Source of the DNA: Spirochaetia bacterium
GTDB taxonomy: Bacteria; Spirochaetota; Spirochaetia; UBA9216
NCBI GenBank assembly: GCA_963677925.2
Contig: CAXXYH010000003.1
Coordinates: forward strand, 704,001 to 768,000
Length of the DNA stretch: 64,000 nt
Direction of reading: 5' to 3'
The notes under the pieces are model-generated. The model did not search any database. It had not been told where the DNA came from and saw only the letters and a program-made list of their open reading frames with translations. Position numbers and translations under genes: made by a program. Positions 1 through 64,000 of this stretch are shown piece by piece; the first letter of the stretch is position 1, and the number at the start of each line of letters is the position of its first letter.

Positions 1-1
1 T

Positions 2-727
2 GTATTTAATTTCATGATTATCAGCATGCTCATAATCCTTACTCCATCAGCAAAGGTTAAACCTTCAAGTGCCGCTATTGCAGCGTTGCTCGGCTCGGTA
101 GCCTGGGAAGTAATGAAATTCGGCTTCGTAAACATATCCAGCTGGGCTTTGCGGGCATCCGTCATCTACGGAACAATAGCAGTTGTACCGATTTTTCTTT
201 TCTGGCTTTACATTCTCTGGATAATCATTATTGCCGCTATGGAACTGACGTGGCTTCATCAGCATCGAAAAAAACCCTGGACCAGACAGGAACCTTCAGA
301 GATGCAGCCGGCGGAAAAAGCAGCCTTTGGTCTTGAAGTTTTTGTCTTTATAGCTGAAAAATTCGACGAAGGCGGAGAAGCGCCGGACATCAACGAACTT
401 GCCATTAAGTTTGCGGTCTCCACTGAGGATATAAAAACTGTAACTGATCTGCTGATAGCTTCTAATTTACTGATAACAACCGGAGAAGACTCCGAGGCTC
501 TGGTGCCATCGCGAAGCCTTACTTCAATGGATATGGAAGAGGTTGTTAAGGTACTGTTCGGGGAAATACAGTTTAGAAGCGGAAACAACCGGGAGGCAGC
601 CAGAGTTATTCAGCGTATTCTGTATACAGGTATAGACCAGGTATCATCGCTGAACATGTCGGACCTGCTGGCACAAAAAAAACCCGGTCAAAAAACCGGG
701 CTTTCAGCATCAGAATCTGATGATTAA
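2..727 (+). CDS. YihY/BrkB (virulence factor BrkB) family membrane protein with C-terminal winged-helix; 5' end lies outside the window
   Basis: Frame is open upstream of the ATG at 14. TM helices with the 'IYGTIAVVPIFLFWLYILWIII..E' YihY signature, followed by an Rrf2-like HTH tail. Confidence 0.8.
   Translation, partial: VFNFMIISMLIILTPSAKVKPSSAAIAALLGSVAWEVMKFGFVNISSWALRASVIYGTIAVVPIFLFWLYILWIIIIAAMELTWLHQHRKKPWTRQEPSEMQPAEKAAFGLEVFVFIAEKFDEGGEAPDINELAIKFAVSTEDIKTVTDLLIASNLLITTGEDSEALVPSRSLTSMDMEEVVKVLFGEIQFRSGNNREAARVIQRILYTGIDQVSSLNMSDLLAQKKPGQKTGLSASESDD
675..703 (-). terminator. Rho-independent terminator for the 724-918 gene
   Basis: Minus strand reads CCCGGT-loop-ACCGGG followed by T8. 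Confidence 0.7.
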
Positions 728-918
728 AGAGCAGCTACAGCTTCAGCCTTCTTTCCGGCTGCGATTGCTGCCTTACACTGCTTGCAGATCATGAATTTCT
801 TCTCATCTTTAGAGTATTCGTAGATAACTTTGATACCGGTTCTCTTGCAGACAGGGCAGCTCCCTCTTCCGTTATTGACCAGCTCACGAACACCAAAACC
901 TCTATGTGATTTTGACAT
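724..918 (-). CDS. Small basic zinc-ribbon protein (CPVC...CKQC); candidate spirochaete ribosomal protein (bL38-like)
   Basis: 64 aa, Lys/Arg-rich, two CxxC motifs, strong RBS (GAAAGGAG), own promoter and terminator. Confidence 0.7.
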   Translation of the reverse strand: MSKSHRGFGVRELVNNGRGSCPVCKRTGIKVIYEYSKDEKKFMICKQCKAAIAAGKKAEAVAAL

Positions 919-985
919 TAATATCTCCTTTCATACCGCCTGCCGCGGTTGATAACTGATTTACAGATATAAAATCCGGTCTGTT

Positions 986-1014
986 AATATACCTGTAGGC
1001 TTGAAAAAAGTCAA
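986..1014 (-). promoter_or_regulatory. Sigma70 promoter of the small Zn protein gene
   Basis: Minus strand TTGACT-17 bp-TATATT. Confidence 0.7.
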
Positions 1015-1063
1015 TGGAGTTGACCATCAGCCTCTTCCGGTTTATCATCTCTGCTGATATTCA

Positions 1064-2008
1064 ATGAAAATAGACCGTCTGTTATCAATCGTAGTATACC
1101 TTCTCAACAGAGAACTTGTCAGCGCCAGTGAGCTGGCAGATAAATTTGAGGTTTCGGTACGTACAATACAACGGGATATGGAAGCTATCGACCTGGCGGG
1201 GATTCCGGTTGTTACAGTCCAGGGTCCCCGCGGCGGCTACGGGATTATGAAGACATTTAAACTTGACCGTCAGCTTGTCAGCCCGGAAGATATTTTCTAT
1301 ATAATTACAGCGCTGAAGAGCATAAGCGATTCAATTGACAATCCGAAACTTGAGAATACTCTTGAAAAAATGAAAGGACTTATGCCCGGAGTACCGGGAG
1401 AATCCTTTTTAAAACATAGTTCCAAACTTCATATCGATTTTACAATGTTAGGCGGCGGACCCGATCAGAAGCGGATATTTCAGATAATAAATACCGCGGT
1501 AGAAAAGGAAAAACTGCTCAGAATCAGCTACACAAACAACAAACTGGAAAAAGATACCAGAATAATAGAGCCGATGACCATTGTTTTCAAATGGAGGGCA
1601 TGGTATCTCTATGCCTGGTGCAGAAGCAGGGAGGATTACAGGTTTTTCCGCATTTCGAGAATCAGGGAACCGGAAATCCTCGAGCGGGGATTTATCAGAA
1701 GAGATCAAGGCTATGAAGAGTTTGAATCGCGGAATTCATATGGTCCCACAGGTACCGGCAGCGGCAGTATTGAAATAAAACTGCATTTTAAAACACCTAT
1801 GACCGATCTGGTTGAAGAATATTACGATGAAAAGAACTGTGAAAAACTTGATGACGGCAGCATAATTTGTACGGTTTCAATGCCTGAAGACGGCTGGCTT
1901 TACGGCTATATTTTAAGCTTCGGTGAATATGTAGAAGTTCTTTCTCCGCCCCATCTGCGAAAGATAATAAAAGAAGGTGCCAAAAAGATTTCCGAAGTCT
2001 ATGATTAG
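1064..2008 (+). CDS. HTH-WYL-WCX transcriptional regulator (YafY/YobV family)
   Basis: N-terminal 'MKIDRLLSI...ELADKFEVSVRTIQRD' wHTH; 'WYLYAWCRSREDYRFFRISRI' WYL domain; C-terminal 'LSFGEYVEVLSPPHLR'. Confidence 0.92.
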   Translation: MKIDRLLSIVVYLLNRELVSASELADKFEVSVRTIQRDMEAIDLAGIPVVTVQGPRGGYGIMKTFKLDRQLVSPEDIFYIITALKSISDSIDNPKLENTLEKMKGLMPGVPGESFLKHSSKLHIDFTMLGGGPDQKRIFQIINTAVEKEKLLRISYTNNKLEKDTRIIEPMTIVFKWRAWYLYAWCRSREDYRFFRISRIREPEILERGFIRRDQGYEEFESRNSYGPTGTGSGSIEIKLHFKTPMTDLVEEYYDEKNCEKLDDGSIICTVSMPEDGWLYGYILSFGEYVEVLSPPHLRKIIKEGAKKISEVYD

Positions 2009-2202
2009 GGTTTCTCTTCAGTTAAAAACCAGTCGTATAATTCCTGTCCTGAATAAATTTCGGGCTGTATGTAGTGAGTACCCTTCTGTGTAATTGTATA
2101 TTTAATATTACCGCCTGCATTATTCAGCTTCATAATAAAATTGATTTCATCCTTAATCTGTATAGGGAGATCATCCAATTCACTAGAAGTCCATACTGGC
2201 AG
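2005..2202 (-). pseudogene. Truncated C-terminal remnant of an alpha/beta-hydrolase (esterase/peptidase)
   Basis: Manual translation gives LPVWTSSELDDLPIQIKDEINFIMKLNNAGGNIKYTITQKGTHYIQPEIYSGQELYDWFLTEEKP*. It is preceded by an in-frame TAG and resembles the 'PVW...AGG.V.YT...H...Y...LYDWFL' hydrolase C-terminus. Confidence 0.5.
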
Positions 2203-2305
2203 CTAAAAAACCTTTTATGCCAGCACTTAGAATCTGAATTTTTTTCAACCCTCTCTTTTTTATATTATTTAAATCATCAGTAGAGATACAGACTGCCAGT
2301 GCAAT

Positions 2306-3436
2306 TCACTCTCTCAGCATTTTACGGTAATAAGCTGAACTTCCGGTCTCTGAGATCTCCAGTATCAGCTTCGCTGTAAAGCTGCCTATACCGCGGATTG
2401 CGGTTAACTCTTCATAACTCATTTCTGCAATCGGCTTGTCATTTTTAGTGAGAGAATAAACCGCATAACCATATGGGCTTTCACGATTTTTAAGCTTCAG
2501 CAGCCAGTCAAGCTGTTCCAGAATAAGTATAATAAGTTCATCCCTCGAGACTATAGACTCAAAAATCTCAGAAGGTATTCGTTTTGCCATAGCATATCTG
2601 GATGCGGCAGTATTAAAGCGCCCGGCGATAGCTGATGTATATGCCGAAGACGGTGCCCCCCAGCTGTTTTCATTACTATAAATCTTGTCGTATCCGTTTT
2701 TTAATTCAGGATGGTAATTATCCAGAAAATTCATAAAATAATCTTTCTGCCTGCCCGGTTTAAGTGTCATACCGCTGAATACAACGTAATCTGCTCCGGC
2801 CTTTGATGCAGCCGCTACTGACGCATCGATCTGCTCTGCAGAATCTGTAATGCCCGGAACAACCGGCATAAGAAACATTCCGCAGTTAAGTCCGGCCGCT
2901 TTTATGCTTTTCATAAGAGCAAGACGCTTTGAAGGCAGAGGCACCCCCGGTTCCAGCAGTTTTCCGAGTTCATCATCAACAGTTGAAAAACTGAAACTGA
3001 CCGTTGCCCCTGTGTTTCGGTTAATATCAAGCAGAAGTTCCAGATCCCTCTCAACCAATGTTGATTTAGTCAGGATATGAACCGGATGATTAAACTCACG
3101 GAAAAGTTCCAGAGTCTGCCGGCATAGCTGAAGATCCGTTTCAAAGGGCTGGTATGAATCGCTTACTCCGCCGCAGATGATAAAATATCCGTTTTTAAAG
3201 GGTTTTCGCTTCCTGGAAGGATCAAGCTCCTTTCTCAGAAGTTCAATTGCATTGCTTTTTACACTCACATCACGTCCGAAAACGCCTTCAACCTGATATT
3301 TTTCATCACGGCCGTCACAGTAAACACAATTATGAGTGCATCCTCTGTACAGGTTTATAGCATATGCGCTAACAAACCAGGAATCGATCTTCTTATACTT
3401 CCTTAATATGCTTTTAGCCTCTATTTCAGTAATCAT
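2306..3436 (-). CDS. SplB-like (spore-photoproduct-lyase-related) radical SAM protein with C-terminal helix-hairpin-helix
   Basis: 'INLYRGCTHNCVYCDGR' CxxxCxxC, 'SDSYQPFE', 'ILTKS', C-terminal 'IRGIG' HhH. The ATG at 3436 overlaps the upstream gene end. Confidence 0.85.
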   Translation of the reverse strand: MITEIEAKSILRKYKKIDSWFVSAYAINLYRGCTHNCVYCDGRDEKYQVEGVFGRDVSVKSNAIELLRKELDPSRKRKPFKNGYFIICGGVSDSYQPFETDLQLCRQTLELFREFNHPVHILTKSTLVERDLELLLDINRNTGATVSFSFSTVDDELGKLLEPGVPLPSKRLALMKSIKAAGLNCGMFLMPVVPGITDSAEQIDASVAAASKAGADYVVFSGMTLKPGRQKDYFMNFLDNYHPELKNGYDKIYSNENSWGAPSSAYTSAIAGRFNTAASRYAMAKRIPSEIFESIVSRDELIILILEQLDWLLKLKNRESPYGYAVYSLTKNDKPIAEMSYEELTAIRGIGSFTAKLILEISETGSSAYYRKMLRE

Positions 3437-4286
3437 CCGTAATGAAGTCTTTCCTTTTAAAATGTCTGTCCTTGTATTTATATTCGTCAATATTCAGCAA
3501 ATCAAGGACTAGAAGAGGATCCTTTTTTACCAGATTTCTGCAGGCTCTGTATGCAATCCAGTGAGAATCCGGGTTTCCGGATTCTGCAAGCTGTTTAACA
3601 ACAGGGAAAGTAAGTTCAGGGTTTATCCTCAGCCAGTCGCTGAGGCTGTTACCTGCTGAAGTTCTGGGATAGGGAGAAGATTCAGTATACAGTAGTTTCA
3701 GCACAGAAAATGCGAAATCGGGAGCATTCTTAAACCAGCGATTCTCTGCTACCGGTCGCAGCGATTCAGAAGCAAAACGTCTATGCAGGGGATTATCGGA
3801 TACAGCCATTTCCAAATACCAGGGTTTGACGAGCGCGTTGTGTGATTTCACGAGCTTCCTGATGAAGCCGGAACTGCATTCCCTCACAATCCAGTCTTCA
3901 TCTTCAGAAGCTTTTCTGAATAATGACATAACAGGGTCTAAATCACCTGTTTCTTGAGCATACAGTGATGCCAGCTGAATACCCAGGCTTCTGACAAATG
4001 TATCATTCTCTGTATTTTTGTACAGAAGACTTCCGGCATCGAGAATCTCATCAATATCTAATAAGCCGGATTCCAAAATGAATATGCCCAGCTCCATCAC
4101 GACAGAATAGCGGCCGATTGATATTCTCTTCTTATCGGGTATTGATGCATGCAGAAGCCTGATAAGCTCTTCTGTTTGCGGGCCTGCTGAAACAGTGTCA
4201 AAAACTCCCCAATCTGAGAGACTTCTTTGTAATTCAGAAATTATTTCAGGCTTAATTATTTTATAAGGATAGTTATTATTTCTCAC
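3426..4286 (-). CDS. HEAT-repeat DNA alkylation repair protein (AlkC/AlkD-like)
   Basis: HEAT-like repeats 'DEDWIVRE', 'RRFASESLRP', 'YPRTSAGNSLSD'. Confidence 0.75.
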   Translation of the reverse strand: MRNNNYPYKIIKPEIISELQRSLSDWGVFDTVSAGPQTEELIRLLHASIPDKKRISIGRYSVVMELGIFILESGLLDIDEILDAGSLLYKNTENDTFVRSLGIQLASLYAQETGDLDPVMSLFRKASEDEDWIVRECSSGFIRKLVKSHNALVKPWYLEMAVSDNPLHRRFASESLRPVAENRWFKNAPDFAFSVLKLLYTESSPYPRTSAGNSLSDWLRINPELTFPVVKQLAESGNPDSHWIAYRACRNLVKKDPLLVLDLLNIDEYKYKDRHFKRKDFITDDY

Positions 4287-4380
4287 AGATTAAATATACC
4301 ACGCAGGAATCAATTTTCACAGAATGCATTCGACGATTTTTCTTGACGAATTAGCAAAGTCGTGTAAAAGTAAAAGTTAC

Positions 4381-5244
4381 ATGTTAGAAGCACCTGTGAA
4401 AAATCAGTGGATCAACAATAATTATTCTATCGGTGAGGTCTCAAACATATTCGGTATTCCATCAAAAATGCTGAGATACTGGGATAGTATTAATCTGTTA
4501 AAACCATATAACGTCGATCAGATTAATGGCTACAGATACTACTCCTCATCTCAGTTTTATCTAATTAATTTCATTAAATACCTTAGAAAACTAGATGTCT
4601 CATATGACATGATTAAGACAAAGTTGAATGAAACAAACATCCAGAGTCTTGAAGAGCTGATGATAGAGCAGATAAATGAGACAGAAAACAAGGTAAGAGA
4701 GCTCTCTAATATCAAAAAGACCTTCACAAGCCATATAGAATCTATAGAAGAGGCTCTGCATAATAAAGAAGTCGAAGTTATTCACATTGCCAAGGCAAAG
4801 GATTTTAAGCTGATATATCTTGAATATCCCTTTGATAACCGAAAAGATTTTGAAATAGCTGTGAGAAAACTTGAATCTGTTCTTGAAGGCAATCCCACGC
4901 TTTTGATTTCACAGGTTTCCACTGTATTCAGCAAGGACGATTTTATTAACGGTACTTATAATCAGTTTATTGGAATCAGCCTTAAATACGGTATATATAA
5001 ATCCCGCAATAAATATGTTCAAAAAGTACCGGAGGATTCCGAATACGCTACGATGAGGTTCTGGGGCAGTCTCAATAACTCTGACGATTATTATAATAAG
5101 CTTAAAGATTTTCTGAAAAATGAAGATTATGAAATTGCCGGCGATGTTATCAGAAAATGTGTAGCACCCGGTACCATATCCGGAAAGCATGACCATCTTG
5201 CAGAGCTTTATGTTCCCGTAAAAAAAATTAATAAAAATATTTGA
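4381..5244 (+). CDS. MerR-family transcriptional activator with GyrI-like effector domain (BmrR-like)
   Basis: 'YSIGEVSNIFGIPSKMLRYWDSINLLKP...NGYRYY' MerR HTH, coiled coil, GyrI-like C-terminus 'ELYVPVK'. Start is 4381 or nearby. Confidence 0.88.
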   Translation: MLEAPVKNQWINNNYSIGEVSNIFGIPSKMLRYWDSINLLKPYNVDQINGYRYYSSSQFYLINFIKYLRKLDVSYDMIKTKLNETNIQSLEELMIEQINETENKVRELSNIKKTFTSHIESIEEALHNKEVEVIHIAKAKDFKLIYLEYPFDNRKDFEIAVRKLESVLEGNPTLLISQVSTVFSKDDFINGTYNQFIGISLKYGIYKSRNKYVQKVPEDSEYATMRFWGSLNNSDDYYNKLKDFLKNEDYEIAGDVIRKCVAPGTISGKHDHLAELYVPVKKINKNI

Positions 5245-5271
5245 CCTTCCCACAGTGGTAAGGTTTACCAT
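5241..5271 (+). promoter_or_regulatory. MerR-type promoter/operator of the GRE operon
   Basis: TTGACC (5241-5246), 19-bp spacer, TACCAT (5266-5271). Dyad ACCTTCCCAC-A-GTGGTAAGGT (one mismatch) spans the spacer. Confidence 0.85.
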
Positions 5272-5303
5272 CATTTATACCAAAATAAATGAGGGTTTAC
5301 CTA

Positions 5304-6227
5304 TTGGCTGATCAACACATAAAGGGCTGGGTTTTCGATATTCAGCACTACTCTATTCATGACGGGCCCGGAATAAGAACAACTGTATTTCTAAGCGGCT
5401 GTTCATTAAGGTGCAAATGGTGCCAGAACCCGGAATCTCATACAATTAAACCGGTATTATCTTTTAATGCTGATAAATGCATAACATGCGGCGCCTGCAT
5501 CAGTGTATGTCCGGAGAAAGCGATCTTTATTGAAGATAATAAAATACATACAAACCGCAAATTGTGTACGGCATGCGGAGCCTGTGTGCCCGTCTGTCCT
5601 ACTGAAGCCCGAAGTATAATCGGCAAGGAAATGACAGCGGCTGAAGTTATTGCTGATGTCGAATCGGACAAGATTTTTTACGAAGGTTCAGGAGGGGGAG
5701 TAACTTTAAGCGGAGGGGAAATCCTTTTTCAGCCTGAATTCTCCCGGACACTGCTGGCAATGCTAAAAGAAGCTGGAATATCAACTGCAGTTGAAACCAC
5801 AGGAAACGCGGACTGGGAAGTAGTAAAAGACACTATAAAAGATGCCGATCTTGTTCTTTATGACCTTAAACACATGGATTCCGAAGGACATAAATTCGGT
5901 ACAGGTGTAGGGAATAAAAGAATTCTTGAAAACATAGTTAAAATTAAGAAAGAACTGAATATTTCTGTCAATATTCGTATCCCCCTTATACCTGGATATA
6001 ACGATTCATCAGAAAATCTGAATCAGACAGCCCGATTCATCAAAGAGCAGCTGGGTGAAGACACACCGGTAAGTCTTCTTCCTTATCATCGAATGGGAAT
6101 CGGGAAATGGGAACAGCTTGAAAAAGAAGCTCCTTCCTTTGAGGCTGATCCGCCTGATGATGCACATATGAATTCTGTAAAATTTATTTTCGATCAGTAT
6201 AACCTGATCAGTCAGATTGGAGGCTAA
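5304..6227 (+). CDS. Glycyl-radical enzyme activating enzyme with ferredoxin-like insert
   Basis: 'HDGPGIRTTVFLSGCSLRCKWCQNPE', two CxxCxxCxxxCP motifs, 'GGVTLSGGE', 'LLPYH'. Start is TTG 5304 (after GAGGG) or ATG 5289. Confidence 0.93.
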   Translation: MADQHIKGWVFDIQHYSIHDGPGIRTTVFLSGCSLRCKWCQNPESHTIKPVLSFNADKCITCGACISVCPEKAIFIEDNKIHTNRKLCTACGACVPVCPTEARSIIGKEMTAAEVIADVESDKIFYEGSGGGVTLSGGEILFQPEFSRTLLAMLKEAGISTAVETTGNADWEVVKDTIKDADLVLYDLKHMDSEGHKFGTGVGNKRILENIVKIKKELNISVNIRIPLIPGYNDSSENLNQTARFIKEQLGEDTPVSLLPYHRMGIGKWEQLEKEAPSFEADPPDDAHMNSVKFIFDQYNLISQIGG

Positions 6228-6228
6228 A

Positions 6229-8616
6229 ATGACACCAAGAATTGAAAAGATGCTGAATGAGCTGCATGTCGAAAAATACCCCCTGTGCATTGAAAAATTC
6301 CGCATCGCAACCAAGACTCTTTCAGAAACCGAGGGGCAGCCGAATGTTCTGCGTCGTGCGCAGATTATGAAGAATATCCTCGAAAACATAACAATTTTCA
6401 TCGAAGACGGCGATCTTTTTGCCGGCGCCGGTGCAAGCAAGCCATTCGGACTTGAGATTGATTATGAATACGGAACCTGGACTCCGGATGAGGTTGATTC
6501 GCTCAAATCCGAAAACTACAGCATTACCCCTGAAGAAGAGAAAGAACTTCAGGAAATTAATGAAAAATTCGGTGATTACAACCTTGTTTCAGCTATGGGC
6601 GCTGTCTTTATGAAGAATGAAAAACTCTGGCCGTTTATGAAATCAGGAATGATTCTCCCTCCATGGAAGGGAAAAGAAGGAAGCGGCGGCGGATATGCAC
6701 AGTCAGGTCTCGGACTGGGACCCGGCTTCTTTCTTGTCGGTATGGATTTTGAAAGAATGTTAAATGACGGTTCATTAAAAATCATCGCGGACTGTGAAGC
6801 AGCACTTAAAGAACATGAAGCCAATGGAAATCCTGATAAGGAAGCTGTAGACTTTCTTAAATCTGTTATTATTGTTCACCATGCAGTAATAAAACTGGCT
6901 GAGAGATATGCTGATCTGGCAGAAAAAATGGGTGCTGAAGAAAATGACAAGCGGAGAAAAGCAGAACTTTTCAGAATTGCTGAAGCCTGCCGAAAAGTTC
7001 CTGCCAAACCAGCTGAATCCTTCTTTGAAGCAATTCAGTCTTTCTGGTTAACATTCCTGCTTGCATCACCATCACCTACAACAGCCGGTGCCCGATTCGA
7101 CCAGTTCATGTATCCATTCTATAAAAAGGATATTGAAAACGGTGTAACAAATGATGATGAAATTCTCGAACTGCTTGAGAACCTCAGAGTCAAAGACATG
7201 AAGCTTAACCGGGTTTCAGGAAAACAGAATAGAAAGAAAAATGCAGGCATGGCAAAATGGCATAACTGGACTATCGGAGGTGTAGATAAGGACGGTAATG
7301 ATGCCAGCAACCCGCTCACCTACCTTCTTCTTGATGCAGCAAAAGAAACCAGAGTGCCGCATCATACCCTGACACTTCGTGTTCATGACAAAACACCTGA
7401 TGATCTTATGGTAAAGGCTCTTGAAGTCGTAAAAACCGGTATGGGAATGCCTGCCTTCGTAGGAGATAAATCCTACATCAACTTCTTCCGCTATCAGGGG
7501 ATGTCCATTGAAGACTCACGCAATTACATTATGACCGGATGTCTAGATGGAAATATCCCGGCGAAAGCAAGAACTGTTGCCGTAGGAATGTTCATAATTG
7601 CACTTGCATACGATATCTTCATGCACAACGGATATAACAAGGGTACAGAGGAAATGGTCGGTATTGAAACCGGTGATGTAACCGGAATGTCTGATTTCGA
7701 CCTGTACAAGGATGCATTCTACAGGCAGCTCGACTATCTTCTTGAACTTGGAGTTGAAAAAAGCAATATCGAGCTTAAAGCTGAACAGGATCTTTTCCCC
7801 GACCCATTCAGATCATCACTTATGAAAGATGCTATCAAGGAAGGCAAGGACATTCTCAGAAGAACCATGCCGCTTGAGAACGGACTTGTTCTCTGTACAA
7901 TTGGAGCAATAAACGTAGCAGACTCGCTGGCTGCAGTTAAAAAGCTTGTGTTTGATGAAAAGAAATACACAATGCAGGAACTTCTCACTGCGCTGGATGC
8001 TGACTGGGAAGGTTACGAAGAAATGCGGCAGGATTTCCTTGACGCACCAAAGTACGGTAATGACATTGATGAAGTTGATGTACTGGCAGCAGAGCTGTAT
8101 GACCATATAGAAAAGAAGCTGGCCTCGATGCCTACTTACTACGGCGGACGTGCAGTAACAACTGCTATTTCAATAACCTCGCACCAGCCGGGTGGACTTC
8201 TTACAGGAGCAACACCAGACGGACGAAAGAGCGGGGAGATTCTTGCAGACGGTTCAATGTCCCCGATGCATGGTATGGACAGAAAAGGCCCTACGGGTGT
8301 TCTAAAGAGCGCAATGAAAATCAACCAGGACACCTACCAGGCAACTCTGTTAAATATGAAATTTCATCCATCTGCTCTTAAGACAGAAGCTGATCTTGTA
8401 AAACTCGGAAACCTGATTAAAACTTATTTTGCCCAGGGCGGAAAACATATGCAGTTCAATATAGTTGATAAAGATCATCTAATTGCTGCAAAGATTGATC
8501 CTGAAAAGCACAAGGATCTTGTAGTAAGAGTTGCCGGCTACAGTGCTTATTTTACAGCGCTTGGGGAACCAATGCAGGACGAAATTATCGAAAGAACTGA
8601 ATTCTCTCAGGTTTAA
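6229..8616 (+). CDS. Glycyl-radical enzyme (PFL2/non-PFL class), substrate unknown
   Basis: Gly loop 'LVVRVAGYSAYF', single-Cys loop 'MTGCLD', 'RFDQFMYPFY', 'PKYGND', 'ATPDGR'. GGAGG RBS precedes ATG 6229. Confidence 0.92.
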   Translation: MTPRIEKMLNELHVEKYPLCIEKFRIATKTLSETEGQPNVLRRAQIMKNILENITIFIEDGDLFAGAGASKPFGLEIDYEYGTWTPDEVDSLKSENYSITPEEEKELQEINEKFGDYNLVSAMGAVFMKNEKLWPFMKSGMILPPWKGKEGSGGGYAQSGLGLGPGFFLVGMDFERMLNDGSLKIIADCEAALKEHEANGNPDKEAVDFLKSVIIVHHAVIKLAERYADLAEKMGAEENDKRRKAELFRIAEACRKVPAKPAESFFEAIQSFWLTFLLASPSPTTAGARFDQFMYPFYKKDIENGVTNDDEILELLENLRVKDMKLNRVSGKQNRKKNAGMAKWHNWTIGGVDKDGNDASNPLTYLLLDAAKETRVPHHTLTLRVHDKTPDDLMVKALEVVKTGMGMPAFVGDKSYINFFRYQGMSIEDSRNYIMTGCLDGNIPAKARTVAVGMFIIALAYDIFMHNGYNKGTEEMVGIETGDVTGMSDFDLYKDAFYRQLDYLLELGVEKSNIELKAEQDLFPDPFRSSLMKDAIKEGKDILRRTMPLENGLVLCTIGAINVADSLAAVKKLVFDEKKYTMQELLTALDADWEGYEEMRQDFLDAPKYGNDIDEVDVLAAELYDHIEKKLASMPTYYGGRAVTTAISITSHQPGGLLTGATPDGRKSGEILADGSMSPMHGMDRKGPTGVLKSAMKINQDTYQATLLNMKFHPSALKTEADLVKLGNLIKTYFAQGGKHMQFNIVDKDHLIAAKIDPEKHKDLVVRVAGYSAYFTALGEPMQDEIIERTEFSQV

Positions 8617-8625
8617 CTAGGGTAT

Positions 8626-8649
8626 AATGCCGGAGGAGGACCCGGCATT
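8626..8649 (+). other. Intergenic hairpin (mRNA stabiliser or weak terminator)
   Basis: AATGCCGG-N8-CCGGCATT between the GRE and transporter genes. Confidence 0.45.
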
Positions 8650-8672
8650 TAAATATTTACTTTCAAGGGGGA

Positions 8673-9959
8673 GTGATGACGATTATCATCATCAGTCTAA
8701 TTGCAATTGTTGCTGTAATTGCATTAGGAGCTAAAACTAAAACTAATATAGGTCTGTGGGCTATAGCTGCAGCCTATATTATCGGAGTCTTTGTCCTTGG
8801 CGAATCACCACGAGGTTTAGTGGGAGTATTTCCAACAAGACTATTTCTGCTGCTTTTTTCTGTTACACTTTTCTACAGCTTTGCCGTACTTAACGGAACA
8901 CTAGGAAAAGTCGCGGATAAGGTCGTTTATGCTGTCCGGAACATGCCATGGGCAATTCCCATTGTACTGTTCATACTGTCATTTATTATGGCTGCGATAG
9001 GAGCCGGAGACGGTGCTACCGTTATGATGATTCCTATCGGTCTGTCCATAGCTAAAGTTACCGGAATGAATAATATTCTTGCCGCGGTATCCTGTGTATC
9101 AGGTATCAGTGCAGGAGGTTTTTCACCGATAAGTACCGCAGGTATCTTCCTCAGGGAGATGGCCATGACTGCAGGCGGACATTCGATTGACGAAGTAAAC
9201 AGTTATGGAAACCATGCGTTTTTCCAGATTACACTTCTTTTCACAATTATATTTATTGCTGCTTATATCCTCTTCAAGGGATATAAAATTGAAGCACCGG
9301 TTCTTGAAAAACCTGAACCCTTCGAACCGAAACAGAAGGCAAACCTTGCTGTTATTATCGGCTTTGTTCTAGTTCTGGTTGCGGCACCGCTTGTTGGACT
9401 TATTTTCCCGAACAGCCCTGCTGCTGCAAAAATAGCCCGCGGTGTATACCTGGTCTGGATTGCCTTCATCGGTACAGTAGTTCTCTCTGTACTGAAAGTC
9501 GGTGATGAAAAAGCAGCTTTTAAACGTGTCCCTCTTTCCGCACTTACAACACTCTGCGGTATGGGAACACTTATCGGAATAGTCAGCAAAACCGGAGCCA
9601 TTGAGATGGTATCGACATGGCTCGGAGAAAGTGTTCCGGTTGCAATCGTACCGATTATGCTTGCACTTATTGCCGGAGTAATGAGTCTTTTTGTAAGCGG
9701 ATTCGTAGTTAACACTACTTTCTTTGCCCTGGTTCCTGCTCTGGCAATAGCCGGCGGATTTGTACCGGGTATCGGCTATGCAGCTGTAGCAGTCGGAGCA
9801 ATGGCTACTGCAGTCTCTCCGTTCTCAGGTTCAGGCGGTCTTGTAGTCGCAAGCGTTGACGATGACGGTCACAGAAAAACAATTTTCAATTTCCTGCTTG
9901 GCTGGCCGTTTATAAACCTTGCACTCTATTTAATTATGGTTGCTATAGGTATCTATTAG
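8673..9959 (+). CDS. SLC13/DASS-like (MatC-type) di/tricarboxylate carrier
   Basis: About 12 TM segments; 'NIGLWAIAAAYIIG', 'FPTRLF', 'NGTL', 'GGFSPISTAG' and 'SPFSGSGG' repeats typical of MatC_N/CitMHS carriers. Confidence 0.75.
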   Translation: MMTIIIISLIAIVAVIALGAKTKTNIGLWAIAAAYIIGVFVLGESPRGLVGVFPTRLFLLLFSVTLFYSFAVLNGTLGKVADKVVYAVRNMPWAIPIVLFILSFIMAAIGAGDGATVMMIPIGLSIAKVTGMNNILAAVSCVSGISAGGFSPISTAGIFLREMAMTAGGHSIDEVNSYGNHAFFQITLLFTIIFIAAYILFKGYKIEAPVLEKPEPFEPKQKANLAVIIGFVLVLVAAPLVGLIFPNSPAAAKIARGVYLVWIAFIGTVVLSVLKVGDEKAAFKRVPLSALTTLCGMGTLIGIVSKTGAIEMVSTWLGESVPVAIVPIMLALIAGVMSLFVSGFVVNTTFFALVPALAIAGGFVPGIGYAAVAVGAMATAVSPFSGSGGLVVASVDDDGHRKTIFNFLLGWPFINLALYLIMVAIGIY

Positions 9960-9980
9960 CATCGTCCTAATAATTCCTTT

Positions 9981-11681
9981 TCATTTTGCTCCGGCTGAAG
10001 TTTCAGCTAAAGCCGGAGCCCTTTTTTTTGTATTAAGTGAATTCATTTTTTTACTGAAACTGTTAAGCTGACTGACATTTTCCTGTCCAATTTCAGAGAC
10101 TCTTACAGCCTGGGCTTCTGCATCAGTGAACATTCTTTTTATATCAGATATTGTTTCAGCTACGGTTTCTGCTTTGCTTACTATCTCATCGAGCTTCTCT
10201 GTATTCTGTGCATTTATATTCTCAAGGTTTTTCATAGCTTCATCTGCAAGAGCTGATTTATCAACTATTCCTTCAATTTCCGACAGAATAGCACCAGTCC
10301 CCTGAGACATCTCATCTATACCTGCAGAAGCCTCCCTGAACATCGATGAAACCTTTCGTATTTCTTCTGTAATTAAATGAAATGTCTGCCCTACTCTCTG
10401 ACTGGCTTCAGTAGTTCTGCTGACTGCAGATATACTTTCTGATAGACGTTCAGAAATATTCCTTGAATTTTTAGCTGTTTCTTCCGCCAGTTTTCTTATT
10501 TCATCTGCAACAACAGCAAAACCTTTACCTGATTCACCTGCATGGGCTGCTTCAATTGCAGCATTCATTGCCAGCAAATTTGTCCGTTCAGCAATGCTCA
10601 TAATAATCTGGACCATCTCAAGCATGTCAGAGGAACTCTTGTCGATACTGTTAATCAACTCGACAGAATCATCCATTTCAGATTCACCCGACATCGAGGA
10701 TTTAACCAGGGCCTCCACAGCCTTCATCTGCGAGGCCGTATTTGATGAAATTGAATTAATGTTGGCAATCAGCTGTTCTACGGAAGAGGATGTAGTCTGT
10801 ACCGTCAGATTGTATTTTTCCAGGGTTGAATTGAGAAACTCTACTGATTCAACAGATTTTTTATTGGCTCCTGACATTTCAAATATGCTTGTTTCCAATT
10901 CTTCAACAGAGTCTTTTATCCGGTTTAAATCTAATGAAACCCTGCTGATCGTATCAATAGATGTATCTGATGAACTCCTCAGCTCCTCGCCTATTCCGGT
11001 GAAAATTTCAAATGTTTCATGGACACCCGTATTAAACTCGGCAAAATGTTTCTGAACTTCTGCCTTTGAATCTTCCGCATCTTTCACAAGAGTTTTAAGC
11101 AGCCGCAGTATCATAACTGCTGTAAAGCCTGAGCCGATAACAATTATATAACAGGTAACAAGATTCTGAACATCCAGGATACCGACCTGCCCCTTCTGCG
11201 AGGGAAGAACATCAATAAAGTAAATTGCAGCTATTGCTCCACAGTTTAATATAGTTGCAGCAACAGGCTGGAATATAGAATATCCAACAAGACAGGTAAT
11301 AATCAGAAAAAACAACCCAAGTGCTGAAATTACGTAGGTTTCATATACATCTACATATGCATCAAACTTGATTGTTGCAAAAATTATAAAAAAGAATACT
11401 GTCAGAAATAAATTTACGGCAATTTTAAAATTTCCTTTTTTAATCAGTAAAAGAAAAAATAAGCAGCAGACAGCCAGAACTGAAGTCATAACCATAGCAA
11501 CAACCGCTCCGGTTAAAGCCATTGCAAGTGTCAGCAACAGAGAAAGTATAATAAAAAGAAAATTGATAACTACAAGAATCGAAGCTTTTTTCTGAACTTC
11601 GAGCGGACGTTCTGAATAACATTTTAAGAAATATGCACTTGTTCTACTCATATTTAAATTTATATTGATTTTAATTGACAT
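9981..11681 (-). CDS. Methyl-accepting chemotaxis protein with multi-TM sensor
   Basis: '[38 protein letters not shown]' signalling hairpin; about 6 N-terminal TM helices. Confidence 0.93.
9988..10029 (+). terminator. Rho-independent terminator of the GRE operon, lying inside the 3' end of the convergent MCP gene
   Basis: GCTCCGGCT...AGCCGGAGC stem followed by T8. Confidence 0.7.
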
Positions 11682-11691
11682 GTCCAGCTGT

Positions 11692-12465
11692 TTATTTATT
11701 AATTATATTTTCAAACCTTTTAACACTGATGGGATGATAGCTAAGGATTTTCCCGTCATGAATAATTCCGAATGAACCGAAGGGACTCGGAGATTCCTGA
11801 ACCTGTTCATGTGAACTGAGTTCTATCAGCTGAGAATTTAGCCTTTTTTCTTCAGCAGCTTTTATTATGGCGTCAACATTCTTAACCGTGTACGGGCATT
11901 GGGCTGATCTGAAAATATAAAGCCCCATCGAAAACTTTTCCGGGAAGATTTTCCGGAATTCCGGATTTGGATATGCATCATCAAATTTATTAACAAGCAG
12001 TTCAAAATCAGGCTTAGATGAATCTGATACTTTAAAATTGTTATTTATAAAAATGCCGCTGTCAGCCATGAAAGATCCCCTGCGGGCAACAACTGCAACG
12101 CCTTTATATCCGGAATTACGGCTTTCTTTTATACATTCTTCAATCAGCAGTGAGGCATAACCTCTGCCTTTGTATTCTTTTCTAAATCCCACAAAGAGAC
12201 AGTGTATAAACATGTAGCCTTCAGCTTTCACCGGTCTGTGTGCATATTCTCCGGGAATATATTCTATCATTCCCTGATATCCGCCCTCTGGATGTATCAG
12301 TGCTTTTATCCGGAGCCCCTTCGGGTAGTATTTTTTTACCCAGTCGATTTTCCGCCTCAGTTCAAGATGCTTTTGCACATCCTTATATCCGCAGACACCG
12401 TACTCTGCTATGTTATCCGGTGTAAGATCAATTATCTTAATATCATCTGATACGGCTTTTGACAT
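11692..12465 (-). CDS. GNAT acetyltransferase with YoaP-like C-terminal domain
   Basis: '[14 protein letters not shown]', '[14 protein letters not shown]', 'QCPYT', 'SPSPF'. Probable ATG at 12465. Confidence 0.82.
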
Positions 12466-12535
12466 TTTTCTACCCTCTGAAACTATAATACTTCCCTGCT
12501 GCATTTTCTGCTTTGCAATCTTTGCGAAATTTAAT

Positions 12536-12555
12536 TACGACATACTGCTGTCGTA
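12536..12555. promoter_or_regulatory. Palindromic operator upstream of the GyrI-like/Zn-ribbon genes; candidate WYL-regulator site
   Basis: TACGACA-N6-TGTCGTA with perfect 7-bp arms. Confidence 0.6.
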
Positions 12556-12601
12556 TACAGGGTGCAATAATGAATTATCGTTAAAACAAAGGAGTTCCAT
12601 T

Positions 12602-13054
12602 ATGAAGATAATTCAGAAGGAAGAACAGCCGACTATGGCTGTAAAAGGAATCACAACAATGCAGGAGATACCTGCCTTTCTTGCAAAAGCATATGGAGAG
12701 ATAGCCGAATATGCTCAAAATCTTGATATTCAGTTCACAGGTGCGCCCTACGCAATGTATTTCAACATGGATATGGATAATCTGGAAATTGAAGCCGGCT
12801 TTCCAGTTTCAGGAACTTTCGAAAAAAGAGGTAATGTAAATTCCGGACATCTTCCCGGAGGAAAGATGCTGATTGAAACGCATAAGGGCACATACGCAAA
12901 TCTTAGTGAAACATACGACAAAATTAGCGAATATGCGAAAGATAAGGGTATAGTTTTTGAAACAGCCATGTATGAACAGTACCTGAATTCACCCGAGGAT
13001 ACAAAGCCTGAAGACCTTATCACAGAAATTTATTTTTATATTAAGGAAGAATAA
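12602..13054 (+). CDS. GyrI-like small-molecule-binding domain protein
   Basis: 'GAPYAMY...EAGFPV...HKGTYANL..TY...YEQYLNSP...LITEI'. AGGAG RBS before ATG 12602. Confidence 0.88.
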   Translation: MKIIQKEEQPTMAVKGITTMQEIPAFLAKAYGEIAEYAQNLDIQFTGAPYAMYFNMDMDNLEIEAGFPVSGTFEKRGNVNSGHLPGGKMLIETHKGTYANLSETYDKISEYAKDKGIVFETAMYEQYLNSPEDTKPEDLITEIYFYIKEE

Positions 13055-13057
13055 CAG

Positions 13058-13321
13058 ATGAATGAAGTAAAATACAAAAATTGTCAGAGCTGCGGTATGC
13101 CTATGAAACAGGACCCGAAAGGCGGGGGAACCGAACCAGACGGGTCTCTGAATAATAAATACTGCAGTTACTGCTATGAAAACGGAGCCTTTGTTCAGCC
13201 AGAGATGACAATGGCTGAAATGAAATCGCTGGTCAGAGAACAGCTTAAAAAAATGAAGATGCCCGGCTTCATAGCTTCATTTTTTGCTGCCGGAATTCCC
13301 AAACTGGAACGCTGGCAGTAA
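13058..13321 (+). CDS. Zinc-ribbon domain protein (Zn_ribbon_2 type)
   Basis: 'CQSCGMP...GGTE.DGS...YCSYCYENG', ending 'LERW'. Confidence 0.85.
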   Translation: MNEVKYKNCQSCGMPMKQDPKGGGTEPDGSLNNKYCSYCYENGAFVQPEMTMAEMKSLVREQLKKMKMPGFIASFFAAGIPKLERWQ

Positions 13322-13332
13322 TACTAATTTTA

Positions 13333-14772
13333 TCAGGCTTCAGCCCTCAATTCCGGCTGAAGCTGTATATTTTTATAATCATCCTTTTCAGTTTCCATAT
13401 CAGCTTTTCTTTCCTCATCAGCCCTGCCGAGCTTCTTTAATTCTACAATAAGCAGGATATAGGTAAGTACTGATGATAAGGTGTCTGCAACAGGGAAAGT
13501 TCCCCATACACCATCAAGCCCTATTATAAGCGGAAGTATAATAAGAACAGGCAGAAACAGCAGCAGCTGTCTTGAAAGACCGAGAAGCATTGACTGCTTC
13601 GCTTTTCCTACGGCCTGAAAATAGCTGATTCCGATAAACTGCACCGCCACCAGTGGAATTGATACCATTACTATTCTGAGCACTCTTGCACTGGATTCAA
13701 TTATCGCAGTGTCTGATGTAAAAAGACCCATACAAGCCTGGGGAAAAATCATGGCAATACTGTAGCCTACCATCGTAACTGACAATCCGGTAATTATTGC
13801 AGTCTTAAGGCTTTGCTTAACCCTGTCATAATTCTTTGCACCGATATTGTAGCCTGCAATCGGCTGAAAGCCCTGTGCAATCCCGATTATAGGCATAATC
13901 AGCACAGACATAAACCGGTTTGACATTCCGTAGTTTACTATGGCTTCTTCTCCGCCGTAATGCCCAAGCGAATTGTTAACAATCAGAACAAGCAGACTCA
14001 TCCCTGCATTCTGAATAAAGGGCGGAATACCGAGAATGACACTTTCTTTCAGAATTTTTGTATCAATTCTAAAATATTCAGGTCTAATCTTTACTGTATT
14101 TTTTTTCCTTACATAGATACTTATGAAATACAAGGCGGAAACCATCTGACTTATGGAAGTGGCAATAGCAGCACCCATAACGCCGAGGTCAAAACCGAAT
14201 ATAAACAGGGGGTCAAGCATACAGTTAAGGACTGCCCCCACCATCATTCCTATCATTGCGCCTTTTGAGTTTCCTTCCGCTCTTGCCATTGTACTTGCAA
14301 AGGATGAAAAAGCAAAAAAGAAAAATCCGATTGAAACCCATTTTGTATATTCCGATGTAAGCGGCATAAGCACATCTGTAGTTCCGAAAAATCCAAGTAT
14401 AGGCCTCATAAAAATAACAAGTGTTGCAGTAAGAATAAATGTTCCTGCAAGCATGGAAGTGTATCCGGTTCCTACTGCTTTCGATGCATCATCAAACCGT
14501 TTTTCTCCAAGTCTTCTTGATACAATGGAGGCTGTACCTATTCCCAGAGCCATTGCTATCGAGGCAACAATCATCTGAATTGGAAAAACCAGAGATAGTG
14601 CTCCTATTGCGAGCGACCCTACCCCTCTTCCAACGAAAATAGTATCAACAATGTTATATAACGCCTGTACAAGCATTCCAGCTGCAGCAGGTGCGGCCAT
14701 CTTTATTAAAAGAGGGAATATCTTCTCTTTTCCCAGAAATTCTGATTTATCTGTATTATTCATATCTTTCAT
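13333..14772 (-). CDS. MATE family efflux transporter (MepA-like)
   Basis: 'LYNIVDTIFVG', 'LDPLFIF', 'QGFQPIAGYNIGAK'; 12 TM. Confidence 0.92.
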   Translation of the reverse strand: MKDMNNTDKSEFLGKEKIFPLLIKMAAPAAAGMLVQALYNIVDTIFVGRGVGSLAIGALSLVFPIQMIVASIAMALGIGTASIVSRRLGEKRFDDASKAVGTGYTSMLAGTFILTATLVIFMRPILGFFGTTDVLMPLTSEYTKWVSIGFFFFAFSSFASTMARAEGNSKGAMIGMMVGAVLNCMLDPLFIFGFDLGVMGAAIATSISQMVSALYFISIYVRKKNTVKIRPEYFRIDTKILKESVILGIPPFIQNAGMSLLVLIVNNSLGHYGGEEAIVNYGMSNRFMSVLIMPIIGIAQGFQPIAGYNIGAKNYDRVKQSLKTAIITGLSVTMVGYSIAMIFPQACMGLFTSDTAIIESSARVLRIVMVSIPLVAVQFIGISYFQAVGKAKQSMLLGLSRQLLLFLPVLIILPLIIGLDGVWGTFPVADTLSSVLTYILLIVELKKLGRADEERKADMETEKDDYKNIQLQPELRAEA

Positions 14773-14806
14773 ACATTTAATAATTTATAGAAATCATATG
14801 ACAAAA

Positions 14807-14822
14807 GCAAGTACTTACTTGC
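14807..14822. promoter_or_regulatory. Candidate TetR operator between the divergent MATE and TetR genes
   Basis: Perfect inverted repeat GCAAGTA-CT-TACTTGC. Confidence 0.65.
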
Positions 14823-14872
14823 ACTTTTAACACTTTTCTGATTATTATATATTTAATACTAAGAGGAGAAAG

Positions 14873-15460
14873 ATGAGCATAGATACAAAAGATAAAATTC
14901 TTGCCGCATCTGTAAAACTTTTTGCAGATAAGGGTTATGCTGCTGTACGAACACGGGAGATAGCAGAATCTGCCGGAGTCAATGAGGTAACCCTCTTCAG
15001 GTGTTTTGGTAATAAAAAGAGTATTTATCATGAGACTTTCAGAAAATATATTGTAAGACCTACTCCTGAATATCTTCTTCAGGATGTAACAGATGATATT
15101 GAGAAGGATCTTATACTTATCTGCAATGCAATTGTAAATCTTTTTAAAAAGAACAGCAGACTTATCCAGATGAGTTTTAAGGAAATTATTGCCTTTGAGG
15201 AAATTGAAAAAGAACTCAAGAACCAGCCGGAGCAGATGATAGAAATAGTAAAAAACTATATTGAAAGCCACTCGAATCAGCTGACTGATGATACCGATGC
15301 TGTACGAAGTTCAAGACATTTTGTCAATATAATATCCGGAGCAACCTTCCATTATATGCATCATACCGAACTTAAAGATCCATACACTCTTGATGAGTGC
15401 ATGAATCGTTTTGTGAAAGATTTTACCCGCGGTATTTTAAAGCGTCCCGCAGGCTGCTGA
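14873..15460 (+). CDS. TetR/AcrR family regulator
   Basis: 'KILAASVKLFADKGYAAVRTREIAESAGVNEVTLFRCFGNK'. Confidence 0.92.
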   Translation: MSIDTKDKILAASVKLFADKGYAAVRTREIAESAGVNEVTLFRCFGNKKSIYHETFRKYIVRPTPEYLLQDVTDDIEKDLILICNAIVNLFKKNSRLIQMSFKEIIAFEEIEKELKNQPEQMIEIVKNYIESHSNQLTDDTDAVRSSRHFVNIISGATFHYMHHTELKDPYTLDECMNRFVKDFTRGILKRPAGC

Positions 15461-16744
15461 ATAAATTCTGATTACATCGGCAATTCTATCATGTATCAGG
15501 GCTTCAGCTTCGGGCTGTATCCATCCGTCCTGGACAGAGTAAAACTGCGAAGGCATAAACTGGCTTAATAGTGACAGAGGAATCTGTCTGCCTGACAGAT
15601 TATTCATTAGCCTGGAGATTGAATCCTTAATTGCTGAATCGGGCCAGTAATATCTTACCCGATCGCTGAAACTGTACTTCCTTTTTTGTTCAATCTCTTC
15701 CTCGGTTCCGGAATAGTATGATTTCCAGTATTTGGGATTGCTAATCATGACATTTTCAATTGTATCCTTAAGCTCTGATAACTGACATCCTGATTTGCCG
15801 CACAGTTCCCTTTCAATCAATTCAAGTGCAAATACAGCCTCTCTGTATGCAAAGGTAACCCATGGTCCGACTTTCAGTATGCAGAAATGATCCTCAACAA
15901 GGTGTTTTAAACCTTCACCGGTCTGATAGTCAGTGGAGTGAGCTTCAAAAACAATCGGGAGACCGTTTCCCGCAAGAGAAGACAGACCGGAGGCCATGTT
16001 CCTGTTGTAATGAAAAACCTGATCATCACCGAACTCAACTCCAGGCTGAACAACAAGGCCGCAGACTCTTTCCCATGCGTTTGACAAGCCTCTCTTTTCA
16101 AATGCTCTTCTTGTTACTTCATATGTTCGAACGGCATCCTCTGAGGATGTTGGAGTTACCAGATCTTCCTTTTCCCTGCTTCCGCCCGGTATTGGAACTT
16201 CTGTACCGATAATATATGAGAGCTGATGGGGATTACCCATTTCAGTAATGGTTTTCTCTGCTACACTGCATAAATCTGCAGCTCTTTCGGCTACTATCTC
16301 ATCAGCAAGCGGTTTATGCCTGTCTCCTTCATCATCAGCGCAGTACATACTCGCATCAAGATGAATCTTCTGATATCCGGCTTTAACATAACAAGCAATA
16401 AGCTCTCTGGCGTTTGCCATCGCATCCGCGGCCTTAAGGGATTGCCACGCATTAGGTCCCAGATGATCTCCCCCAAACAGAATACGTTCACCGGGATAAC
16501 CTGTCTCACCGGCAATTTTTTTAACATAGGATATAAAATCAGCAGGTTTCATTCCGGTGTAACCTCCGAACTGATCGACCTGATTACTTGTCGATTCAAT
16601 AAGCAGCATAGAACCATCGCTCATTGACTGCTTCATTGCCGCCTTTATAACCTCTGAATGAGCACTGCATAGCGAATATATCCCTTTGGAGTCCCCTTTC
16701 ATGTTGGATCTGAGGATACTATTAAATTCTTCAATTGCCGACAT
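15437..16744 (-). CDS. kbaZ: GatZ/KbaZ family protein (tagatose-6-phosphate 4-epimerase / aldolase accessory subunit)
   Basis: 'SLCSAH', 'ESTSNQVDQFGGYTGM', 'GGDHLGPN', 'IGTEVPIPGG', 'VVQPGVEF', 'FEAHSTDYQ', 'SDRVRYYW'. Confidence 0.9.
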   Translation of the reverse strand: MSAIEEFNSILRSNMKGDSKGIYSLCSAHSEVIKAAMKQSMSDGSMLLIESTSNQVDQFGGYTGMKPADFISYVKKIAGETGYPGERILFGGDHLGPNAWQSLKAADAMANARELIACYVKAGYQKIHLDASMYCADDEGDRHKPLADEIVAERAADLCSVAEKTITEMGNPHQLSYIIGTEVPIPGGSREKEDLVTPTSSEDAVRTYEVTRRAFEKRGLSNAWERVCGLVVQPGVEFGDDQVFHYNRNMASGLSSLAGNGLPIVFEAHSTDYQTGEGLKHLVEDHFCILKVGPWVTFAYREAVFALELIERELCGKSGCQLSELKDTIENVMISNPKYWKSYYSGTEEEIEQKRKYSFSDRVRYYWPDSAIKDSISRLMNNLSGRQIPLSLLSQFMPSQFYSVQDGWIQPEAEALIHDRIADVIRIYSAACGTL

Positions 16745-16765
16745 AAGCTGCTCCTTAAAATTATC

Positions 16766-16791
16766 AATATGGTTAATCGATTAACCATATT
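16766..16791. promoter_or_regulatory. LacI-family-type operator upstream of kbaZ
   Basis: Perfect 26-bp palindrome AATATGGTTAATCGATTAACCATATT with central CG. Confidence 0.75.
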
Positions 16792-16860
16792 ATGTCTTCA
16801 AAAAAACAAAATCAAGTGCCTGATATAGATAGTATAGGATAAAATAAGTATAATTCAGAT

Positions 16861-17484
16861 ATGAATACGCTCTATTTTATCCGTCATGCAGAAAGTGAAG
16901 CCAATAAAGCCAGAATCATGGCCAGTCAGCTGGCGTACCCCCTGACAGAAGAAGGCAGGAAGGAAGCCGCTCTTATAGCCGAAGAATTGAAGGAGATTGC
17001 TGATATAGATCATATAATTTCATCTCCGCTGATAAGGGCTGTACAGACTGCTGAGCCGTTCAGCAGTATTTTCGGTACTTCTATTAATCTTGATGAGAGA
17101 ATAACCGAACAGCACCTCGGCAGATTTTCCGGTATGAGCTATGACCAGGTAAAACTTGAATCCGATTATATCCAGGATCAGCTGAAAAGATGGGAATGGG
17201 AACCGGCCGGCGGCGGCGAGTCATATAAAATGATTGCAGACAGAGTAGATGCTTTTTTTAGTGATTTACAGGAGAAATATAAAGACAAAAATATTCTTAT
17301 AGTAACTCATGCCGTAACCATGAGATTGATAATTGCAACACTTAAAAATATTCTGCCGGACTACCCCAAAGATTTTCCGAATAACGGTGAGATAATTAAA
17401 GTAGTTTTCGATGGTCCCGGCAAAAAATACAGTCTTGAATCAATTTTTCTCGGGAATTCAGATAAGTTTACACATAATGCCTGA
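16861..17484 (+). CDS. Histidine phosphatase (phosphoglycerate mutase) family protein
   Basis: 'YFIRHAES', 'SSPLIRAVQTA', 'GGES', 'VTHA'. Confidence 0.9.
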   Translation: MNTLYFIRHAESEANKARIMASQLAYPLTEEGRKEAALIAEELKEIADIDHIISSPLIRAVQTAEPFSSIFGTSINLDERITEQHLGRFSGMSYDQVKLESDYIQDQLKRWEWEPAGGGESYKMIADRVDAFFSDLQEKYKDKNILIVTHAVTMRLIIATLKNILPDYPKDFPNNGEIIKVVFDGPGKKYSLESIFLGNSDKFTHNA

Positions 17485-18352
17485 GCGATCTCAGATGCCC
17501 GATTAGCTCGGAGGCCAGTACTCCTCCCAGAATAAGCAGGGCTCCCATGGATTCAGAAAATGACAGTGTCTCATGCAGGATAATCCATCCAAAAATTATG
17601 GAAAATACAGGTTCTAAAGAATAAAGAAGGCAGGCTTTCAGCGGTGTGATATCGCCCTGATAACGGTTCATCAGATAGATAGCCAGAATACTGCCGGGAA
17701 GTGCGAGATAGGCTATAGAAATATACAGATTCAGACCGGGATTCACGAAGGGCTCTTCCAGCAACAAAGAGAGCACAAATGAAAGAAGTGCTGAAATTAG
17801 AAACTGAAATCCTGTTAAAACAACAGGGTTCTCTTCATCAGAATATCTGTCAATAAACAGAATAAAAAAGGCGTATCCCGCTGCACCGGCCATGGTAAGA
17901 AAGTCACCAATATTAAGCGAGGAATTTCCGGGTCTGGTAAAAACCACCATACCGGAAACTACAATCACCAGACCAAGTATATTTTCAGCATTCAGCTTTT
18001 TACCTGTAAAGAAAAACTGAAGCGGCGGAACAACAAGAGCAAAAAGATATGTGAACAGACTTGATTTAGCCACGGTTGTATAAGACAGTCCGATTGTCTG
18101 CATGGCGTAACCGCAGAAGAAAAACAGGGACAGAATAAAAGCTCTGAATACAGTCTGTCTGCTTAACCTGTAAAAATGCTTTCGAAATATCAGAAAATAT
18201 GGAATAAAGGCAGCACCGAACCTTAAGCCAAGAAACATAAGCGGAGAGGCATCGTTCAATCCATTTTTGATAACGACAAAGGTACCGCCCCAGATAACAG
18301 TAGTAAAAATGATTAATATTTCAGCACGGGTATTTTTTTTTATTGCAGTCAT
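17468..18352 (-). CDS. DMT/EamA family transporter
   Basis: 'IWGGTFVVIK', 'LRF', 'QTIGL.YT', 'LEPVF'; 10 TM. Confidence 0.9.
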   Translation of the reverse strand: MTAIKKNTRAEILIIFTTVIWGGTFVVIKNGLNDASPLMFLGLRFGAAFIPYFLIFRKHFYRLSRQTVFRAFILSLFFFCGYAMQTIGLSYTTVAKSSLFTYLFALVVPPLQFFFTGKKLNAENILGLVIVVSGMVVFTRPGNSSLNIGDFLTMAGAAGYAFFILFIDRYSDEENPVVLTGFQFLISALLSFVLSLLLEEPFVNPGLNLYISIAYLALPGSILAIYLMNRYQGDITPLKACLLYSLEPVFSIIFGWIILHETLSFSESMGALLILGGVLASELIGHLRSLRHYV

Positions 18353-19042
18353 TCAGTACCGGCATTCACCAAGAATATACTCAACAAGATGATAACTTCT
18401 TTCTGAAGCTGACTTAAGAAACTTATTATAGTTTTCGGGAGCCTTTCCATCAGCATTATCAGAAACAACCCTTATAAGTAAAAAGGGGGTCTTGTTTATT
18501 GCAGCAGTTATCGCAGAAGCAGCACCTTCCATTTCAACCAGATCTCCCTCAAGCTCATTCTTAAGATAGGCATATTCAGGCCGGTCTGAACCTGTAATAA
18601 ACTGATCTCCGGTCAGAACCCTCCCGGATTTAACAGATTCATCACTGAAGCCTAAAGCTGTATTAAAAAGATGTGTGTCCGCTTCAACTATACGTATTCC
18701 GGAATACGGGATCTCGCCTCGTGAAAAACCGAACATGGTGGCATCAAGATCATGCTGAATGCAGTCACGGGCGGCTACAATATCACCAAGGAGAATTTCC
18801 GGGTTTATAGAGCCTGCTATACCGCTCATGATTATGGCTGAAGGGGAATATTCATCACAAAGCCTCTGGGTTATCAGTGCAGTCAGAACCTTCCCTACTC
18901 CGCATCTGACCGCTACGACCTCTTTTCCGCCCAGCCGTCCCTGAATAAACTCGTATCCATTCCAGTTTTCTATTTGTCTGTTCTGAATGGAATTCCTAAT
19001 CATCCTGAGTTCTGGATCCATTGCTGCAATAATAGCTATCAA
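18353..19042 (-). CDS. mtnN: 5'-methylthioadenosine/S-adenosylhomocysteine nucleosidase
   Basis: 'IAIIAAMDPE', 'GVGKV', 'SGIAGS', 'TGDQFI', 'VEMEGAA', 'IRVVSDNADG'. Confidence 0.9.
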   Translation of the reverse strand: MIAIIAAMDPELRMIRNSIQNRQIENWNGYEFIQGRLGGKEVVAVRCGVGKVLTALITQRLCDEYSPSAIIMSGIAGSINPEILLGDIVAARDCIQHDLDATMFGFSRGEIPYSGIRIVEADTHLFNTALGFSDESVKSGRVLTGDQFITGSDRPEYAYLKNELEGDLVEMEGAASAITAAINKTPFLLIRVVSDNADGKAPENYNKFLKSASERSYHLVEYILGECRY

Positions 19043-19788
19043 TGGATCTCCGGTATTGCAGAAACCAGCAGTGAGGTCATCTTTTCGACGTTTCCGGAAA
19101 AAACGGAAAGAATATCTTCCCAGCTCACAGGGGCCTCATCTTCTTTCCAGCAGTCATAATCAGTACTCATTGCTACAGCAGCATAGGGAATACCTGCTTC
19201 ATTAGCCAGAATAGCCTCAGGAGCAATTGACATATTGATAACATCAGCACCCCATATCCTGAACATCATAGATTCGGCTCTGGTTGAAAAACGCGGTCCC
19301 TCAATCGTAATAACCGTTCCTGTTTTATGATAATTCAAGCCCGCGGATTCTGCCTGACGGATAAGAACCTGCCGTATATCTTCAGAAAAAGGGTCAGCCA
19401 TACCGGTATGAACAGCTTTGCCTGAATCGAAGCTTTCATAAAATGAAACCGGCCTGTGCCTTGTGAAATCTATAAACTGATCAAGAATTACAAAATCTCC
19501 GCGGCATATTTCTTCTCTGAGCGAGCCGACTGCGGTAGTGGCTACAATATGTGTACATCCGGCTTCTTTGAGAGCCATAATATTAGCGCGGTAATTTACC
19601 TGTGTCGGCGGTATTGTATGTTCCCGGCCGTGCCTTGCTATAAGTACGACCTCTGTATTTCCAATTGTTCCTGTTTTCAGCATTGATGAAGGAAGGCCGT
19701 ACAATGTTGTTACTTCTGTATCTTTCGGGTTTAGCAGTATTTCAGGATTATCAAGTCCGCTCCCTCCGATTATACCTATTTTAGTCAT
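19039..19788 (-). CDS. mtnP: S-methyl-5'-thioadenosine phosphorylase
   Basis: 'IGIIGGSGL', 'ARHGREH.IPP..VNYRAN', 'IEGPRFSTRAES', 'TDYDCW'. Confidence 0.9.
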   Translation of the reverse strand: MTKIGIIGGSGLDNPEILLNPKDTEVTTLYGLPSSMLKTGTIGNTEVVLIARHGREHTIPPTQVNYRANIMALKEAGCTHIVATTAVGSLREEICRGDFVILDQFIDFTRHRPVSFYESFDSGKAVHTGMADPFSEDIRQVLIRQAESAGLNYHKTGTVITIEGPRFSTRAESMMFRIWGADVINMSIAPEAILANEAGIPYAAVAMSTDYDCWKEDEAPVSWEDILSVFSGNVEKMTSLLVSAIPEIH

Positions 19789-20921
19789 TTCTTCACCTTC
19801 TCTTCTTTAATAACAGTTTCGAGTTTCTTTATTTCATCTTCGGCTTTCTTAATCTGATCTTTCAGCTTGCCGGTTTCATCACTGAAACTCTGAATTTTCT
19901 CTTCATATCCGTATATTTTTTTATTGAGGTTCTGAATTTCCTTATTCTGTTTTTCAATCTCAGCTTCAGCCTTCAGTTTTTCAATCTCAGCATTAAAAAC
20001 TGTAATCTCAGAGTTTGCATCATTTATCTGCGAGAAGATGTCTTTTATTTTTTCGGTATCAGAGAGCGGATCTTTCTGATTGTTATACAACAGTTCCCCG
20101 ACACTAACAAGAAGCTCATCTCTTTCAGTATTGTATTCAGCAATCAGCTGCTCAAGGTCAGCTATAGTTTTCTTCAGATTATCTCCCGCACCAAGCCCCT
20201 CAAGACTGCCTCTCAGTTCTTCTTTTTCAAGATGTAGCTGCTGATCTTCTTTCTCAAGTTTTTCCATACCATCAAGATTATCACGAAACGGCTGCACAGC
20301 ATTCTTTACAGAATCAGCCTCAAGATTCATGATCAGCTCTGAATTACAAATCTGTTCCCCTGCTTTTCGATAATGTTTTGAAAGCATCCTGTAATGGGAT
20401 GAAATTGAACTCTTATTACTTATTTTTCTGGCTGTGAGCTGAACCTTGCGCAGCAGTTTTTCACGCCCGAGAGCCGCCTCTATATCGCTCTGGTCATCTT
20501 CAAGATGTTTAATCCTCTCTTTACTTCCGATAATATCGGTGAATATCTGTTCATAATTCTCAAGAGGCAGACTTCCCTGACGGAAAGCCTCAAAACTGGC
20601 TCTACCGATTGTTTCATAATTTGAAATATTGTCTTTTTCAAGCAGACGAATCTGCTGTTTAAGACTTTTACGAATTTCTTCGATTTCATCACTTCTTTTG
20701 GCAGTTTTTATAATATTATCTTTTCTGGACAATTCGGCCGCTATCAGCTGATCCAGCTTACTTATTCCGGCCATATATGTAGATGCGCTTGAATCATCAG
20801 AGGAATTTTTGAATTCAGCGTATGCAATGGAACCGGAATCAAGATATAGCTGACGAATAAGGTCTCCGGTTTTTTCTATACTTTTCTCAAAATCTTTAAT
20901 CTGACGCTCTTTATTTTCCAT
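19785..20921 (-). CDS. Coiled-coil hypothetical protein
   Basis: 378-aa ORF, E/K-rich heptad pattern, overlaps the mtnP start. Confidence 0.7.
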   Translation of the reverse strand: MENKERQIKDFEKSIEKTGDLIRQLYLDSGSIAYAEFKNSSDDSSASTYMAGISKLDQLIAAELSRKDNIIKTAKRSDEIEEIRKSLKQQIRLLEKDNISNYETIGRASFEAFRQGSLPLENYEQIFTDIIGSKERIKHLEDDQSDIEAALGREKLLRKVQLTARKISNKSSISSHYRMLSKHYRKAGEQICNSELIMNLEADSVKNAVQPFRDNLDGMEKLEKEDQQLHLEKEELRGSLEGLGAGDNLKKTIADLEQLIAEYNTERDELLVSVGELLYNNQKDPLSDTEKIKDIFSQINDANSEITVFNAEIEKLKAEAEIEKQNKEIQNLNKKIYGYEEKIQSFSDETGKLKDQIKKAEDEIKKLETVIKEEKVKK

Positions 20922-20972
20922 AGATTATACTTTAGATCCTGTTTGTATTTTTATCAATAACTGTTCCGAATT

Positions 20973-22184
20973 TCATTCTGAAAGAGTGAAATAAAACAGC
21001 GAACCTTTATTTTTTTCAGACTTGACCAAAAGCTCACCGCCCAGATTCTCAACCAGACTTCGGGAAATTGTCAGTCCAAGTCCGGTACCACCGTACTTTC
21101 TGGTAAGCGATTCATCCTCCTGTCTAAATCTTTCAAAGATAGTTTCTAATTTGGCTTCTTCAATTCCAACACCCGTATCTTTAACGAAAAAATTATAAAC
21201 TCCGTCGGCTTTATGATAACCAAACTCAACATATCCGGATTCTGTAAATTTAACTGCATTACTGATTAGATTATTCAGAATCTGTCTAAGTCGTGTACCG
21301 TCGGTATCAATTTTATTAGACAAATCGGGAGAATCCTTAACAAGTTTAATCTTAATAGATTTTCTGTCATCAAGTTCAATTATGGATGAGAAATTGGTAA
21401 ATACTTCCTCCATAATTTCATCAAGATCAAATTCTTCAAAAAAGATATCAAGTTGACCGCTTTCTATTCTGGCGAAATCTATAATATCAGAAATAAGCCG
21501 TAAAAGCTGTTCCGAATTTGATGAGATTATTGCGCTGAACAGTTCTCTTTTCTCTAATGGAAGTTCCTCCTCTGCAAGTAATTTTGAAAAGCCGACAATG
21601 CCATTCAACGGTGTTCTTATCTCATGACTCATATTTGCAAGAAATGCAGATTTAAGCCTGTCACTCTCTTCAGCTTTTATTCTCGCTTCCTTCAGTTCTT
21701 CAGCGTATAATTTTACCTGATCAATATCGGTATGTGTCCCGATTACTCTGGATGGCTTACCCAGCGAATCCCATTCAATACATTGGCCCCGGCTTAGAAT
21801 CCATTTATAGCCGCCATCATTAGTTTTCATTCTCATTTCATACTTAAATGGCTCGCCAGTTCTGCAATACTCCTGAAATAAGGAGTCAATAGTCTCCCTT
21901 TCATCCGGGTGAATCAGACTTTTCCAGGATTCAGGGTCTGAGCCGAACAAATCGGACTGATAACCAAGCATTTCATACCATCGAGGACTGTAATACGCCT
22001 TGTTTTTTCCTATTTCAAGCTCCCAGAGCCCGTCACGTGTAGCTTTTAAAGTAAGATCAAGTTTTTCTATCTTGTTTTTAATATCAATGGCTGATATACG
22101 GGACACTCTGCATCTATATTTAAAATACAGTACCAGGAAAATGAGAACAAGATTTAAAAATAACGAAAGGCTAAAGACAGTCAT
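20973..22184 (-). CDS. PAS-domain sensor histidine kinase
   Basis: N-terminal TM, PAS/PAC 'IHPDE...YKWILSRG', H-box 'FLANMSHEIRTPLN', 'NAVKFT', 'DTGVG', 'GGTGLGL'. Confidence 0.93.
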   Translation of the reverse strand: MTVFSLSLFLNLVLIFLVLYFKYRCRVSRISAIDIKNKIEKLDLTLKATRDGLWELEIGKNKAYYSPRWYEMLGYQSDLFGSDPESWKSLIHPDERETIDSLFQEYCRTGEPFKYEMRMKTNDGGYKWILSRGQCIEWDSLGKPSRVIGTHTDIDQVKLYAEELKEARIKAEESDRLKSAFLANMSHEIRTPLNGIVGFSKLLAEEELPLEKRELFSAIISSNSEQLLRLISDIIDFARIESGQLDIFFEEFDLDEIMEEVFTNFSSIIELDDRKSIKIKLVKDSPDLSNKIDTDGTRLRQILNNLISNAVKFTESGYVEFGYHKADGVYNFFVKDTGVGIEEAKLETIFERFRQEDESLTRKYGGTGLGLTISRSLVENLGGELLVKSEKNKGSLFYFTLSE

Positions 22185-22293
22185 TACACATAATATCCCT
22201 GTATGTATTAAATATTAATTGCTATTTGTTATATTCGCAATATTTTTCTTAATAATATTGAATTTGTTATATATATTAGTTATCATTACTACA

Positions 22294-22659
22294 ATGACAG
22301 AGATTACAGATATTCAGGCAGAATCCATTATCAATAACAAAGAAATCCCGGATGAAATAGTCAATTCATCAGAAAAGGTTGCGGTGATATTAACTCAGGA
22401 CTGGTGCCCTCAATGGAAGTTTATGGAAACTTTTCTGAAAAAGATACCTGAAGATGAAGTGAAAATTTATTTTCTCAGCTACAACAGGAAGCCTTACTTC
22501 AGAGAATTTATGTTTGTAAAAGAGACTACCTGGAATAATCATCAGGTTCCCTTTATTTTATATTTTAATAAAGGACAGCTGATCGACAGCAGTAATTATT
22601 GCGGGCACAAAACCTTCAATTCTTACTTTGAACAATCCGAGCTGGTTACTGAAAGCTGA
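22294..22659 (+). CDS. Thioredoxin-fold protein with single Cys (WCPQW)
   Basis: 'VAVILTQDWCPQW' and cis-Pro-like 'QVPFILYFNKG'. Probable ATG at 22294. Confidence 0.65.
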   Translation: MTEITDIQAESIINNKEIPDEIVNSSEKVAVILTQDWCPQWKFMETFLKKIPEDEVKIYFLSYNRKPYFREFMFVKETTWNNHQVPFILYFNKGQLIDSSNYCGHKTFNSYFEQSELVTES

Positions 22660-22660
22660 C

Positions 22661-24301
22661 TCAGAAAAGACGTGATTCAGCATCTGAAACGATATTTTCG
22701 GGATAGCCAAGATATCTGAGCAGACTAACAGCATTACCGTTACCTGCTCTTCCATCTCTTATTTTATAATCAAAATGCAGTCCGCCATCCTCAATTCTAT
22801 AGGTAAAGTACTTTAAACTCATGATCGATTTGAATTCTTCTACAATTGAAAGATCGTGTGTAGCTGAAACAGTCAGCGCATTCATGCTGCAGATTCCTCT
22901 CAGGATAGCTGCTACAGCAGCTTCGCGCTCTTCAGTGTTTGTACCGGAAAGAAGTTCATCGAAGAGACATAAAACCGCAGTTTTTGACTCTGAAGCGGTA
23001 TTTAATATTTCTCCGATTCTTTGAGCCTCAGCAAAATAGAGGCTTTCTCCATCCTGCGTGCTGTCCTTTTTGTCAATTGAGGATTTTACTATAAAAAGGC
23101 CTGATTCCCAGGAATCTGCAAAACAGAATCCAAGACTCTGGGCACATACCGCATTCAAACCTACTGTGCGTAAAAAGGTGGATTTTCCGGCCATATTTGC
23201 ACCGGTAAGCAGTATTCCCGGTTTTTCTATCAGAATGCTGTTTCCGACAGCTTCAGGTATTACAGGCATATACAGGTTTTCAGCGTTTATATTCCTGCTC
23301 TGATCTTTAAGAACCGGAGTACATATTGCCAGTCCGGCTTGCTCAAAACCCTTTCTGGCAGAAGCCAGTGAAATAAGAAAATCGATTCTCCCGCAGAGCA
23401 GATACAACTTGTACACTGAATCCCGGTTTTCACTGATACTGTCGAGAGATTTATAAAAACTTACTGCACTCAGATGAAAGAAGATATCCAGATACATCCA
23501 TAGCGACGCCGATATATTTTCCGGTGAAGAAAATGACTGTCCGAGGAATTTTGAAGATTTCTGAAGCGGTTCAAGGACTTTTAGAACAGAACTTATCTCA
23601 TCAGCAATTTTATTAATACCAGTATTTTCAGGAAAATTATTTTTTTGTAAAAGTTTTAAAATTGTTTTCGAATTCCGGATGAAAATCATTAAGGCACCAA
23701 GGGCAGGCACAGTCCCCTCAGTAAACCTGGCAATTCTGCCGTATACAAACATATTAACGACAAACATACAGATTACAGCCAGCAGCCCCCTGCCGCTAGG
23801 GATAAGCAGAATTGATAGAATGGAAATGACCGATAGAACACGTAAAATTATGCAAAGCCGGTAATAAAAAACAGGCAGATTTATTGTTTTTATAAGTCTG
23901 AGGATATCCAGGAATTTGTGTTCTCTCATCGATGAGAAGATCTTCGAAAGACTATTCCGAATACTGCTGTTATGATGAAAAAACTCTGCAGCTCTATTCT
24001 TCAGAATTACCGAGGCTGATTCAAGCTCCGGCTTTTTAAGGGAACGATACAGATAATAAAAACCTGGAGCACTTTGCGCATAATTAATGAGCTTAAAACA
24101 ATCCGATAATTCCAGATCATTCCATGTCTGAGCATCGATAAGAGGAGAATATTCTTCAAGACCGATTGACTGGATTTCTTTGTAAAGATTTTCGAGCATT
24201 TCAAGAGACAAGCCGTAGGGCATTTCTGTTCTGGTGCCGTAGTAATCACTGTCTAACGGCTTTTTTCTTCTAAATGAAAAGTAGTTATTTTTAAAATACA
24301 T
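22661..24301 (-). CDS. Membrane-associated MutS-related ATPase (MutS domain V only)
   Basis: 'LLTGANMAGKSTFLRTVG', 'GESLYFAE', 'DELLSGTNTEER', 'ATHD'; hydrophobic hairpin in the N-terminal half. Confidence 0.85.
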   Translation of the reverse strand: MYFKNNYFSFRRKKPLDSDYYGTRTEMPYGLSLEMLENLYKEIQSIGLEEYSPLIDAQTWNDLELSDCFKLINYAQSAPGFYYLYRSLKKPELESASVILKNRAAEFFHHNSSIRNSLSKIFSSMREHKFLDILRLIKTINLPVFYYRLCIILRVLSVISILSILLIPSGRGLLAVICMFVVNMFVYGRIARFTEGTVPALGALMIFIRNSKTILKLLQKNNFPENTGINKIADEISSVLKVLEPLQKSSKFLGQSFSSPENISASLWMYLDIFFHLSAVSFYKSLDSISENRDSVYKLYLLCGRIDFLISLASARKGFEQAGLAICTPVLKDQSRNINAENLYMPVIPEAVGNSILIEKPGILLTGANMAGKSTFLRTVGLNAVCAQSLGFCFADSWESGLFIVKSSIDKKDSTQDGESLYFAEAQRIGEILNTASESKTAVLCLFDELLSGTNTEEREAAVAAILRGICSMNALTVSATHDLSIVEEFKSIMSLKYFTYRIEDGGLHFDYKIRDGRAGNGNAVSLLRYLGYPENIVSDAESRLF

Positions 24302-24323
24302 TTTTAAATTCTCCGCTGATTAG

Positions 24324-25826
24324 CTATTGAAGCCCTTTCAGCATGGCGGATCCTGTGTCATTTATATACGCTGCGTACAGAATTGAAGTTCCTGCCGGAG
24401 TAAGATTGAATCCGGAATATGAACCAGCATCGGAAATAAACTCCGCACTGCCTCTCGCGGCATTCTGCCAGCCCTCATCCTCATCGAAATATTTAATCCA
24501 GGCAGCATCAGAACCGTCAACATAGAATACATACAGATATCCGTTATACCAGGCAGAGGCAAGAGTTCCTGTGTAAGCAGTGTTCGCGTCGGTTATGGAG
24601 GCATAAGCAGTCCAGCTGCTGTCCTCGTATTTCCTGACAACCAGCATATTTCCGCTGGTGACGTATACAGCATAGATTATTCCGCTGCCTGAAACAAAGA
24701 CAGCGAGACTGCTGCCCACTGTATCGGTGGAAACAGTGACGGAATCCTGAAGAACATCGGTATTGGTGTTGATTTCGTTCGTGTAGAGACCTCCGGCAGA
24801 AACTGTGTAGCCTACATACAAAGAACCGTTATTGGTAAACAGCTGGGTGAAATCGGAAACAGCTATAGGCAGCGGGCCTATATCCGGAACAGAGGCTCCG
24901 TCTGAATACACAATAATTTCATCTGGCGTAGTATCAGTAACAGCGTCAAGGTTAACTGCAGAAGTATAAAACTTGGTAGTAAATGTTCCCGAACTGACTG
25001 AACTTACATGATCAAGTAAATTATCAGCCAATTCCATGTTCAGAGAAGATTTCCACGAGTCTGAATCTGAATCATAATATTTTAAATTAAGGGTACCATC
25101 ATCAGCAGCAGTACCTATACTTAAATCAGAATCAAATGAATATGCAACATACAGGTCACCGGAATAGAAGGCTGAAACAGGATTGATTTTCGATGCAGTA
25201 ATACTTCCAGGACTTCCGGAAAGCGACGTCCATACCTTAGGGGGATTATCTTCTTCGGAGTCTTCCTCATCGGCATACTGCTTGACAGATATCGCACCGC
25301 TGGCAGCCGCTGTTACCGCGTACAGGACACCGCCTGAATAAACAAGATCAAGACTCACAGCATCATTTGTAATTTCCGAGTCTGTACTTGAAACACTGCT
25401 CCAGCTTCCGCTGTAGGTTGAAGCCTCAACAGCATCGCTCATTGCACTCTCGACCACCGTATCAGTAGCAGCCGCTGCGGTTACCCTGTAAGCGAATGTA
25501 CCGCCCTCGCCTTCCTCAAAGCTTTCAATATAGCTGAAACGGGTTTCCGAGCTTTCTTCATCTATGTAGCTGGTTACTGAAAACCCTGCATAGTCATAAT
25601 CCGACTCTGCAGAGTCAATAGAAGGTGCACGGTATACATAGTATATACCTGCATCCTCAACAGGCTGCCAGCTGATCTGTGTTCTATTGGGGTAATCGGG
25701 ATCCCCTTCCTCTGCAGCGAGATCTGCTGGGGCAGCAAGGCCGCTGACTCCGCAGCCGGAGAACAAAGCGATTATAATAATTATGAAAGGTATCAGCAGC
25801 ACAATGGATATATATTTTTTATTCAT
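24324..25826 (-). CDS. Acidic surface lipoprotein (FN3-like N-domain plus beta-rich/propeller-like region)
   Basis: Signal peptide ending 'LFSGC'; 'ISWQPV..AGIYYVYR...YRVTA' FN3 pattern. Confidence 0.7.
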   Translation of the reverse strand: MNKKYISIVLLIPFIIIIIALFSGCGVSGLAAPADLAAEEGDPDYPNRTQISWQPVEDAGIYYVYRAPSIDSAESDYDYAGFSVTSYIDEESSETRFSYIESFEEGEGGTFAYRVTAAAATDTVVESAMSDAVEASTYSGSWSSVSSTDSEITNDAVSLDLVYSGGVLYAVTAAASGAISVKQYADEEDSEEDNPPKVWTSLSGSPGSITASKINPVSAFYSGDLYVAYSFDSDLSIGTAADDGTLNLKYYDSDSDSWKSSLNMELADNLLDHVSSVSSGTFTTKFYTSAVNLDAVTDTTPDEIIVYSDGASVPDIGPLPIAVSDFTQLFTNNGSLYVGYTVSAGGLYTNEINTNTDVLQDSVTVSTDTVGSSLAVFVSGSGIIYAVYVTSGNMLVVRKYEDSSWTAYASITDANTAYTGTLASAWYNGYLYVFYVDGSDAAWIKYFDEDEGWQNAARGSAEFISDAGSYSGFNLTPAGTSILYAAYINDTGSAMLKGLQ

Positions 25827-27616
25827 CAGAAACTGCCTCCTCCGATTGAAAACTCAAGTGTAAAACTCATGGTCGGCCCCTTCCAGTCATCACTGTTTCC
25901 GGATATTAGAGCTGCCGGATTGGTGTACTCATCACCTTCTTCTCCGAAGGTCATCCTCATCCCTGCCGAAGCAGATAAATAGTCCATAAAACTGTAGGAT
26001 ACAGTAGGTATAATCATTCCGGAAAGATCGGAAAGATTAGCAATACCAAGTGTTGAAAAACTGAGGTCGCTTCCTCCGATAGAGCTGTAGGAAACAGCCA
26101 GTCCGAGATAGTGTTTACCGAAATTTGTCAAATCATCAGTTCCAAGTGCAGGCGGATCTTCATAGCCCTCCGGCTGTTCATCCGCATCCAGGGCAAGACC
26201 GTTATCTCCGGAATTCAATGCAAGATGGTAGGCAGCTTCAAGAAGTCCGTCTTCATAACTGTGGCCTTCACTGTTATAGTAATACTGTCCAGTTACCATA
26301 AAAGTCCCGTTATCGCCTTCAAACTCATGCATATAGCTTGTACCGATTGTACCTGAAAGAAAAAATCCGCTGTCGACGGTATATGTGTCGAGAACTATAT
26401 CAAGATCATCCTCTTCATCTTCCTCAGCAGCGCTCTGATCCTTGGATTTTCTTACAAAAACCCTGTCCGACCCCCAGCTTGCCAGGCCCTCACCGAAGAC
26501 TGCAAAATCTCCGATAGTAGTGGAAACTGTCGCCACAGCACGCGGAGCGAGATCCCGCTGATAATATCCGCCGATTCCAATTTCGGTATTACCGACTACA
26601 AACTCATATTTAGGTGCAATAGCCGTATCAAGAGGTTCTTCAACATTTTCGGTTATCAGATATAAGTAAAGGTTATTGATATCTATTGGATAATGAATCT
26701 TCAGAGAAACCGGACCTTCAAGCTCGGCAGTCGGATCTTCAACATCAATCGATGTAAGATTCAGTACATCGGTGGGACTCCAGAAATAGCCGACGCCCCA
26801 TTTAATCGTACTTTTACCAAAACGGAAGTAGACTCTGTTATCCCAGTCAAAATCGGCAAATAATTCCTTAACACTTATATTTAATTCGGTACTGGTATCG
26901 GATGCTACATCTTCCTGGGTGATTGTTGTCTGGTTTGGATCCGATTCGTCCACATCCTCTGAATCAACTATCTGAAAAGTGGTGTTGCCGTCTTCATCGG
27001 TGACTTGTTCAAAAGTAAGTCCGTCATCCGGGATTATTGATGCAACAGTGTTGCTGTCTCCGCTTGCAGAAGTGAAGCCCAGCTTTCCGAAAACACGATA
27101 ATGTGTATCGGGTCGGGCATCAAAAAATAAATCGGCTGAAACAGATGGAGAGAGAGTCATTTCAGGGTTGCTTATGTCGAATGCAGGGTCCCAGAGGTAA
27201 TCGTAACTGAAACCGTTCGAAAGTGAACCGGAAAAAGAGCCTCCAAACTCAACGCCTTCCGATTTTAGAAACTCCTCAAAACTGCCGGTATCTTCCGATG
27301 CAGCTTCCTCATCGACAACTTCAATCATGGAGTCTGTATCAAACATGGAATCGAAATCATTTAAATCAGAATCCGGCAGTTCTTCATCCTCATCAGCCTC
27401 AGCAAACGGGTCATCGATTACTGCTGAAAGGTCATCATCCTCATCTGCGAATGGGTCGTCCACAATACTGAACATGTCATCCTCTTCACCAAAGGGATCA
27501 TCAATGACAGAAAGAATATCTTCATCAGCTTCCTGCGCAATGACAGTATTGACCGGCAGTAGCAGCAGAAGGAATATAAATAATCCGGCAGCCGGCCATA
27601 TTCCTGATTTTTTCAT
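25826..27616 (-). CDS. Secreted protein, probable outer-membrane beta-barrel with acidic repetitive N-terminus
   Basis: Signal peptide, 'FRFGKSTIKWGVGYFWSPTD', alternating beta strands, C-terminal Phe. Confidence 0.7.
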   Translation of the reverse strand: MKKSGIWPAAGLFIFLLLLLPVNTVIAQEADEDILSVIDDPFGEEDDMFSIVDDPFADEDDDLSAVIDDPFAEADEDEELPDSDLNDFDSMFDTDSMIEVVDEEAASEDTGSFEEFLKSEGVEFGGSFSGSLSNGFSYDYLWDPAFDISNPEMTLSPSVSADLFFDARPDTHYRVFGKLGFTSASGDSNTVASIIPDDGLTFEQVTDEDGNTTFQIVDSEDVDESDPNQTTITQEDVASDTSTELNISVKELFADFDWDNRVYFRFGKSTIKWGVGYFWSPTDVLNLTSIDVEDPTAELEGPVSLKIHYPIDINNLYLYLITENVEEPLDTAIAPKYEFVVGNTEIGIGGYYQRDLAPRAVATVSTTIGDFAVFGEGLASWGSDRVFVRKSKDQSAAEEDEEDDLDIVLDTYTVDSGFFLSGTIGTSYMHEFEGDNGTFMVTGQYYYNSEGHSYEDGLLEAAYHLALNSGDNGLALDADEQPEGYEDPPALGTDDLTNFGKHYLGLAVSYSSIGGSDLSFSTLGIANLSDLSGMIIPTVSYSFMDYLSASAGMRMTFGEEGDEYTNPAALISGNSDDWKGPTMSFTLEFSIGGGSF

Positions 27617-27617
27617 G

Positions 27618-28367
27618 TCAATTATTAACCCTTTCGATATAGGCTTTTGTAAATACAGAATCCGGAAGAGCGGCAGTTGAGGGATTTTTCATGGTCAGCT
27701 GGGTTCTCTCCCCTTCCTGAAGCTCATCAACAATCAGAATCTGGGCAGGGACAAACTTGGCGCCGACCTGAACATATTTTGGATAATATGAAGTTCTCAT
27801 AAGACGTCCCGACAGACTGTAATCTTCTTCTTTAAGGACAATAGTCTGATCAGTTCTAACCCATAATTTAATATTGGGATATGAAACCTCATTGTTCTTT
27901 GCCTTCAGATTGAGAATATAGGTTTCAAAATTTCCGAGTTTTCCGGTCTCCCAGAACTCAACGGTATAGTCTTCGGCAAGAGAAAGTCCGTCAATATCGG
28001 AGTTCTTGGCTTCCGAGTTCTGAATATTTTCTTTTAAGGATGAATGAGTAAATTTGCGGCTTTCCGGATCGTAGAACCAGACGTTTTCATCCACTTTAAG
28101 GTATCCCTGCCCTTTCTGAACTTCAGGCTTCAGAATGAGCATAACAAACTGCTCATTTGCATCACGTCTGAACATTCTGGCCTGGGTGACCTCAGTCTCT
28201 TCTCCCGGTTTTTCTGATACGAAAGTATATACGCATGAAAAATCGGTATCTTCAAAACTTCCCAGCTGGTCAATTTCTTTAAGCATTGCATTAAAATCAG
28301 GTTCAGCATAAAGACTGAATAAGGTAAATGCCGAAAGCAGTATCATTACAAAAGTTTTTCTGTTCAT
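27618..28367 (-). CDS. LolA-like outer-membrane lipoprotein-sorting protein
   Basis: Signal peptide; 'ILKPEVQKGQGYLKVDENVWFYDP', 'SLSGRLMRT', 'LPDSVFTKAYIE'. Confidence 0.8.
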   Translation of the reverse strand: MNRKTFVMILLSAFTLFSLYAEPDFNAMLKEIDQLGSFEDTDFSCVYTFVSEKPGEETEVTQARMFRRDANEQFVMLILKPEVQKGQGYLKVDENVWFYDPESRKFTHSSLKENIQNSEAKNSDIDGLSLAEDYTVEFWETGKLGNFETYILNLKAKNNEVSYPNIKLWVRTDQTIVLKEEDYSLSGRLMRTSYYPKYVQVGAKFVPAQILIVDELQEGERTQLTMKNPSTAALPDSVFTKAYIERVNN

Positions 28368-28382
28368 ATTATCATCCTGTTA

Positions 28383-29696
28383 TCAGTTTGTAGTTCTAAG
28401 TGCGTCGGCAGGCTGAAGCTTTGCGGCTTTGTTTGAAGGGAAAAAGGCCGCAAGCAGAGTCAATCCGCTTACTACAGCAAAATTAAACAGCACCTGCAGA
28501 GCCGATATTCTGAAGGTCATGTATCCGTTTCTCATAAGCATAAATGCCGGAGTTTCAACTCCCCAGTAAATCTGCATCAGAATAAACATAGTAACTCCGG
28601 CCAGAATCAGGCCTGACAAAACACCAATCACTGAAATGAAAAAGGCTTCGTAAAGAAAAAGTTTCCGCACTATGCCTCTCTGCATTCCAACCGCACGCAT
28701 TGTTCCTATCTCTTTGGTTCTCTCCATCAGAACCATCCTGAAAGTATTGGTAACTCCAACCATAATTATTGCAAAAAGAACAAGCAGTATAATTAAAGCC
28801 GCAGTATTCAGCACATTAACAATCTGCTGTACCTCTTTCATAATGTCATTCAGCGTCATAAGACGGAAACGCAGCCCGCTCCATTCGTCTTCCTCTTCCT
28901 GTTCAAGCATTGCAAGAATAGGATTCTCATCGTCATCGGTTGCCTCACGGTCGAACATGTTAACCCTTGTTTTCAGGTTATCATAAAGGGCAGCAGCGGA
29001 TGAATCGATCTGATCCATGCTCTGCAGGAAAATTCCCATAGTCATGTATTCATCCTGCTGCAGGTTTAGAAGCTCGTTAACATAGGAAATGTTAGCATAA
29101 GAAGTAGTTGATCCGAAAAGGTTGGTATCTATCATGATACCGGTAACCCTGAGCTCTCCCGCATTCTGCTGTCCGGTGTAGGTTTTACATTTTACAAGAA
29201 GACTGTCCCCGACCTGAACATTCAGTCTGTCGGCTACCTTTTCACTCAGGATAATTCCATGCCGGTCATTCTCAAGATCTTCAAAAGTTCCATCTTTAAG
29301 AATTATCCTTTCCTTAAAATATTCCTCAATTCCCCAGTCCGCTCCGGTGATGCTTTGGCGTATGTTATTGCCTTCAAAAATCAGTGTTGCATTTATATCA
29401 GATCGCTTGGTTATATACTGCCAGGGAACTTCTGCTTCATCTATTGCAGACATAAGTATATCGTCATTTCGGACGAGAAAGAGAGTCTTTCCCGATTCAG
29501 ATTTTTCAACACCCTCAATAAATATATGACCGGCAAGAATATTAGAGAAGTTCTCACTCACATTTTCTATAAAACTGCCTGTAAATCCATTTATCATGGT
29601 TATAATATATATTCCGAAAGCAATTGCAGCTGAAAGAAGAATTGTTCTTTTTTTCTGCCGGGTAAGGTTCCGGAGTGAAATTTTTATATCACGCAT
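28383..29696 (-). CDS. FtsX/LolE-like ABC permease
   Basis: 'ISLRNL.RQKKRT', 'ERTKEIGTMRAVG', 'PSNKAAKLQPADALR'. Confidence 0.88.
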   Translation of the reverse strand: MRDIKISLRNLTRQKKRTILLSAAIAFGIYIITMINGFTGSFIENVSENFSNILAGHIFIEGVEKSESGKTLFLVRNDDILMSAIDEAEVPWQYITKRSDINATLIFEGNNIRQSITGADWGIEEYFKERIILKDGTFEDLENDRHGIILSEKVADRLNVQVGDSLLVKCKTYTGQQNAGELRVTGIMIDTNLFGSTTSYANISYVNELLNLQQDEYMTMGIFLQSMDQIDSSAAALYDNLKTRVNMFDREATDDDENPILAMLEQEEEDEWSGLRFRLMTLNDIMKEVQQIVNVLNTAALIILLVLFAIIMVGVTNTFRMVLMERTKEIGTMRAVGMQRGIVRKLFLYEAFFISVIGVLSGLILAGVTMFILMQIYWGVETPAFMLMRNGYMTFRISALQVLFNFAVVSGLTLLAAFFPSNKAAKLQPADALRTTN

Positions 29697-29704
29697 AATT
29701 CCCC

Positions 29705-31216
29705 CTACTCACTCATCATAGCCTTGATTGGCTGAACTTTGAGAGCAAGTCTCAGCGGATAGATATTCGCAATCATGCCTATAAGCAGAATTATTATCCA
29801 TGACCCAAGCACTGAAAATACAGAGTATACCGGCTTAAGCACTGGTCCTGCAAAAAGTATTTCAAGGAAGGGATTTGTAGCTTCAAAGCCGATCAGTCCG
29901 ACTATCCATAAAACTATCACACCTGCAAGCATACCGATAAATCCGAAAATAACTGTTATTGTAATTACTTCTGCAGATATCATTCTGCGTATAAATCCCT
30001 TTCTTGCTCCCAGCGCCCGCATAGTACCAATCTCTGCAGTCCGTTCGACAACATTTATAACAAGTGTATTGGTCATTATGATTATGGCGACAACAGCTAC
30101 AAGTATAATTGCAACATTGAAGACAATCCGTATTACATCGGCTGTTGTCGAAAATGGTCCTGCGGCGGCCTTCCAGTCATAGGCTCTGGCATCTATACCT
30201 TCCTGAGAGAACCATAGATTCAGTTCAGCAATAGTCCTGGAAGCCGACGACGCTGTTCTTGTTTTAACGAGAATATATTCCCAGGTTGATGATTTATCTG
30301 AATCTTCAGGATCACTAAGCTCTGTTATTACAGACTCATCAGCAGTCTCTTCACCTGAATCAAGTTCGAGTATACTGAATAGATTATCTTCTGTCAGTTC
30401 AAAATCATTATCGGTCTCAAAGGTAATTTCATCTCCTGAAAAAACTGAATCAAAGCTGGATAGATCCAATAATGAGGTTTCATCTTCAGAAAGCTCTACT
30501 TCCCCCTGATTACCAAGATTCATCCCTTTAAGAACGCGAAGAGTCTGAGCATCTATATAGGAAATATATCCGGCAGCCTCGGAATCGAATTCAAGGCTGT
30601 ATATCCCGCGGATAGTAAGTTCTCGGATTTTAAATCCTGCCGATGCAGGGGATGTTATTATCAGCTTATCTCCGACACCCGTATCCATTTCAAATATTTC
30701 GTTAATTGTATCAAGATTGCTCTGTGATATTATCAGTCCCTCTTCACCCGGCTGGAGATAAGTTCCTTCTATTATAACGGCATTTGTGAAGATACGATGG
30801 TAGTCTTCAGGCTCTACTCCGAAAAGCAGACCCATGTAGGGGCCCTTATCTTCAGGGGCTCCTTCAATATTGATAATTCCGAAACCTGTTATCTGTGATG
30901 TGTAATCCTCTACTCCCGGTATCTCATCAAGATGCGATGTAATAAGATCGTATTCCGGAATTGTCGGTGTTTCTTCAAGACCTCCGGGAGACTGAACACC
31001 AAATAGCGAAATCTGGTTCTCAGTCACTCCGGTTATCATAATATTGCCGGTATAGTTGTCAATAAAACTGCGTTCTATTCCTGTCTGAATGGTATTGATC
31101 AGTGTATTTCCAATAACCAGGATCATCACCCCTACAGCCATAATAATACCAATAATAAGGCTCTTTGATCTGTGTTCCCTCAGGTTTCGAAGCGCTATTC
31201 TGAGAATTACGCCCAT
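29705..31216 (-). CDS. FtsX/LolC-like ABC permease
   Basis: 'IALRNLREHRSKS', 'ERTAEIGTMRALGA'. ATG at 31216 overlaps the ATPase stop. Confidence 0.88.
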   Translation of the reverse strand: MGVILRIALRNLREHRSKSLIIGIIMAVGVMILVIGNTLINTIQTGIERSFIDNYTGNIMITGVTENQISLFGVQSPGGLEETPTIPEYDLITSHLDEIPGVEDYTSQITGFGIINIEGAPEDKGPYMGLLFGVEPEDYHRIFTNAVIIEGTYLQPGEEGLIISQSNLDTINEIFEMDTGVGDKLIITSPASAGFKIRELTIRGIYSLEFDSEAAGYISYIDAQTLRVLKGMNLGNQGEVELSEDETSLLDLSSFDSVFSGDEITFETDNDFELTEDNLFSILELDSGEETADESVITELSDPEDSDKSSTWEYILVKTRTASSASRTIAELNLWFSQEGIDARAYDWKAAAGPFSTTADVIRIVFNVAIILVAVVAIIIMTNTLVINVVERTAEIGTMRALGARKGFIRRMISAEVITITVIFGFIGMLAGVIVLWIVGLIGFEATNPFLEILFAGPVLKPVYSVFSVLGSWIIILLIGMIANIYPLRLALKVQPIKAMMSE

Positions 31217-31935
31217 CAATCGGTCTCCCTGCATGCACGGCTGTCTTCCTGGCGGTAGTTCTCTGTAATCAGCCCGTCTCTAAGCCTGATAATATGATCG
31301 GCGACCTCAACAATTGACGGGTCATGTGTCGAAAAGATAAATGTAGTTCCAAGATCACGGTTTATCTTCTTCATAAGGGTGATGATAGCCTCGCTTGTAA
31401 CAGAATCAAGGTTGGCTGTAGGTTCATCTGCAAGGACAATTTCCGGTTTTGTTACCAGAGCCCGTGCAATAGCTACCCGCTGTCTCTGACCTCCTGACAA
31501 TTCATTCGGCTTATGGTTCCTCCATTCAGAAAGACCGACTTCTTCAATAAGCATATTTATCCAGTCGGCTTTTTCGGACTTCGAAATCTTTTCTTTCCCA
31601 AGCAGCATAGGAAACTCGATATTCTCATATACGTTCAGGACAGGAATCAGATTAAAACTCTGAAAGATAAATCCGAGAACCTGGTGTCTCAGCTTTGTAA
31701 TATCTGTATCTGAAAGGCCGCCGGTTTCAATACCGTTTATCATTACGCTGCCTTCAGTAGGAACATCTATACAACCAATCATGTTAAGGATTGTTGACTT
31801 CCCGGACCCCGAAGGTCCTGCAATTGATATAAAATCGCCGCGGCAAATTTCAAAACTGACTCCCTTTACGGCATGTACTTCTGTTTTTCCAAGCGGATAT
31901 ATTTTCTTCACATCCTTTAGTTCTACGATAGACAA
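31216..31935 (-). CDS. LolD/MacB-like ABC ATP-binding protein
   Basis: 'GPSGSGKST', 'LSGGQRQRVAIARAL', 'ADEPTANLD'. TTG start after AAGGAG. Confidence 0.92.
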   Translation of the reverse strand: MSIVELKDVKKIYPLGKTEVHAVKGVSFEICRGDFISIAGPSGSGKSTILNMIGCIDVPTEGSVMINGIETGGLSDTDITKLRHQVLGFIFQSFNLIPVLNVYENIEFPMLLGKEKISKSEKADWINMLIEEVGLSEWRNHKPNELSGGQRQRVAIARALVTKPEIVLADEPTANLDSVTSEAIITLMKKINRDLGTTFIFSTHDPSIVEVADHIIRLRDGLITENYRQEDSRACRETD

Positions 31936-32072
31936 TTAATACTCCTTACCACAGATTTATAGGCTTCAACACATATAATTTTAAGATAATAAGACTTAAA
32001 TCCCAAGTCTATTATTTAATACTAAACACAGTAAAAAGAGTAAAATATTCTTTTATATTGTTAAATATCTAT

Positions 32073-32108
32073 AAAAAAAGGCATCTTCAAGTGAAGATGC
32101 CTTTTTTT
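32073..32108. terminator. Rho-independent terminator after the sugar ABC operon (bidirectional shape)
   Basis: A7-GGCATCTTCA-AG-TGAAGATGCC-T7. Confidence 0.85.
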
Positions 32109-32127
32109 AAGGTTCAGCCTTCTTATA

Positions 32128-33132
32128 TCAGTAAGGAAGCTTAGGTTCCCATTCAGCGGCATTTGCTTTTGTAATGGGTGTACCAACAGAAAGCTGACTG
32201 TATGCAATTGACTCACCGTTCATCCAGGAGGCAATAACCTCATCAAGCTTGTTGATGATATCGGTACCTGTCTGGGTGACAGTAAGCTGAAGCCAGCCTT
32301 CTTCAAGCTGAGTCATACTGTTGATAAATGCCTCAAGTGAAACAACTGTTATTTCACCAGGTTTGTAACCTGCTTCCTTAATTGCCTGGATTCCACCGAG
32401 TGCGAACTCATCGGAAAGTGCAAATACAAAGTCTATGTTTTTGTTCGCAACAAGAAGAGCACTCATTTCTTCATAAGCATTGTCTCTTGAGGCCCCACAG
32501 TACTTAACTGCAAGCTGATTGTATCCGCTTCCTGCAAAGAAATCATTAACAGCAGCTTCACGTACGATGTAGTCATACTGTGCTTCCCAACCGGAAAGAA
32601 TTACATAGTTGGCACCTGATTTGAAGTTTTCCATAATATAATCGGCACCCGGCTTAACAAGACTGTTTTTCTGATCCGGACCTACATAGCAGTAAACATC
32701 TGACTGACCTTCTTCCTTAACATCTGAACTGAGTGTTATTACATCAATACCTGCATCAGCAAGATCCTGAACATAAGTAACTGCTGCACCTGAATCTACA
32801 GGAAACAGAACAACAAGATCTGCCATATCATCAGCTATTACTGAGGCAACCTGCTCAGTCTGAGTATTTACATCTCCGTTGCTGTCATATACTTCAAGTT
32901 CCCAGCCTTTTGCATCTGCAAGGTTCTGAAACTGAACAAGTATATCGATCGGATAAGGAGCTAAAGTTGTAGTTACAGCAATAAAAGAGACTGTAAACAC
33001 ACCATCCCCATTAACATCACCTGCAACATCAGAAGCTTTTCCTGAACCGTCTTCGCCCTGTCCGGAAGCAAATGCAGAGACTGCACCGAACATCATCATG
33101 GCAACCAAAAGAATCACTAGAAATCTTTTCAT
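32128..33132 (-). CDS. CUT2 (ribose-type) ABC solute-binding protein
   Basis: Signal 'MKRFLVILL...FASG', periplasmic binding protein I motifs 'VYDSNGD', 'YVGPD', 'DEFALG'. Confidence 0.85.
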   Translation of the reverse strand: MKRFLVILLVAMMMFGAVSAFASGQGEDGSGKASDVAGDVNGDGVFTVSFIAVTTTLAPYPIDILVQFQNLADAKGWELEVYDSNGDVNTQTEQVASVIADDMADLVVLFPVDSGAAVTYVQDLADAGIDVITLSSDVKEEGQSDVYCYVGPDQKNSLVKPGADYIMENFKSGANYVILSGWEAQYDYIVREAAVNDFFAGSGYNQLAVKYCGASRDNAYEEMSALLVANKNIDFVFALSDEFALGGIQAIKEAGYKPGEITVVSLEAFINSMTQLEEGWLQLTVTQTGTDIINKLDEVIASWMNGESIAYSQLSVGTPITKANAAEWEPKLPY

Positions 33133-33156
33133 TTATCCATCCTCCATAAGTATTTC

Positions 33157-34149
33157 TTATATTTTCCTGGCTTTCATACTGGTAGTAAACTTATCCAGTA
33201 TAAGAACCAGAATAACCACAATTCCTGTTATGAGGGCCTGCATCGCAGTACGCATTCCAAGCTTAGTCATAACATTGTTAATAATCTGAATAATAGCTAC
33301 ACCCATGATGCACATGGCCATGTTTCCCTTTCCGCCCTGCATCTTCACACCGCCGACAACTACAGAACAGATTGCGATGATATCCAGGTTGTCTCCCATA
33401 TTGTATGTAGATGCGTTCATTCTCATGGCAACAAGCATTGATGTCACAGCAGCCGAGAACCCGCCGATAGTAAAAGCTGTTCTTGTAAGGCGGTCATTGT
33501 TGATACCCGAGAAAAGGCCCGCTTCAGGATTACCTCCGACAACGTACATATTTGCACCGCTGCGTTTGTAGTGGAGGAAAAGTCCAAGCGCGACAAGGAA
33601 CAGAAGACAGATAATATGGGCCGGGGCGATATACCAGAAAAGTTTTCCGTTGTATATTCTGGAGAACTTTTCTCCAAAGAGAGTGATGTCAATCATCCTG
33701 CTGCCGTTATTCTTGTTCAGTATCAGCACAAAGCCCTTAAGAGTTGTCATGACAGCAAGTGTTCCAATAAGGGAGGGAATCCTCAGTCTGGTAACTATAG
33801 TTCCGTTCAGGTACCCTATAAGGCTTCCGAATATCAGTGTTATTATTACTGCTGGAAGAAATCCCAATGAATTGCATATAACAACGAACAAAGTTCCGTC
33901 TAAAGCAACCTGATATGCCAATGACAAATCAATGCCTCTAACAAGGAATATAAAGGTAAGTCCGATAGCAAGTATGCCGTATGTACTAATTGCCTGAGTA
34001 AGATTGAAAATATTTCCCGGTCTTGTAAATTTCGGGGATGCAGTAATTACAGCCGCAATAATTATGAGTATCAGAATATATGCACTGTTGTGCTCATCAA
34101 AAAACCGCGCGACAGGTGTCTGCCTGAGTTTTGCCAGTTTATTATTCAT
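33157..34149 (-). CDS. CUT2 ABC permease
   Basis: 'GIDLS', 'IGTL', 'VGGN.EA...SGI', 'VVVGG'. Confidence 0.9.
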   Translation of the reverse strand: MNNKLAKLRQTPVARFFDEHNSAYILILIIIAAVITASPKFTRPGNIFNLTQAISTYGILAIGLTFIFLVRGIDLSLAYQVALDGTLFVVICNSLGFLPAVIITLIFGSLIGYLNGTIVTRLRIPSLIGTLAVMTTLKGFVLILNKNNGSRMIDITLFGEKFSRIYNGKLFWYIAPAHIICLLFLVALGLFLHYKRSGANMYVVGGNPEAGLFSGINNDRLTRTAFTIGGFSAAVTSMLVAMRMNASTYNMGDNLDIIAICSVVVGGVKMQGGKGNMAMCIMGVAIIQIINNVMTKLGMRTAMQALITGIVVILVLILDKFTTSMKARKI

Positions 34150-35117
34150 TATTTCAAGCCTCCCGAACTCTTAACATCCGCCCACATGGCAACCAGAAGA
34201 ATTATGCCCTGAGTAATATAAGTTGCGTTTGAACCTAAGCCCATCATGGTAAAACCGTTGGATAGGATTCCTACGAAGAGAACTCCCAGAATAGTTCCTA
34301 TTACATTGCCCTTTCCGCCGGTAACACTGGTTCCTCCAAGAACAACCGCAGTCAGGACATCGAACTCAAGTCCAACGCCGGAATACGGCTGAACCGACAT
34401 TACCTTTGCATAAAACACCGTGCCTGCAACACCGGTGGCAAGACCTGCCAGCATGTATACTGCAAGTATTATAAATCCGGTACGTATACCTGAAGCTCTG
34501 GCGGCGATTCCATTGGCGCCAACCGCATAGACTTTCGTTCCGAAGGTGGTCCTTTTGAGTAGGAGCCAGAATGTAAGTGCAAAGAGGACGAAAATAAGAA
34601 TCGGAGTAGGAATGCCAAGTATCTGTCCCTGTCCGATGAATGCAAGTACTGAACTGGGTTCCTGTCCTGTTACAAATTCTCCATCGGAATACAGGGTTGT
34701 TACACCCTTAAAAACATACATCGTCCCCAATGTTCCAATGAAGGGATTAAGCTTTAAGCCGCCAATAAGAATACCGTTCACTGCGCCGCAGGCCATACCT
34801 GCAATCACCGCAAAAAATAGTGCTTCACCGAAATTAAATGAGTGATGACCGGCTATAACGGCGCAAAAGCCTATCATCCAGCCGAGAGATAAATCAATGT
34901 TCCCGGTTACCATTACCAGAGTTACTGCGCAGGACATTATGCCTACAACAGAAACCGAACGCAGCAGGTTCGTGATATTCTTTCCGGTAAAGAACTTCGG
35001 ACCGCTGAATGCAACTACTATCACAATGAAAACTATCATCATTGCAATAACACCGAGGTTATCCTTGCTGGAGACCCTCTTCCATAAACTACGCTGAGTT
35101 AACTTTAAATCACTCAT
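34149..35117 (-). CDS. CUT2 ABC permease
   Basis: 'TGNIDLS', 'PFIGTLG', 'YAVGAN..AARASGI', 'AVVLGGTSVTGGKG'. Confidence 0.9.
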   Translation of the reverse strand: MSDLKLTQRSLWKRVSSKDNLGVIAMMIVFIVIVVAFSGPKFFTGKNITNLLRSVSVVGIMSCAVTLVMVTGNIDLSLGWMIGFCAVIAGHHSFNFGEALFFAVIAGMACGAVNGILIGGLKLNPFIGTLGTMYVFKGVTTLYSDGEFVTGQEPSSVLAFIGQGQILGIPTPILIFVLFALTFWLLLKRTTFGTKVYAVGANGIAARASGIRTGFIILAVYMLAGLATGVAGTVFYAKVMSVQPYSGVGLEFDVLTAVVLGGTSVTGGKGNVIGTILGVLFVGILSNGFTMMGLGSNATYITQGIILLVAMWADVKSSGGLK

Positions 35118-35119
35118 AC

Positions 35120-36607
35120 CTACACCACTCCCAAAGCTGCTTCAAGAATTTCTTCACGGGAAGGGTTTCCGGACATTTTGAACTGAGCCGTTTCCTTACC
35201 TTCATGGATTGTTATTACTTTGTCGCTTAAGCCCATAATCTCTTCAATTTCTGATGAGACAATGATGACCGCAACCCCCTGCTCTGCAAGTTCACCAAGC
35301 AGTGTATAGATTTCAGCCTTGGAACCTATATCAATACCTCTGGTAGGTTCATCAATAATCAAAACCTTCGGGCCCATCATCAGCCACTTGGCAACAATTA
35401 CCTTCTGCTGATTTCCTCCGGATAAGTTTCCGGCAAGCTGGTTTGACGACGGAGTCTTTATACTGATACTCTTGATGAATTTTTCTGTAATTTCCCGTTG
35501 TTTCTTTCTGTTAATTACACCAAGAAAATTCAGATCTCTTAATTTAACAATTGTCATATTAAGCAGAATTGAAAGCTGAAGCATAAGACCGTCTTTTTTT
35601 CGGTCTTCGGTGGCAAATCCCATGCCGGCACTAATTGAAGCAGAAGGAGAACCCTTTCTGAGTTTTTTACCCTCAACATAAACTTCTCCGGAACTGTATT
35701 TATCAACACCGAATACGGCTCTCATTATCTCAGACCGGCCGGCACCAATCAGTCCGAAAAAACCTACGATTTCTCCGGCTCGCACATCAAAAGAAACCTC
35801 TTCGAAAAGATCTCCACTCGTCAGATTCCTTACTTCAAGAACCTCATCACCAATCGGCACTTTTTTCTTGTTGTACATATTTTCAAGATTCCGGCCTATC
35901 ATATATGCAACAAGCTGCTTTTCCGTAATATCATTTTTATTTACAGTAATAATATTCTCGCCGTCTCTTATTACTGTAATTCTATCCGCAAGATGCATTA
36001 CTTCATCAAGTTTGTGTGAGATATAGATGATGGCGATATTCTTTTCTTTCAGCATGAATATAAGCTTCATCAGAGTATCTGTTTCTGACTCCGACAATGA
36101 TGATGTAGGCTCATCCATAATTATACAGCGGGCATGTCTTGTTAACGCTCTTCCTATCTCAATCATCTGCTGCTGTCCAACAGAAAGACTTCCTGCATGA
36201 ATCTTTGGAGAAACATCAAGTCCTAGTTCTTCAAGGATTTCCCTGGATTTTGCATAAAGAGTTTTATAATCAATAATGGAACCTTTCATCGGAAGATTTC
36301 CTATAAAAAGGTTTTTAGCAACACTCTGTTCAGGAACAATGGACAGCTCCTGGTAAACACAGGAAACTCCTTTAGCTATTCCATCCTGTGTTGATCTGAA
36401 CAATGATTTCTCTCCATCAAGCAGGTACTCTCCTTCAGTAAGCGTATGAGCTCCAGTGATGACCTTAATCATTGTCGATTTACCGGCGCCGTTCTCTCCG
36501 CACAGTGCATGTATTTCACCGGGAAGCAGAGAGAAAGAAACATTGCTGAGGGCGGTAACTCCCGGAAATTTCTTTGTAATGTTCTGCAATTCAATAAAAG
36601 GTTGCAA
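35120..36607 (-). CDS. CUT2 ABC ATP-binding protein (RbsA-like, tandem NBD)
   Basis: 'GENGAGKST', 'MDEPTSSL', 'LSGGNQQKV', 'DEPTRGIDIG'. TTG start after GGAGG. Confidence 0.93.
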   Translation of the reverse strand: MQPFIELQNITKKFPGVTALSNVSFSLLPGEIHALCGENGAGKSTMIKVITGAHTLTEGEYLLDGEKSLFRSTQDGIAKGVSCVYQELSIVPEQSVAKNLFIGNLPMKGSIIDYKTLYAKSREILEELGLDVSPKIHAGSLSVGQQQMIEIGRALTRHARCIIMDEPTSSLSESETDTLMKLIFMLKEKNIAIIYISHKLDEVMHLADRITVIRDGENIITVNKNDITEKQLVAYMIGRNLENMYNKKKVPIGDEVLEVRNLTSGDLFEEVSFDVRAGEIVGFFGLIGAGRSEIMRAVFGVDKYSSGEVYVEGKKLRKGSPSASISAGMGFATEDRKKDGLMLQLSILLNMTIVKLRDLNFLGVINRKKQREITEKFIKSISIKTPSSNQLAGNLSGGNQQKVIVAKWLMMGPKVLIIDEPTRGIDIGSKAEIYTLLGELAEQGVAVIIVSSEIEEIMGLSDKVITIHEGKETAQFKMSGNPSREEILEAALGVV

Positions 36608-36656
36608 TAAACACCTCCAATTAAGCGATAAATAATGCTACCACCCTTCACTATTA

Positions 36657-36913
36657 CTGTCCAATGAGGTTTTCCTATCTTTCCATTACATTCAGTATAT
36701 GATAAAATTTATGAATATTGCTTTTATGCAATCATTAGTCTGAATTTTTAACTAAAACATCAGCTAAACGTAATTTCACAAAATTCTTTATTTTTTTTAG
36801 TTTTCTTTTTGGAATTTTTAATAATTATGCTTTCTGCAGATAAAAACAATATCTTTAAGGATCATTGATTTTTAAGTCTGTCCAATGTATTATAAACATA
36901 CTTCCATTACATT
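36657..36913. repeat. Two copies of a bipartite motif in the ABC/LysR divergent intergenic region
   Basis: CTGTCCAATG-N14-TTCCATTACATT at 36657-36692 and at 36878-36913. Confidence 0.7.
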
Positions 36914-36946
36914 GAAGCTATGTGACAACTTAGGAGGATTATTTTA

Positions 36947-37858
36947 ATGGAACTGACACAGCTGCAGTATTTCAAAACCGTCGCTAAATATGAACATATG
37001 ACTCAGGCTGCAATAGAATTAAATATATCTCAGCCTGCGCTCAGCCGAACTATTTCACGACTCGAAGATAATGTTGGAAAGAAGTTATTCAACAGAAACG
37101 GAAACAAGATAAGCCTTAATGAGAACGGCCGTATTTTTCTAAGAAGAGCGCAGATGGCCCTGCTTGAGATAGAAGAAGGTCTTAGAGAAGTAAAAGAGGC
37201 GGAGCAAAGCTCCAGCGGCACTGTGTCTTTCGCGATAACAGAATCCGGATTTATTTCCGCTCCCCTTGTAAATTTCATGATTGAAAATCCTCATATTCAT
37301 GTAAAACAGTATCTTCAGACAATTCCCGAAATGAAAGAGGGTCTGGAGAACGGCGATTTTGATTTTGCCATATCTTTTACCCCGATTGATTCGGATATGA
37401 TCGAATGGAAGCCTCTAGTAACAGAAGAGATTCTTGCTTTTGTTAATTTTCAGAATCCGCTTTCCAACCGTCACACAATCTCTCTAAGAGATCTTAAAAA
37501 TGAGAGATTTATTTTCAACAGCTCAAGTTTCAATGTAAGAGAAATAATATGCGATTACTGCCGCAGACTTGGTTTTGAACCTGATGTCTTTTATGAGGGA
37601 ATGGAAAATGAAGTTTCCGATAAACTGGTAGAAAATAATCTTGGAATTCTCTTTGTGCCATCCACTGCTTATATATTCCACTTCAGGGAATTTCCACCAC
37701 CAGAGGTTCTGGCAACCCCGCTCCACATAATTGAACCCGTCGGACAGAGAGTAATGGGTATTTCAATGAGGAAAAGCAGGTATATGACTAATTCAAGTAA
37801 AAGTTTTTATGAATATCTGATTAACTACTTTAAGAATGCAGGAGCAGGTTTAAATTAA
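36947..37858 (+). CDS. LysR family regulator
   Basis: 'QLQYFKTVA...MTQAAIELNISQPALSRTISRLE...LFNR'. AGGAGG RBS. Confidence 0.93.
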   Translation: MELTQLQYFKTVAKYEHMTQAAIELNISQPALSRTISRLEDNVGKKLFNRNGNKISLNENGRIFLRRAQMALLEIEEGLREVKEAEQSSSGTVSFAITESGFISAPLVNFMIENPHIHVKQYLQTIPEMKEGLENGDFDFAISFTPIDSDMIEWKPLVTEEILAFVNFQNPLSNRHTISLRDLKNERFIFNSSSFNVREIICDYCRRLGFEPDVFYEGMENEVSDKLVENNLGILFVPSTAYIFHFREFPPPEVLATPLHIIEPVGQRVMGISMRKSRYMTNSSKSFYEYLINYFKNAGAGLN

Positions 37859-37871
37859 TTACCCTGAACAT

Positions 37872-39827
37872 CTAAAGTGAGATTGCTGTATAGAATGCTT
37901 CCTGATTAGCATTATACAGATTTCGGCCGGTCCCCATACATGAGCCTACAGGATAAATGTATCCGGGATATTCGGACAGGAGCTTTTCAGACAATTCAAC
38001 AGCCGGTTCAACACCGGTTGCAATAATAAAGCTGTCAGCCTTTATTATATGCCGGCGGCCTTCAATATCTGTCGCGACAGCCCCATGCTCGGAAAACTTG
38101 CTGATTAATTTTCCGCCATCCAGAATTACATGATGCTTCTTTAATTTCTCCATCAACTCCATCCCGTAGAAATTCGGAAGACTTTCACCAAAGTGTTCTA
38201 CAGTGATATGATCAATTATTCTAATCTTTCGCCCCATTTCGGCAAGCATCAAGGCTGTTTCAAGCCCGCTCATTCCGGCTCCGCAGATAACAACCTCTTC
38301 ACCCGGAGTTCTTCTGCCGTAGAGAAGCTCTTTCAGCAGAATCACATTCGGACTTTCAAGACCGGTACAGTCAGGCATTTTATACCGGGAGCCGGTTGAT
38401 ACCACTACAGCATCAGGATTAATATCAGCTACTAGACAGTTTGTAACCTCTGTATTATAAACTATCTCAGTTCCTGATTTTCGAGTAGCACGGATATCCC
38501 ATTCAAGATATTCTTTCATATACTTTTTGAAAGGAATCATGCACCCGTCTGAAAGCAGTCCTCCAAGATGATCTGATTTTTCAAAAAGGATAACAGAGTG
38601 TCCCTTCCCTGACAAAGTCTGAGCGGCCATCATCCCTGCAGGTCCGCCGCCGGCTACCAGTATTTTCTTACTGTCCGACGGGGTTATAATACATCTGTTT
38701 TTAAAATCCATACCAAGCCACGGATTTACAGCACAGCGCATACTGATTCCGAATTTATGAAATTTTCCACATTCATCACATCTGCTGCATGGTCTGACAT
38801 CTTCAGGTTTACCCATAATAGCTTTTCGTATTAAACCGTTATCCGCCTGAAAAGCCTTGGCCATAGCAACAATATCAGCACTTCCGGAGGATATAATCAT
38901 ATTCGCATCGTCCACAGTATTAATGTTTCCGACGACAGCGACCGGAACTTTCAGTACCTGTTTTGCTTTTCTTGAAAACTCAACATTGTGAAGCCTGTCT
39001 TTAAAAAGAGTTGAAATTGCAAAACTTCCACCGCTTGTATAAATATTACCCCTTGAGATATGCACTATATCTATAAATTCTTCGGCTTCGATCATAAACT
39101 CAAGAGATTCATCGAACTCAAGCCCTCCCGGTGTATCCTCGGTAGCGCTTACACGAATCTCAATAATTACATTTTCGCCGACAGTATCCCGAACAGCCTT
39201 CAGAATCTCAAGCGGGTAACGTCTTCTTGCAGCCGGGGAACCTCCGTACTGATCTTTTCTGATATTACTTTCAGGCGAAAGGAACTGCCCAAGCAGATTG
39301 TTGTGACCGCACTGTATCATCAGCATTCTCATTCCGGCGTTTACACAGCGGGCAGCACATTCACAGAAACGAGACTTGATAAACTCAAGATCTTCTATAT
39401 CCATTTCTTTCAGACTGTCTGGACTTCTTCCCGGAAGAGGCACCACCGACGGAGCAAGGGCATAGCCTCCCTTTTGCGGAACTGCTCCCCTTCCTGCGTG
39501 TGAAAGCTGAATAGATATTTCCGCTCCGTTTTCTCTTGCTGCATTTACCAGCTTGGAAAGACCGAAAATACTTCGATCGTTTGTAATATCCATTTCACAA
39601 TGCCAGGAGGAATTACGATCATATACAACGGGAGCATTACCGAGGGTTACATAGGCTACACCGGTCTTGGCCTGAAATGCCACGTAATCGATCATTTCGG
39701 GAGTGACCTTTCCGTCCGGTGTACATCGAAGAACAACTGTCGGTGCATACTGCAGCCTGTTTTTTAGAGTAATTCCCCGTACAGTAATGGGTTTGAATAC
39801 TTCAGGATAACGGGTGTTTCTAAGCAG
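37872..39827 (-). CDS. NADH:flavin oxidoreductase (OYE-like FMN barrel, Fe-S, FAD domain); probable CTG start
   Basis: Frame extends 44 codons above ATG 39695 (LLRNTRYPEVFKPITVRGITLKNRL...) to a CTG 6 nt after AAGGAG. 'CSRCDEC...CAVNP', 'GGGPAGM'. Confidence 0.85.
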   Translation of the reverse strand: MLRNTRYPEVFKPITVRGITLKNRLQYAPTVVLRCTPDGKVTPEMIDYVAFQAKTGVAYVTLGNAPVVYDRNSSWHCEMDITNDRSIFGLSKLVNAARENGAEISIQLSHAGRGAVPQKGGYALAPSVVPLPGRSPDSLKEMDIEDLEFIKSRFCECAARCVNAGMRMLMIQCGHNNLLGQFLSPESNIRKDQYGGSPAARRRYPLEILKAVRDTVGENVIIEIRVSATEDTPGGLEFDESLEFMIEAEEFIDIVHISRGNIYTSGGSFAISTLFKDRLHNVEFSRKAKQVLKVPVAVVGNINTVDDANMIISSGSADIVAMAKAFQADNGLIRKAIMGKPEDVRPCSRCDECGKFHKFGISMRCAVNPWLGMDFKNRCIITPSDSKKILVAGGGPAGMMAAQTLSGKGHSVILFEKSDHLGGLLSDGCMIPFKKYMKEYLEWDIRATRKSGTEIVYNTEVTNCLVADINPDAVVVSTGSRYKMPDCTGLESPNVILLKELLYGRRTPGEEVVICGAGMSGLETALMLAEMGRKIRIIDHITVEHFGESLPNFYGMELMEKLKKHHVILDGGKLISKFSEHGAVATDIEGRRHIIKADSFIIATGVEPAVELSEKLLSEYPGYIYPVGSCMGTGRNLYNANQEAFYTAISL

Positions 39828-39867
39828 ACCCTGCTCCTTTCTGTGTTTTTATAAAACTACGGAGCTG

Positions 39868-39894
39868 CATTCAAAACTTTGTCAGTTTTGAATG
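39868..39894. other. Intergenic hairpin
   Basis: CATTCAAAACT-TTGTC-AGTTTTGAATG. Confidence 0.55.
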
Positions 39895-39899
39895 AGCCT

Positions 39900-40880
39900 C
39901 TACTGTATTTCGTAATAGAATAGACCGTCTTTTTCAGTCTGATTCAGTTTACCCCTGAACCGCAGATACTCAAGATGAGCATAGGCTTCACCAACTGCAA
40001 ACCATTTTTGTGAAACAGGGAAATCATTCCAGTCTTTGGCGCGAATTGACCACTTCATATATGAAGCTATGTCATAAGGCGTGGATTTACCTATCCTTGC
40101 AACAATATCCATGGTTTCATCAAGTCTGAGATCATGATGGTGAATTAATTCGCGGCTCCTTGCCTTTACATCACCTTCAATCTGACGATGGGCAGAAAAA
40201 GTTTTTTCAACATCAAGGTCTTCTATTTTCCTGAGACTTGTATAATAGGCTCCAAGAGGATCCGGAAGGGTTTTCCATGTTGTAATATTGGGAGAGATGC
40301 CGAATATCACATGGTCTCCACTGAAAAGAATTTTATGCTCAGCGTTGTGCAGACACATATGCCCCGGTGTGTGACCGGGAGTAAGAATACACCGCAGTTC
40401 AAAACCGCCGGGGTTCACTATCTCCCCGTCGGATACTGTGGTGTATGAGACATCCTCAGAGGGAAGATATATCATGGCGGGGTTCAGGCTTTTATTTCTC
40501 ATAAGATCATCATATGGAAAGCCTATCTGAAGATACTTCTGATCTATCTCTTCTTTATACTCATCGGTCATAAACTGAAGCATAAGATCAAGATCTTCAG
40601 AACTGACAAAAACTCTGCTTGAGCCGGAAGCAATGGAGGGAGTCAGCCCAATATGATCGGAATGCAGATGTGTAAGAAAAATGTCGGTTTTCGACATATC
40701 CACATCAAGTTCAGCAAGTCCGGCGTTCATGGCCTCAAGACATTCCTTCATATTGAATCCGGTGTCTATAAGCAGGTTTCTCTTGCTGCCTTTAATAAGG
40801 TAGCTGTTTAAATTTCTCAAAGGGTTTCCCGGCAGCGGTATATCAATTGAAAATACCCCGGGAATTAATTCATTTACCAT
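39900..40880 (-). CDS. MBL-fold metallo-hydrolase with C-terminal wHTH
   Basis: 'THLHSDHIG', 'TPGHTPGH', 'SGDH', 'SAH', 'EAYAHLEYL'. Confidence 0.9.
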   Translation of the reverse strand: MVNELIPGVFSIDIPLPGNPLRNLNSYLIKGSKRNLLIDTGFNMKECLEAMNAGLAELDVDMSKTDIFLTHLHSDHIGLTPSIASGSSRVFVSSEDLDLMLQFMTDEYKEEIDQKYLQIGFPYDDLMRNKSLNPAMIYLPSEDVSYTTVSDGEIVNPGGFELRCILTPGHTPGHMCLHNAEHKILFSGDHVIFGISPNITTWKTLPDPLGAYYTSLRKIEDLDVEKTFSAHRQIEGDVKARSRELIHHHDLRLDETMDIVARIGKSTPYDIASYMKWSIRAKDWNDFPVSQKWFAVGEAYAHLEYLRFRGKLNQTEKDGLFYYEIQ

Positions 40881-40884
40881 AAAA

Positions 40885-41544
40885 TTATCCGCGGCGTCTC
40901 CGTCTTGCTGGTGCTGCTGCTTCGAATGAACCGACAGGCACAGGAGCTTCAGGCGTTTTTGGAATAACGGCTCCGGCTTTGACTACAGCTTCGTGAGGGC
41001 AGACCTCAAGACATAATCCGCACTTTGTACATTTACTCTGATCGACAACATGAATAAGACCGTTATCGCCCAGGATTGCATTATCGGGGCACTTTTCCTT
41101 ACAGACTAAACAGCCCTGACATTTATCGGGGAGTATAGCAAAGTTGACAAACTTTTTACAGACGAGAGAGGAACATCTTTTCATACGAATATGTTTTCCC
41201 CATTCATCACTGTAATTACTAACAGAGGCTAAAACAAGCTCAGAGACCTTTTTTGCCATCTCACAGCCGGCAGTGTCCTGAATCACCTGACAAACATCGG
41301 TAATAAGTTCAAGATCCTCTGATTCTCCCTGATCCATTGTTATATCTGAAATTATTGTATAAATCTGCAGAAGGCCTTCCCGGCACATTACACATTTACC
41401 GCAGGAAGCTTTACTTCCTGTTTCAGCAATATTAAGCGCCCAGTCTACAGGACATACATCATCCTTCTTCTGAAGAATCTCACTTACATCCGGAAAAATC
41501 TCTCCGGTCTTTTCGCATAAAAACAGTTCTGTACTCTGGCTCAT
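40885..41544 (-). CDS. NuoF/HydB C-terminal-like Fe-S protein (N3-type cluster plus 2x[4Fe-4S]) lacking the FMN/NADH domain
   Basis: 'CPVD', 'SCGKCVMCREG...C', 'CQGCLVCKEKCP', 'CTKCGLCLEVCP'. ATG 41544 overlaps the upstream stop. Confidence 0.8.
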   Translation of the reverse strand: MSQSTELFLCEKTGEIFPDVSEILQKKDDVCPVDWALNIAETGSKASCGKCVMCREGLLQIYTIISDITMDQGESEDLELITDVCQVIQDTAGCEMAKKVSELVLASVSNYSDEWGKHIRMKRCSSLVCKKFVNFAILPDKCQGCLVCKEKCPDNAILGDNGLIHVVDQSKCTKCGLCLEVCPHEAVVKAGAVIPKTPEAPVPVGSFEAAAPARRRRRG

Positions 41545-43655
41545 TTCTTTATAAATTCCGTCCAAATTCTTGGTTTAGCAATCTTCATCCTGAGATCGCA
41601 CTGCAGGCAGCGTGCAGATTCTTCAGTCGCATTGCAGCTTGAAAATCCAAGATCAACCCTGGCAAAACTGCCGACCCGGGCTTCTGCCGGAGCAAGATCT
41701 GTATGTTTTCTCATTTCAAGAGCAAAGCCTTCTATCTGTCCGATATTATCTTCAGCCGGTTCCTGCTCAAGCAGCACTTCACCAACAGCACCGTCTCCAC
41801 CGAGATAGATATCTATGGCAGATGCAGCATCCTTACCTCTTGCGATTCCCTCGATAACAAACTTTGTACCGCTGACAACATCTCCGGCGGCAAACACGCC
41901 TTCGACGCTTGTTTCATATTTACCCGGCTTAACATCAATAAAACCGAAGGGGGTAAGTTCCAGGCCGAATGACTCATCGATATCTGTTTTCTGTCCGGTT
42001 GCAAAAATAATTGTATCTGCAGGTATAACAGATTCAGAATCAGGAGCAATGTCCATAACAAGCTTTCTTTCTGCATCAAAGTGAAAACTGTTAACTCCTG
42101 CACTTCTTATTCCTGAAGGTCTTCCGTCTTTTTCTTCTATGGCAATCATCGTACGGGAATTATGAATTTTAACTCCTTCCTCCCGGCCCTGTACTATTTC
42201 TTCCTCATCGGCGAGCATTTTTCCATCGGCCTCAAGGCAGACCATATTGACATCTTCAATTCCGAGCCTTCTGCAGACCCTGGCAATATCAAAGGCAACG
42301 TTTCCGCCTCCGAGTACAGCAACACTGTTTCCCAGCTCAACCTTATTACCGAGTGCAGTCTCGCGAAGAACATCAAGTGCTGTATACACATAGGGAAGAT
42401 CAGAACCGGGTATACCGATTTTTCGTCCCGCAGATGCGCCGACTGCCACAAGTACTGAATCAAAACCGTCTTTCAGTAAAGCCGGAGCGTTTTCAACCGG
42501 AGCCCCGGTTTTAAGAGTAATTCCGTCAGCTACAACGGTGTCGACTTCCTTTTTGATTAGGTCTCTGGGCATTCTATATTCCGGGATACCGTATGCAAGC
42601 ATACCGCCGGCAACCGGAAGTTTTTCAAAGACAGTAACATCATGGCCGCAGCGGTTAAGAAAATAAGCGGCAGTGATTCCGCAGGGTCCGCCTCCGACTA
42701 TTGCTACCTTCTTGCCGGTTGCAGGTTTCTTCTCATGCTTTTCTTTCCAGACCTCATCGAAATCGTGCTCCGCTGCAAAGCGCTTGATGTCCCTGATAGA
42801 TACGGGATCATTCAGGCTGTTTCGCTTGCACTCAGACTCGCAGAGTCTGTTGCAGACATAACCAAGACTGATTGGAAAAGGTGCCTTTTCACGGATTACA
42901 GCTGTGGCTTCAGAATACCTGCCTTCCTTTGCAAGTCTAACGTAACGAGGTATATCTATATGAGCGGGACAGCCCACACGGCAAGGTATCTTGGCTATAT
43001 CAGCCGGAGCATCTTTTTTGAATATTCCGTCTGCATCTCTGAGAGCTCCTGTCGGACAAACCTCAATACAGGCTCCGCAGAAGCGGCAGTTTGATTCGAT
43101 CAGGGACAAATCGTCAGTAGTACCTACATAACTTTCTCCGTCATGGTTTCTGTAATCAAGTACTTTTACACCGCGCAGTTCATTACATGCACGAACACAG
43201 CGGCCGCACTGAATACATCTTTCCATTTCACGGACAATCAGCGGATTATTAGTGTTAAGGTTTATAGTCTTCTTTTTTATATCTCGCATTCTGGAATGTG
43301 CAGCACTCAGGTACTGCATCATTGCCTGAAGTTCGCAGTTAAGGTAAACTACACATGATGTACAGTCATGCGGATGACACGCCAGCATCAGCTCTAAAGC
43401 CGTAACCCGCAGATGGTGGAGCTTGTCGGATTTTGTATTTACAACCATCCCTTCGGAAGCCTCTGTCATACAGGAAAGTACTGTATCTCCGCCGGTTTCG
43501 ACAACACAGAGTTTACATTCTCCCTGGGGAGACAAATCAGGATGTGAACAAATATGCGGAATATAAACACCGGCATCGAGGGCTGCGTCAAGAACACTCT
43601 GTCCTTCTGCGGCTTTTACTTCAACACCATCAATAGTAAGTGAAATCTCTTTCAA
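41541..43655 (-). CDS. Fusion of a NuoG/HydA-type N-terminal Fe-S relay with a GltD/NfnA-type FAD-NAD(P)H domain
   Basis: [2Fe-2S] 'IPHIC...CKLCVVE...SC', 'HPHDCTSC...CELQ', 2x[4Fe-4S]; then 'PCRVGCPAH', 'GYVCNRLCESEC', 'GGGPCG', 'GGGNVAFD', 'FAAGD', 'RCLQC'. No H-cluster or Mo motifs. Confidence 0.85.
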   Translation of the reverse strand: MKEISLTIDGVEVKAAEGQSVLDAALDAGVYIPHICSHPDLSPQGECKLCVVETGGDTVLSCMTEASEGMVVNTKSDKLHHLRVTALELMLACHPHDCTSCVVYLNCELQAMMQYLSAAHSRMRDIKKKTINLNTNNPLIVREMERCIQCGRCVRACNELRGVKVLDYRNHDGESYVGTTDDLSLIESNCRFCGACIEVCPTGALRDADGIFKKDAPADIAKIPCRVGCPAHIDIPRYVRLAKEGRYSEATAVIREKAPFPISLGYVCNRLCESECKRNSLNDPVSIRDIKRFAAEHDFDEVWKEKHEKKPATGKKVAIVGGGPCGITAAYFLNRCGHDVTVFEKLPVAGGMLAYGIPEYRMPRDLIKKEVDTVVADGITLKTGAPVENAPALLKDGFDSVLVAVGASAGRKIGIPGSDLPYVYTALDVLRETALGNKVELGNSVAVLGGGNVAFDIARVCRRLGIEDVNMVCLEADGKMLADEEEIVQGREEGVKIHNSRTMIAIEEKDGRPSGIRSAGVNSFHFDAERKLVMDIAPDSESVIPADTIIFATGQKTDIDESFGLELTPFGFIDVKPGKYETSVEGVFAAGDVVSGTKFVIEGIARGKDAASAIDIYLGGDGAVGEVLLEQEPAEDNIGQIEGFALEMRKHTDLAPAEARVGSFARVDLGFSSCNATEESARCLQCDLRMKIAKPRIWTEFIKK

Positions 43656-43877
43656 GAAAATTACTCCTGGTAAAATTAGTTGTGTCTTTTAAAGGATGAT
43701 AAATGATATCAAACATTACTTGTGTTGGTAAGCTGCAATTCTTTAGATCACACAATCAGTTTTATACTTTCAATTACCCCGTACTTGATACAATTATGAA
43801 TGTCCGATCTATAATACTGAAGATGGTGTTCTGTGCTTTTATAAAGTATTATAAGTAAAGGAATAACAGTAACAACA

Positions 43878-45251
43878 ATGAGTATCTACAATACAGAAGC
43901 CATTTCCCGCCTGATGAGAAATTCAGCGGCAGAGAAGAACCAGCTTAGTATCACAACACTTTGCGACAGTAAGTGCATCTACTGCGGTCAGAAGCAGGAT
44001 TTTACTGATTTCCAGTCAGTACGAAACGGGCATAAGGATATTACAGCAATCCGAAACAGTATTGCTCAGCTTGATCCGGAAATTCCGATTTCAATAGGAC
44101 AGTCGGATATCCTTGTAACTGAAGGAGAACCATTTCTGCACCCGGATTTCAGAAAGATAATAAGGCATATACGGGATATACACCCTGCCGCCCCGATTGA
44201 GATTACAACAAACGGACATTTTCTGACAGCTGATAATATTAACTTTCTTAATGATATGGGTGATGTTTATATCAAGGTCATTATTAACAGTTCTGAATCC
44301 TATATCAGAAAATCTGTCATGGGTGATCATGAGCTTCTCTCTGAAAATACAATTAACGGAATTATTCTTCTCGGTGAATCAGAGATTACTTACAGCGGAA
44401 TAATAATAGCCGTACCCGAGCTGATTGACGAAGAACAGCTGCTTCAGACAGCTTTATTCCTTGACGCTAATAGAGCTGATAAAATAGAAATCAGCCTGCC
44501 TTTATGCTCCGCTTTTATTGAACGTAACCTTTTTCCTGAGCTGCGGAAAGTATACTGTGAGCTCCGTTCTAAAATAAAAAATATTTCCTCTCGGATAAAT
44601 ACCCCTATAAACCTGGCGTCAGAACTGATACAGGATTTACTTCCTGTTGTCACCGGGGTAGTTAAAAACGCTCCGGCCTGGGACGCAGGAATCAGAACCG
44701 GTGACATTATTCTGGCTGTAAACGGAAAGATTCCTTTATGCAGAGAAGATGCTTTCAATATGCTCTCTATACCGGGACCTGTAGAAGCTGCTGTAAAATG
44801 TGATGAATCAGTGGAAACTCTCAAATGGTCAAACCCATATCAGTATTGTTCAGGAATTATAATGGAAAATGACTTCAGCCCAAACCGGGCTGAATATATC
44901 CGGATGGCAGTTGAAAAAAACAAGGGTAAATCACTTCTGCTGTGTTCAGAGACAGGGTTCGGAATCCTCTCTGCTGTTTTAAAAAAGCTTAAGCTGAAAC
45001 AGGATGACGCTCAGGCAGTTCTTGTTTCCTGCGAAAGATCTGACAGCCTTATCGCAACAGATAAGATTCTCAGCATCGACGACTATGAAAATGCCTATAG
45101 GATGTTTATGGCTGATTCCGTTGAAAAAGCTAATCAAATCACTCAGCTGATTCTGCCTCAGGAAAGTTTTGATTCTGAAGGCTATGATTATAATATGCTG
45201 GATTTCATGGATCTTGAATCAAGAACCGGATTGAAGGTTACAGTAATTTGA
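43878..45251 (+). CDS. Radical SAM-PDZ-DUF512-like protein
   Basis: 'TLCDSKCIYC', 'EGEPFLHP', 'ITTNG', PDZ 'VTGVVKNAPAWDAGIRTGDIILAVNG', C-terminal 'LILPQESFD.EGYD'. Confidence 0.75.
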   Translation: MSIYNTEAISRLMRNSAAEKNQLSITTLCDSKCIYCGQKQDFTDFQSVRNGHKDITAIRNSIAQLDPEIPISIGQSDILVTEGEPFLHPDFRKIIRHIRDIHPAAPIEITTNGHFLTADNINFLNDMGDVYIKVIINSSESYIRKSVMGDHELLSENTINGIILLGESEITYSGIIIAVPELIDEEQLLQTALFLDANRADKIEISLPLCSAFIERNLFPELRKVYCELRSKIKNISSRINTPINLASELIQDLLPVVTGVVKNAPAWDAGIRTGDIILAVNGKIPLCREDAFNMLSIPGPVEAAVKCDESVETLKWSNPYQYCSGIIMENDFSPNRAEYIRMAVEKNKGKSLLLCSETGFGILSAVLKKLKLKQDDAQAVLVSCERSDSLIATDKILSIDDYENAYRMFMADSVEKANQITQLILPQESFDSEGYDYNMLDFMDLESRTGLKVTVI

Positions 45252-47467
45252 ATGACAGAAGCTGGATTAAGCATGAAAACGGCTATACGGTAGTACGAAG
45301 CACCGCAAGAACAGCTCCGGGCTGCCATCAGGGATGCGGCGTACTGCTTTACACCAGAGACGGCAAACTTGAAAAAGTGCGAGGAAATCCGGAATTCCCT
45401 TTCAGCGAAGGAAAGATATGCCCCAGATGTTCTGTCCTGCCTGAAGTTGTTTATCATCCGGACAGAATTCTCCACCCTCTAAAAAGAGCAGGTAGAAAGG
45501 GAGAAGACTGCTGGGAACAGATCAGCTGGGACGAAGCATACACAATAATTGCAGATAAATTTAATTCATACAAAGCCGAATTCGGAGCGGAATCGGTCAT
45601 TTTCTGTACAGGAACACAAAGAGACATAGCCTCATACATGAACAGGATGGCTACGGCTTTTGGAAGCCCGCATACACTCTCTTTCGGACCTCTGCTCGGC
45701 CATGCCTGCTTTGTCCCCAGAATAGCTGCATCTATGTTCACCTGCGGTGGGTTTCCGGTTGCAGACTGCTCCCAGTATTTCGAGGATCGCTGGGATAATC
45801 CTGAATGGAAACGGCCTGAAACCATTATAATCTGGGGGAAGTCTCCCGCCCAGTCCAATTCGGATGGATTTCTGGGAAGCTGGATAAGCAGGTGCCTGAA
45901 GATGGGCAGCAGGATGATAGTGATTGACCCGAGAAAAACTGTTACGGCGTCAAAGGCGGACAGCTGGCTACAGCTGCGCCCCGGAACCGACGGGGCACTG
46001 GCTATGGGGTTTCTCCATGTTATTATCAAAGAGAAGCTATATGACGACGATTTTGTTGAAAACTGGACCATCGGATTTGATGAACTTAAAACAGCAGTTA
46101 CAGAGTATACACCGGAAAAGGCCTCTGAAATAACATGGATTCCTGCACAGAAAATAATTGAAGCCGCCCGTGATTACGCCCGGGCGGCCCCGGGACTCAT
46201 TTTATGGGGAGTGGCAGTAGATCAGTCCAAAGAATGCATTCCGGCAATACACGCAATACTTGCGCTTAAGGCCATAACAGGAAACCTCGATACTCCCGGC
46301 GGAAATGTTTTTACAGGCAGAAACTTTGAGTTTGATGCAATGTTTCGATGGAATGATGTTGAACTGCCTCCCGGACAAAGGGACAAGGCATTTGGAATTG
46401 ACGGACATCCTCTTCTTCAGGCGATAAATCTTTACAAGGGTGATGATGTTCTTGAACAGATGCTCAGTGCTGAGCCCTACCCTGTTAAAGCGGCATGGAT
46501 TCAGGGAACAAATACATTCGTCTGCGGCTCCGGAGACTCTAAAAGAACCTATGAGGCATTTAAAAACCTCGATTTCACCGTTGTTGTCGATGTTTTTATG
46601 ACACCTACTGCAATGGCCTTTGCCGACATTGTCCTGCCTGCAGCAGCATATCCTGAAAAGGACGGAATAGCTGTTACCGACGGGTCCAACTATCTTGCAA
46701 CAATTAATAAAGCCATCGAACCTCCGGGCGAATGCCGCTCTGATGCACAGATTGTTCTTGAACTTGGAAAGAAATTAAACCCGGCAGACTGGCCGTGGAG
46801 AAACACTCTTGAGATGTTTGATTACATGCTTGAAAGAACCGGCTTCACTTTTGCAGAGCTGAGAGACAAGGGATGGGCTTATGACAGTTTTTCATACAGA
46901 AGATATGAAAGAGGTCTATTACGGGCTGACGGAAAACCGGGATTTAACACTCCCTCAGGGAAGATTGAGCTGTCATCCAGTCTATTCAGGCAGTGGGGCC
47001 TGTCACCGGTTCCATATTATGAAGAACCGCCGGAAAGTCCTGTGAGCACTCCGGAGCTGTTCTCACAGTATCCGTTAATCCTTACTACCGGCGGTAAAAC
47101 CAAGGCGTTTTTTCATTCCGAACAGAGACAGATAAAAAGCCTCAGAAAAATGAACCCCGATCCGCTTCTTGAAATACATCCGGATACCGCAGCTAATCTC
47201 GGAATCTCAGATGGTGATTATGTATATATTGAAAATGCTCACGGAAAATGTATACAGAGAGCAAAACTGACTGAGGGGATACATCAGAAGGTTGTACATG
47301 CTCAGCACGGGTGGTGGTTTCCTGAAAAAGCAGCTTCGGAACCTGAACTCTTCGGTGCCTGGGAATCTAATATAAACCTGCTGCTGCCTAAGGGCTGGAC
47401 AGGCCGTTCCGGGCTGGGATACCCGTTTAAATCTCAGATTTGTAAGGTTTATAAAAAGATAGATTAA
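45248..47467 (+). CDS. Cytoplasmic bis-MGD Mo/W oxidoreductase (DMSO reductase family; acetylene-hydratase/catechol-dehydroxylase-like clade)
   Basis: 'PGCHQGCG...ICPR', 'YHPDRILHPLKR', 'ISWDEA', 'GHACFVPR', 'LRPGTDGALA', 'ADIVLPAA', 'HSEQRQ', 'HGWWFPE'. No Tat signal; TTG start overlaps the upstream TGA. Confidence 0.88.
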   Translation: MNDRSWIKHENGYTVVRSTARTAPGCHQGCGVLLYTRDGKLEKVRGNPEFPFSEGKICPRCSVLPEVVYHPDRILHPLKRAGRKGEDCWEQISWDEAYTIIADKFNSYKAEFGAESVIFCTGTQRDIASYMNRMATAFGSPHTLSFGPLLGHACFVPRIAASMFTCGGFPVADCSQYFEDRWDNPEWKRPETIIIWGKSPAQSNSDGFLGSWISRCLKMGSRMIVIDPRKTVTASKADSWLQLRPGTDGALAMGFLHVIIKEKLYDDDFVENWTIGFDELKTAVTEYTPEKASEITWIPAQKIIEAARDYARAAPGLILWGVAVDQSKECIPAIHAILALKAITGNLDTPGGNVFTGRNFEFDAMFRWNDVELPPGQRDKAFGIDGHPLLQAINLYKGDDVLEQMLSAEPYPVKAAWIQGTNTFVCGSGDSKRTYEAFKNLDFTVVVDVFMTPTAMAFADIVLPAAAYPEKDGIAVTDGSNYLATINKAIEPPGECRSDAQIVLELGKKLNPADWPWRNTLEMFDYMLERTGFTFAELRDKGWAYDSFSYRRYERGLLRADGKPGFNTPSGKIELSSSLFRQWGLSPVPYYEEPPESPVSTPELFSQYPLILTTGGKTKAFFHSEQRQIKSLRKMNPDPLLEIHPDTAANLGISDGDYVYIENAHGKCIQRAKLTEGIHQKVVHAQHGWWFPEKAASEPELFGAWESNINLLLPKGWTGRSGLGYPFKSQICKVYKKID

Positions 47468-47472
47468 AAAGC

Positions 47473-49023
47473 TTAGTAACCGCCGGATGGTCTTCCGGAG
47501 TTTTTCAAATAGTTGCCGGGAGTGATTCCCTCATAGCGCTTGAAAGCCCGGCTCATGGTGAGCGGATTACAGTATCCTACTATACTGGCGGCGTCCTTTA
47601 CACTGATGCCCTTGGCCATAAGTTTCTTGGCACTCTTCATTCTGAGCTTATGTATGTAATCAAGAGGTGAGATTCCGGTATATTTTTTGAATACTCTTGC
47701 GTAATAAGCGGAGTTAATTTCAAAATGGTTCGCGATCGCTGTGACATTTATATCCGGATCATTGTAATGTTTATCAATGTAGGACAAAGTATTCTCAAAC
47801 CACGAAGGCGGAAGTTCCTTATTCTTGTTTGAGAAATAATCAATAATAGCGTCAAAAATCATTATAAGCTGATCATGCAGTTCATCGAAGGTACCGCATG
47901 TAACAACCCTGGTAGTAGGATCCAGCTGCCTCATGAAATCTTCATCAATATCCTCTTTGATTAGTCCCATAGCATTTATCGCAGCATCGATTACTCCGTA
48001 AAGTCTGCACCGTGCCAGCAGAAGTGATGGATATTCACGTGAATAATCGTTTGTTATAAGTTCGGTAATTAAGGTTTTTGCATTCTCGAAGTCGCCGACC
48101 TGTATGCTGGTTATCAGTCTGCGGACTTCATCAAACTTATGGTAAGTAGCACCGAATTTGTACCAGCTGTCATGACTGACGTAATAATCAGTATATCGTA
48201 TTATTCGTGAATTATTCCCGGTGATGTACTTGTACTCAAAAGTACCGTACACCTCCTTATAAGTCTTTGGCAGATCATTGTAGCCGTCATGAAGTTCACT
48301 TATTACAGCAGAAAGGTAAACACCGTATTTTTCTTCCATAAACCGAAAAACTTTATTGGCAAAATTTTCTGCGATATCCTTATTTCTTTCAGCCTCATCT
48401 TTGTTGGAAGTGAAAGGCAGGTTGAAAACCGCTATATTGATATCTTCCAAATCAAGAACATATCCTGTCAGTTCAGCCGGAAGATTATCTTTCAGACTCT
48501 TACTTATTATTTCAGTTCGAACTTCATAATTAAGAGGATCCTCCTCCTTATGCACATCAAAACCTACAAGCAGGAAACCTGTTTCCGGGAAAAAGACATC
48601 ATATTCTTCCAGTTTTTTTAAAACAAGACTCAAATCCAGATCCAGACCTTTAAACAGCCTTATAAAATGTACATCTCTATCGATTAGGTTGAGTCTTTCC
48701 GCGTGGCTGTCCAGTTTTTCAAGCGAGTCTTCAAGAGTCTGACCGAGTTGCTCGATCCCTTCTATCTTAATAGATCTAGCCCCGAGTTTATTTACCAGCC
48801 TGCGCATTATTATTCTGGAATTCTGATATTTGATAGACTGCCGGAAAAAGATCATCATTATTCCTGCAAAGACGGCGGCCTGTACTACCGACAGAATCAG
48901 AAAAACAGAGACACTGAAGGAATTGAAAGCAAGCAGCGAGACGAGGACAAAGCAAATAAAGTAAAGTAGCAATCCGACTGTATATAGTATTCTGCTTTTT
49001 TTTATTGAATCAATTTTCAGCAA
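47473..49023 (-). CDS. Membrane-anchored AraC family regulator
   Basis: Two N-terminal TM helices; C-terminal 'YIDKHY.DPDI...YYARVFKKYTG...AKKL...VGY.N...RAFKRYEGITPG'. Confidence 0.88.
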   Translation of the reverse strand: MLKIDSIKKSRILYTVGLLLYFICFVLVSLLAFNSFSVSVFLILSVVQAAVFAGIMMIFFRQSIKYQNSRIIMRRLVNKLGARSIKIEGIEQLGQTLEDSLEKLDSHAERLNLIDRDVHFIRLFKGLDLDLSLVLKKLEEYDVFFPETGFLLVGFDVHKEEDPLNYEVRTEIISKSLKDNLPAELTGYVLDLEDINIAVFNLPFTSNKDEAERNKDIAENFANKVFRFMEEKYGVYLSAVISELHDGYNDLPKTYKEVYGTFEYKYITGNNSRIIRYTDYYVSHDSWYKFGATYHKFDEVRRLITSIQVGDFENAKTLITELITNDYSREYPSLLLARCRLYGVIDAAINAMGLIKEDIDEDFMRQLDPTTRVVTCGTFDELHDQLIMIFDAIIDYFSNKNKELPPSWFENTLSYIDKHYNDPDINVTAIANHFEINSAYYARVFKKYTGISPLDYIHKLRMKSAKKLMAKGISVKDAASIVGYCNPLTMSRAFKRYEGITPGNYLKNSGRPSGGY

Positions 49024-49137
49024 ACTGGATAAAACTCCTTAGAACAATCTGCAGTATTTATTATAATCCAGAATGAGGTATTAACAAGTTATTTTAATAA
49101 CTTCAAACGAATTAAAACTGCATAACAAATGAAAAAT

Positions 49138-49168
49138 AAAAAAATACCGGACTATTTCAGTCCGGTAT
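49138..49168 (-). terminator. Rho-independent terminator of the acyl-CoA operon
   Basis: ATACCGGACT-N5-AGTCCGGTAT with a T-run on the minus strand. Confidence 0.8.
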
Positions 49169-49182
49169 CTATTATGCAGTAA

Positions 49183-49851
49183 TCAGTCGAGATTTACAAT
49201 CTTAAAATCATCAGCTTTTACAACATCAGCATCAGTTGATTCAAGAACAAATTCTGCGGTATATGGAGCAAAAACTTCTTTCATAATGAATTTTCCGCCC
49301 TCAATTTTGAAGACTCCGACATCTGTAACAAGATAGTCTACCTGGTTTACAGCAGTCAGAGGAAGAGTACACTCTTTAAGGAGCTTTGATGTTCCGCTTT
49401 TTTCAAAGTGAACGCCGGCACAAATAACGGTCCGGGCACCGACAACCAGGTCCATAGCCCCCCCCATACCGGGAACCATTTTTCCGGGAATCTTGTAATT
49501 TGCCAGGTTTCCGTTCTGGTCAACCTGAAGCACACCAAGAACTGTGTAGTCTACATGACCGCCCCTGATTATACCGAAAGAAGTAGCTGAATCAAAGTAA
49601 CAGCCGCCGTCAAGCAGTGTTACAGGCATTCCGCCCGCATTAACAAGAGTCAGATCTTCCTCACCCTCGGCAGGTACAGGTCCAAGACCTAGAAAGCCGT
49701 TTTCAGACTGAAGGGTAATTTTCACATCCTCAGGAATATAGTTACCTACAAGGGTAGGAAGACCGATTCCGAGGTTAACCACATCACCGTTGCTGAAAAA
49801 CTGTGCAATTCTTTTTGCGATTATTTCTTTATTTGGCGTATACTCCATCAC
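49183..49851 (-). CDS. atoA: 3-oxoacid/acetate CoA-transferase subunit B
   Basis: 'VNLGIGLPT', catalytic 'SENG', 'IRGGH', 'GMGGAMDL'. Confidence 0.9.
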   Translation of the reverse strand: MMEYTPNKEIIAKRIAQFFSNGDVVNLGIGLPTLVGNYIPEDVKITLQSENGFLGLGPVPAEGEEDLTLVNAGGMPVTLLDGGCYFDSATSFGIIRGGHVDYTVLGVLQVDQNGNLANYKIPGKMVPGMGGAMDLVVGARTVICAGVHFEKSGTSKLLKECTLPLTAVNQVDYLVTDVGVFKIEGGKFIMKEVFAPYTAEFVLESTDADVVKADDFKIVNLD

Positions 49852-50525
49852 TTATCCCCCTGTACAAGAAAATTAACAAAAACTGCGGGAGTAATGATAG
49901 TTTCAGGATCAAGCTCACCTATTTCAACAATTTCATCAGCCTCAACAATAACAATTTCACATGCAGTTGCCATCATAGGGTTAAAATTTCTTGCAGACTT
50001 GGAATATACAACATTGCCGGCCTTATCTGCTTTTGATGCCTTTATAAGCGCAACATTTCCTTTCAGAGGTTTCTCAAGAATATACTTAATTCCATCCTCT
50101 TCAATAACTGTTTTACCGATTTCAACTTCAGTACCGACTCCTGTAGGAGTGAGAAACCCGCCGAGACCGCATCCGCCTGCACGAATCTTCTCGGCAAGAG
50201 TTCCCTGAGGAACAAGCTCAACTTCAGTTTCTTCAGCTATCATCTGACGCTGGATTTCCTGATTTAGTCCGATATGCGAAGCAATTACTTTTTTGAACTG
50301 CTTGTCGCGGATATTTGCATAAACACCGTTCTGCTTACCCATTTTCTCATTATCCCATCCGCAGTCGGTGGAAATAAGAGTCATGTCTTTTCTGCCGCTG
50401 TCTTTCAATGCTTTTAGAAGTTTAGGCGCAGCTCCGCAGCCCATGAATCCGCCGGACATTACAATATCGCCGTCGGAAATCTTTTTAACAGCTTCCTCAG
50501 CGGTTAAAATTTCTTTTTCAACCAT
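49848..50525 (-). CDS. atoD: 3-oxoacid/acetate CoA-transferase subunit A
   Basis: 'GGFMGCG', 'ASHIG', 'PQGTLAEKIRAGG', 'ARNFNP'. Confidence 0.9.
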   Translation of the reverse strand: MVEKEILTAEEAVKKISDGDIVMSGGFMGCGAAPKLLKALKDSGRKDMTLISTDCGWDNEKMGKQNGVYANIRDKQFKKVIASHIGLNQEIQRQMIAEETEVELVPQGTLAEKIRAGGCGLGGFLTPTGVGTEVEIGKTVIEEDGIKYILEKPLKGNVALIKASKADKAGNVVYSKSARNFNPMMATACEIVIVEADEIVEIGELDPETIITPAVFVNFLVQGDK

Positions 50526-50537
50526 TATATACTATCC

Positions 50538-51719
50538 TTATACCATTTCTATACAGAGCGCAGCACCCATACCGCCGCCGATACAGAGTGTGGCAAGACC
50601 CTTCTTAAGGCCTCTCTTTTTCATTTCGTGAACTAGAGTAACAAGGATTCTTGTGCCGCTTGCGCCAATTGGATGACCTATTGCAATCGCTCCGCCGTTA
50701 ACATTCACGATTGACTCATCCCAGCCGAGGGCCTTGTTTACAGACATTGCCTGTGCAGCAAACGCTTCATTTGCTTCAACAAGTTCAAGCTCAGAAATAC
50801 TCCATCCAGCCTTATCCAGGGCTTTTTTTACAGCCTCCACGGGTCCGTACCCCATTATAGAAGGATCAACACCTGCAACACCGTAAGAAACAACCTTAGC
50901 CAGGGGTTTAAGATTCTTTTCTTTAACATATTCACCTGAAGCAACAAGGAAGGCAGCAGCACCATCATTAACACCCGAAGCGTTTCCGGCGGTAACCGTA
51001 CCGTCTTTCTTAAAGGCCGGTTTAAGTTTTCCAAGAGATTCTGCAGTTACTCCGTCTCTGATAAACTCATCAGTATCAAAAACAACAGGATCACCCTTTC
51101 TCTGAGGAATCATGTAGGGGATTATTTCATCTTTGAATTTGCCTGCTTTTCTTGCAGCCTCGGCCTTGTTCTGCGAAGCAGCAGCAAATTCGTCCTGAGC
51201 TTCTCTTGTAAGTTCAAATTTTTCTGCAAGATTTTCAGCAGTGATTCCCATATGGTAATCATTGAATGCATCCCAAAGCCCGTCATTAACCATTGTATCG
51301 ATCATAGGACTGTTGCCCATACGGTAGCCGTATCTTGCTTTTGTAAGAGCATAAGGAGACATTGACATATTCTCTGTACCGCCGGCAACTATAAGATCAG
51401 CATCTCCGCACTTGATGCTCTGAGCTGCAGTCATTATTGTTCTAAGACCTGAACCGCAGACCATGTTAAGTGTAATTGCAGTCTTTTCAACAGGAATACC
51501 AGCTTTAACAGAAACCTGTCTTGAAATGTTCTGCCCAAGTGCCCCTTGAAGGACACAGCCGAACTGCACTTCGTCAACATCTGAAGGCTCGATACCCTGT
51601 CTTTCAAGAAGATTCTTAATAACAGCAGCACCAAGGTCTCCTGGATTTACCGCGGAAAGTGTTCCGCCGAAGGAACCGACAGCAGTTCTTCCGCCGTCAA
51701 CTAAATAAACATCTTTCAT
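50538..51719 (-). CDS. thlA: Acetyl-CoA C-acetyltransferase (thiolase)
   Basis: 'NMVCGSGL', 'NEAFAAQ', 'GHPIGASG', 'LCIGGGMG'. ATG 51719. Confidence 0.93.
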
Positions 51720-51793
51720 ATTCTTCACCTGTATTTGTAAAATAAATTGTTGTGAAAATAGTAACAATAAATCAAAAAATAGTCATTACACAA

Positions 51794-52645
51794 TTATTTA
51801 TAATTATGCCAGCCTTCACCCGACTTTCTTCCGAACTTACCTTCCGCAACAAGTTTCTTTACTGATTCAGGAGTTGCCCAACCGGTCACAGGAAGAGCTT
51901 CCATTGTTTCGCATACATGAGGGAAGGTATCCAGACCTGAAAGATCCATCATCTCGAAAGGGCCCAGTGGATGATTAAGTCCCATCTTAATTGCTGTATC
52001 GATATCTTCAATTGAAGCTACACCGTCTTCATAACAGTGGATAGCCTCAAGCATAAAAGCAAAAAGACATCTGTTTACAATAAAACCCGGAGTGTCGGTC
52101 TTACACTCAACCGGACTTTTTCCCATACCGAGGCCTACTTCCTTTACGGCTTCAACAGTTGCATCAGAAGTTTTATCGCCGCGAATAATCTCAACCAGCT
52201 TCATAGCTGTCACCGGAAAGAAAAAGTGCATACCGGCACCTCTTTCTGGGTTCTTCATATCCGACATAATGTCTGTAATCGACATCGAAGAAGTATTTGT
52301 ACACATAACTGCATCAGGACGGCAGATTTCGCCCAGTTCCTTAAATATGCTTTTCTTGATATCAAGTATTTCAACAGCTGCTTCGATGACCATGTCACAG
52401 TCTTTAAGATCAGCCATGTTTTCCGTGGTTGAGATATTTGCCATAGTTGCAGCAACATCTTCTGCCTTTGCCTTTCCGGCCGCAACTCTCTTATCAAGAC
52501 CGGCCTGCATCTTGGCAATTGCCTTGTCGCAGAACTCCTGCTTTATATCTCGAAGGATTACTGAATACCCCTTCGAAGCTGCTATCTGGGCAATCCCTGC
52601 GCCCATCTGTCCGGCGCCAAGAACACCGATTGTTTTAATTTCCAT
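51794..52645 (-). CDS. hbd: 3-hydroxybutyryl/hydroxyacyl-CoA dehydrogenase
   Basis: 'GAGQMGAGIA', 'TNTSS', 'GMHFF', 'PGFIVNR', 'GRKSGEG'. Confidence 0.88.
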   Translation of the reverse strand: MEIKTIGVLGAGQMGAGIAQIAASKGYSVILRDIKQEFCDKAIAKMQAGLDKRVAAGKAKAEDVAATMANISTTENMADLKDCDMVIEAAVEILDIKKSIFKELGEICRPDAVMCTNTSSMSITDIMSDMKNPERGAGMHFFFPVTAMKLVEIIRGDKTSDATVEAVKEVGLGMGKSPVECKTDTPGFIVNRCLFAFMLEAIHCYEDGVASIEDIDTAIKMGLNHPLGPFEMMDLSGLDTFPHVCETMEALPVTGWATPESVKKLVAEGKFGRKSGEGWHNYK

Positions 52646-52675
52646 CGTATTTCCTCCAAAAAATTACGAAATATT

Positions 52676-53518
52676 TTATGTGTAATCGTACCAGCCCTTC
52701 CCTGTCTTCTTACCGAGTCGTCCGGCTTTCACCAGTTCTTTTAGAGAACGCGGAGCTTTCCATTGCTGTCCGATTTCTTTTTCATAGTATTCAAGTCCGC
52801 TTAAGATCACATCAAGTCCAATAATATCAGCCAATGCAAAGGGGCCGATAGGAAGGTAGGTTGTAGTCATCGCCTTATCTATATCTTCTATTGATGCCAG
52901 ACCTTCTTCATGTGCTTTAAAAGCTTCAATAAAAAGCGGAGTGTATATCCTGTTTGCTATAAATCCGGGAGAGTCTTTTTTCACATCTACGCAGAGCTTT
53001 CCCATTCTTTCTGCAACTTCACGGCAGACAGCCATAGAAGCAGGACTTGTATAATATCCCTTTGTTATTTCTATGAGCTTTGAGGGAGGAAGAAAAAAAT
53101 GCATTCCGCAGACGGATTCAGGTCTTTTAGTGGCAGCTGCTATTGAAGTGATTGAATAAGTGGAAGTACTGGATGTAAGAACAACTGAGCCCTTGCAGAT
53201 TTCGTCCAGTTTTTTAAAAACTGAATTTTTTATATCCAGATTTTCGGCTACAACTTCTATTACAAAATCAACATCTTCATAGCCTTCGTAGCGGCTTGTA
53301 CAGCTGATCAGATTAAAGGCGGTATCAGCATCAGCTTTTGCAACTTTACCTTTTACCGACATTTTATCCAGTTGATCTCTTATATGCAGCATTGCCTTTT
53401 CAAGGCTATCATCCGAAATATCTTCAAGTATCACCGGATAGCCGGCAAGCGCAGCAGTGACCGCTATACCGCTGCCCATCTTTCCTGCACCGCAGATACC
53501 TATTTTTTCTACTGCCAC
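52676..53518 (-). CDS. 3-hydroxyacyl-CoA dehydrogenase paralog
   Basis: 'GAGKMGSGIA', 'GMHFFLP', 'PGFIANR', 'GKKTGKG'. GTG start. Confidence 0.87.
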   Translation of the reverse strand: MAVEKIGICGAGKMGSGIAVTAALAGYPVILEDISDDSLEKAMLHIRDQLDKMSVKGKVAKADADTAFNLISCTSRYEGYEDVDFVIEVVAENLDIKNSVFKKLDEICKGSVVLTSSTSTYSITSIAAATKRPESVCGMHFFLPPSKLIEITKGYYTSPASMAVCREVAERMGKLCVDVKKDSPGFIANRIYTPLFIEAFKAHEEGLASIEDIDKAMTTTYLPIGPFALADIIGLDVILSGLEYYEKEIGQQWKAPRSLKELVKAGRLGKKTGKGWYDYT

Positions 53519-53528
53519 CCTGCTGCTC

Positions 53529-54311
53529 CTAAACCCAGGCAGTCTGTCCGCCGTCTATAACGACATACTGTCCTGTCATATACTTTGATGCATCAGAGGC
53601 AAGAAAAACTGCGGCACCCTTTAAATCATCATCGGTTCCATATCTGCTTAAGGGAATCCTGGGAATCAGCATGTCTGCTTTAGCTTCAAGCAGTTTGTCA
53701 TTCAGACTTGTAGGGAACCATCCGGGGCAGATTGCATTAACGGTAATTCCATAACGTGCCCATTTAACAGCAAGATCCCTGGTCATATTAATTACCGCAC
53801 CTTTACTTGCTGTGTAGGGAACAGAGTCGACGCTCTCCGGAATATCTCCGCCCAGGCCCCCGATTGAAGCGATATTTATAATTTTACCGCTCCCCATTTT
53901 TTTCATTTCACGTGCAGCAATAGCCGACAGCTGAAAGGTTCCGTTTACATTAAGATTCATTACTTTCTGAAACTTGTCCATGGGAAAATCAAGAGAATCC
54001 GTTACCCAGCTTATTCCTGCATTGTTTACCAGGATGTCAATGCTGCCGAGTTCTCTGATTGCCGTATCCACAAGATTCTGGCAGTCGGTTTCAATACTGA
54101 CATCACAGGCAACAGGCAGGGCCTTTATGCCCAGTCCTTCAAGCCTTTCACAGAGCTCGATACATCTTTCAACTTTTCTTGCGGCGATAACAACATTTGC
54201 ACCAGCCTCAGCAAGTCCCTCTGCCATCTGGGCACCGAGACCTACTGAACCGCCGGTTATAACTGCATTCTTTCCGCTTAAATCAAACAACTGCTTTACA
54301 TTCAATTTCAT
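53529..54311 (-). CDS. SDR oxidoreductase (gluconate-5-dehydrogenase-like)
   Basis: 'TGGSVGLG', 'NNAG', 'YTASKG', 'PGWF'. Confidence 0.9.
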   Translation of the reverse strand: MKLNVKQLFDLSGKNAVITGGSVGLGAQMAEGLAEAGANVVIAARKVERCIELCERLEGLGIKALPVACDVSIETDCQNLVDTAIRELGSIDILVNNAGISWVTDSLDFPMDKFQKVMNLNVNGTFQLSAIAAREMKKMGSGKIINIASIGGLGGDIPESVDSVPYTASKGAVINMTRDLAVKWARYGITVNAICPGWFPTSLNDKLLEAKADMLIPRIPLSRYGTDDDLKGAAVFLASDASKYMTGQYVVIDGGQTAWV

Positions 54312-54320
54312 CTTCCGGAT

Positions 54321-55100
54321 TTATTTATTAGTAAAGTTCGGTTTTCTTTTCTCAACGAAGGCAGTCATACCTTCCTTCTGATCCGGACTTGTGAAAGCAA
54401 GCGCAAACTTATGCTGTTCATACTTACGACCGGTATCCAGATTATAATTGGCACCGAAATTAACAGCCTCCTTAGCAAGACCAAGAGCGTATTTTGGAGA
54501 CTTGCAGAGCATAGCTGCATATTCTTTAGCTGTATCAAGAACCTTGCCGTCCTCAACCATTTTAGTGATTAGTCCGATTTCAAGAGCCTTGGGAGCCTTA
54601 ACAGTTTTTCCTGTAAATATAAGCTCTTTAGCACGTGATGCACCGATAAGCTGAGCAAGTCTCTGGGTTCCGCCTGCTCCCGGAATTATTCCGAGAGTAA
54701 TTTCCGGCAATCCGAAAAAAGCGCCTTCACCGGCAATTCTGAAATCACAGCTGAGTGCAAGCTCACATCCGCCGCCGAGCGTTGGACCGTTGATGGCAGC
54801 GATTACAGGAATCGAGAGATTTTCAATTGTTGTAAAGTTGCTGTGCGCAAGTGAACAGTTATTGTAGGCTGCCTGGGCGTCGGCCTCAAGAAGTTCGGTA
54901 ACATCAGCTCCGGCAACGAACACCTTTGGGCTTCCGGTAATAATAAGAACACGGATACTCTCATCTTCTTTTATTTCTTCAAGAAGTTTCTCAATCTCAA
55001 GATTAGTCTCAGTGTTCATTGCATTATATGCTTTGGGACGGTTGATTGTAAGGATACCGATTCCGTCTTCAATGTTGTAAATAATATTCTTGAATTCCAT
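54321..55100 (-). CDS. crt: Enoyl-CoA hydratase (crotonase)
   Basis: 'FVAGAD', 'GGGCELALSCD', 'PEITLGIIPGAGGTQRL', with both catalytic Glu present. Confidence 0.9.
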   Translation of the reverse strand: MEFKNIIYNIEDGIGILTINRPKAYNAMNTETNLEIEKLLEEIKEDESIRVLIITGSPKVFVAGADVTELLEADAQAAYNNCSLAHSNFTTIENLSIPVIAAINGPTLGGGCELALSCDFRIAGEGAFFGLPEITLGIIPGAGGTQRLAQLIGASRAKELIFTGKTVKAPKALEIGLITKMVEDGKVLDTAKEYAAMLCKSPKYALGLAKEAVNFGANYNLDTGRKYEQHKFALAFTSPDQKEGMTAFVEKRKPNFTNK

Positions 55101-56227
55101 TATACTGCACCTGATAATTTTGTTTTAAACTGATCAAAGCCCTTCCAGACCAGATCATATGTCATCACTTTAGGTTCATCGATTCCCTGCAGGACCCTTG
55201 CAGCACCGTTTGCCAGGGCTTCCATTTCAAACTCACCCGGGTATACTACAAAATCAGCAATAAAACCAACCTTCTCTTTCAGGATTTTTACCAGGTTTTC
55301 GTCATACACGATTCCCCCTGTAAGAACAATCCTGTCTACCCTGCCTTCAAGGACTGCAGCGAAAGATCCTATGGATTTTGCAATCTGATGAATCAGACCG
55401 TGATAAACCAGCTCGGCATACTTGTCGCCTTCGGCTATCATCGCTTTAACTTCACGTATATCACTCGTTCCAAGGTGGTTGACAACGCCCCCATCCTTTG
55501 TCAGTAAGGTCTTAAGTTCTTTATGACTGTACTTTCCGGAGAACGCAAGAGCCAGGATAGCACCGGTAGCCATAGTTCCAGCGCGGGTCGGAGACATTGG
55601 ACAGTCACCATTAAGTATGTCGGTACCGTCAACCATCTTCCCTTTCTTATGAGCAGCTACAGAAATACCGCCTCCGATATGGGCAATAACAAAATTGCAT
55701 TCTTCGTATTTCTTTCCAAGTGTTGCAGCTGCTCTGAGTCCGACTTCCTTGTGGCTTAGTGCATGGATACGGCTTTCACGGCAGATATCCGCAAGACCTG
55801 AGATCCTTGCCACTGGTTCAAACTCATCAACATCAGGCGGATTGACGATAAAAGCGCGTTTTCCATACTCTCTGGATAAAGCGTCAGAAATCAGAGGACC
55901 AAGAGTTGCCGGATGAAAATCATATTTCTTTGCGTTGGCAATTATCACATCGTTAATTTCATAGGTACCGCCTTCGCAGGATTGCTGTCCGCCGCCCCTT
56001 CCAACGAAACCATCAAATTCTTCCATAGCATAACCTTCATTCTTAAGAGCATCCATGATCATATCTTTACGATAGTCAAACTGATCAGAAATTTCCGCAA
56101 ACTCTTTCAGCTTTTCAGCATCATGAGTTATGTTCAGATCGAATACCTTATCTTCACCTTCAAAAACAGCAATCTTTGTCGAGGTTGACCCCGGATTGAT
56201 TGCCAGCAATTTTAATTTCTCCGCCAT
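55100..56227 (-). CDS. buk: Butyrate (branched-chain carboxylate) kinase
   Basis: 'INPGSTSTK', 'VGRGG', 'HALSHK', 'HIGGGISV', 'YPGEFEMEALA'. Confidence 0.92.
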   Translation of the reverse strand: MAEKLKLLAINPGSTSTKIAVFEGEDKVFDLNITHDAEKLKEFAEISDQFDYRKDMIMDALKNEGYAMEEFDGFVGRGGGQQSCEGGTYEINDVIIANAKKYDFHPATLGPLISDALSREYGKRAFIVNPPDVDEFEPVARISGLADICRESRIHALSHKEVGLRAAATLGKKYEECNFVIAHIGGGISVAAHKKGKMVDGTDILNGDCPMSPTRAGTMATGAILALAFSGKYSHKELKTLLTKDGGVVNHLGTSDIREVKAMIAEGDKYAELVYHGLIHQIAKSIGSFAAVLEGRVDRIVLTGGIVYDENLVKILKEKVGFIADFVVYPGEFEMEALANGAARVLQGIDEPKVMTYDLVWKGFDQFKTKLSGAV

Positions 56228-56264
56228 TAATATACCGCCTGTAATTTATTTTGATTTGGTGCTG

Positions 56265-57167
56265 CTATACCTTCAGCGATGAAGCAAGCACAGCTGAGTA
56301 ATACTTTTCTTCAGTGCTTGATGCTCTTGAAGTAAGTATGATAGGAACCTTGGCTCCTACAATGAATCCTCCGGCCTTCGCACTGGCTGAAAAAGTAAGA
56401 CACTTAACTAAAGAGTTAGCGACAGCAATGTTATGACAAAGAAGCATGTCGGCATCTCCGGCAACCGGACTTTCGTATCCCTTGATTTCTGAAGATTCCT
56501 TATTAACAGCAAGATCATAGGAGATAGGACCTTCGATGTAACAGCCGGGTATTTCACCTGTGCCGTTAAGCTTTTTAAGTTCTCCGGCGTCAACGGATTC
56601 AGGCATCTTGGGATTAACACTGTCAACCGCAGCAAGAACCCCTACCTTGATATCATCGAAACCCATCCCCTTAAGTGCACCTACTGTGTTCTGAAGTATC
56701 TGTTTCTTCTTCTCGAGATCCGGATAGGTAACCATGGCCGCATCAGAGACACATATAAGTTTATGGTAAGTGGGGATTTCAAAAACAAGCATGTGCGACA
56801 TCAGACTGCCGGTTCTCAGATTGTTTTCTTCGCTGATGATGGCACGCATCAGATCAGCAGTCTGAATTTTACCCTTCATGATTGCATCAGCTTTTCCGGC
56901 ATGAACAAGTTCCACCATTTTCTTCAGTGTTTCAGCCTCATCAGCCGCCGGAACAATTTCATACTCGCAATAATCTCTGTAGGGTTTTACAAGCTCTTCA
57001 ATTTTATCCTTATCACCGATCAGCAGAGGTTTTGCTATTCCATCTCTTCCGGCCATCATAATGGCGTTAAGCGTATGGTCTTCATCAGCACATACTACGG
57101 CAATATTTTTCTTTACAGCATTTTTAATATTTTTATCGATTAATTCATCAAAATTCTTATAAACCAT
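56265..57167 (-). CDS. ptb: Phosphate butyryl/acyltransferase
   Basis: 'IMKGKIQT', 'EGPISYDLA', 'VGAKVPIILTSRA'; adjacent to buk. Confidence 0.9.
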   Translation of the reverse strand: MVYKNFDELIDKNIKNAVKKNIAVVCADEDHTLNAIMMAGRDGIAKPLLIGDKDKIEELVKPYRDYCEYEIVPAADEAETLKKMVELVHAGKADAIMKGKIQTADLMRAIISEENNLRTGSLMSHMLVFEIPTYHKLICVSDAAMVTYPDLEKKKQILQNTVGALKGMGFDDIKVGVLAAVDSVNPKMPESVDAGELKKLNGTGEIPGCYIEGPISYDLAVNKESSEIKGYESPVAGDADMLLCHNIAVANSLVKCLTFSASAKAGGFIVGAKVPIILTSRASSTEEKYYSAVLASSLKV

Positions 57168-57251
57168 TTCGCACCTGCTAATATAAACACAGCTGACAAT
57201 ATCCTTATTCCCGGGTACTCATCAGCTGTGCCTAATTTTTTGTTGGATTTA

Positions 57252-58418
57252 TTATCTTTCGATAACTACAGAAACACCCATACCGCCGCCGCAGCAGAAA
57301 GTAACAAGACCAGTGGAAAGGTCACGGCGTTTGAGCTCATATACCATCTTGGTGAGAAGAACTGCACCGGTTCCGGCAAGAGGATGACCAAGGGCAATTG
57401 CTCCGCCGTTAACATTCAGCTTGCTCATGTCAAAATCGATTTCCCTGAGAACTGCAAGTGACTGAGCAGCGAAAGCTTCATTCATCTCGATAAGGTCGAT
57501 GTCGCCGAGTGTCATTCCTGAGTTTTCAAGAAGTTTCTTTGTTGCGTAGTAAGGACCGATACCCATAATTCGGGGTTCAACACCTGCTGAAGCATATGCC
57601 TTCATGGTTCCGAGGATTTCAAGACCCATTGCCTTTGCCTTCTCTTTTTCCATTACTACAACAGCACCTGCACCGTCACTCATCGGTGAGCTGTTTCCTG
57701 CTGTTGTTACATAACCTTCACCTTTCTGAACGGTTCTGAGTTTCCCAAGAGATTCAACAGTTGAATCAGGACGTACACATTCATCTTTATCAACTATGTA
57801 GCTGCCCTTTCTTTCCTTAACCTCAACAGGAACTATCTGGCTGTCAAAGTGACCGGCTTTCTGAGCTGCATCAGCTCTTTTATGACTTTCTGCTGCGAAT
57901 GCATCACATTCTTCACGTGTAATTCCGTATTTCTCAGCGAGGTTGTCGGCAGTCTCAACCATTGAATCCTGTCCGTACTCTGCAGGACATGTAACAATGT
58001 TTGACCACTGCGGAGGCATGACCTGGTATGGAGCTGTAGGCTTGTCCATTGTATAGGTTCTTCGTGAATCACTTTCAACACCACCGGCTACCATTACATC
58101 AGCATAACCTGTCTGGATAGCCATTGTTGCATATGCAAAACCTGTCAAAGAGGCACCGCACTGTCTGTCAAGTGAAATACCGGGAACGCTCATAGGAAGA
58201 CCAGCCTGAAGAGCTACCATTCTACCCATGTTGTTTATATTGTGTCCCATAAGGTTACTGAAGATAACCTCATCAATTTCTTTCGGATCTACTCCGCTTC
58301 TCTTTACTGCTTCTCTACATGCAATTGCACCAAGTTCTTCAACCGGAACAGGTGCCAATACTCCGCGGCATCTTCCAACGGGAGTTCTTGCTGCTGCAAC
58401 TATTACTGCTTCTCTCAT
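57252..58418 (-). CDS. Acetyl-CoA C-acyltransferase (degradative-type thiolase paralog)
   Basis: 'DRQCGASL', 'NEAFAAQ', 'GHPLAGTG', 'FCCGGGMG'. Confidence 0.92.
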   Translation of the reverse strand: MREAVIVAAARTPVGRCRGVLAPVPVEELGAIACREAVKRSGVDPKEIDEVIFSNLMGHNINNMGRMVALQAGLPMSVPGISLDRQCGASLTGFAYATMAIQTGYADVMVAGGVESDSRRTYTMDKPTAPYQVMPPQWSNIVTCPAEYGQDSMVETADNLAEKYGITREECDAFAAESHKRADAAQKAGHFDSQIVPVEVKERKGSYIVDKDECVRPDSTVESLGKLRTVQKGEGYVTTAGNSSPMSDGAGAVVVMEKEKAKAMGLEILGTMKAYASAGVEPRIMGIGPYYATKKLLENSGMTLGDIDLIEMNEAFAAQSLAVLREIDFDMSKLNVNGGAIALGHPLAGTGAVLLTKMVYELKRRDLSTGLVTFCCGGGMGVSVVIER

Positions 58419-58434
58419 ATTTTCTACTCCATTG

Positions 58435-59403
58435 TTATAGTTTTTTATGTAACCTTAAAATCTCAATCAGCATATCGTCACGATAGCGGGCAATTTCTTC
58501 GATTGTCCGGCCTTCTGAAGGAGATCTGTTTTCAATTTCTTTGAGCACGCCTTCTTCGGCGATATCCGGCCATTCTTCCGGTTCTGTTGTCCAGCGGGCC
58601 ATTTCTTCAAGCCTTGCTGCATTTGAATCATGCAGAGCAGACATAAGGCTTCTGATACCGCCGACTTTTCCTCCGCCCAGATGCAGGACAAGATTCGGTC
58701 CCATAATTGCCATACGCAGGCCGGGTCCGAATGTGAACGCTTTATCTACGTCCTCAACAGTACATACGCCGTTCATAACCAGATCTGTACATTCTCTGTG
58801 CAGAGCCGCCAGCAGTCTGTTGGCAATAAATCCTGAAACTTCTTTGTGAAGAATAACCGGCTCTTTACCCAGAAGCTTATAAAAGTCATACGCGCATTTA
58901 ACCGTTTGGTTGCTGGTCCGCTCACCCTTCACCACTTCTACTAGAGGAATCAGATGCGGCGGATTAAACGGATGACCGCCGACAACCCTTTCCGGATATT
59001 TCAATCCCTTCTGTATCTCGGTTATAAGAAGACCTGAAGTACTGCTTGCAATTATTGATTCTGGTGAAGTGTACTTCTCGACTTCGGACAGCATTTCTCG
59101 TTTTACTTCATACTTTTCAGGAAACTGTTCCTGAATGAACTGCACGTCTTCTACGGCTTCTTTTATATCTGTCGTGTACCTGACACGCGCCTCAATATCT
59201 GAAACATCAGCATCAGCAAGAATTTCCTTCTGAGCAAGAAAGCTCAGATTACTGTGTATAATTTCCCTTGCTTCCTCGAGCCTGGGTTTCCGCAAATTGA
59301 AAACACAGACATCGTATCCGCGCATTGCGAAATTAGTCGCAAAACTGGAACCCATAAGTACGGAACCAGTGCATGCAACCTTTTTAATATCAGTTGCATT
59401 CAT
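58435..59403 (-). CDS. 3-hydroxyacyl-CoA dehydrogenase family protein of the L-gulonate/L-carnitine dehydrogenase branch
   Basis: 'IASSTSGL', 'GHPFNPPHLIPLVEV', 'GFIANRL', 'GPGLR'; atypical Rossmann loop GSVLMG. Confidence 0.85.
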   Translation of the reverse strand: MNATDIKKVACTGSVLMGSSFATNFAMRGYDVCVFNLRKPRLEEAREIIHSNLSFLAQKEILADADVSDIEARVRYTTDIKEAVEDVQFIQEQFPEKYEVKREMLSEVEKYTSPESIIASSTSGLLITEIQKGLKYPERVVGGHPFNPPHLIPLVEVVKGERTSNQTVKCAYDFYKLLGKEPVILHKEVSGFIANRLLAALHRECTDLVMNGVCTVEDVDKAFTFGPGLRMAIMGPNLVLHLGGGKVGGIRSLMSALHDSNAARLEEMARWTTEPEEWPDIAEEGVLKEIENRSPSEGRTIEEIARYRDDMLIEILRLHKKL

Positions 59404-59663
59404 GAAATTTATTCCTGAATTCTATTGTTAATCAAAAAACAGCAAACCAGTCCCTTTTCTTAAAGACAAAGCGTGAACCGATATTGTTGTTTCATGTTGA
59501 GATTATTATATGTGATAGTTTTTTTGACGGCTACTTTCAATATTGTACTTTCAGCCTTCAAATTTATATGGCGGTATGTTTAAAAATAGTTATTAAGATT
59601 AATATTGTTGTGTTCAGTGTTATTCTGTTAACATTAAAAATATCAGATCAGAGAGGTATAAAA

Positions 59664-61703
59664 ATGATATCAAAACTTTATTCAAAGGCAAATATCGGAA
59701 AAGCAGAAATTAAAAACCGTATTATAATGACCGCTATGCATACCGCTCTGACTTCAGACGGATTTATTAATGATTCAGTAATGGAATATTTTAGACTACG
59801 GGCACGCGGCGGAGCAGGATTGATTATAGTCGGAGCGACAGGTATGGATCCGGTAAGAGTAAATACTCATAACATGGTTCAGCTGTATAATGATAAATTC
59901 ATACCCGGCATTTCTGAACTTTCATCAATGATTCATGATGAGGGAGCAAGCTGCTTTGTACAGCTTTACCATCCTGGAAGATACGGCCGCTCGGCTGAAT
60001 ATAACGGAGTTGCAGGTGTTGCTCCCTCAGCCGTACCCAGCAGATTCACAGGTGAAACCCCAACTGAATTGAGCACTGCAGAGGTGGAAGAAGTTATCAG
60101 CTGGTATGCTGCTTCAGCATCAAGAGCAAAAAAAGCCGGTTTTGACGGCATTGAAATAACTGCGGCTTCAGGCTACCTGCCGGCGCAGTTCCTTTCCGCT
60201 GTTACAAATCTAAGAGAAGACAGATTCGGCGGCGACCCGGAACAGCGGATGACTTTTGTACTGGAACTTGCAGAGGCCGTCAGAAAGGAAGTTGGGCCGA
60301 ACTTCCCCCTTATGTTCAGAGTAGGCGGAAATGACTTTATCCCTCACGGAAATGAAAATGGTGATGTGATTAAAGTATGCCGGGCACTCGAGAAAAAAGG
60401 TGTTGATGCATTTAACATGACCGGAGGCTGGCATGAAACCTCGGTTCCCCAGCTTACAATGGATCTGCCACACGGGACATTCGCATACCTCGGAAGAAGG
60501 ATTAAGGAAGCTGTATCAGTGCCTGTTTCTATATGCAACAGGATGAATCCGGAAACAGCAGAGAGACTGGTGGACGAAGGCGATGCTGATTTTATAGGAT
60601 TCGCGAGAAGCTTCCTCGCCGATCCTTATTTCCCGAAAAAAGCTCAATCAGGACACTATAATAAAATAAGACGATGCATAGGCTGCAACCAGGCCTGTAT
60701 GGATCATATTTTCTACGGCAAAAAAATCAACTGCGTGCTTAACTACGAAGCCGGCAGAGAATCTGTTTTTAGATCGAATGTCGAACTGAAAACTGACAAA
60801 GCCGCTGATGCAAAAGCCGAAAACATCCTGGTTATAGGTGCAGGAGCAGCAGGAATGGAATATGCCAGACTGGCGTCAGAGCAGGGACATTCGGTCACGA
60901 TCATTGAAAAGACCGGCAAGCCTGGAGGACAGCTTAATATCGCGGCAAAGACTCCGGGAAGACATGATTTCAGCTACTTTGCCAATTACCTGAATCAGGC
61001 CTGCATTGATAACGGTGTAGAGTTCAGGACCGGGATCGATGCAGATTCTGAATTTATTTTAAAAGCCGTAAAGGATGAAAGTTTTGATCGTGTAGTTATT
61101 GCCGCCGGAAAAAGCCCGGCATTATCTAAAATTAAAACAGATGAAAGTATTCCCGTCCTGCACTGCCTTGACCTTGATCAGAAACGTCCGCTTATAGGAA
61201 AAAATGTTGTTATAAACGGAGTTGACGGACAGGCAATCTGGACAGCCCTGACACTGGCACAGGCCGGTATCCTAAACGCCGAACAGCTGAAGTTTCTAAT
61301 CACATCACGGGCTGAAGATCCGGGGTGGCTTTATGAGCTGGCAACCTCAACATCAAGGAATATTACCCTTGTCGGAAAACAGCCGAAAGCCGGAGGCGAC
61401 ATAGGACCGAGCACGAGATGGTCGATACTTATGACACTTAAAAAAATCGGTATAAAAATAATGTGTTCAGCTGAGATCTCAGAGATATCCGCTGGCCGGG
61501 TTAAAATGCAGACAACTGAAGGTTTAGTTGAAATACCTGCCGATTCAGTTGTGGATGCCTCAGGCTTTGTAAAGAACGACAGTCTGTTTTCTGAACTTCA
61601 GGGAAGGATTGAAAAGCTTGAAATTATCGGGGATGCATCAGCTGCCGGGAATCTGGCAACAGCTGTTAAAACAGCATACACTGCCGCCTCTGAGCGGCAC
61701 TGA
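59664..61703 (+). CDS. 2,4-dienoyl-CoA reductase (FadH)-like flavo-Fe-S enzyme
   Basis: 'KNRIIM', 'QLYHPGRY', 'SGYL..QF', 'GGWHE', 'CIGCNQAC...C', 'GPSTRW'. GAGG RBS before ATG 59664. Confidence 0.85.
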   Translation: MISKLYSKANIGKAEIKNRIIMTAMHTALTSDGFINDSVMEYFRLRARGGAGLIIVGATGMDPVRVNTHNMVQLYNDKFIPGISELSSMIHDEGASCFVQLYHPGRYGRSAEYNGVAGVAPSAVPSRFTGETPTELSTAEVEEVISWYAASASRAKKAGFDGIEITAASGYLPAQFLSAVTNLREDRFGGDPEQRMTFVLELAEAVRKEVGPNFPLMFRVGGNDFIPHGNENGDVIKVCRALEKKGVDAFNMTGGWHETSVPQLTMDLPHGTFAYLGRRIKEAVSVPVSICNRMNPETAERLVDEGDADFIGFARSFLADPYFPKKAQSGHYNKIRRCIGCNQACMDHIFYGKKINCVLNYEAGRESVFRSNVELKTDKAADAKAENILVIGAGAAGMEYARLASEQGHSVTIIEKTGKPGGQLNIAAKTPGRHDFSYFANYLNQACIDNGVEFRTGIDADSEFILKAVKDESFDRVVIAAGKSPALSKIKTDESIPVLHCLDLDQKRPLIGKNVVINGVDGQAIWTALTLAQAGILNAEQLKFLITSRAEDPGWLYELATSTSRNITLVGKQPKAGGDIGPSTRWSILMTLKKIGIKIMCSAEISEISAGRVKMQTTEGLVEIPADSVVDASGFVKNDSLFSELQGRIEKLEIIGDASAAGNLATAVKTAYTAASERH

Positions 61704-61719
61704 TGAATAAGGAAGTTCT

Positions 61720-62130
61720 ATGCCGATAAAAAACGACCCGTACTTTCATGTAATGAAGGTATTTCTAAACCGTTGGAAACCGCTCATCATCAAAGCTATG
61801 GATTTTGATAAATCAACCAGATTCAACCGCTTTACCCGGCAGCTTCCTATTTCACACAAAGTGCTTACTGCCAATCTTAGGGAACTTGAGCAAGACGGAA
61901 TAATTGAACGTGTCGCTTTCCACGAAACTCCGCCCAGAGTTGAGTACAAGCTCACAGAAACCGGAATAACAATCATACCAATCCTTGAGACCCTGTATGA
62001 CTGGGGATGGAACGATATGAAAAGAAAGGGGCTTCAGATAGACCCCTTAGGGGAAATGTGGCATGGCTACCGAGAACCTGACATTTCGGCAATGGATGCA
62101 CCCTTTAAAAAGGATAAAAAGACAAAATAG
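61720..62130 (+). CDS. HxlR family winged-helix regulator
   Basis: 'RWKPLII...RFN...ISHKVLT.NLRELE.DGII.R....PPRVEY.LT'. Confidence 0.9.
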   Translation: MPIKNDPYFHVMKVFLNRWKPLIIKAMDFDKSTRFNRFTRQLPISHKVLTANLRELEQDGIIERVAFHETPPRVEYKLTETGITIIPILETLYDWGWNDMKRKGLQIDPLGEMWHGYREPDISAMDAPFKKDKKTK

Positions 62131-62153
62131 ATCCGCTGATTCAAAAATCAAAA

Positions 62154-62201
62154 GTTACCAAAAAGTGCGTTCTTCACAAGCTTATACACTGATGCTACAA
62201 T
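62154..62201 (+). promoter_or_regulatory. Promoter with candidate HxlR-type site for the downstream oxidoreductase
   Basis: GTTACCAAAAAGTGCGTTCTT abuts TTCACA-17 bp-TACAAT (TGn-extended -10). Confidence 0.5.
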
Positions 62202-62230
62202 TTCTGTTAATTCCAAACAGAGGTAAAGAT

Positions 62231-64000
62231 ATGCATAAATACAAAAACATGTTCAGCCCAGTCAAAATAAAAAATACCTATTTCAAAAACAGAGTGCTGG
62301 CATCACCGGTAACTACAAACAGGATTGCTATTGACGGAGCCCCGACACCCGAAGCAATTGATGTTTATGAAACAAGATCACGGGGAGGCTTTGCACAGGT
62401 AACCCTTACAGAAAGTTTTGTTGATTTTGAATTTGCAGCCCGTCATGAGCACGGGCTTGATCTTGTATCCAGCGATATGACCACCTACCACATGGAAGCT
62501 ATAGCTACTCTGACAGAAGCTATTAAGGCTCACGGTGCAGTTGCTTCCATTCAGTTCAACCATGTTGGGAATGTGAATCATCCGGATACCTGCATCGATC
62601 ATCGAAACCCGATCGGACCTTCAGCCTTCACTCGTTTCGACGGCGTTGAGATTGACGCGATGGATGAAGAAATGATGAACAGGGTTGCGGATAATTTTGC
62701 AAATGTCTGCGGCAACGCCAAGGCTCTGGGCTTTGATATGGTTATGCTCCACGGCGGACATGGATGGCTTTTATCACAGTTTACATCTCCCCTGTCAAAC
62801 AAGCGCACCGATGTGTGGGGAGGCTCACTTGAAAACAGGGCCAGGTTTCCTCTTCTTGTTCTTGACCGTGTAAGGAAAGAAGTAGGTGAAGACTTTCTTA
62901 TAGAATATCGTGTTTCAGGCGATGAAAGAGTAGATGGAGGAATGGGGCTTGAAGAGACTGCAGAGTTCTGTAAAATTATTGAGAGCAAAGTAGACCTTAT
63001 CCATGTGACTGCAGGAATATATCATTCCCATGTCGAGACAAAGGCTTTCTCATCAATGTTCGACAAGCACGGATGCAATGTAGATCTTGCAGCTGCAATT
63101 AAAAAGGCGGTAAATGTTCCGGTTGTCGCAGTCGGAGGCTTCAATGATCCCGAACTCATAGACAGGGTAATAGGTGAAGAACTCTGCGACTTTGTTGCTA
63201 TGGGAAGACAGCAGTTTGCCGACCCTGACTTCGTGAACAAAACCCTTGTCGGTAAAGAAGACGAAATCGCGCCCTGCCAGAGATGCTCCTGTTTCAATCC
63301 CCTTCCCTCTGATCCGGAAGCACGCAACGTAGCTCTTCCGTGGCACTGTACAGTTAACCCATGGTCCGGCAGAGAACTCAGATGGCGACAGGCTCCGGCT
63401 CCAAAAGCCTCAAGAGACGTTCTAGTAATCGGCGGAGGAGTCGGCGGACTGTATGCTGCAATCACTGCTGCAGAAAGAGGTCACAAAGTCACCCTTGCCG
63501 AAAAGAAGAACCGTCTCGGCGGTCATCTCTGGTTTACCGATCTTGAAGAGCATAAAAATGATTTGGCAAGATACAGGGATTCTCTAATTACCAGGGCTGA
63601 GAGATCCGGTGTAAAAATTGAACTCAACACAGAAGCCGATGAATCATATGTAAAATCCAAAGGCCCCTATGCCCTTATATGCGCAGCAGGTTCCGAACCG
63701 GCAGTACCGCCGATTACAGGAATAGAGAACGCTGAACACGCTTTTTATGTATACACCGATCCTGATAAACTTGGTCAAAGGATAACAGTTGTCGGCGGAG
63801 GCCTTGTAGGCTGTGAAACTGCCCTGCATCTTGCAGAGACCGGTCATGAAGTGACAGTTCTTGAAATGCTTGATGATATTGCAAAGGACGGAAACGACAG
63901 TCACCGCCGGGCACTGATTCCCAGGATGGAAAAACTGCTTGAATGGAAATGCAATGTACGAGTATCCGAGATTGAAGCTGACGGGGTAAAATATCTTGAT
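62231..64000 (+). CDS. NADH:flavin oxidoreductase (OYE-like, Fe-S, FAD); runs off the window end and is absent from the ORF track
   Basis: Manual translation: MHKYKNMFSPVKIKNTYFKNRVLASP...GFDMVMLHGGHGWLLSQF...CQRCSC...CTVNP...VIGGGVGG. GAGG RBS. Confidence 0.88.
   Translation, partial: MHKYKNMFSPVKIKNTYFKNRVLASPVTTNRIAIDGAPTPEAIDVYETRSRGGFAQVTLTESFVDFEFAARHEHGLDLVSSDMTTYHMEAIATLTEAIKAHGAVASIQFNHVGNVNHPDTCIDHRNPIGPSAFTRFDGVEIDAMDEEMMNRVADNFANVCGNAKALGFDMVMLHGGHGWLLSQFTSPLSNKRTDVWGGSLENRARFPLLVLDRVRKEVGEDFLIEYRVSGDERVDGGMGLEETAEFCKIIESKVDLIHVTAGIYHSHVETKAFSSMFDKHGCNVDLAAAIKKAVNVPVVAVGGFNDPELIDRVIGEELCDFVAMGRQQFADPDFVNKTLVGKEDEIAPCQRCSCFNPLPSDPEARNVALPWHCTVNPWSGRELRWRQAPAPKASRDVLVIGGGVGGLYAAITAAERGHKVTLAEKKNRLGGHLWFTDLEEHKNDLARYRDSLITRAERSGVKIELNTEADESYVKSKGPYALICAAGSEPAVPPITGIENAEHAFYVYTDPDKLGQRITVVGGGLVGCETALHLAETGHEVTVLEMLDDIAKDGNDSHRRALIPRMEKLLEWKCNVRVSEIEADGVKYLD

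Follow-up and report, generated by a model that had tools for sequence, protein, structure and literature searches.

With each glycyl radical enzyme (GRE) characterised so far, an anaerobic pathway that matters ecologically or medically has become accessible, examples being those from choline to TMA and from isethionate to H2S and those of hydroxyproline and skatole. The eliminases and isomerases listed in a recent review (PMC13450708, June 2026, sections 5.6 and 5.7), namely GD, PD, HypD, CutC, IslA, HpsG, HplG and YbiW/PflD, are exclusively CXE enzymes, and the same review gives HPAD and IAD a Glu two positions after the Cys. In glycerol dehydratase a His protonates the leaving group, the equivalent His being essential in HypD. 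We found no characterised Cys-x-Asp GRE in the literature, including this review, in which neither “CXD” nor “aspartate” occurs; likewise, neither the review nor the other literature searched yielded a GRE with a link to tartrate, PrpD or TTT systems.

A four-gene operon with its own activase

The window, the whole stretch of 64,000 nucleotides that was analysed, contains at 4324-10029 an intact four-gene operon comprising a sensor-regulator, an activase, a GRE and an organic-acid carrier. ORF, Pfam and NCBIfam searches found all four genes intact and on the + strand, in agreement with the sequence-only reading, which had proposed a regulator, an activase, a GRE of ~795 aa and an SLC13/MatC-like carrier; the GRE is of 795 aa and the carrier is of the MatC/CitMHS type. 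The features are:

4324..5244, + strand, MerR-family regulator, starting at ATG 4324 or ATG 4381 (MerR_1, 50.8 bits)
5241..5271, + strand, MerR-type promoter, read directly: -35 TTGACC (5241-5246), 19-nt spacer, -10 TACCAT (5266-5271)
5244-5264, + strand, putative 21-bp dyad operator, ACCTTcCCACaGTGGtAAGGT, inside the promoter between regulator and activase
5289..6227, + strand, glycyl-radical activating enzyme, radical SAM plus two ferredoxin-like clusters (TIGR02494, 360.4 bits, cut-off 174.35)
6229..8616, + strand, glycyl radical enzyme, 795 aa (PFL-like PF02901, 519.6 bits; Gly_radical PF01228, 107.9 bits, cut-off 22.2)
6679..6732, + strand, Gly-rich segment, residues 151-168, GSGGGYAQSGLGLGPGFF (column counts; alignment to 1r8w)
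7231..7266, + strand, basic stretch, residues 335-346, RKKNAGMAKWHN (column counts)
7537..7551, + strand, Cys loop G437-C438-L439-D440-G441, Cys codon 7540-7542, Asp codon 7546-7548 (translation and alignment)
8527..8547, + strand, glycyl radical motif RVAGYSA, residues 767-773, Gly770 codon 8536-8538 (Pfam Gly_radical, 107.9 bits)
8673..9959, + strand, MatC/CitMHS-type anion carrier of the ion-transporter superfamily, 428 aa, starting at GTG 8673 or ATG 8676 (MatC_N, 102.2 bits, cut-off 23; CitMHS, 67.4 bits, cut-off 31.9)
9988-10019, + strand, hairpin of an intrinsic terminator (9-bp GC-rich outer stem and inner 3-bp stem), followed by CC and a U8 tract ending at 10029

The N-terminal part of the regulator is a MerR HTH domain. 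No Pfam domain was found in its C-terminal half, which on the basis of ESM Atlas features pointing to GyrI-like clusters (0.94, 199 shared features) is probably a GyrI-like effector domain, these features being a lead only. Promoters targeted by MerR-family proteins have an over-long spacer of 19-20 nt that holds a dyad operator. By sequence, the HTH domain, together with a long-spacer promoter and its putative dyad operator, places the regulator among the MerR-type activators. The -35 box overlaps the regulator stop codon. The promoter motif is present in 5/102 loci, every one of them an orthologous operon, and is conserved in L014 and L015; in the L015 operator CCAA.A.TTGG replaces CCAC.A.GTGG, both arms being changed and the dyad kept. 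In the genome the dyad occurs at 4 sites with ≤2 mismatches, versus 0 for the reversed control. One of four look-alike MerR-type promoters adjoins two class II dehydroquinases; since no dehydroquinase lies beside Cys-x-Asp GREs among the annotated neighbours, quinate/shikimate is mentioned here only in passing.

A promoter and a terminator had been proposed to bound the operon. A sigma-70 consensus scan with 16-18 nt spacers gave 11 sites against 13.2 expected, none usable, and nothing on the + strand ahead of the regulator; the promoter that we recognise is the MerR-type site between regulator and activase. Because that scan is blind to 19-nt spacers, and the terminator scan is limited to loops of 3-8 nt and for this reason missed the hairpin, promoter and terminator were read directly and the latter was folded (dG -20.7 kcal/mol, z -4.45, 0/200 shuffles as good). 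The terminator overlaps the 3' end of a convergent chemoreceptor gene.

Pfam detects Radical_SAM and Fer4 domains in the activase, whose CX3CX2C motif, read directly, is CSLRCKWC and which has two Fer4 motifs besides. It reaches no NCBIfam equivalog, the best being the HypD activase model (343.6 bits against 425). A GGAGG Shine-Dalgarno sequence stands 6 nt 5' of the GRE ATG with the activase stop codon in between, an arrangement that suggests translational coupling of the two genes. The GRE thus has the neighbouring radical SAM activase, above the TIGR02494 cut-off, that is expected of the superfamily, radical formation itself being predicted. Although the genome encodes five Cys-x-Asp GREs, the only activase linked to them is that of the operon, and since the only other above-cut-off activase adjoins a CxE GRE, the operon activase probably also serves the four other Cys-x-Asp paralogs. 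The operon is therefore only in part “self-contained”, as had been claimed: it has a linked activase of its own, but this activase is probably not exclusive to it.

The carrier start is preceded by GGGGGAG. Both Pfam domains lie above their gathering scores, which assigns the protein to the MatC/CitMHS type (its transported substrate is a prediction), while 0 NCBIfam families were matched. GRE and carrier are found together in other genomes and diverge in step, carrier identity tracking GRE identity. As previously stated, no microcompartment or aldehyde/alcohol dehydrogenase domain is found among ORFs of at least 120 aa in the window or among ORFs of at least 60 aa within 2000-14000, and there is no small Fe-S subunit gene beside the GRE; the only set of BMC shell genes in the genome lies ~375 kb from the operon.

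The Cys-x-Asp loop and its clade

The GRE has the hallmarks of the superfamily, an RVxG[FYW] motif in a Gly_radical domain and a ten-stranded barrel whose Cys loop bears the catalytic Cys. Foldseek aligns its AlphaFold model (pTM 0.80, pLDDT 75, from a 14-row alignment) with more than 30 solved PFL2-type GREs at TM 0.79-0.86; pLDDT falls below 50 at the active-site loops 144-167, 281-285, 329-344 and 653-668. Translation of 7522-7560 yields NYIMTGCLDGNIP, bearing out the position of the Cys codon and the G-C-L-D loop. The TGCLD loop has a single Cys, unlike the two adjacent Cys of pyruvate and 2-ketobutyrate formate-lyases, as the sequence-only reading had noticed. In HMMER alignments C438 coincides with the catalytic Cys of CutC and of glycerol dehydratase, and GCLDG falls on GCVEP of these enzymes; Asp therefore replaces the Glu of the Cys-x-Glu motif of 1,2-eliminases and isomerases, as had also been proposed. 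At the position of the dehydratase His (glycerol dehydratase His164, HypD His160) the alignment to 1r8w places Leu169. The two other segments singled out earlier are present and conserved, GSGGGYAQSGLGLGPG (residues 151-166) and the basic stretch 335-346. The Gly-rich segment harbours two clade-specific inserts, 154-158 and 161-168, the latter directly before Leu169, and the basic stretch corresponds in the alignment to the active-site segment beta2-beta3 of glycerol dehydratase.

The GRE reaches the cut-off of none of the NCBIfam equivalogs CutC, HypD, HpsG, HpfG, IAD, HPAD, PflD-type and PFL (best HpsG, 513.4 against 1000), and it stays below that of the subfamily model TIGR01774 (529.4 against 678.2). 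Solved GREs are 26-32% identical to it. The claim of an unassigned class is supported by these scores and identities, and by the review, whose eliminases and isomerases are all CXE enzymes. Judged from alignments and trees, the GRE belongs to an uncharacterised Cys-x-Asp clade outside the characterised GRE families.

This clade is supported, and 68/68 relatives at ≥40% identity carry Cys-x-Asp. Column counts, in which 72 Cys-x-Asp GREs were set against 82 Cys-x-Glu GREs, give Asp after the Cys in 72/72, R335 in 72/72, K/R337 in 64/72, K/R343 in 69/72 and R448 in 62/72 clade members, while A/V, A/T, L/M and D/E, respectively, prevail at the four basic columns in the CxE set; W344 is found in 71/72 clade members. 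The column equivalent to His164 holds L in 59/72 clade members and H in 64/82 CxE GREs, hence the canonical eliminase acid/base pair is absent. In the tree of representatives the clade takes up about 17/141 rows and falls, with SH-like 99, inside a set of 30 rows; most members of this set outside the clade have no acidic residue following the Cys (GCVMP, GCTLA, GCVHP, GCVIP and similar). Homologues at E 1e-50 or better exceed 1,500, and the hosts of the clade comprise gut and rumen Bacillota as well as Spirochaetota, Acidobacteriota, Chloroflexota, Planctomycetota and deltaproteobacterial MAGs. By this evidence the Cys-x-Asp clade is large and widespread, with Asp in place of the usual catalytic Glu. 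As unassigned clusters are frequent among GREs, its novelty is to that extent limited.

Possible substrates and reactions

Carboxylate carriers (MatC, TTT, TRAP, CitMHS) lie within 5 ORFs at 26/55 Cys-x-Asp loci, with MatC at 16 of the 26 (in Spirochaetota, Planctomycetota and Bacillota), and the four other Cys-x-Asp paralogs of this genome all adjoin MatC, TTT or TRAP genes. These counts leave out the GREs of L040, L042 and L045, lost to longer antisense ORFs in the ORF filter; translated directly, all three read GC[LV]D. Together with the four conserved basic residues that CxE enzymes do not have, the carriers lend indirect support to the earlier suggestion of an imported organic acid. The clade neighbourhoods are, however, heterogeneous: peptide-type ABC systems occur at 11/55 loci, esterases, PGA_cap and PrpD are also among the neighbours, and 25/55 loci, many on short contigs, have neither a carboxylate carrier nor Opp/Dpp within 5 ORFs. 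Moreover, the basic residues would be just as well suited to sulfonate, phosphate or a number of hydroxyl groups. That the product needs no dedicated downstream enzymes agrees with this window but not with relatives that adjoin CoA-transferases, 2-hydroxyacyl-CoA dehydratase-like, acyl-CoA dehydrogenase/ETF, PrpD-like and PGA_cap proteins.

In our judgement the operon is likely to serve the inducible catabolism of an anionic organic acid that the cell imports. For the GRE itself we tentatively propose a radical beta-elimination or dehydration of an imported hydroxy-di/tricarboxylate, substrate and reaction type being drawn from the context. A small molecule sensed by the MerR/GyrI-like regulator would switch on the 5241-5271 promoter, which has the 19-nt spacer and would then drive activase, GRE and carrier, and the MatC-type carrier would import a di- or tricarboxylate. 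A radical placed on Gly770 by the radical SAM activase would pass to Cys438; Asp440 would act as acid/base where the Cys-x-Glu enzymes use their glutamate, and a neighbouring leaving group would be expelled by beta-elimination as in the diol, hydroxyproline and choline enzymes, but from a hydroxy-carboxylate held by R335, K337, K343 and R448. The oxo-acid thus formed would enter central metabolism, which would explain an operon without downstream enzymes. The aligned acidic residue two positions after the Cys, shared with eliminases, isomerases and decarboxylases, would suit this chemistry. Neighbours elsewhere in the clade fit an eliminase making carbonyl products: aldehyde:ferredoxin oxidoreductase and Zn-ADH (L046, L052), a DHDPS-family aldolase (44% paralog), a four-carbon acid-sugar kinase (L060), an isocitrate/tartrate-dehydrogenase-family gene (L067), 2-hydroxyacyl-CoA dehydratase-like proteins (8 loci) and CoA-transferases (6 + 4 loci). 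Against it stand the Leu at the place of the leaving-group His, an operon that has no aldehyde- or oxo-acid-handling genes, the mixed neighbourhoods and the other ligands that would suit the basic residues, and the low pLDDT of the model at the active-site loops.

The loss of this His, the minimal operon, whose layout resembles a transporter-plus-decarboxylase module, and a carrier family named after the malonate carrier MatC are also what a radical decarboxylase of an imported di/tricarboxylate would be expected to display. Such an aliphatic counterpart of the arylacetate decarboxylases, the main rival although we rate it as rather improbable, would attack a CH2-COO- beside a radical-stabilising group (candidate substrates being malonate-, glutaconate-, itaconate- and aconitate-type acids), the carrier would act as a precursor/product antiporter, and no further enzyme would be needed in the organism. 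Known GRE decarboxylases keep an acidic proton donor after the Cys; CoA-transferases, acyl-CoA ligase and acyl-CoA dehydrogenase/ETF at L016, L018 and L021 fit the processing of an unsaturated monocarboxylate, and PrpD-family proteins, a family that includes cis-aconitate decarboxylase, are neighbours at 7 loci. Decarboxylase models are nevertheless no nearer to the GRE (IAD 442, HPAD 352 bits) than eliminase models (HpsG 513, CutC 473 bits), the aldehyde-handling and aldolase neighbours of other subfamilies point to carbonyl products, and it takes much energy for a thiyl radical to remove one electron from a plain aliphatic carboxylate.

Less probable still is another radical reaction of a dicarboxylate, whether by a B12-independent carbon-skeleton isomerase or mutase, a C-C lyase, or fumarate-type addition or its reverse, in which a succinate- or glutarate-like moiety would sit in the predicted polybasic pocket. 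The nesting of the clade among mostly non-acidic Cys loops, unlike those of eliminases, the absence of the eliminase-dyad His, and four basic residues and Gly-rich loops that would suit two carboxylates all argue for it, and with the GRE isomerases a new reaction class has already been added in recent times; yet the strict conservation of the Asp implies acid/base chemistry, accessory subunits like those of X-succinate synthases are not seen beside the gene, benzylsuccinate synthase, with 312 bits, falls short of the eliminases with 446 bits, and methylaspartase- or mesaconase-type genes were not found among the annotated neighbours. That a known enzyme (pyruvate formate-lyase, glycerol/propanediol dehydratase or choline lyase) hides under a generic label is very improbable: homologues are publicly named “formate C-acetyltransferase” or “pyruvate formate lyase family protein”, and the nearest solved structures are glycerol/propanediol dehydratases and CutC, but the loop has one Cys instead of Cys-Cys (TIGR01255, 122.9 bits against 994.2), the CxE Glu and the His164 equivalent are missing, every equivalog score is about half of its cut-off, and identity to solved GREs is as low as given above.

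It is doubtful that the clade is a new functional class acting on free di/tricarboxylic acids by chemistry new to the superfamily, for example B12-independent carbon-skeleton rearrangement or Kolbe-type aliphatic decarboxylation coupled to precursor/product exchange by MatC. If true, anaerobes of gut, rumen and sediment would widely harbour such a class, with one activase serving a battery of paralogous enzymes. The clade combines a clearly altered catalytic apparatus with a consistent link to organic-acid uptake, and the operon, with a single activase, enzyme and carrier and a defined MerR-type promoter usable as an inducer reporter, offers a compact test system.

Comparison with described glycyl radical enzymes

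Glycerol dehydratase from C. butyricum (PDB code: 1R8W) and 1,2-propanediol dehydratase (PDB codes: 5I2A/5I2G, 9RCO) share with the GRE the ten-stranded barrel (TM 0.82-0.85), the Gly loop RVAGYSA, one catalytic Cys followed two positions later by an acidic residue, and a dedicated activase with extra Fe-S clusters. They are 28-32% identical to the GRE, which differs by Asp440 for Glu435, Leu169 for His164, a pair of Gly-rich inserts and four additional basic residues that are conserved; its operon, unlike theirs, has no aldehyde dehydrogenase, alcohol dehydrogenase or microcompartment and pairs the enzyme with a carboxylate carrier. CutC (PDB codes: 5A0U, 5FAU, 9F3W) gives the top sequence score among solved GREs (446 bits; TM 0.84-0.86), and residues 31-281 of the operon regulator weakly match the NCBIfam model of a choline-utilisation MerR-type activator (49.8 bits against a cut-off of 450). 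However, the GRE scores 473 bits with TIGR04394 against a cut-off of 1050, has GCLDG where CutC has GCVEP, and follows the GGGY that aligns to the CutC GGGD segment with an insert.

The arylacetate decarboxylases (HPAD, IAD, PAD and AAD) also act on carboxylates, are encoded in small operons and use the acidic residue after the Cys as proton donor; the GRE remains far below their cut-offs (IAD 1100, HPAD 1150 bits) and its operon has no small subunit gene. Carrier type and the predicted polybasic pocket suggest a polyanion rather than the aromatic monoacid of these enzymes. The X-succinate synthases (benzylsuccinate synthase, PDB code: 4PKC; MASS, PDB code: 9O8U) are GREs that bind a free dicarboxylate, fumarate. 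They score lower against the GRE (312 and 344 bits), no accessory subunit genes adjoin it, and, unlike them, its clade strictly conserves the acidic residue after the Cys.

Operon architecture and the MerR-type promoter

The window corresponds to G000:C3:704001-768000 of the genome, and four co-directional genes lie within its positions 4324-10029.

Genes and control elements of the operon (window positions)
4324 or 4381-5244, +: MerR-family regulator (MerR_1, 50.8 bits)
5241-5246 and 5266-5271, +: MerR-type promoter, TTGACC and TACCAT with a 19-nt spacer
5244-5264: 21-bp dyad, ACCTTcCCACaGTGGtAAGGT
5289-6227, +: activating radical SAM enzyme of the GRE (TIGR02494, 360.4 bits, cut-off 174.35)
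6229-8616, +: glycyl radical enzyme (GRE), 795 aa (PFL-like, 519.6 bits; Gly_radical, 107.9 bits)
8673-9959, +: MatC_N/CitMHS carrier, 428 aa (Pfam domain match)
9988-10019, then U8 to 10029, +: terminator hairpin (dG -20.7 kcal/mol, z = -4.45, 0 of 200 shuffles as good)

The activase reaches no activase equivalog cut-off of NCBIfam. A GGAGG box precedes the ATG of the GRE, with the stop codon of the activase lying between the two. The sequence-only reading had placed the Cys codon of the GRE at 7540-7542; this position, and those it gave for the Gly-rich and basic segments of the enzyme, were all confirmed. The GRE and carrier genes are 56 nt apart, and a further hairpin followed by an A/T-rich stretch lies between them (8620-8658; for 8612-8675, dG -17.6 kcal/mol, z -2.9, 1 of 200 shuffles as good). 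This hairpin might serve as a partial terminator, or as a stabiliser setting the enzyme-to-carrier ratio.

A consensus promoter scan yielded nothing useful; the promoter and the dyad were read directly in the 44 nt that separate the regulator gene from the activase gene. An over-long spacer bearing a dyad is the textbook form of a MerR-type promoter. The element is kept in the orthologous operons of loci L014 (GRE 97% identical) and L015 (82%), and in the latter both inner dyad arms are changed with the symmetry preserved (CCAA.A.TTGG, here CCAC.A.GTGG). The motif is present in 5 of 102 loci, all five being orthologous operons, and a whole-genome dyad search allowing up to 2 mismatches found 4 sites (reversed control: 0). 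The operon had been described as bounded by a promoter; a promoter does exist, but since it sits between the regulator and the activase, the regulated unit would be activase-GRE-carrier.

Promoters built in the same way occur at three sites outside the window, G000:C4:213493-213513, C4:934221-934241 and C4:2311559-2311579 of this genome. Each has TTGACC, an ACCTT...AAGGT dyad within a 19-nt spacer, and a TAxxAT -10 box (TATAAT at the first two and TAGCAT at the third). The one at C4:213493-213513 is directly upstream of a 44%-identical GRE paralog (C4:213550). Another precedes a PucR-type regulator and ABC permeases, with two class II dehydroquinases and a TIM barrel resembling xylose isomerase next to them, and another a URO-D-like gene; in other phyla, too, genes of the PucR and URO-D-like types adjoin GREs with a Cys-x-Asp loop. 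The extra promoters could form the regulon of a MerR paralog, which might serve the use of hydroaromatic or aromatic acids.

The terminator hairpin overlaps the 3' end of a convergent gene for a methyl-accepting chemotaxis protein (9981-11681, -), whose last codons lie within it. A second chemoreceptor (L016, 2761-4518) is encoded near the Geosporobacter ferrireducens orthologue; the adjacency of chemoreceptor and operon may be due to chance or may reflect chemotaxis towards the substrate. Divergent from the regulator (2306-4286, -) are genes for a 394-aa radical SAM and helix-hairpin-helix protein and a 286-aa neighbour with weak HEAT/DNA-alkylation-repair-like matches, overlapping by 65 nt. 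Elsewhere in the window, a radical SAM/PDZ protein gene adjoins a molybdopterin oxidoreductase gene (43878-47467), and a long cluster of butyrate-type metabolism (49183-59403, -) encodes thiolases, 3-hydroxyacyl-CoA dehydrogenases, an enoyl-CoA hydratase, CoA-transferase subunits and phosphotransacylase/kinase-like proteins; the analysis showed no link of the GRE operon to either set.

The Cys-x-Asp branch

The genome encodes seven GREs, two with the Cys-x-Glu loop (CXE) of the characterised eliminases and isomerases and five with Cys-x-Asp (100, 74, 58, 44 and 44% identical to the GRE of the window, hereafter the query). Only two activases score above the cut-off in the whole genome, one beside a Cys-x-Glu GRE and one in the operon; apart from the latter, no such activase is linked to a Cys-x-Asp GRE. 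The 74% paralog adjoins a MatC carrier 84% identical to that of the operon, forming a duplicate module without regulator or activase (G000:C3:1383930-1387660; L008, 7531-11261). Approximately 5-8 kb from this module lie another MatC-like carrier gene and a 2-hydroxyglutaryl-CoA dehydratase-like gene. Of the other three Cys-x-Asp paralogs, one is accompanied by TctBAC, PrpD-like and PGA_cap genes, one by TRAP genes, a DHDPS-family aldolase and an AraC regulator, and one by TctBAC and a MerR regulator.

Among 8,000 scored candidates, 1,537 homologues were found at E 1e-50 or better, the best 120 of which are 58-100% identical and carry generic names only. A scan of genomic contigs gave 585 relatives, from which 79 loci were kept. 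In these loci and this genome, all GREs at least 40% identical to the query have the loop GC[LVIM]D (65 by the ORF caller, plus L040, L042 and L045 translated directly), and every GRE at most 35% identical has another loop, mostly GCVEP. A HMMER search of all 50%-identity representatives returned 2,010 matches at E 1e-30 or better. A midpoint-rooted FastTree phylogeny limited to the nearest representatives was built from 141 full-length rows, comprising 134 of the top 150 representatives, this genome's 6 other GREs and the query itself. It places the query in a set of 18 rows (SH-like 88), 17 with Cys-x-Asp and one with Cys-x-Pro; this set is nested in a 20-row set (97), whose next neighbour is a Cys-x-Glu row, P0124 (93). 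Four further Cys-x-Asp rows stand elsewhere in the tree, hence Asp arose more than once.

The motifs of two close relatives in the 20-row clade, the representatives P0147 and P0132, are out of the ordinary: in one the catalytic Cys is absent (GALSI) and the Gly loop is VRLGGGSC, whereas the other reads GCLGV and VRIGGCSA. Either protein could be degenerate, or a radical enzyme of a non-canonical type. Within Spirochaetia the spread is patchy, orthologues at least 68% identical occurring in 3 of 40 other genomes searched. A 48%-identical match in a same-genus genome (G001:C9:322218-323744) spans residues 284-791 only, with one in-frame TAG, and is probably a broken Cys-x-Asp paralog.

Active site, gene context and proposed reaction

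Comparison of 72 Cys-x-Asp with 82 Cys-x-Glu GREs revealed a clade-specific signature.

Signature positions (query numbering; Cys-x-Asp count; Cys-x-Glu state)
R335; 72/72; mostly A, V, G
K/R337; 64/72; A, T
K/R343; 69/72; L, M
W344; 71/72; F
R448; 62/72; D, E or gap
S648; 72/72; unconserved (P 39, S 20)
H652; 59/72; N
T284; 62/72; I
Position 169; Leu 59/72; His 64/82

Position 169 corresponds to a His that is essential in HypD, the hydroxyproline dehydratase (His160), and that is the proton donor in glycerol dehydratase (His164). Gly-rich inserts at 154-158 and 161-168 are missing from 79-80 of the 82 Cys-x-Glu enzymes. The stretch 335-346 aligns to the β2-β3 segment lining the active site of glycerol dehydratase and, by homology, would line that of the query; the confidence of the AlphaFold model is lowest exactly there. 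The four extra positive charges of the clade argue for a polyanionic substrate.

Among 55 Cys-x-Asp loci (up to 5 ORFs away, many contigs being short), the neighbours include an activase (24), any carboxylate carrier (26), MatC (16), a PucR regulator (13), PGA_cap (12), an Opp/Dpp-type ABC transporter (11), HGD-D (2-hydroxyacyl-CoA dehydratase-like; 8), a PrpD-like protein (7), a Family III CoA-transferase (6) and MerR (6). When this genome and its near twin are set aside, 49 loci remain, 13 of them with MatC and 20 with any carboxylate carrier. Individual loci add acyl-CoA dehydrogenase and ETF (L016), aldehyde:ferredoxin oxidoreductase and Zn-ADH (L046, L052), tannase and other esterases (Acidobacteriota), URO-D-like proteins (L029, L055), an acid-sugar kinase (L060), an Iso_dh-family gene (L067) and CitMHS_2 (L054).

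The operon unites an intact GRE, activase and anion-carrier set, with conserved Cys, Gly and Asp, the polybasic signature and a conserved MerR-type promoter. We propose that a small molecule induces it and that a di- or tricarboxylate is taken up; the radical of Gly770 would be passed to Cys438, which would abstract hydrogen from the substrate, with Asp440 serving as the putative acid/base. As the outcome we tentatively favour beta-elimination or dehydration of a hydroxy-carboxylate to an oxo-acid, because more of the context fits it, namely aldehyde-handling enzymes, an aldolase, genes for sugar acids and the processing of 2-hydroxy and 2-oxo acids. With the His partner lost in the query and the operon of a minimal transporter-plus-enzyme layout, decarboxylation stays in view as a less likely outcome, and some other radical chemistry as one slightly less likely again.

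Distance from characterised enzymes

The query scores about half of the cut-off or less with all NCBIfam GRE equivalogs (bits, cut-off in brackets): HpsG 513 (1000), CutC, the choline lyase, 473 (1050), HypD 447 (1100), the arylacetate decarboxylases IAD 442 (1100) and HPAD 352 (1150), and PFL 123 (994). It also misses the TIGR01774 subfamily model (529 versus 678). When 60 representatives without Cys-x-Asp were scored, a single one (CutC) exceeded an equivalog cut-off. Lack of assignment is the rule among GRE clusters, which tempers this distance, and a June 2026 review (PMC13450708) describes whole GRE clades without validation. The same review reports that CXE is kept by all eliminases and isomerases and that HPAD and IAD have Glu at that position of the Cys loop; a search of it for "CXD" and "aspartate" gave no hit. 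No paper on a Cys-x-Asp GRE turned up in the limited literature collection searched.

The AlphaFold model of the query (pTM 0.80, mean pLDDT 75.1) superposes on all PFL2-type GREs with TM 0.79-0.86 at 26-32% identity. Of the solved enzymes, CutC (446 bits) and glycerol dehydratase (437 bits) match the query best in sequence, and in the HMMER alignments its GCLDG faces the GCVEP of both. The query is an enzyme of a known kind, a GRE, but one without a characterised relative, and it is set apart by an altered catalytic dyad and a distinct substrate pocket.

Follow-up and report, generated by a model that had tools for sequence, protein, structure and literature searches.

A divergent radical SAM-PDZ-DUF512-type protein encoded in an overlapping unit with a cytoplasmic Mo/W enzyme in one small spirochaete lineage

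Background

In a spirochaete genome a gene for a radical SAM protein that also carries a PDZ domain and ends in a DUF512-type tail (gene 1, protein P0001) overlaps the start of a gene for a cytoplasmic bis-MGD molybdenum or tungsten enzyme (gene 2, protein P0002), which raises the question of whether the first protein serves the second. A first-pass annotation of the locus had proposed that it does so as a dedicated modifying or maturing enzyme, by analogy with Mmp10 (7qbs/7qbt), a radical SAM enzyme that uses B12 to C-methylate an arginine of methyl-CoM reductase. Mmp10 is the sole DUF512-class enzyme with a known target in the literature surveyed, the target being a residue of another metalloenzyme. 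Wang et al. 2024 (PMC11659888) described two further proteins, pfDUF512 (9cg2) and csDUF512 (9cg1), as radical SAM proteins of the cobalamin-dependent class 2. Which reactions the bacterial DUF512 radical SAM enzymes catalyse is asked outright in a review of December 2025 (PMC13331322). Across the open-access literature surveyed, no bis-MGD enzyme is described with a radical SAM partner. Here we analysed the locus within the window, i.e. the whole stretch of 64,000 nucleotides of DNA, and compared both genes with their relatives.

Results

Positions of the genes and elements discussed, numbered from the first letter of the window.
Feature	Position	Strand	Basis or context
226-aa protein, NuoF-C-terminal Fe-S and 2x[4Fe-4S]	40885..41565	-	in the operon of the flavoprotein
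704-aa Fe-S flavoprotein, NuoG-like N-terminus and GltD-like NAD(P)H domain	41541..43655	-	divergent to the pair
Intergenic region from which the flavoprotein operon and the gene 1/2 operon diverge	43656..43877	.	ORF list
Gene 1 (P0001), radical SAM - PDZ - DUF512-type protein	43878..45251	+	ORF, translation, Pfam, family alignment, model, fold
[4Fe-4S]/SAM cluster codons, C29-x3-C33-x2-C36	43962..43985	+	translation, alignment, conservation table
PDZ domain, about aa 244-329	44607..44864	+	Pfam PDZ_6, model strands, conservation table
DUF512-type (cobalamin-domain-like) tail, aa 330-457	44865..45248	+	profile and Foldseek matches, PF04459 matches of relatives
Degenerate cobalamin-loop segment ERSDSLIATDKIL, aa 386-398 (family NRFFGGxIxAAGLL)	45033..45071	+	alignment, profile, conservation table
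TTGA, TTG start of gene 2 overlapping TGA stop of gene 1	45248..45251	+	sequence; identical in G001
Gene 2 (P0002), cytoplasmic bis-MGD Mo/W enzyme, 739 aa	45248..47467	+	ORF, Pfam, NCBIfam, closest structures, alignment
AraC-family regulator, 516 aa, convergent	47473..49023	-	syntenic in G001

According to the ORF list and translation, gene 1 starts with ATG and encodes 457 amino acids, which align collinearly with its protein family over residues 1-457 in the same order of radical SAM, PDZ and DUF512 domains. Pfam matches were obtained for Radical_SAM (PF04055, residues 24-186, E 1.1e-12, 48.9 bits against a cut-off of 29.5) and for PDZ_6 (residues 257-284, E 2.8e-9), which bears out the PDZ domain noticed earlier. 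The CxxxCxxC, GEP and TNG motifs had also been read correctly: C29, C33 and C36, conserved in 98% of 132 family representatives, are intact, as are EGEP at residues 82-85 and TTNG at residues 110-113. Together with N137 and R144, which are likewise retained, the latter two are 86-100% conserved across the family, and we take them to be SAM-binding motifs (GGE-like, ribose motif). The PDZ core residues G260, A267, G271, D276, R289 and A292 are kept as well.

The DUF512 assignment held by an indirect route. A search of Pfam gave no match of gene 1 itself to PF04459 (DUF512) at E<=0.1, but the model is matched by the orthologue in genome G010 (E 3.4e-9) and by 96 of 101 family members, and the family profile finds pfDUF512 (E 1.1e-14) and csDUF512 (E 3.2e-14) through the FFGG..AGLLT motif. 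The predicted structure of gene 1 (pLDDT 86, pTM 0.84) has 9cg2, 7qbt/7qbs (Mmp10) and 9cg1 among its best Foldseek matches (E 4.6e-10 to 5.5e-9); over the whole length, 9cg2 ranks first (E 4.6e-10) and 9cg1 sixth (E 2.8e-9), with 7qbs at E 5.5e-9. Judged by family profile and predicted fold, the tail is of the DUF512 type despite the lack of a direct Pfam match.

In gene 1, as in pfDUF512 and csDUF512, the radical SAM core comes first and a cobalamin-type DUF512 domain forms the C-terminus, and the family shares the motifs CxxxCxFC..QNPPE and FFGGxIxxAGLLT with both proteins. Differences concern the PDZ domain, which lies between the radical SAM and DUF512 domains in gene 1, is N-terminal in csDUF512 and is absent from pfDUF512, and the position after the third cysteine, where the family has Ser (Gly in gene 1) and the two solved proteins an aromatic residue stacking between the cluster and cobalamin. 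The overall radical SAM and DUF512 fold of Mmp10 resembles that of the gene 1 model (Foldseek E 5.8e-10, TM 0.51-0.58), but Mmp10 has no PDZ domain, whereas gene 1 has one together with a degenerate cobalamin loop. Furthermore, gene 1 does not reach the Mmp10 equivalog TIGR03278 (16.3 bits against a cut-off of 350).

The glycine-rich segment of the tail had been suspected of being degenerate, and the alignment agrees: the family residues F388, G389, G390, G396 and L397, 88-100% conserved among the 132 representatives, read S, D, S, K and I in gene 1. Compared with the loop of pfDUF512 and csDUF512, gene 1 has neither FFGG nor AG, and the lower-axial Leu (L366 of csDUF512) has become Ile397; S357, which corresponds to csDUF512 T323 (the Thr/Ser to the DMB base), is kept. 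Residues 388-390, within this loop, are the least confident stretch of the model. Next to the cluster, the family motif FCSH..NPP reads YCGQ..DFT, with S37, N41 and P42 lost. Altogether gene 1 deviates at 23 of the 67 columns that are at least 85% conserved, compared with a median of 4 deviations among the 132 representatives (95th percentile 9.4, maximum 14), and residues that are 97-100% conserved in the family are missing (S37, E75, S135, G389, G390, G396 and L397). Besides the cobalamin loop, 16 family-conserved residues are replaced in the genus of the window, mostly in the radical SAM domain. The loss is selective and spares the PDZ core as well as the Cys and SAM motifs. The G010 copy has an intact cobalamin loop and 8 deviations, within the normal range of the family.

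Genes for CobS and for 8-9 B12-binding proteins are present in each of the three genomes that carry the pair (G000, G001 and G010). Cobalamin is thus available to these organisms, which rules out a B12-free organism as the cause of the degenerate loop. Judging from the residues replaced, the copy in the window is probably no longer a canonical B12 methylase, and the analogy with B12-dependent methylation by Mmp10 is weakened for this copy because its cobalamin loop has been lost.

The assignment of gene 2 to the Mo/W enzymes of the DMSO reductase family was upheld by matches to Molybdop_Fe4S4 (PF04879), Molybdopterin (PF00384) and Molydop_binding (PF01568), all above cut-offs. Its TTG start is the 5'-most in frame, and orthologues align from residue 2-4. 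The model for the formate dehydrogenase alpha subunit (TIGR01591) is not reached (318.9 bits against a cut-off of 666.25). The closest solved relative of this protein of about 740 residues is acetylene hydratase (2e7z, E 1.7e-95), for which we know of no described radical SAM partner. Asp13 is essential in acetylene hydratase, but gene 2 has His27 at the aligned position, and this His is invariant in 34 orthologues. C154 is invariant too and is a candidate metal ligand. The closest orthologues (P0008-P0012) are 66-75% identical to gene 2. A gene for a 108-aa Fe-S subunit follows the Mo enzyme at 17 of 21 deltaproteobacterial orthologue loci and is absent after the spirochaete gene; the module has therefore been rebuilt in this lineage. 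By description only, the gene 2 orthologues resemble the soluble Gordonibacter-type catechol dehydroxylases described by Maini Rekdal et al. 2020 (PMC7028382) in having no TAT signal and in being accompanied by a small 4Fe-4S protein and sometimes by an MFS transporter. These dehydroxylases pair with a small Fe-S protein, whereas gene 2 of the window has no such subunit, and the passages searched in that paper contain no mention of 'radical SAM'.

The two-gene operon with its TTGA overlap was confirmed, and a possible ribosome-binding site (GAAGG) lies 10 nt upstream of the overlapping start of gene 2. The two genes overlap by 4 nt in G001 as well and by 17 nt in G010. A promoter scan returned sites no more often than expected by chance (9 vs 7.7 +/- 3.0). 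The flavoprotein gene upstream is transcribed away from the pair in G010 too, and its product is likely to be the electron donor. Many catabolic genes are found in the window.

The pair is present in 3 of 11 genomes of the order, which belong to two genera, and the other 8 have neither gene; the independent observations of the pair are two only (genus g1 and G010). Across the host phylum the family profile matched only 2 of 401 sampled genomes, the second match being a different 645-aa protein. A relative of gene 1 adjoined the Mo enzyme at none of 21 loci of orthologues from a deltaproteobacterial class (44-62% identity), where flanks of 0.05-1.5 kb were examined, with at least 1.29 kb upstream at 15 loci. 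No family member occurs anywhere in the five genomes bearing the best Mo-enzyme orthologues (5/5), and none of 100 Bacillota-type family genes adjoins a Mo enzyme. Conservation of the pair, which had been named as a check, was found among the same three genomes of the order but not at the deltaproteobacterial or Bacillota-type loci. Hence the pairing is real but local to one small spirochaete lineage.

Between G000 and G010 the radical SAM proteins share 36% identity, compared with 72% for the Mo enzyme and 70% for the flavoprotein. In a quick tree the spirochaete proteins group together (aLRT 89), and their sister is a cyclase-linked clade from Deltaproteobacteria (100); their branches are long, at 1.3 and 0.89 vs 0.14-0.48. 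The genes of this sister clade lie directly after a PF04199 metal-hydrolase/cyclase gene at 4/4 loci with upstream sequence. The copy in the window is fast-evolving and probably borrowed.

The RS-PDZ-DUF512 family comprises 492 representatives at E<=1e-30. It is present as a single-copy gene in 101 of 401 Bacillota-type genomes, and tsaD is located within 1.5 kb upstream at 72 of 95 Bacillota-type loci. Gene 1 of the window is not downstream of tsaD, its upstream neighbour being the divergent flavoprotein gene. In an Atlas look-up the homologue P0129 was found in clusters of Bacillota and Thermodesulfobacteriota; P0001 is absent from the Atlas. A PF00384 protein is absent from 9 of the 101 genomes with the family (lists compared by hand). 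Genes for formate dehydrogenase or Moco synthesis occur 2.4-10 kb downstream at 8 of 25 metagenome and genome family loci, and, among the 77 Bacillota-type loci whose downstream flank reaches 10 kb or more, formate dehydrogenase lies downstream at 22 (26 counting MoaA). As a control we used 20 tsaD loci from family-free, PF00384-positive genomes of the same phylum; formate dehydrogenase was found within 11.7 kb downstream of tsaD at 4 of the 14 with enough flank. Since formate dehydrogenase is equally near tsaD where the family gene is missing (22/77 vs 4/14), its nearness is a matter of tsaD-region synteny, and a family-wide link with Mo/W enzymes was rejected. Taken as a whole, the family speaks for a housekeeping role linked to tsaD and not for one with molybdoenzymes, and gene 1 is no general maturase of the Mo-enzyme family of gene 2.

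Discussion

We consider it very probable that gene 1 belongs to the tsaD-linked class-2 (DUF512-type) family, has diverged strongly within it, was acquired horizontally and captured upstream of a Mo/W gene, and that the two genes are gained or lost as a pair. The capture would have placed it directly upstream of, and overlapping, the gene for a cytoplasmic Mo/W enzyme resembling acetylene hydratase and catechol dehydroxylases, in one small spirochaete lineage. That the captured gene was later recruited into the Mo-enzyme module in an accessory role is a far more tentative proposal, plausible from the sequence comparisons but short of probable. As the [4Fe-4S]/SAM core and the PDZ core are kept, gene 1 is predicted to be still able to bind SAM as well as a partner protein or peptide, and it may act on, or assemble with, the Mo-enzyme polypeptide translated right after it.

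Somewhat unlikely, though with several observations in its favour, is a role of gene 1 as a pathway enzyme. Its radical chemistry would then be directed at a small molecule, for instance phenolic or N-containing, of the catabolic route to which the Mo enzyme belongs. In G345, and partly in G368, the place of gene 1 before the Mo orthologue is taken by the gene for another radical SAM protein, P0127 (NCBIfam NF045502 variant_rSAM, E 6.1e-60, Cx9CxxC motif), with GntR, BKACE, a PF04199 cyclase and a deacetylase-like gene as neighbours. In addition, a PF04199 gene precedes the sister-clade genes at all four loci with upstream sequence, the replacements S135I, S175I, R204E, G209L and E247A resemble a re-modelled substrate pocket, and the window is rich in catabolic genes. 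However, a recognisable radical SAM gene was found at only 1 of the 15 orthologue loci with full upstream flank, a pathway enzyme would be expected to be conserved like its neighbours and is not, and the PDZ core is kept while the catalytic regions drift. A common 'cyclase' link of the two radical SAM systems was considered separately and is weak, the cyclases of the respective loci (L013 and L107) being only 34% identical.

It is improbable that the linkage is incidental, with gene 1 keeping the ancestral tsaD-linked housekeeping job after landing before the Mo gene by chance. Such a job would suit the single-copy occurrence of the family and its usual place after tsaD, and also the G010 copy, which stays within normal family variation; yet spirochaetes otherwise lack the family, gene 1 is found only alongside the Mo enzyme, and the copy in the window has lost residues that are almost universally conserved.

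Gene 1 is under purifying selection and is not decaying, a possibility that the first-pass annotation had raised: between G000 and G001 its dN/dS is 0.108 at a dS of 0.45, with equal length and no indels. The corresponding ratios are 0.050 in the Mo enzyme and 0.02-0.11 across six neighbours. A remnant without function, whose only use is as a leader translated ahead of the Mo gene, might account for the 23 lost positions, for the low model confidence of the cobalamin loop and for a dN/dS about twice that of the Mo enzyme, but is very improbable given this selection, the full-length frame in two species and the intact cluster and SAM motifs.

The likeliest of these readings casts gene 1 as a neofunctionalised accessory, specific to this lineage, of the Mo-enzyme module, which we infer from the overlap in two genera, the co-occurrence, the purifying selection and the selective loss of residues. 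Against an accessory role stand the Mo-enzyme orthologues without gene 1 and the family members without Mo enzymes. Start/stop overlaps are, moreover, frequent in operons of every kind, and the 36% identity, set against 70-72% for the neighbours, suggests a divergence unexpectedly fast for the partner of a conserved enzyme.

Of the original claim of a dedicated partner, the conserved overlapping unit within the lineage stands and a general maturase role does not. With its cobalamin loop intact, the G010 protein might carry out Mmp10-like B12-dependent chemistry, and in the genus of the window the protein would work without cobalamin or would serve only for binding or as a scaffold. We regard it as unlikely that a DUF512-type radical SAM/PDZ protein acts here as a dedicated partner modifying or assembling a DMSO-reductase-family enzyme, in a cobalamin-dependent (Mmp10-like) form in G010 and a cobalamin-independent form in the window.

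The claim is a narrow one, the link being confined to three genomes. The locus is nonetheless a rare case in which operon structure and co-occurrence tie a DUF512-type protein to one specific enzyme, and G010 with its intact cobalamin loop and G000/G001 with the loop lost offer a natural pair for comparison. If gene 1 were indeed a dedicated partner of the Mo enzyme, no earlier case would be known of a bis-MGD enzyme whose maturation depends on a radical SAM protein, and bacterial DUF512 enzymes would have gained their first concrete protein target.

Organization of the two-gene unit

The gene for a radical SAM (RS)-PDZ-DUF512-type protein (gene 1, P0001) and the gene for a bis-MGD Mo/W enzyme (gene 2, P0002; Mo enzyme) lie in a 5.04-Mb, 99.6% complete spirochaete genome (G000:C3:704001-768000), and they form a two-gene unit, because a divergent operon stands upstream and a convergent AraC gene downstream. 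The TTGA in which the stop of gene 1 overlaps the start of gene 2, reported in the first-pass annotation, was confirmed in the sequence. GAAGG lies 10 nt 5' of the TTG, which is the earliest possible in-frame start, and orthologue alignments begin at residue 2-4. The divergent operon, judged from its gene content, could plausibly provide an NAD(P)H-to-Mo-enzyme electron path.

Features of the two-gene unit and its surroundings in the window
Feature	Position	Strand	Description
Gene 1	43878-45251	same as gene 2	ORF, 457 aa, ATG start
Gene 2	45248-47467	same as gene 1	ORF, 739 aa, TTG start
TTGA	45248-45251		stop/start overlap
Gene 2 N-terminus	45248-45440		unusual Fe-S motif
Divergent operon (spirochaetes)		opposite genes 1 and 2	NuoG-like/GltD-like flavoprotein, 704 aa; NuoF-C/2xFer4 protein, 226 aa
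AraC regulator, then long cluster	47473-61703	minus (cluster)	putative catabolic island
OYE/FAD enoate-reductase-like gene	37872-39695
OYE/FAD enoate-reductase-like gene	59484-61703

Domain architecture of gene 1

The intact CxxxCxxC, GEP and TNG motifs and the PDZ domain ascribed earlier to gene 1 were found as claimed (C29-x3-C33-x2-C36, EGEP 82-85, TTNG 110-113; Pfam Radical_SAM, E 1.1e-12, and PDZ_6, E 2.8e-9). The proposed DUF512 tail fared less simply in HMM searches: gene 1 has no Pfam DUF512 match at E ≤ 1e-1 and is one of five aligned family members that do not match PF04459, whereas the other 96 of 101 do, as does the orthologue from a second genus of the same taxonomic family (G010; E 3.4e-9). 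Against NCBIfam, in which no model covers the RS-PDZ-DUF512 family, gene 1 gave just sub-threshold generic radical SAM matches (Mmp10 model 16 bits, cut-off 350). A family profile of 24 sequences matches pfDUF512 (9cg2, E 1.1e-14) and csDUF512 (9cg1, E 3.2e-14), the matches being carried by a shared FFGGxIxxAGLLT motif, and with the AlphaFold model of gene 1 (pLDDT 86.2, pTM 0.84) Foldseek placed 9cg2, Mmp10 (7qbt, 7qbs) and 9cg1 among the best matches over the whole length. Judged by its relatives' PF04459 matches, the family profile and the predicted fold, the tail is of the DUF512 type despite the missing Pfam match. Gene 1 is a variant within the known DUF512-class radical SAM enzymes; its domain order is RS-PDZ-DUF512, while the two solved bacterial and archaeal proteins described in PMC11659888 have PDZ-RS-DUF512 and RS-DUF512.

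Distribution of the pair

Conservation of the pair, a check proposed in the first-pass annotation, holds within the lineage and not at the deltaproteobacterial loci with Mo orthologues. In a genome of the same genus (G001) identity is 90% for the radical SAM protein and 93% for the Mo enzyme, and the 4-nt overlap recurs; in G010 the values are 35-36% and 72% (70% for the divergent flavoprotein) and the overlap is 17 nt. Three of the order's 11 genomes have the Mo orthologue, and these same three have a full-length radical SAM gene; both are missing from the other eight, four of which are merely 81-86% complete. The family profile matched twice in 401 genomes of the phylum, namely G000 and a distinct 645-aa radical SAM protein in G332 (L113:8321-10680; 1e-69), whose gene precedes one for a small B12-binding-domain protein and has Sir2 and FdhE-like genes nearby. 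The other matches to the Mo enzyme in 301 phylum genomes are just 41-43% identical paralogues in six genomes. With the pair in three of the 11 genomes and rare in the phylum, both genes look imported, and they travel together.

Mo orthologues (44-62% identity) were found at 21 places in 14 of 209 deltaproteobacterial-class genomes. No family member lies within the flank at any of the 21, 15 of which have at least 1.29 kb upstream, and the five genomes with the best Mo orthologues hold none at E ≤ 1e-10. The profile is a working probe, since it found G000 at 1e-171 and matched 101 Bacillota-type genomes. Conversely, the closest relatives of gene 1 (38-39% identity) come from two deltaproteobacterial MAGs lacking a Mo orthologue above 40% identity; weaker matches lie on other contigs.

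The Mo enzyme and its neighbours

Gene 2 has the three bis-MGD family domains in Pfam and is above no NCBIfam equivalog cut-off. Its best 120 related clusters (52-93% identical), from sources including Chloroflexota, Desulfatiglandales, Thermodesulfobacteriota and Desulfosporosinus, are named merely 'molybdopterin-dependent oxidoreductase'. The best solved relative is acetylene hydratase (2e7z; E 1.7e-95), the catalytic residue of which is Asp13. This position aligns with His27, which like Cys154 is invariant in 34 orthologues, and gene 2 was therefore rejected as an acetylene hydratase. In its N-terminal Fe-S motif, which is unusual, Ala23 stands where Cx2Cx3C normally begins with Cys; C26, C30, C58 and C61 are invariant. 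A 108-aa two-[4Fe-4S] ferredoxin-like gene (P0128) directly follows the Mo gene at 17 of the 21 deltaproteobacterial loci (L086-L106) and is absent from the window, the spirochaete Mo genes having none. The soluble Gordonibacter-type catechol dehydroxylases, placed beside acetylene hydratase in PMC7028382, share features with the Mo orthologues by their description there: a TAT signal is absent, a small 4Fe-4S protein is the partner and an MFS gene is sometimes a neighbour.

The minus-strand cluster downstream encodes CoA-transferase A/B, two thiolases, three 3-hydroxyacyl-CoA dehydrogenases, an SDR, an enoyl-CoA hydratase, a butyrate-kinase-like protein and a phosphotransacylase. From these predicted functions it looks like a catabolic island, the substrate being possibly aromatic or cyclic.

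Gene 1 might alternatively be a small-molecule pathway enzyme, which we consider rather unlikely. In favour of it, an unrelated 439-aa 'variant' radical SAM gene (NF045502, E 6.1e-60; Cx9CxxC instead of CxxxCxxC) stands at the same position, directly upstream of the Mo orthologue, in G345 (L107:6560-7879) and partly in G368 (L087), and the sister clade of the spirochaete proteins is paired with a PF04199 cyclase gene (before the family gene at 4/4 loci with upstream sequence). The variant gene is preceded by GntR, beta-keto-acid cleavage enzyme and PF04199 cyclase genes; after it come genes for the 108-aa Fe-S subunit and for a deacetylase-like protein.

The family at tsaD loci

Searched with the profile, 1.84 billion representatives yielded 492 proteins at E ≤ 1e-30, of which at least 150 are full-length (about 430-470 aa). 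In the Bacillota-type sample the family occurs in 101 of 401 genomes, nearly always in one copy. At 100 of these loci (L146-L245), tsaD precedes the family gene by at most 1.5 kb, both being on one strand, in 72 of the 95 with enough flank, the family gene coming after tsaE-tsaB-rimI-tsaD; 5-formyl-THF cyclo-ligase follows within 3 kb in 22 of 90, and a bis-MGD enzyme adjoins in 0 of 100.

A family-wide formate dehydrogenase/Moco link was considered and rejected. In 22 of 77 loci (26 including MoaA) such genes are found at a distance of 2.4-10 kb downstream, and a PF00384 protein occurs in 92 of 101 genomes with the family versus 194 of 300 without (lists compared by hand), leaving nine family carriers without one. 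In control genomes lacking the family and having PF00384 (20 tsaD loci, 14 with enough flank), formate dehydrogenase lies within 11.7 kb downstream of tsaD in four of the 14; it is therefore a trait of the tsaD neighbourhood and not of the radical SAM gene. The NAD-type formate dehydrogenase genes beyond tsaD (L038, L043, L044, L048, L053 and many others) contain one in-frame TGA, which under table 11 splits each into two ORFs and is consistent with selenocysteine. In one Bacillota-type subgroup (L065:13273-14809), LarB-like (AIR carboxylase) and LarC-like (nickel insertion) genes stand between the family gene and MoaA/MOSC/MobB genes.

Divergence of gene 1

An incidental linkage, in which gene 1 keeps its ancestral function beside the Mo gene, appears improbable to us. 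At 67 alignment columns at least 85% conserved in 132 representatives (median 4 deviations, 95th percentile 9.4, maximum 14), gene 1 and its G001 orthologue deviate at 23 and G010 at eight. Lost are P24, S27, F35, S37, N41 and P42 around the cluster loop, E75, S135, S175, V177, G184, R204, G209, E247, P248 and R308, and F388, G389, G390, G396 and L397 of the cobalamin loop with L438 and G440; the degenerate Gly-rich segment noticed earlier is thus real. Retained are the three Cys, G74, EGEP, TTNG, N137, R144, the PDZ core and S357, I392, L398, D402 and D437. By profile alignment and the residues given in PMC11659888, L397 (Ile in gene 1) equals the lower-axial Leu366 of csDUF512, and the retained S357 its DMB-binding Thr323. 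Cobalamin is probably no longer used by gene 1 in this genus, to judge from these replacements; each of G000, G001 and G010 has CobS and 8-9 B12-binding proteins.

A quick maximum-likelihood tree groups the three spirochaete proteins in a single clade (aLRT 89), whose sister is the cyclase-linked clade (support 100), with branch lengths of 1.3 (G000 and G001) and 0.89 (G010) versus 0.14-0.48 in the sister clade. That gene 1 is a decaying remnant is very doubtful, since between G000 and G001 its dN/dS is 0.108 at dS 0.45 (Mo enzyme 0.050, six neighbours 0.02-0.11), with equal lengths and no indels. By these measures its divergence is extreme yet under selection.

Implications

We tentatively favour, at less than even confidence, that a family gene was captured into a Mo-enzyme module and re-purposed, so that gene 1 would be an accessory acting on, or assembling with, the Mo-enzyme polypeptide. 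The first-pass interpretation of it as a possible dedicated modifying enzyme of the Mo enzyme is partly supported and unproven. Tn-seq scored a C. difficile protein with the order PDZ-RS-DUF512 as essential (PMC12157513). For the family of gene 1, the tsaD linkage (t6A operon) offers a concrete lead to the reaction of a large DUF512 subfamily, which may be tRNA or ribosomal-protein modification.
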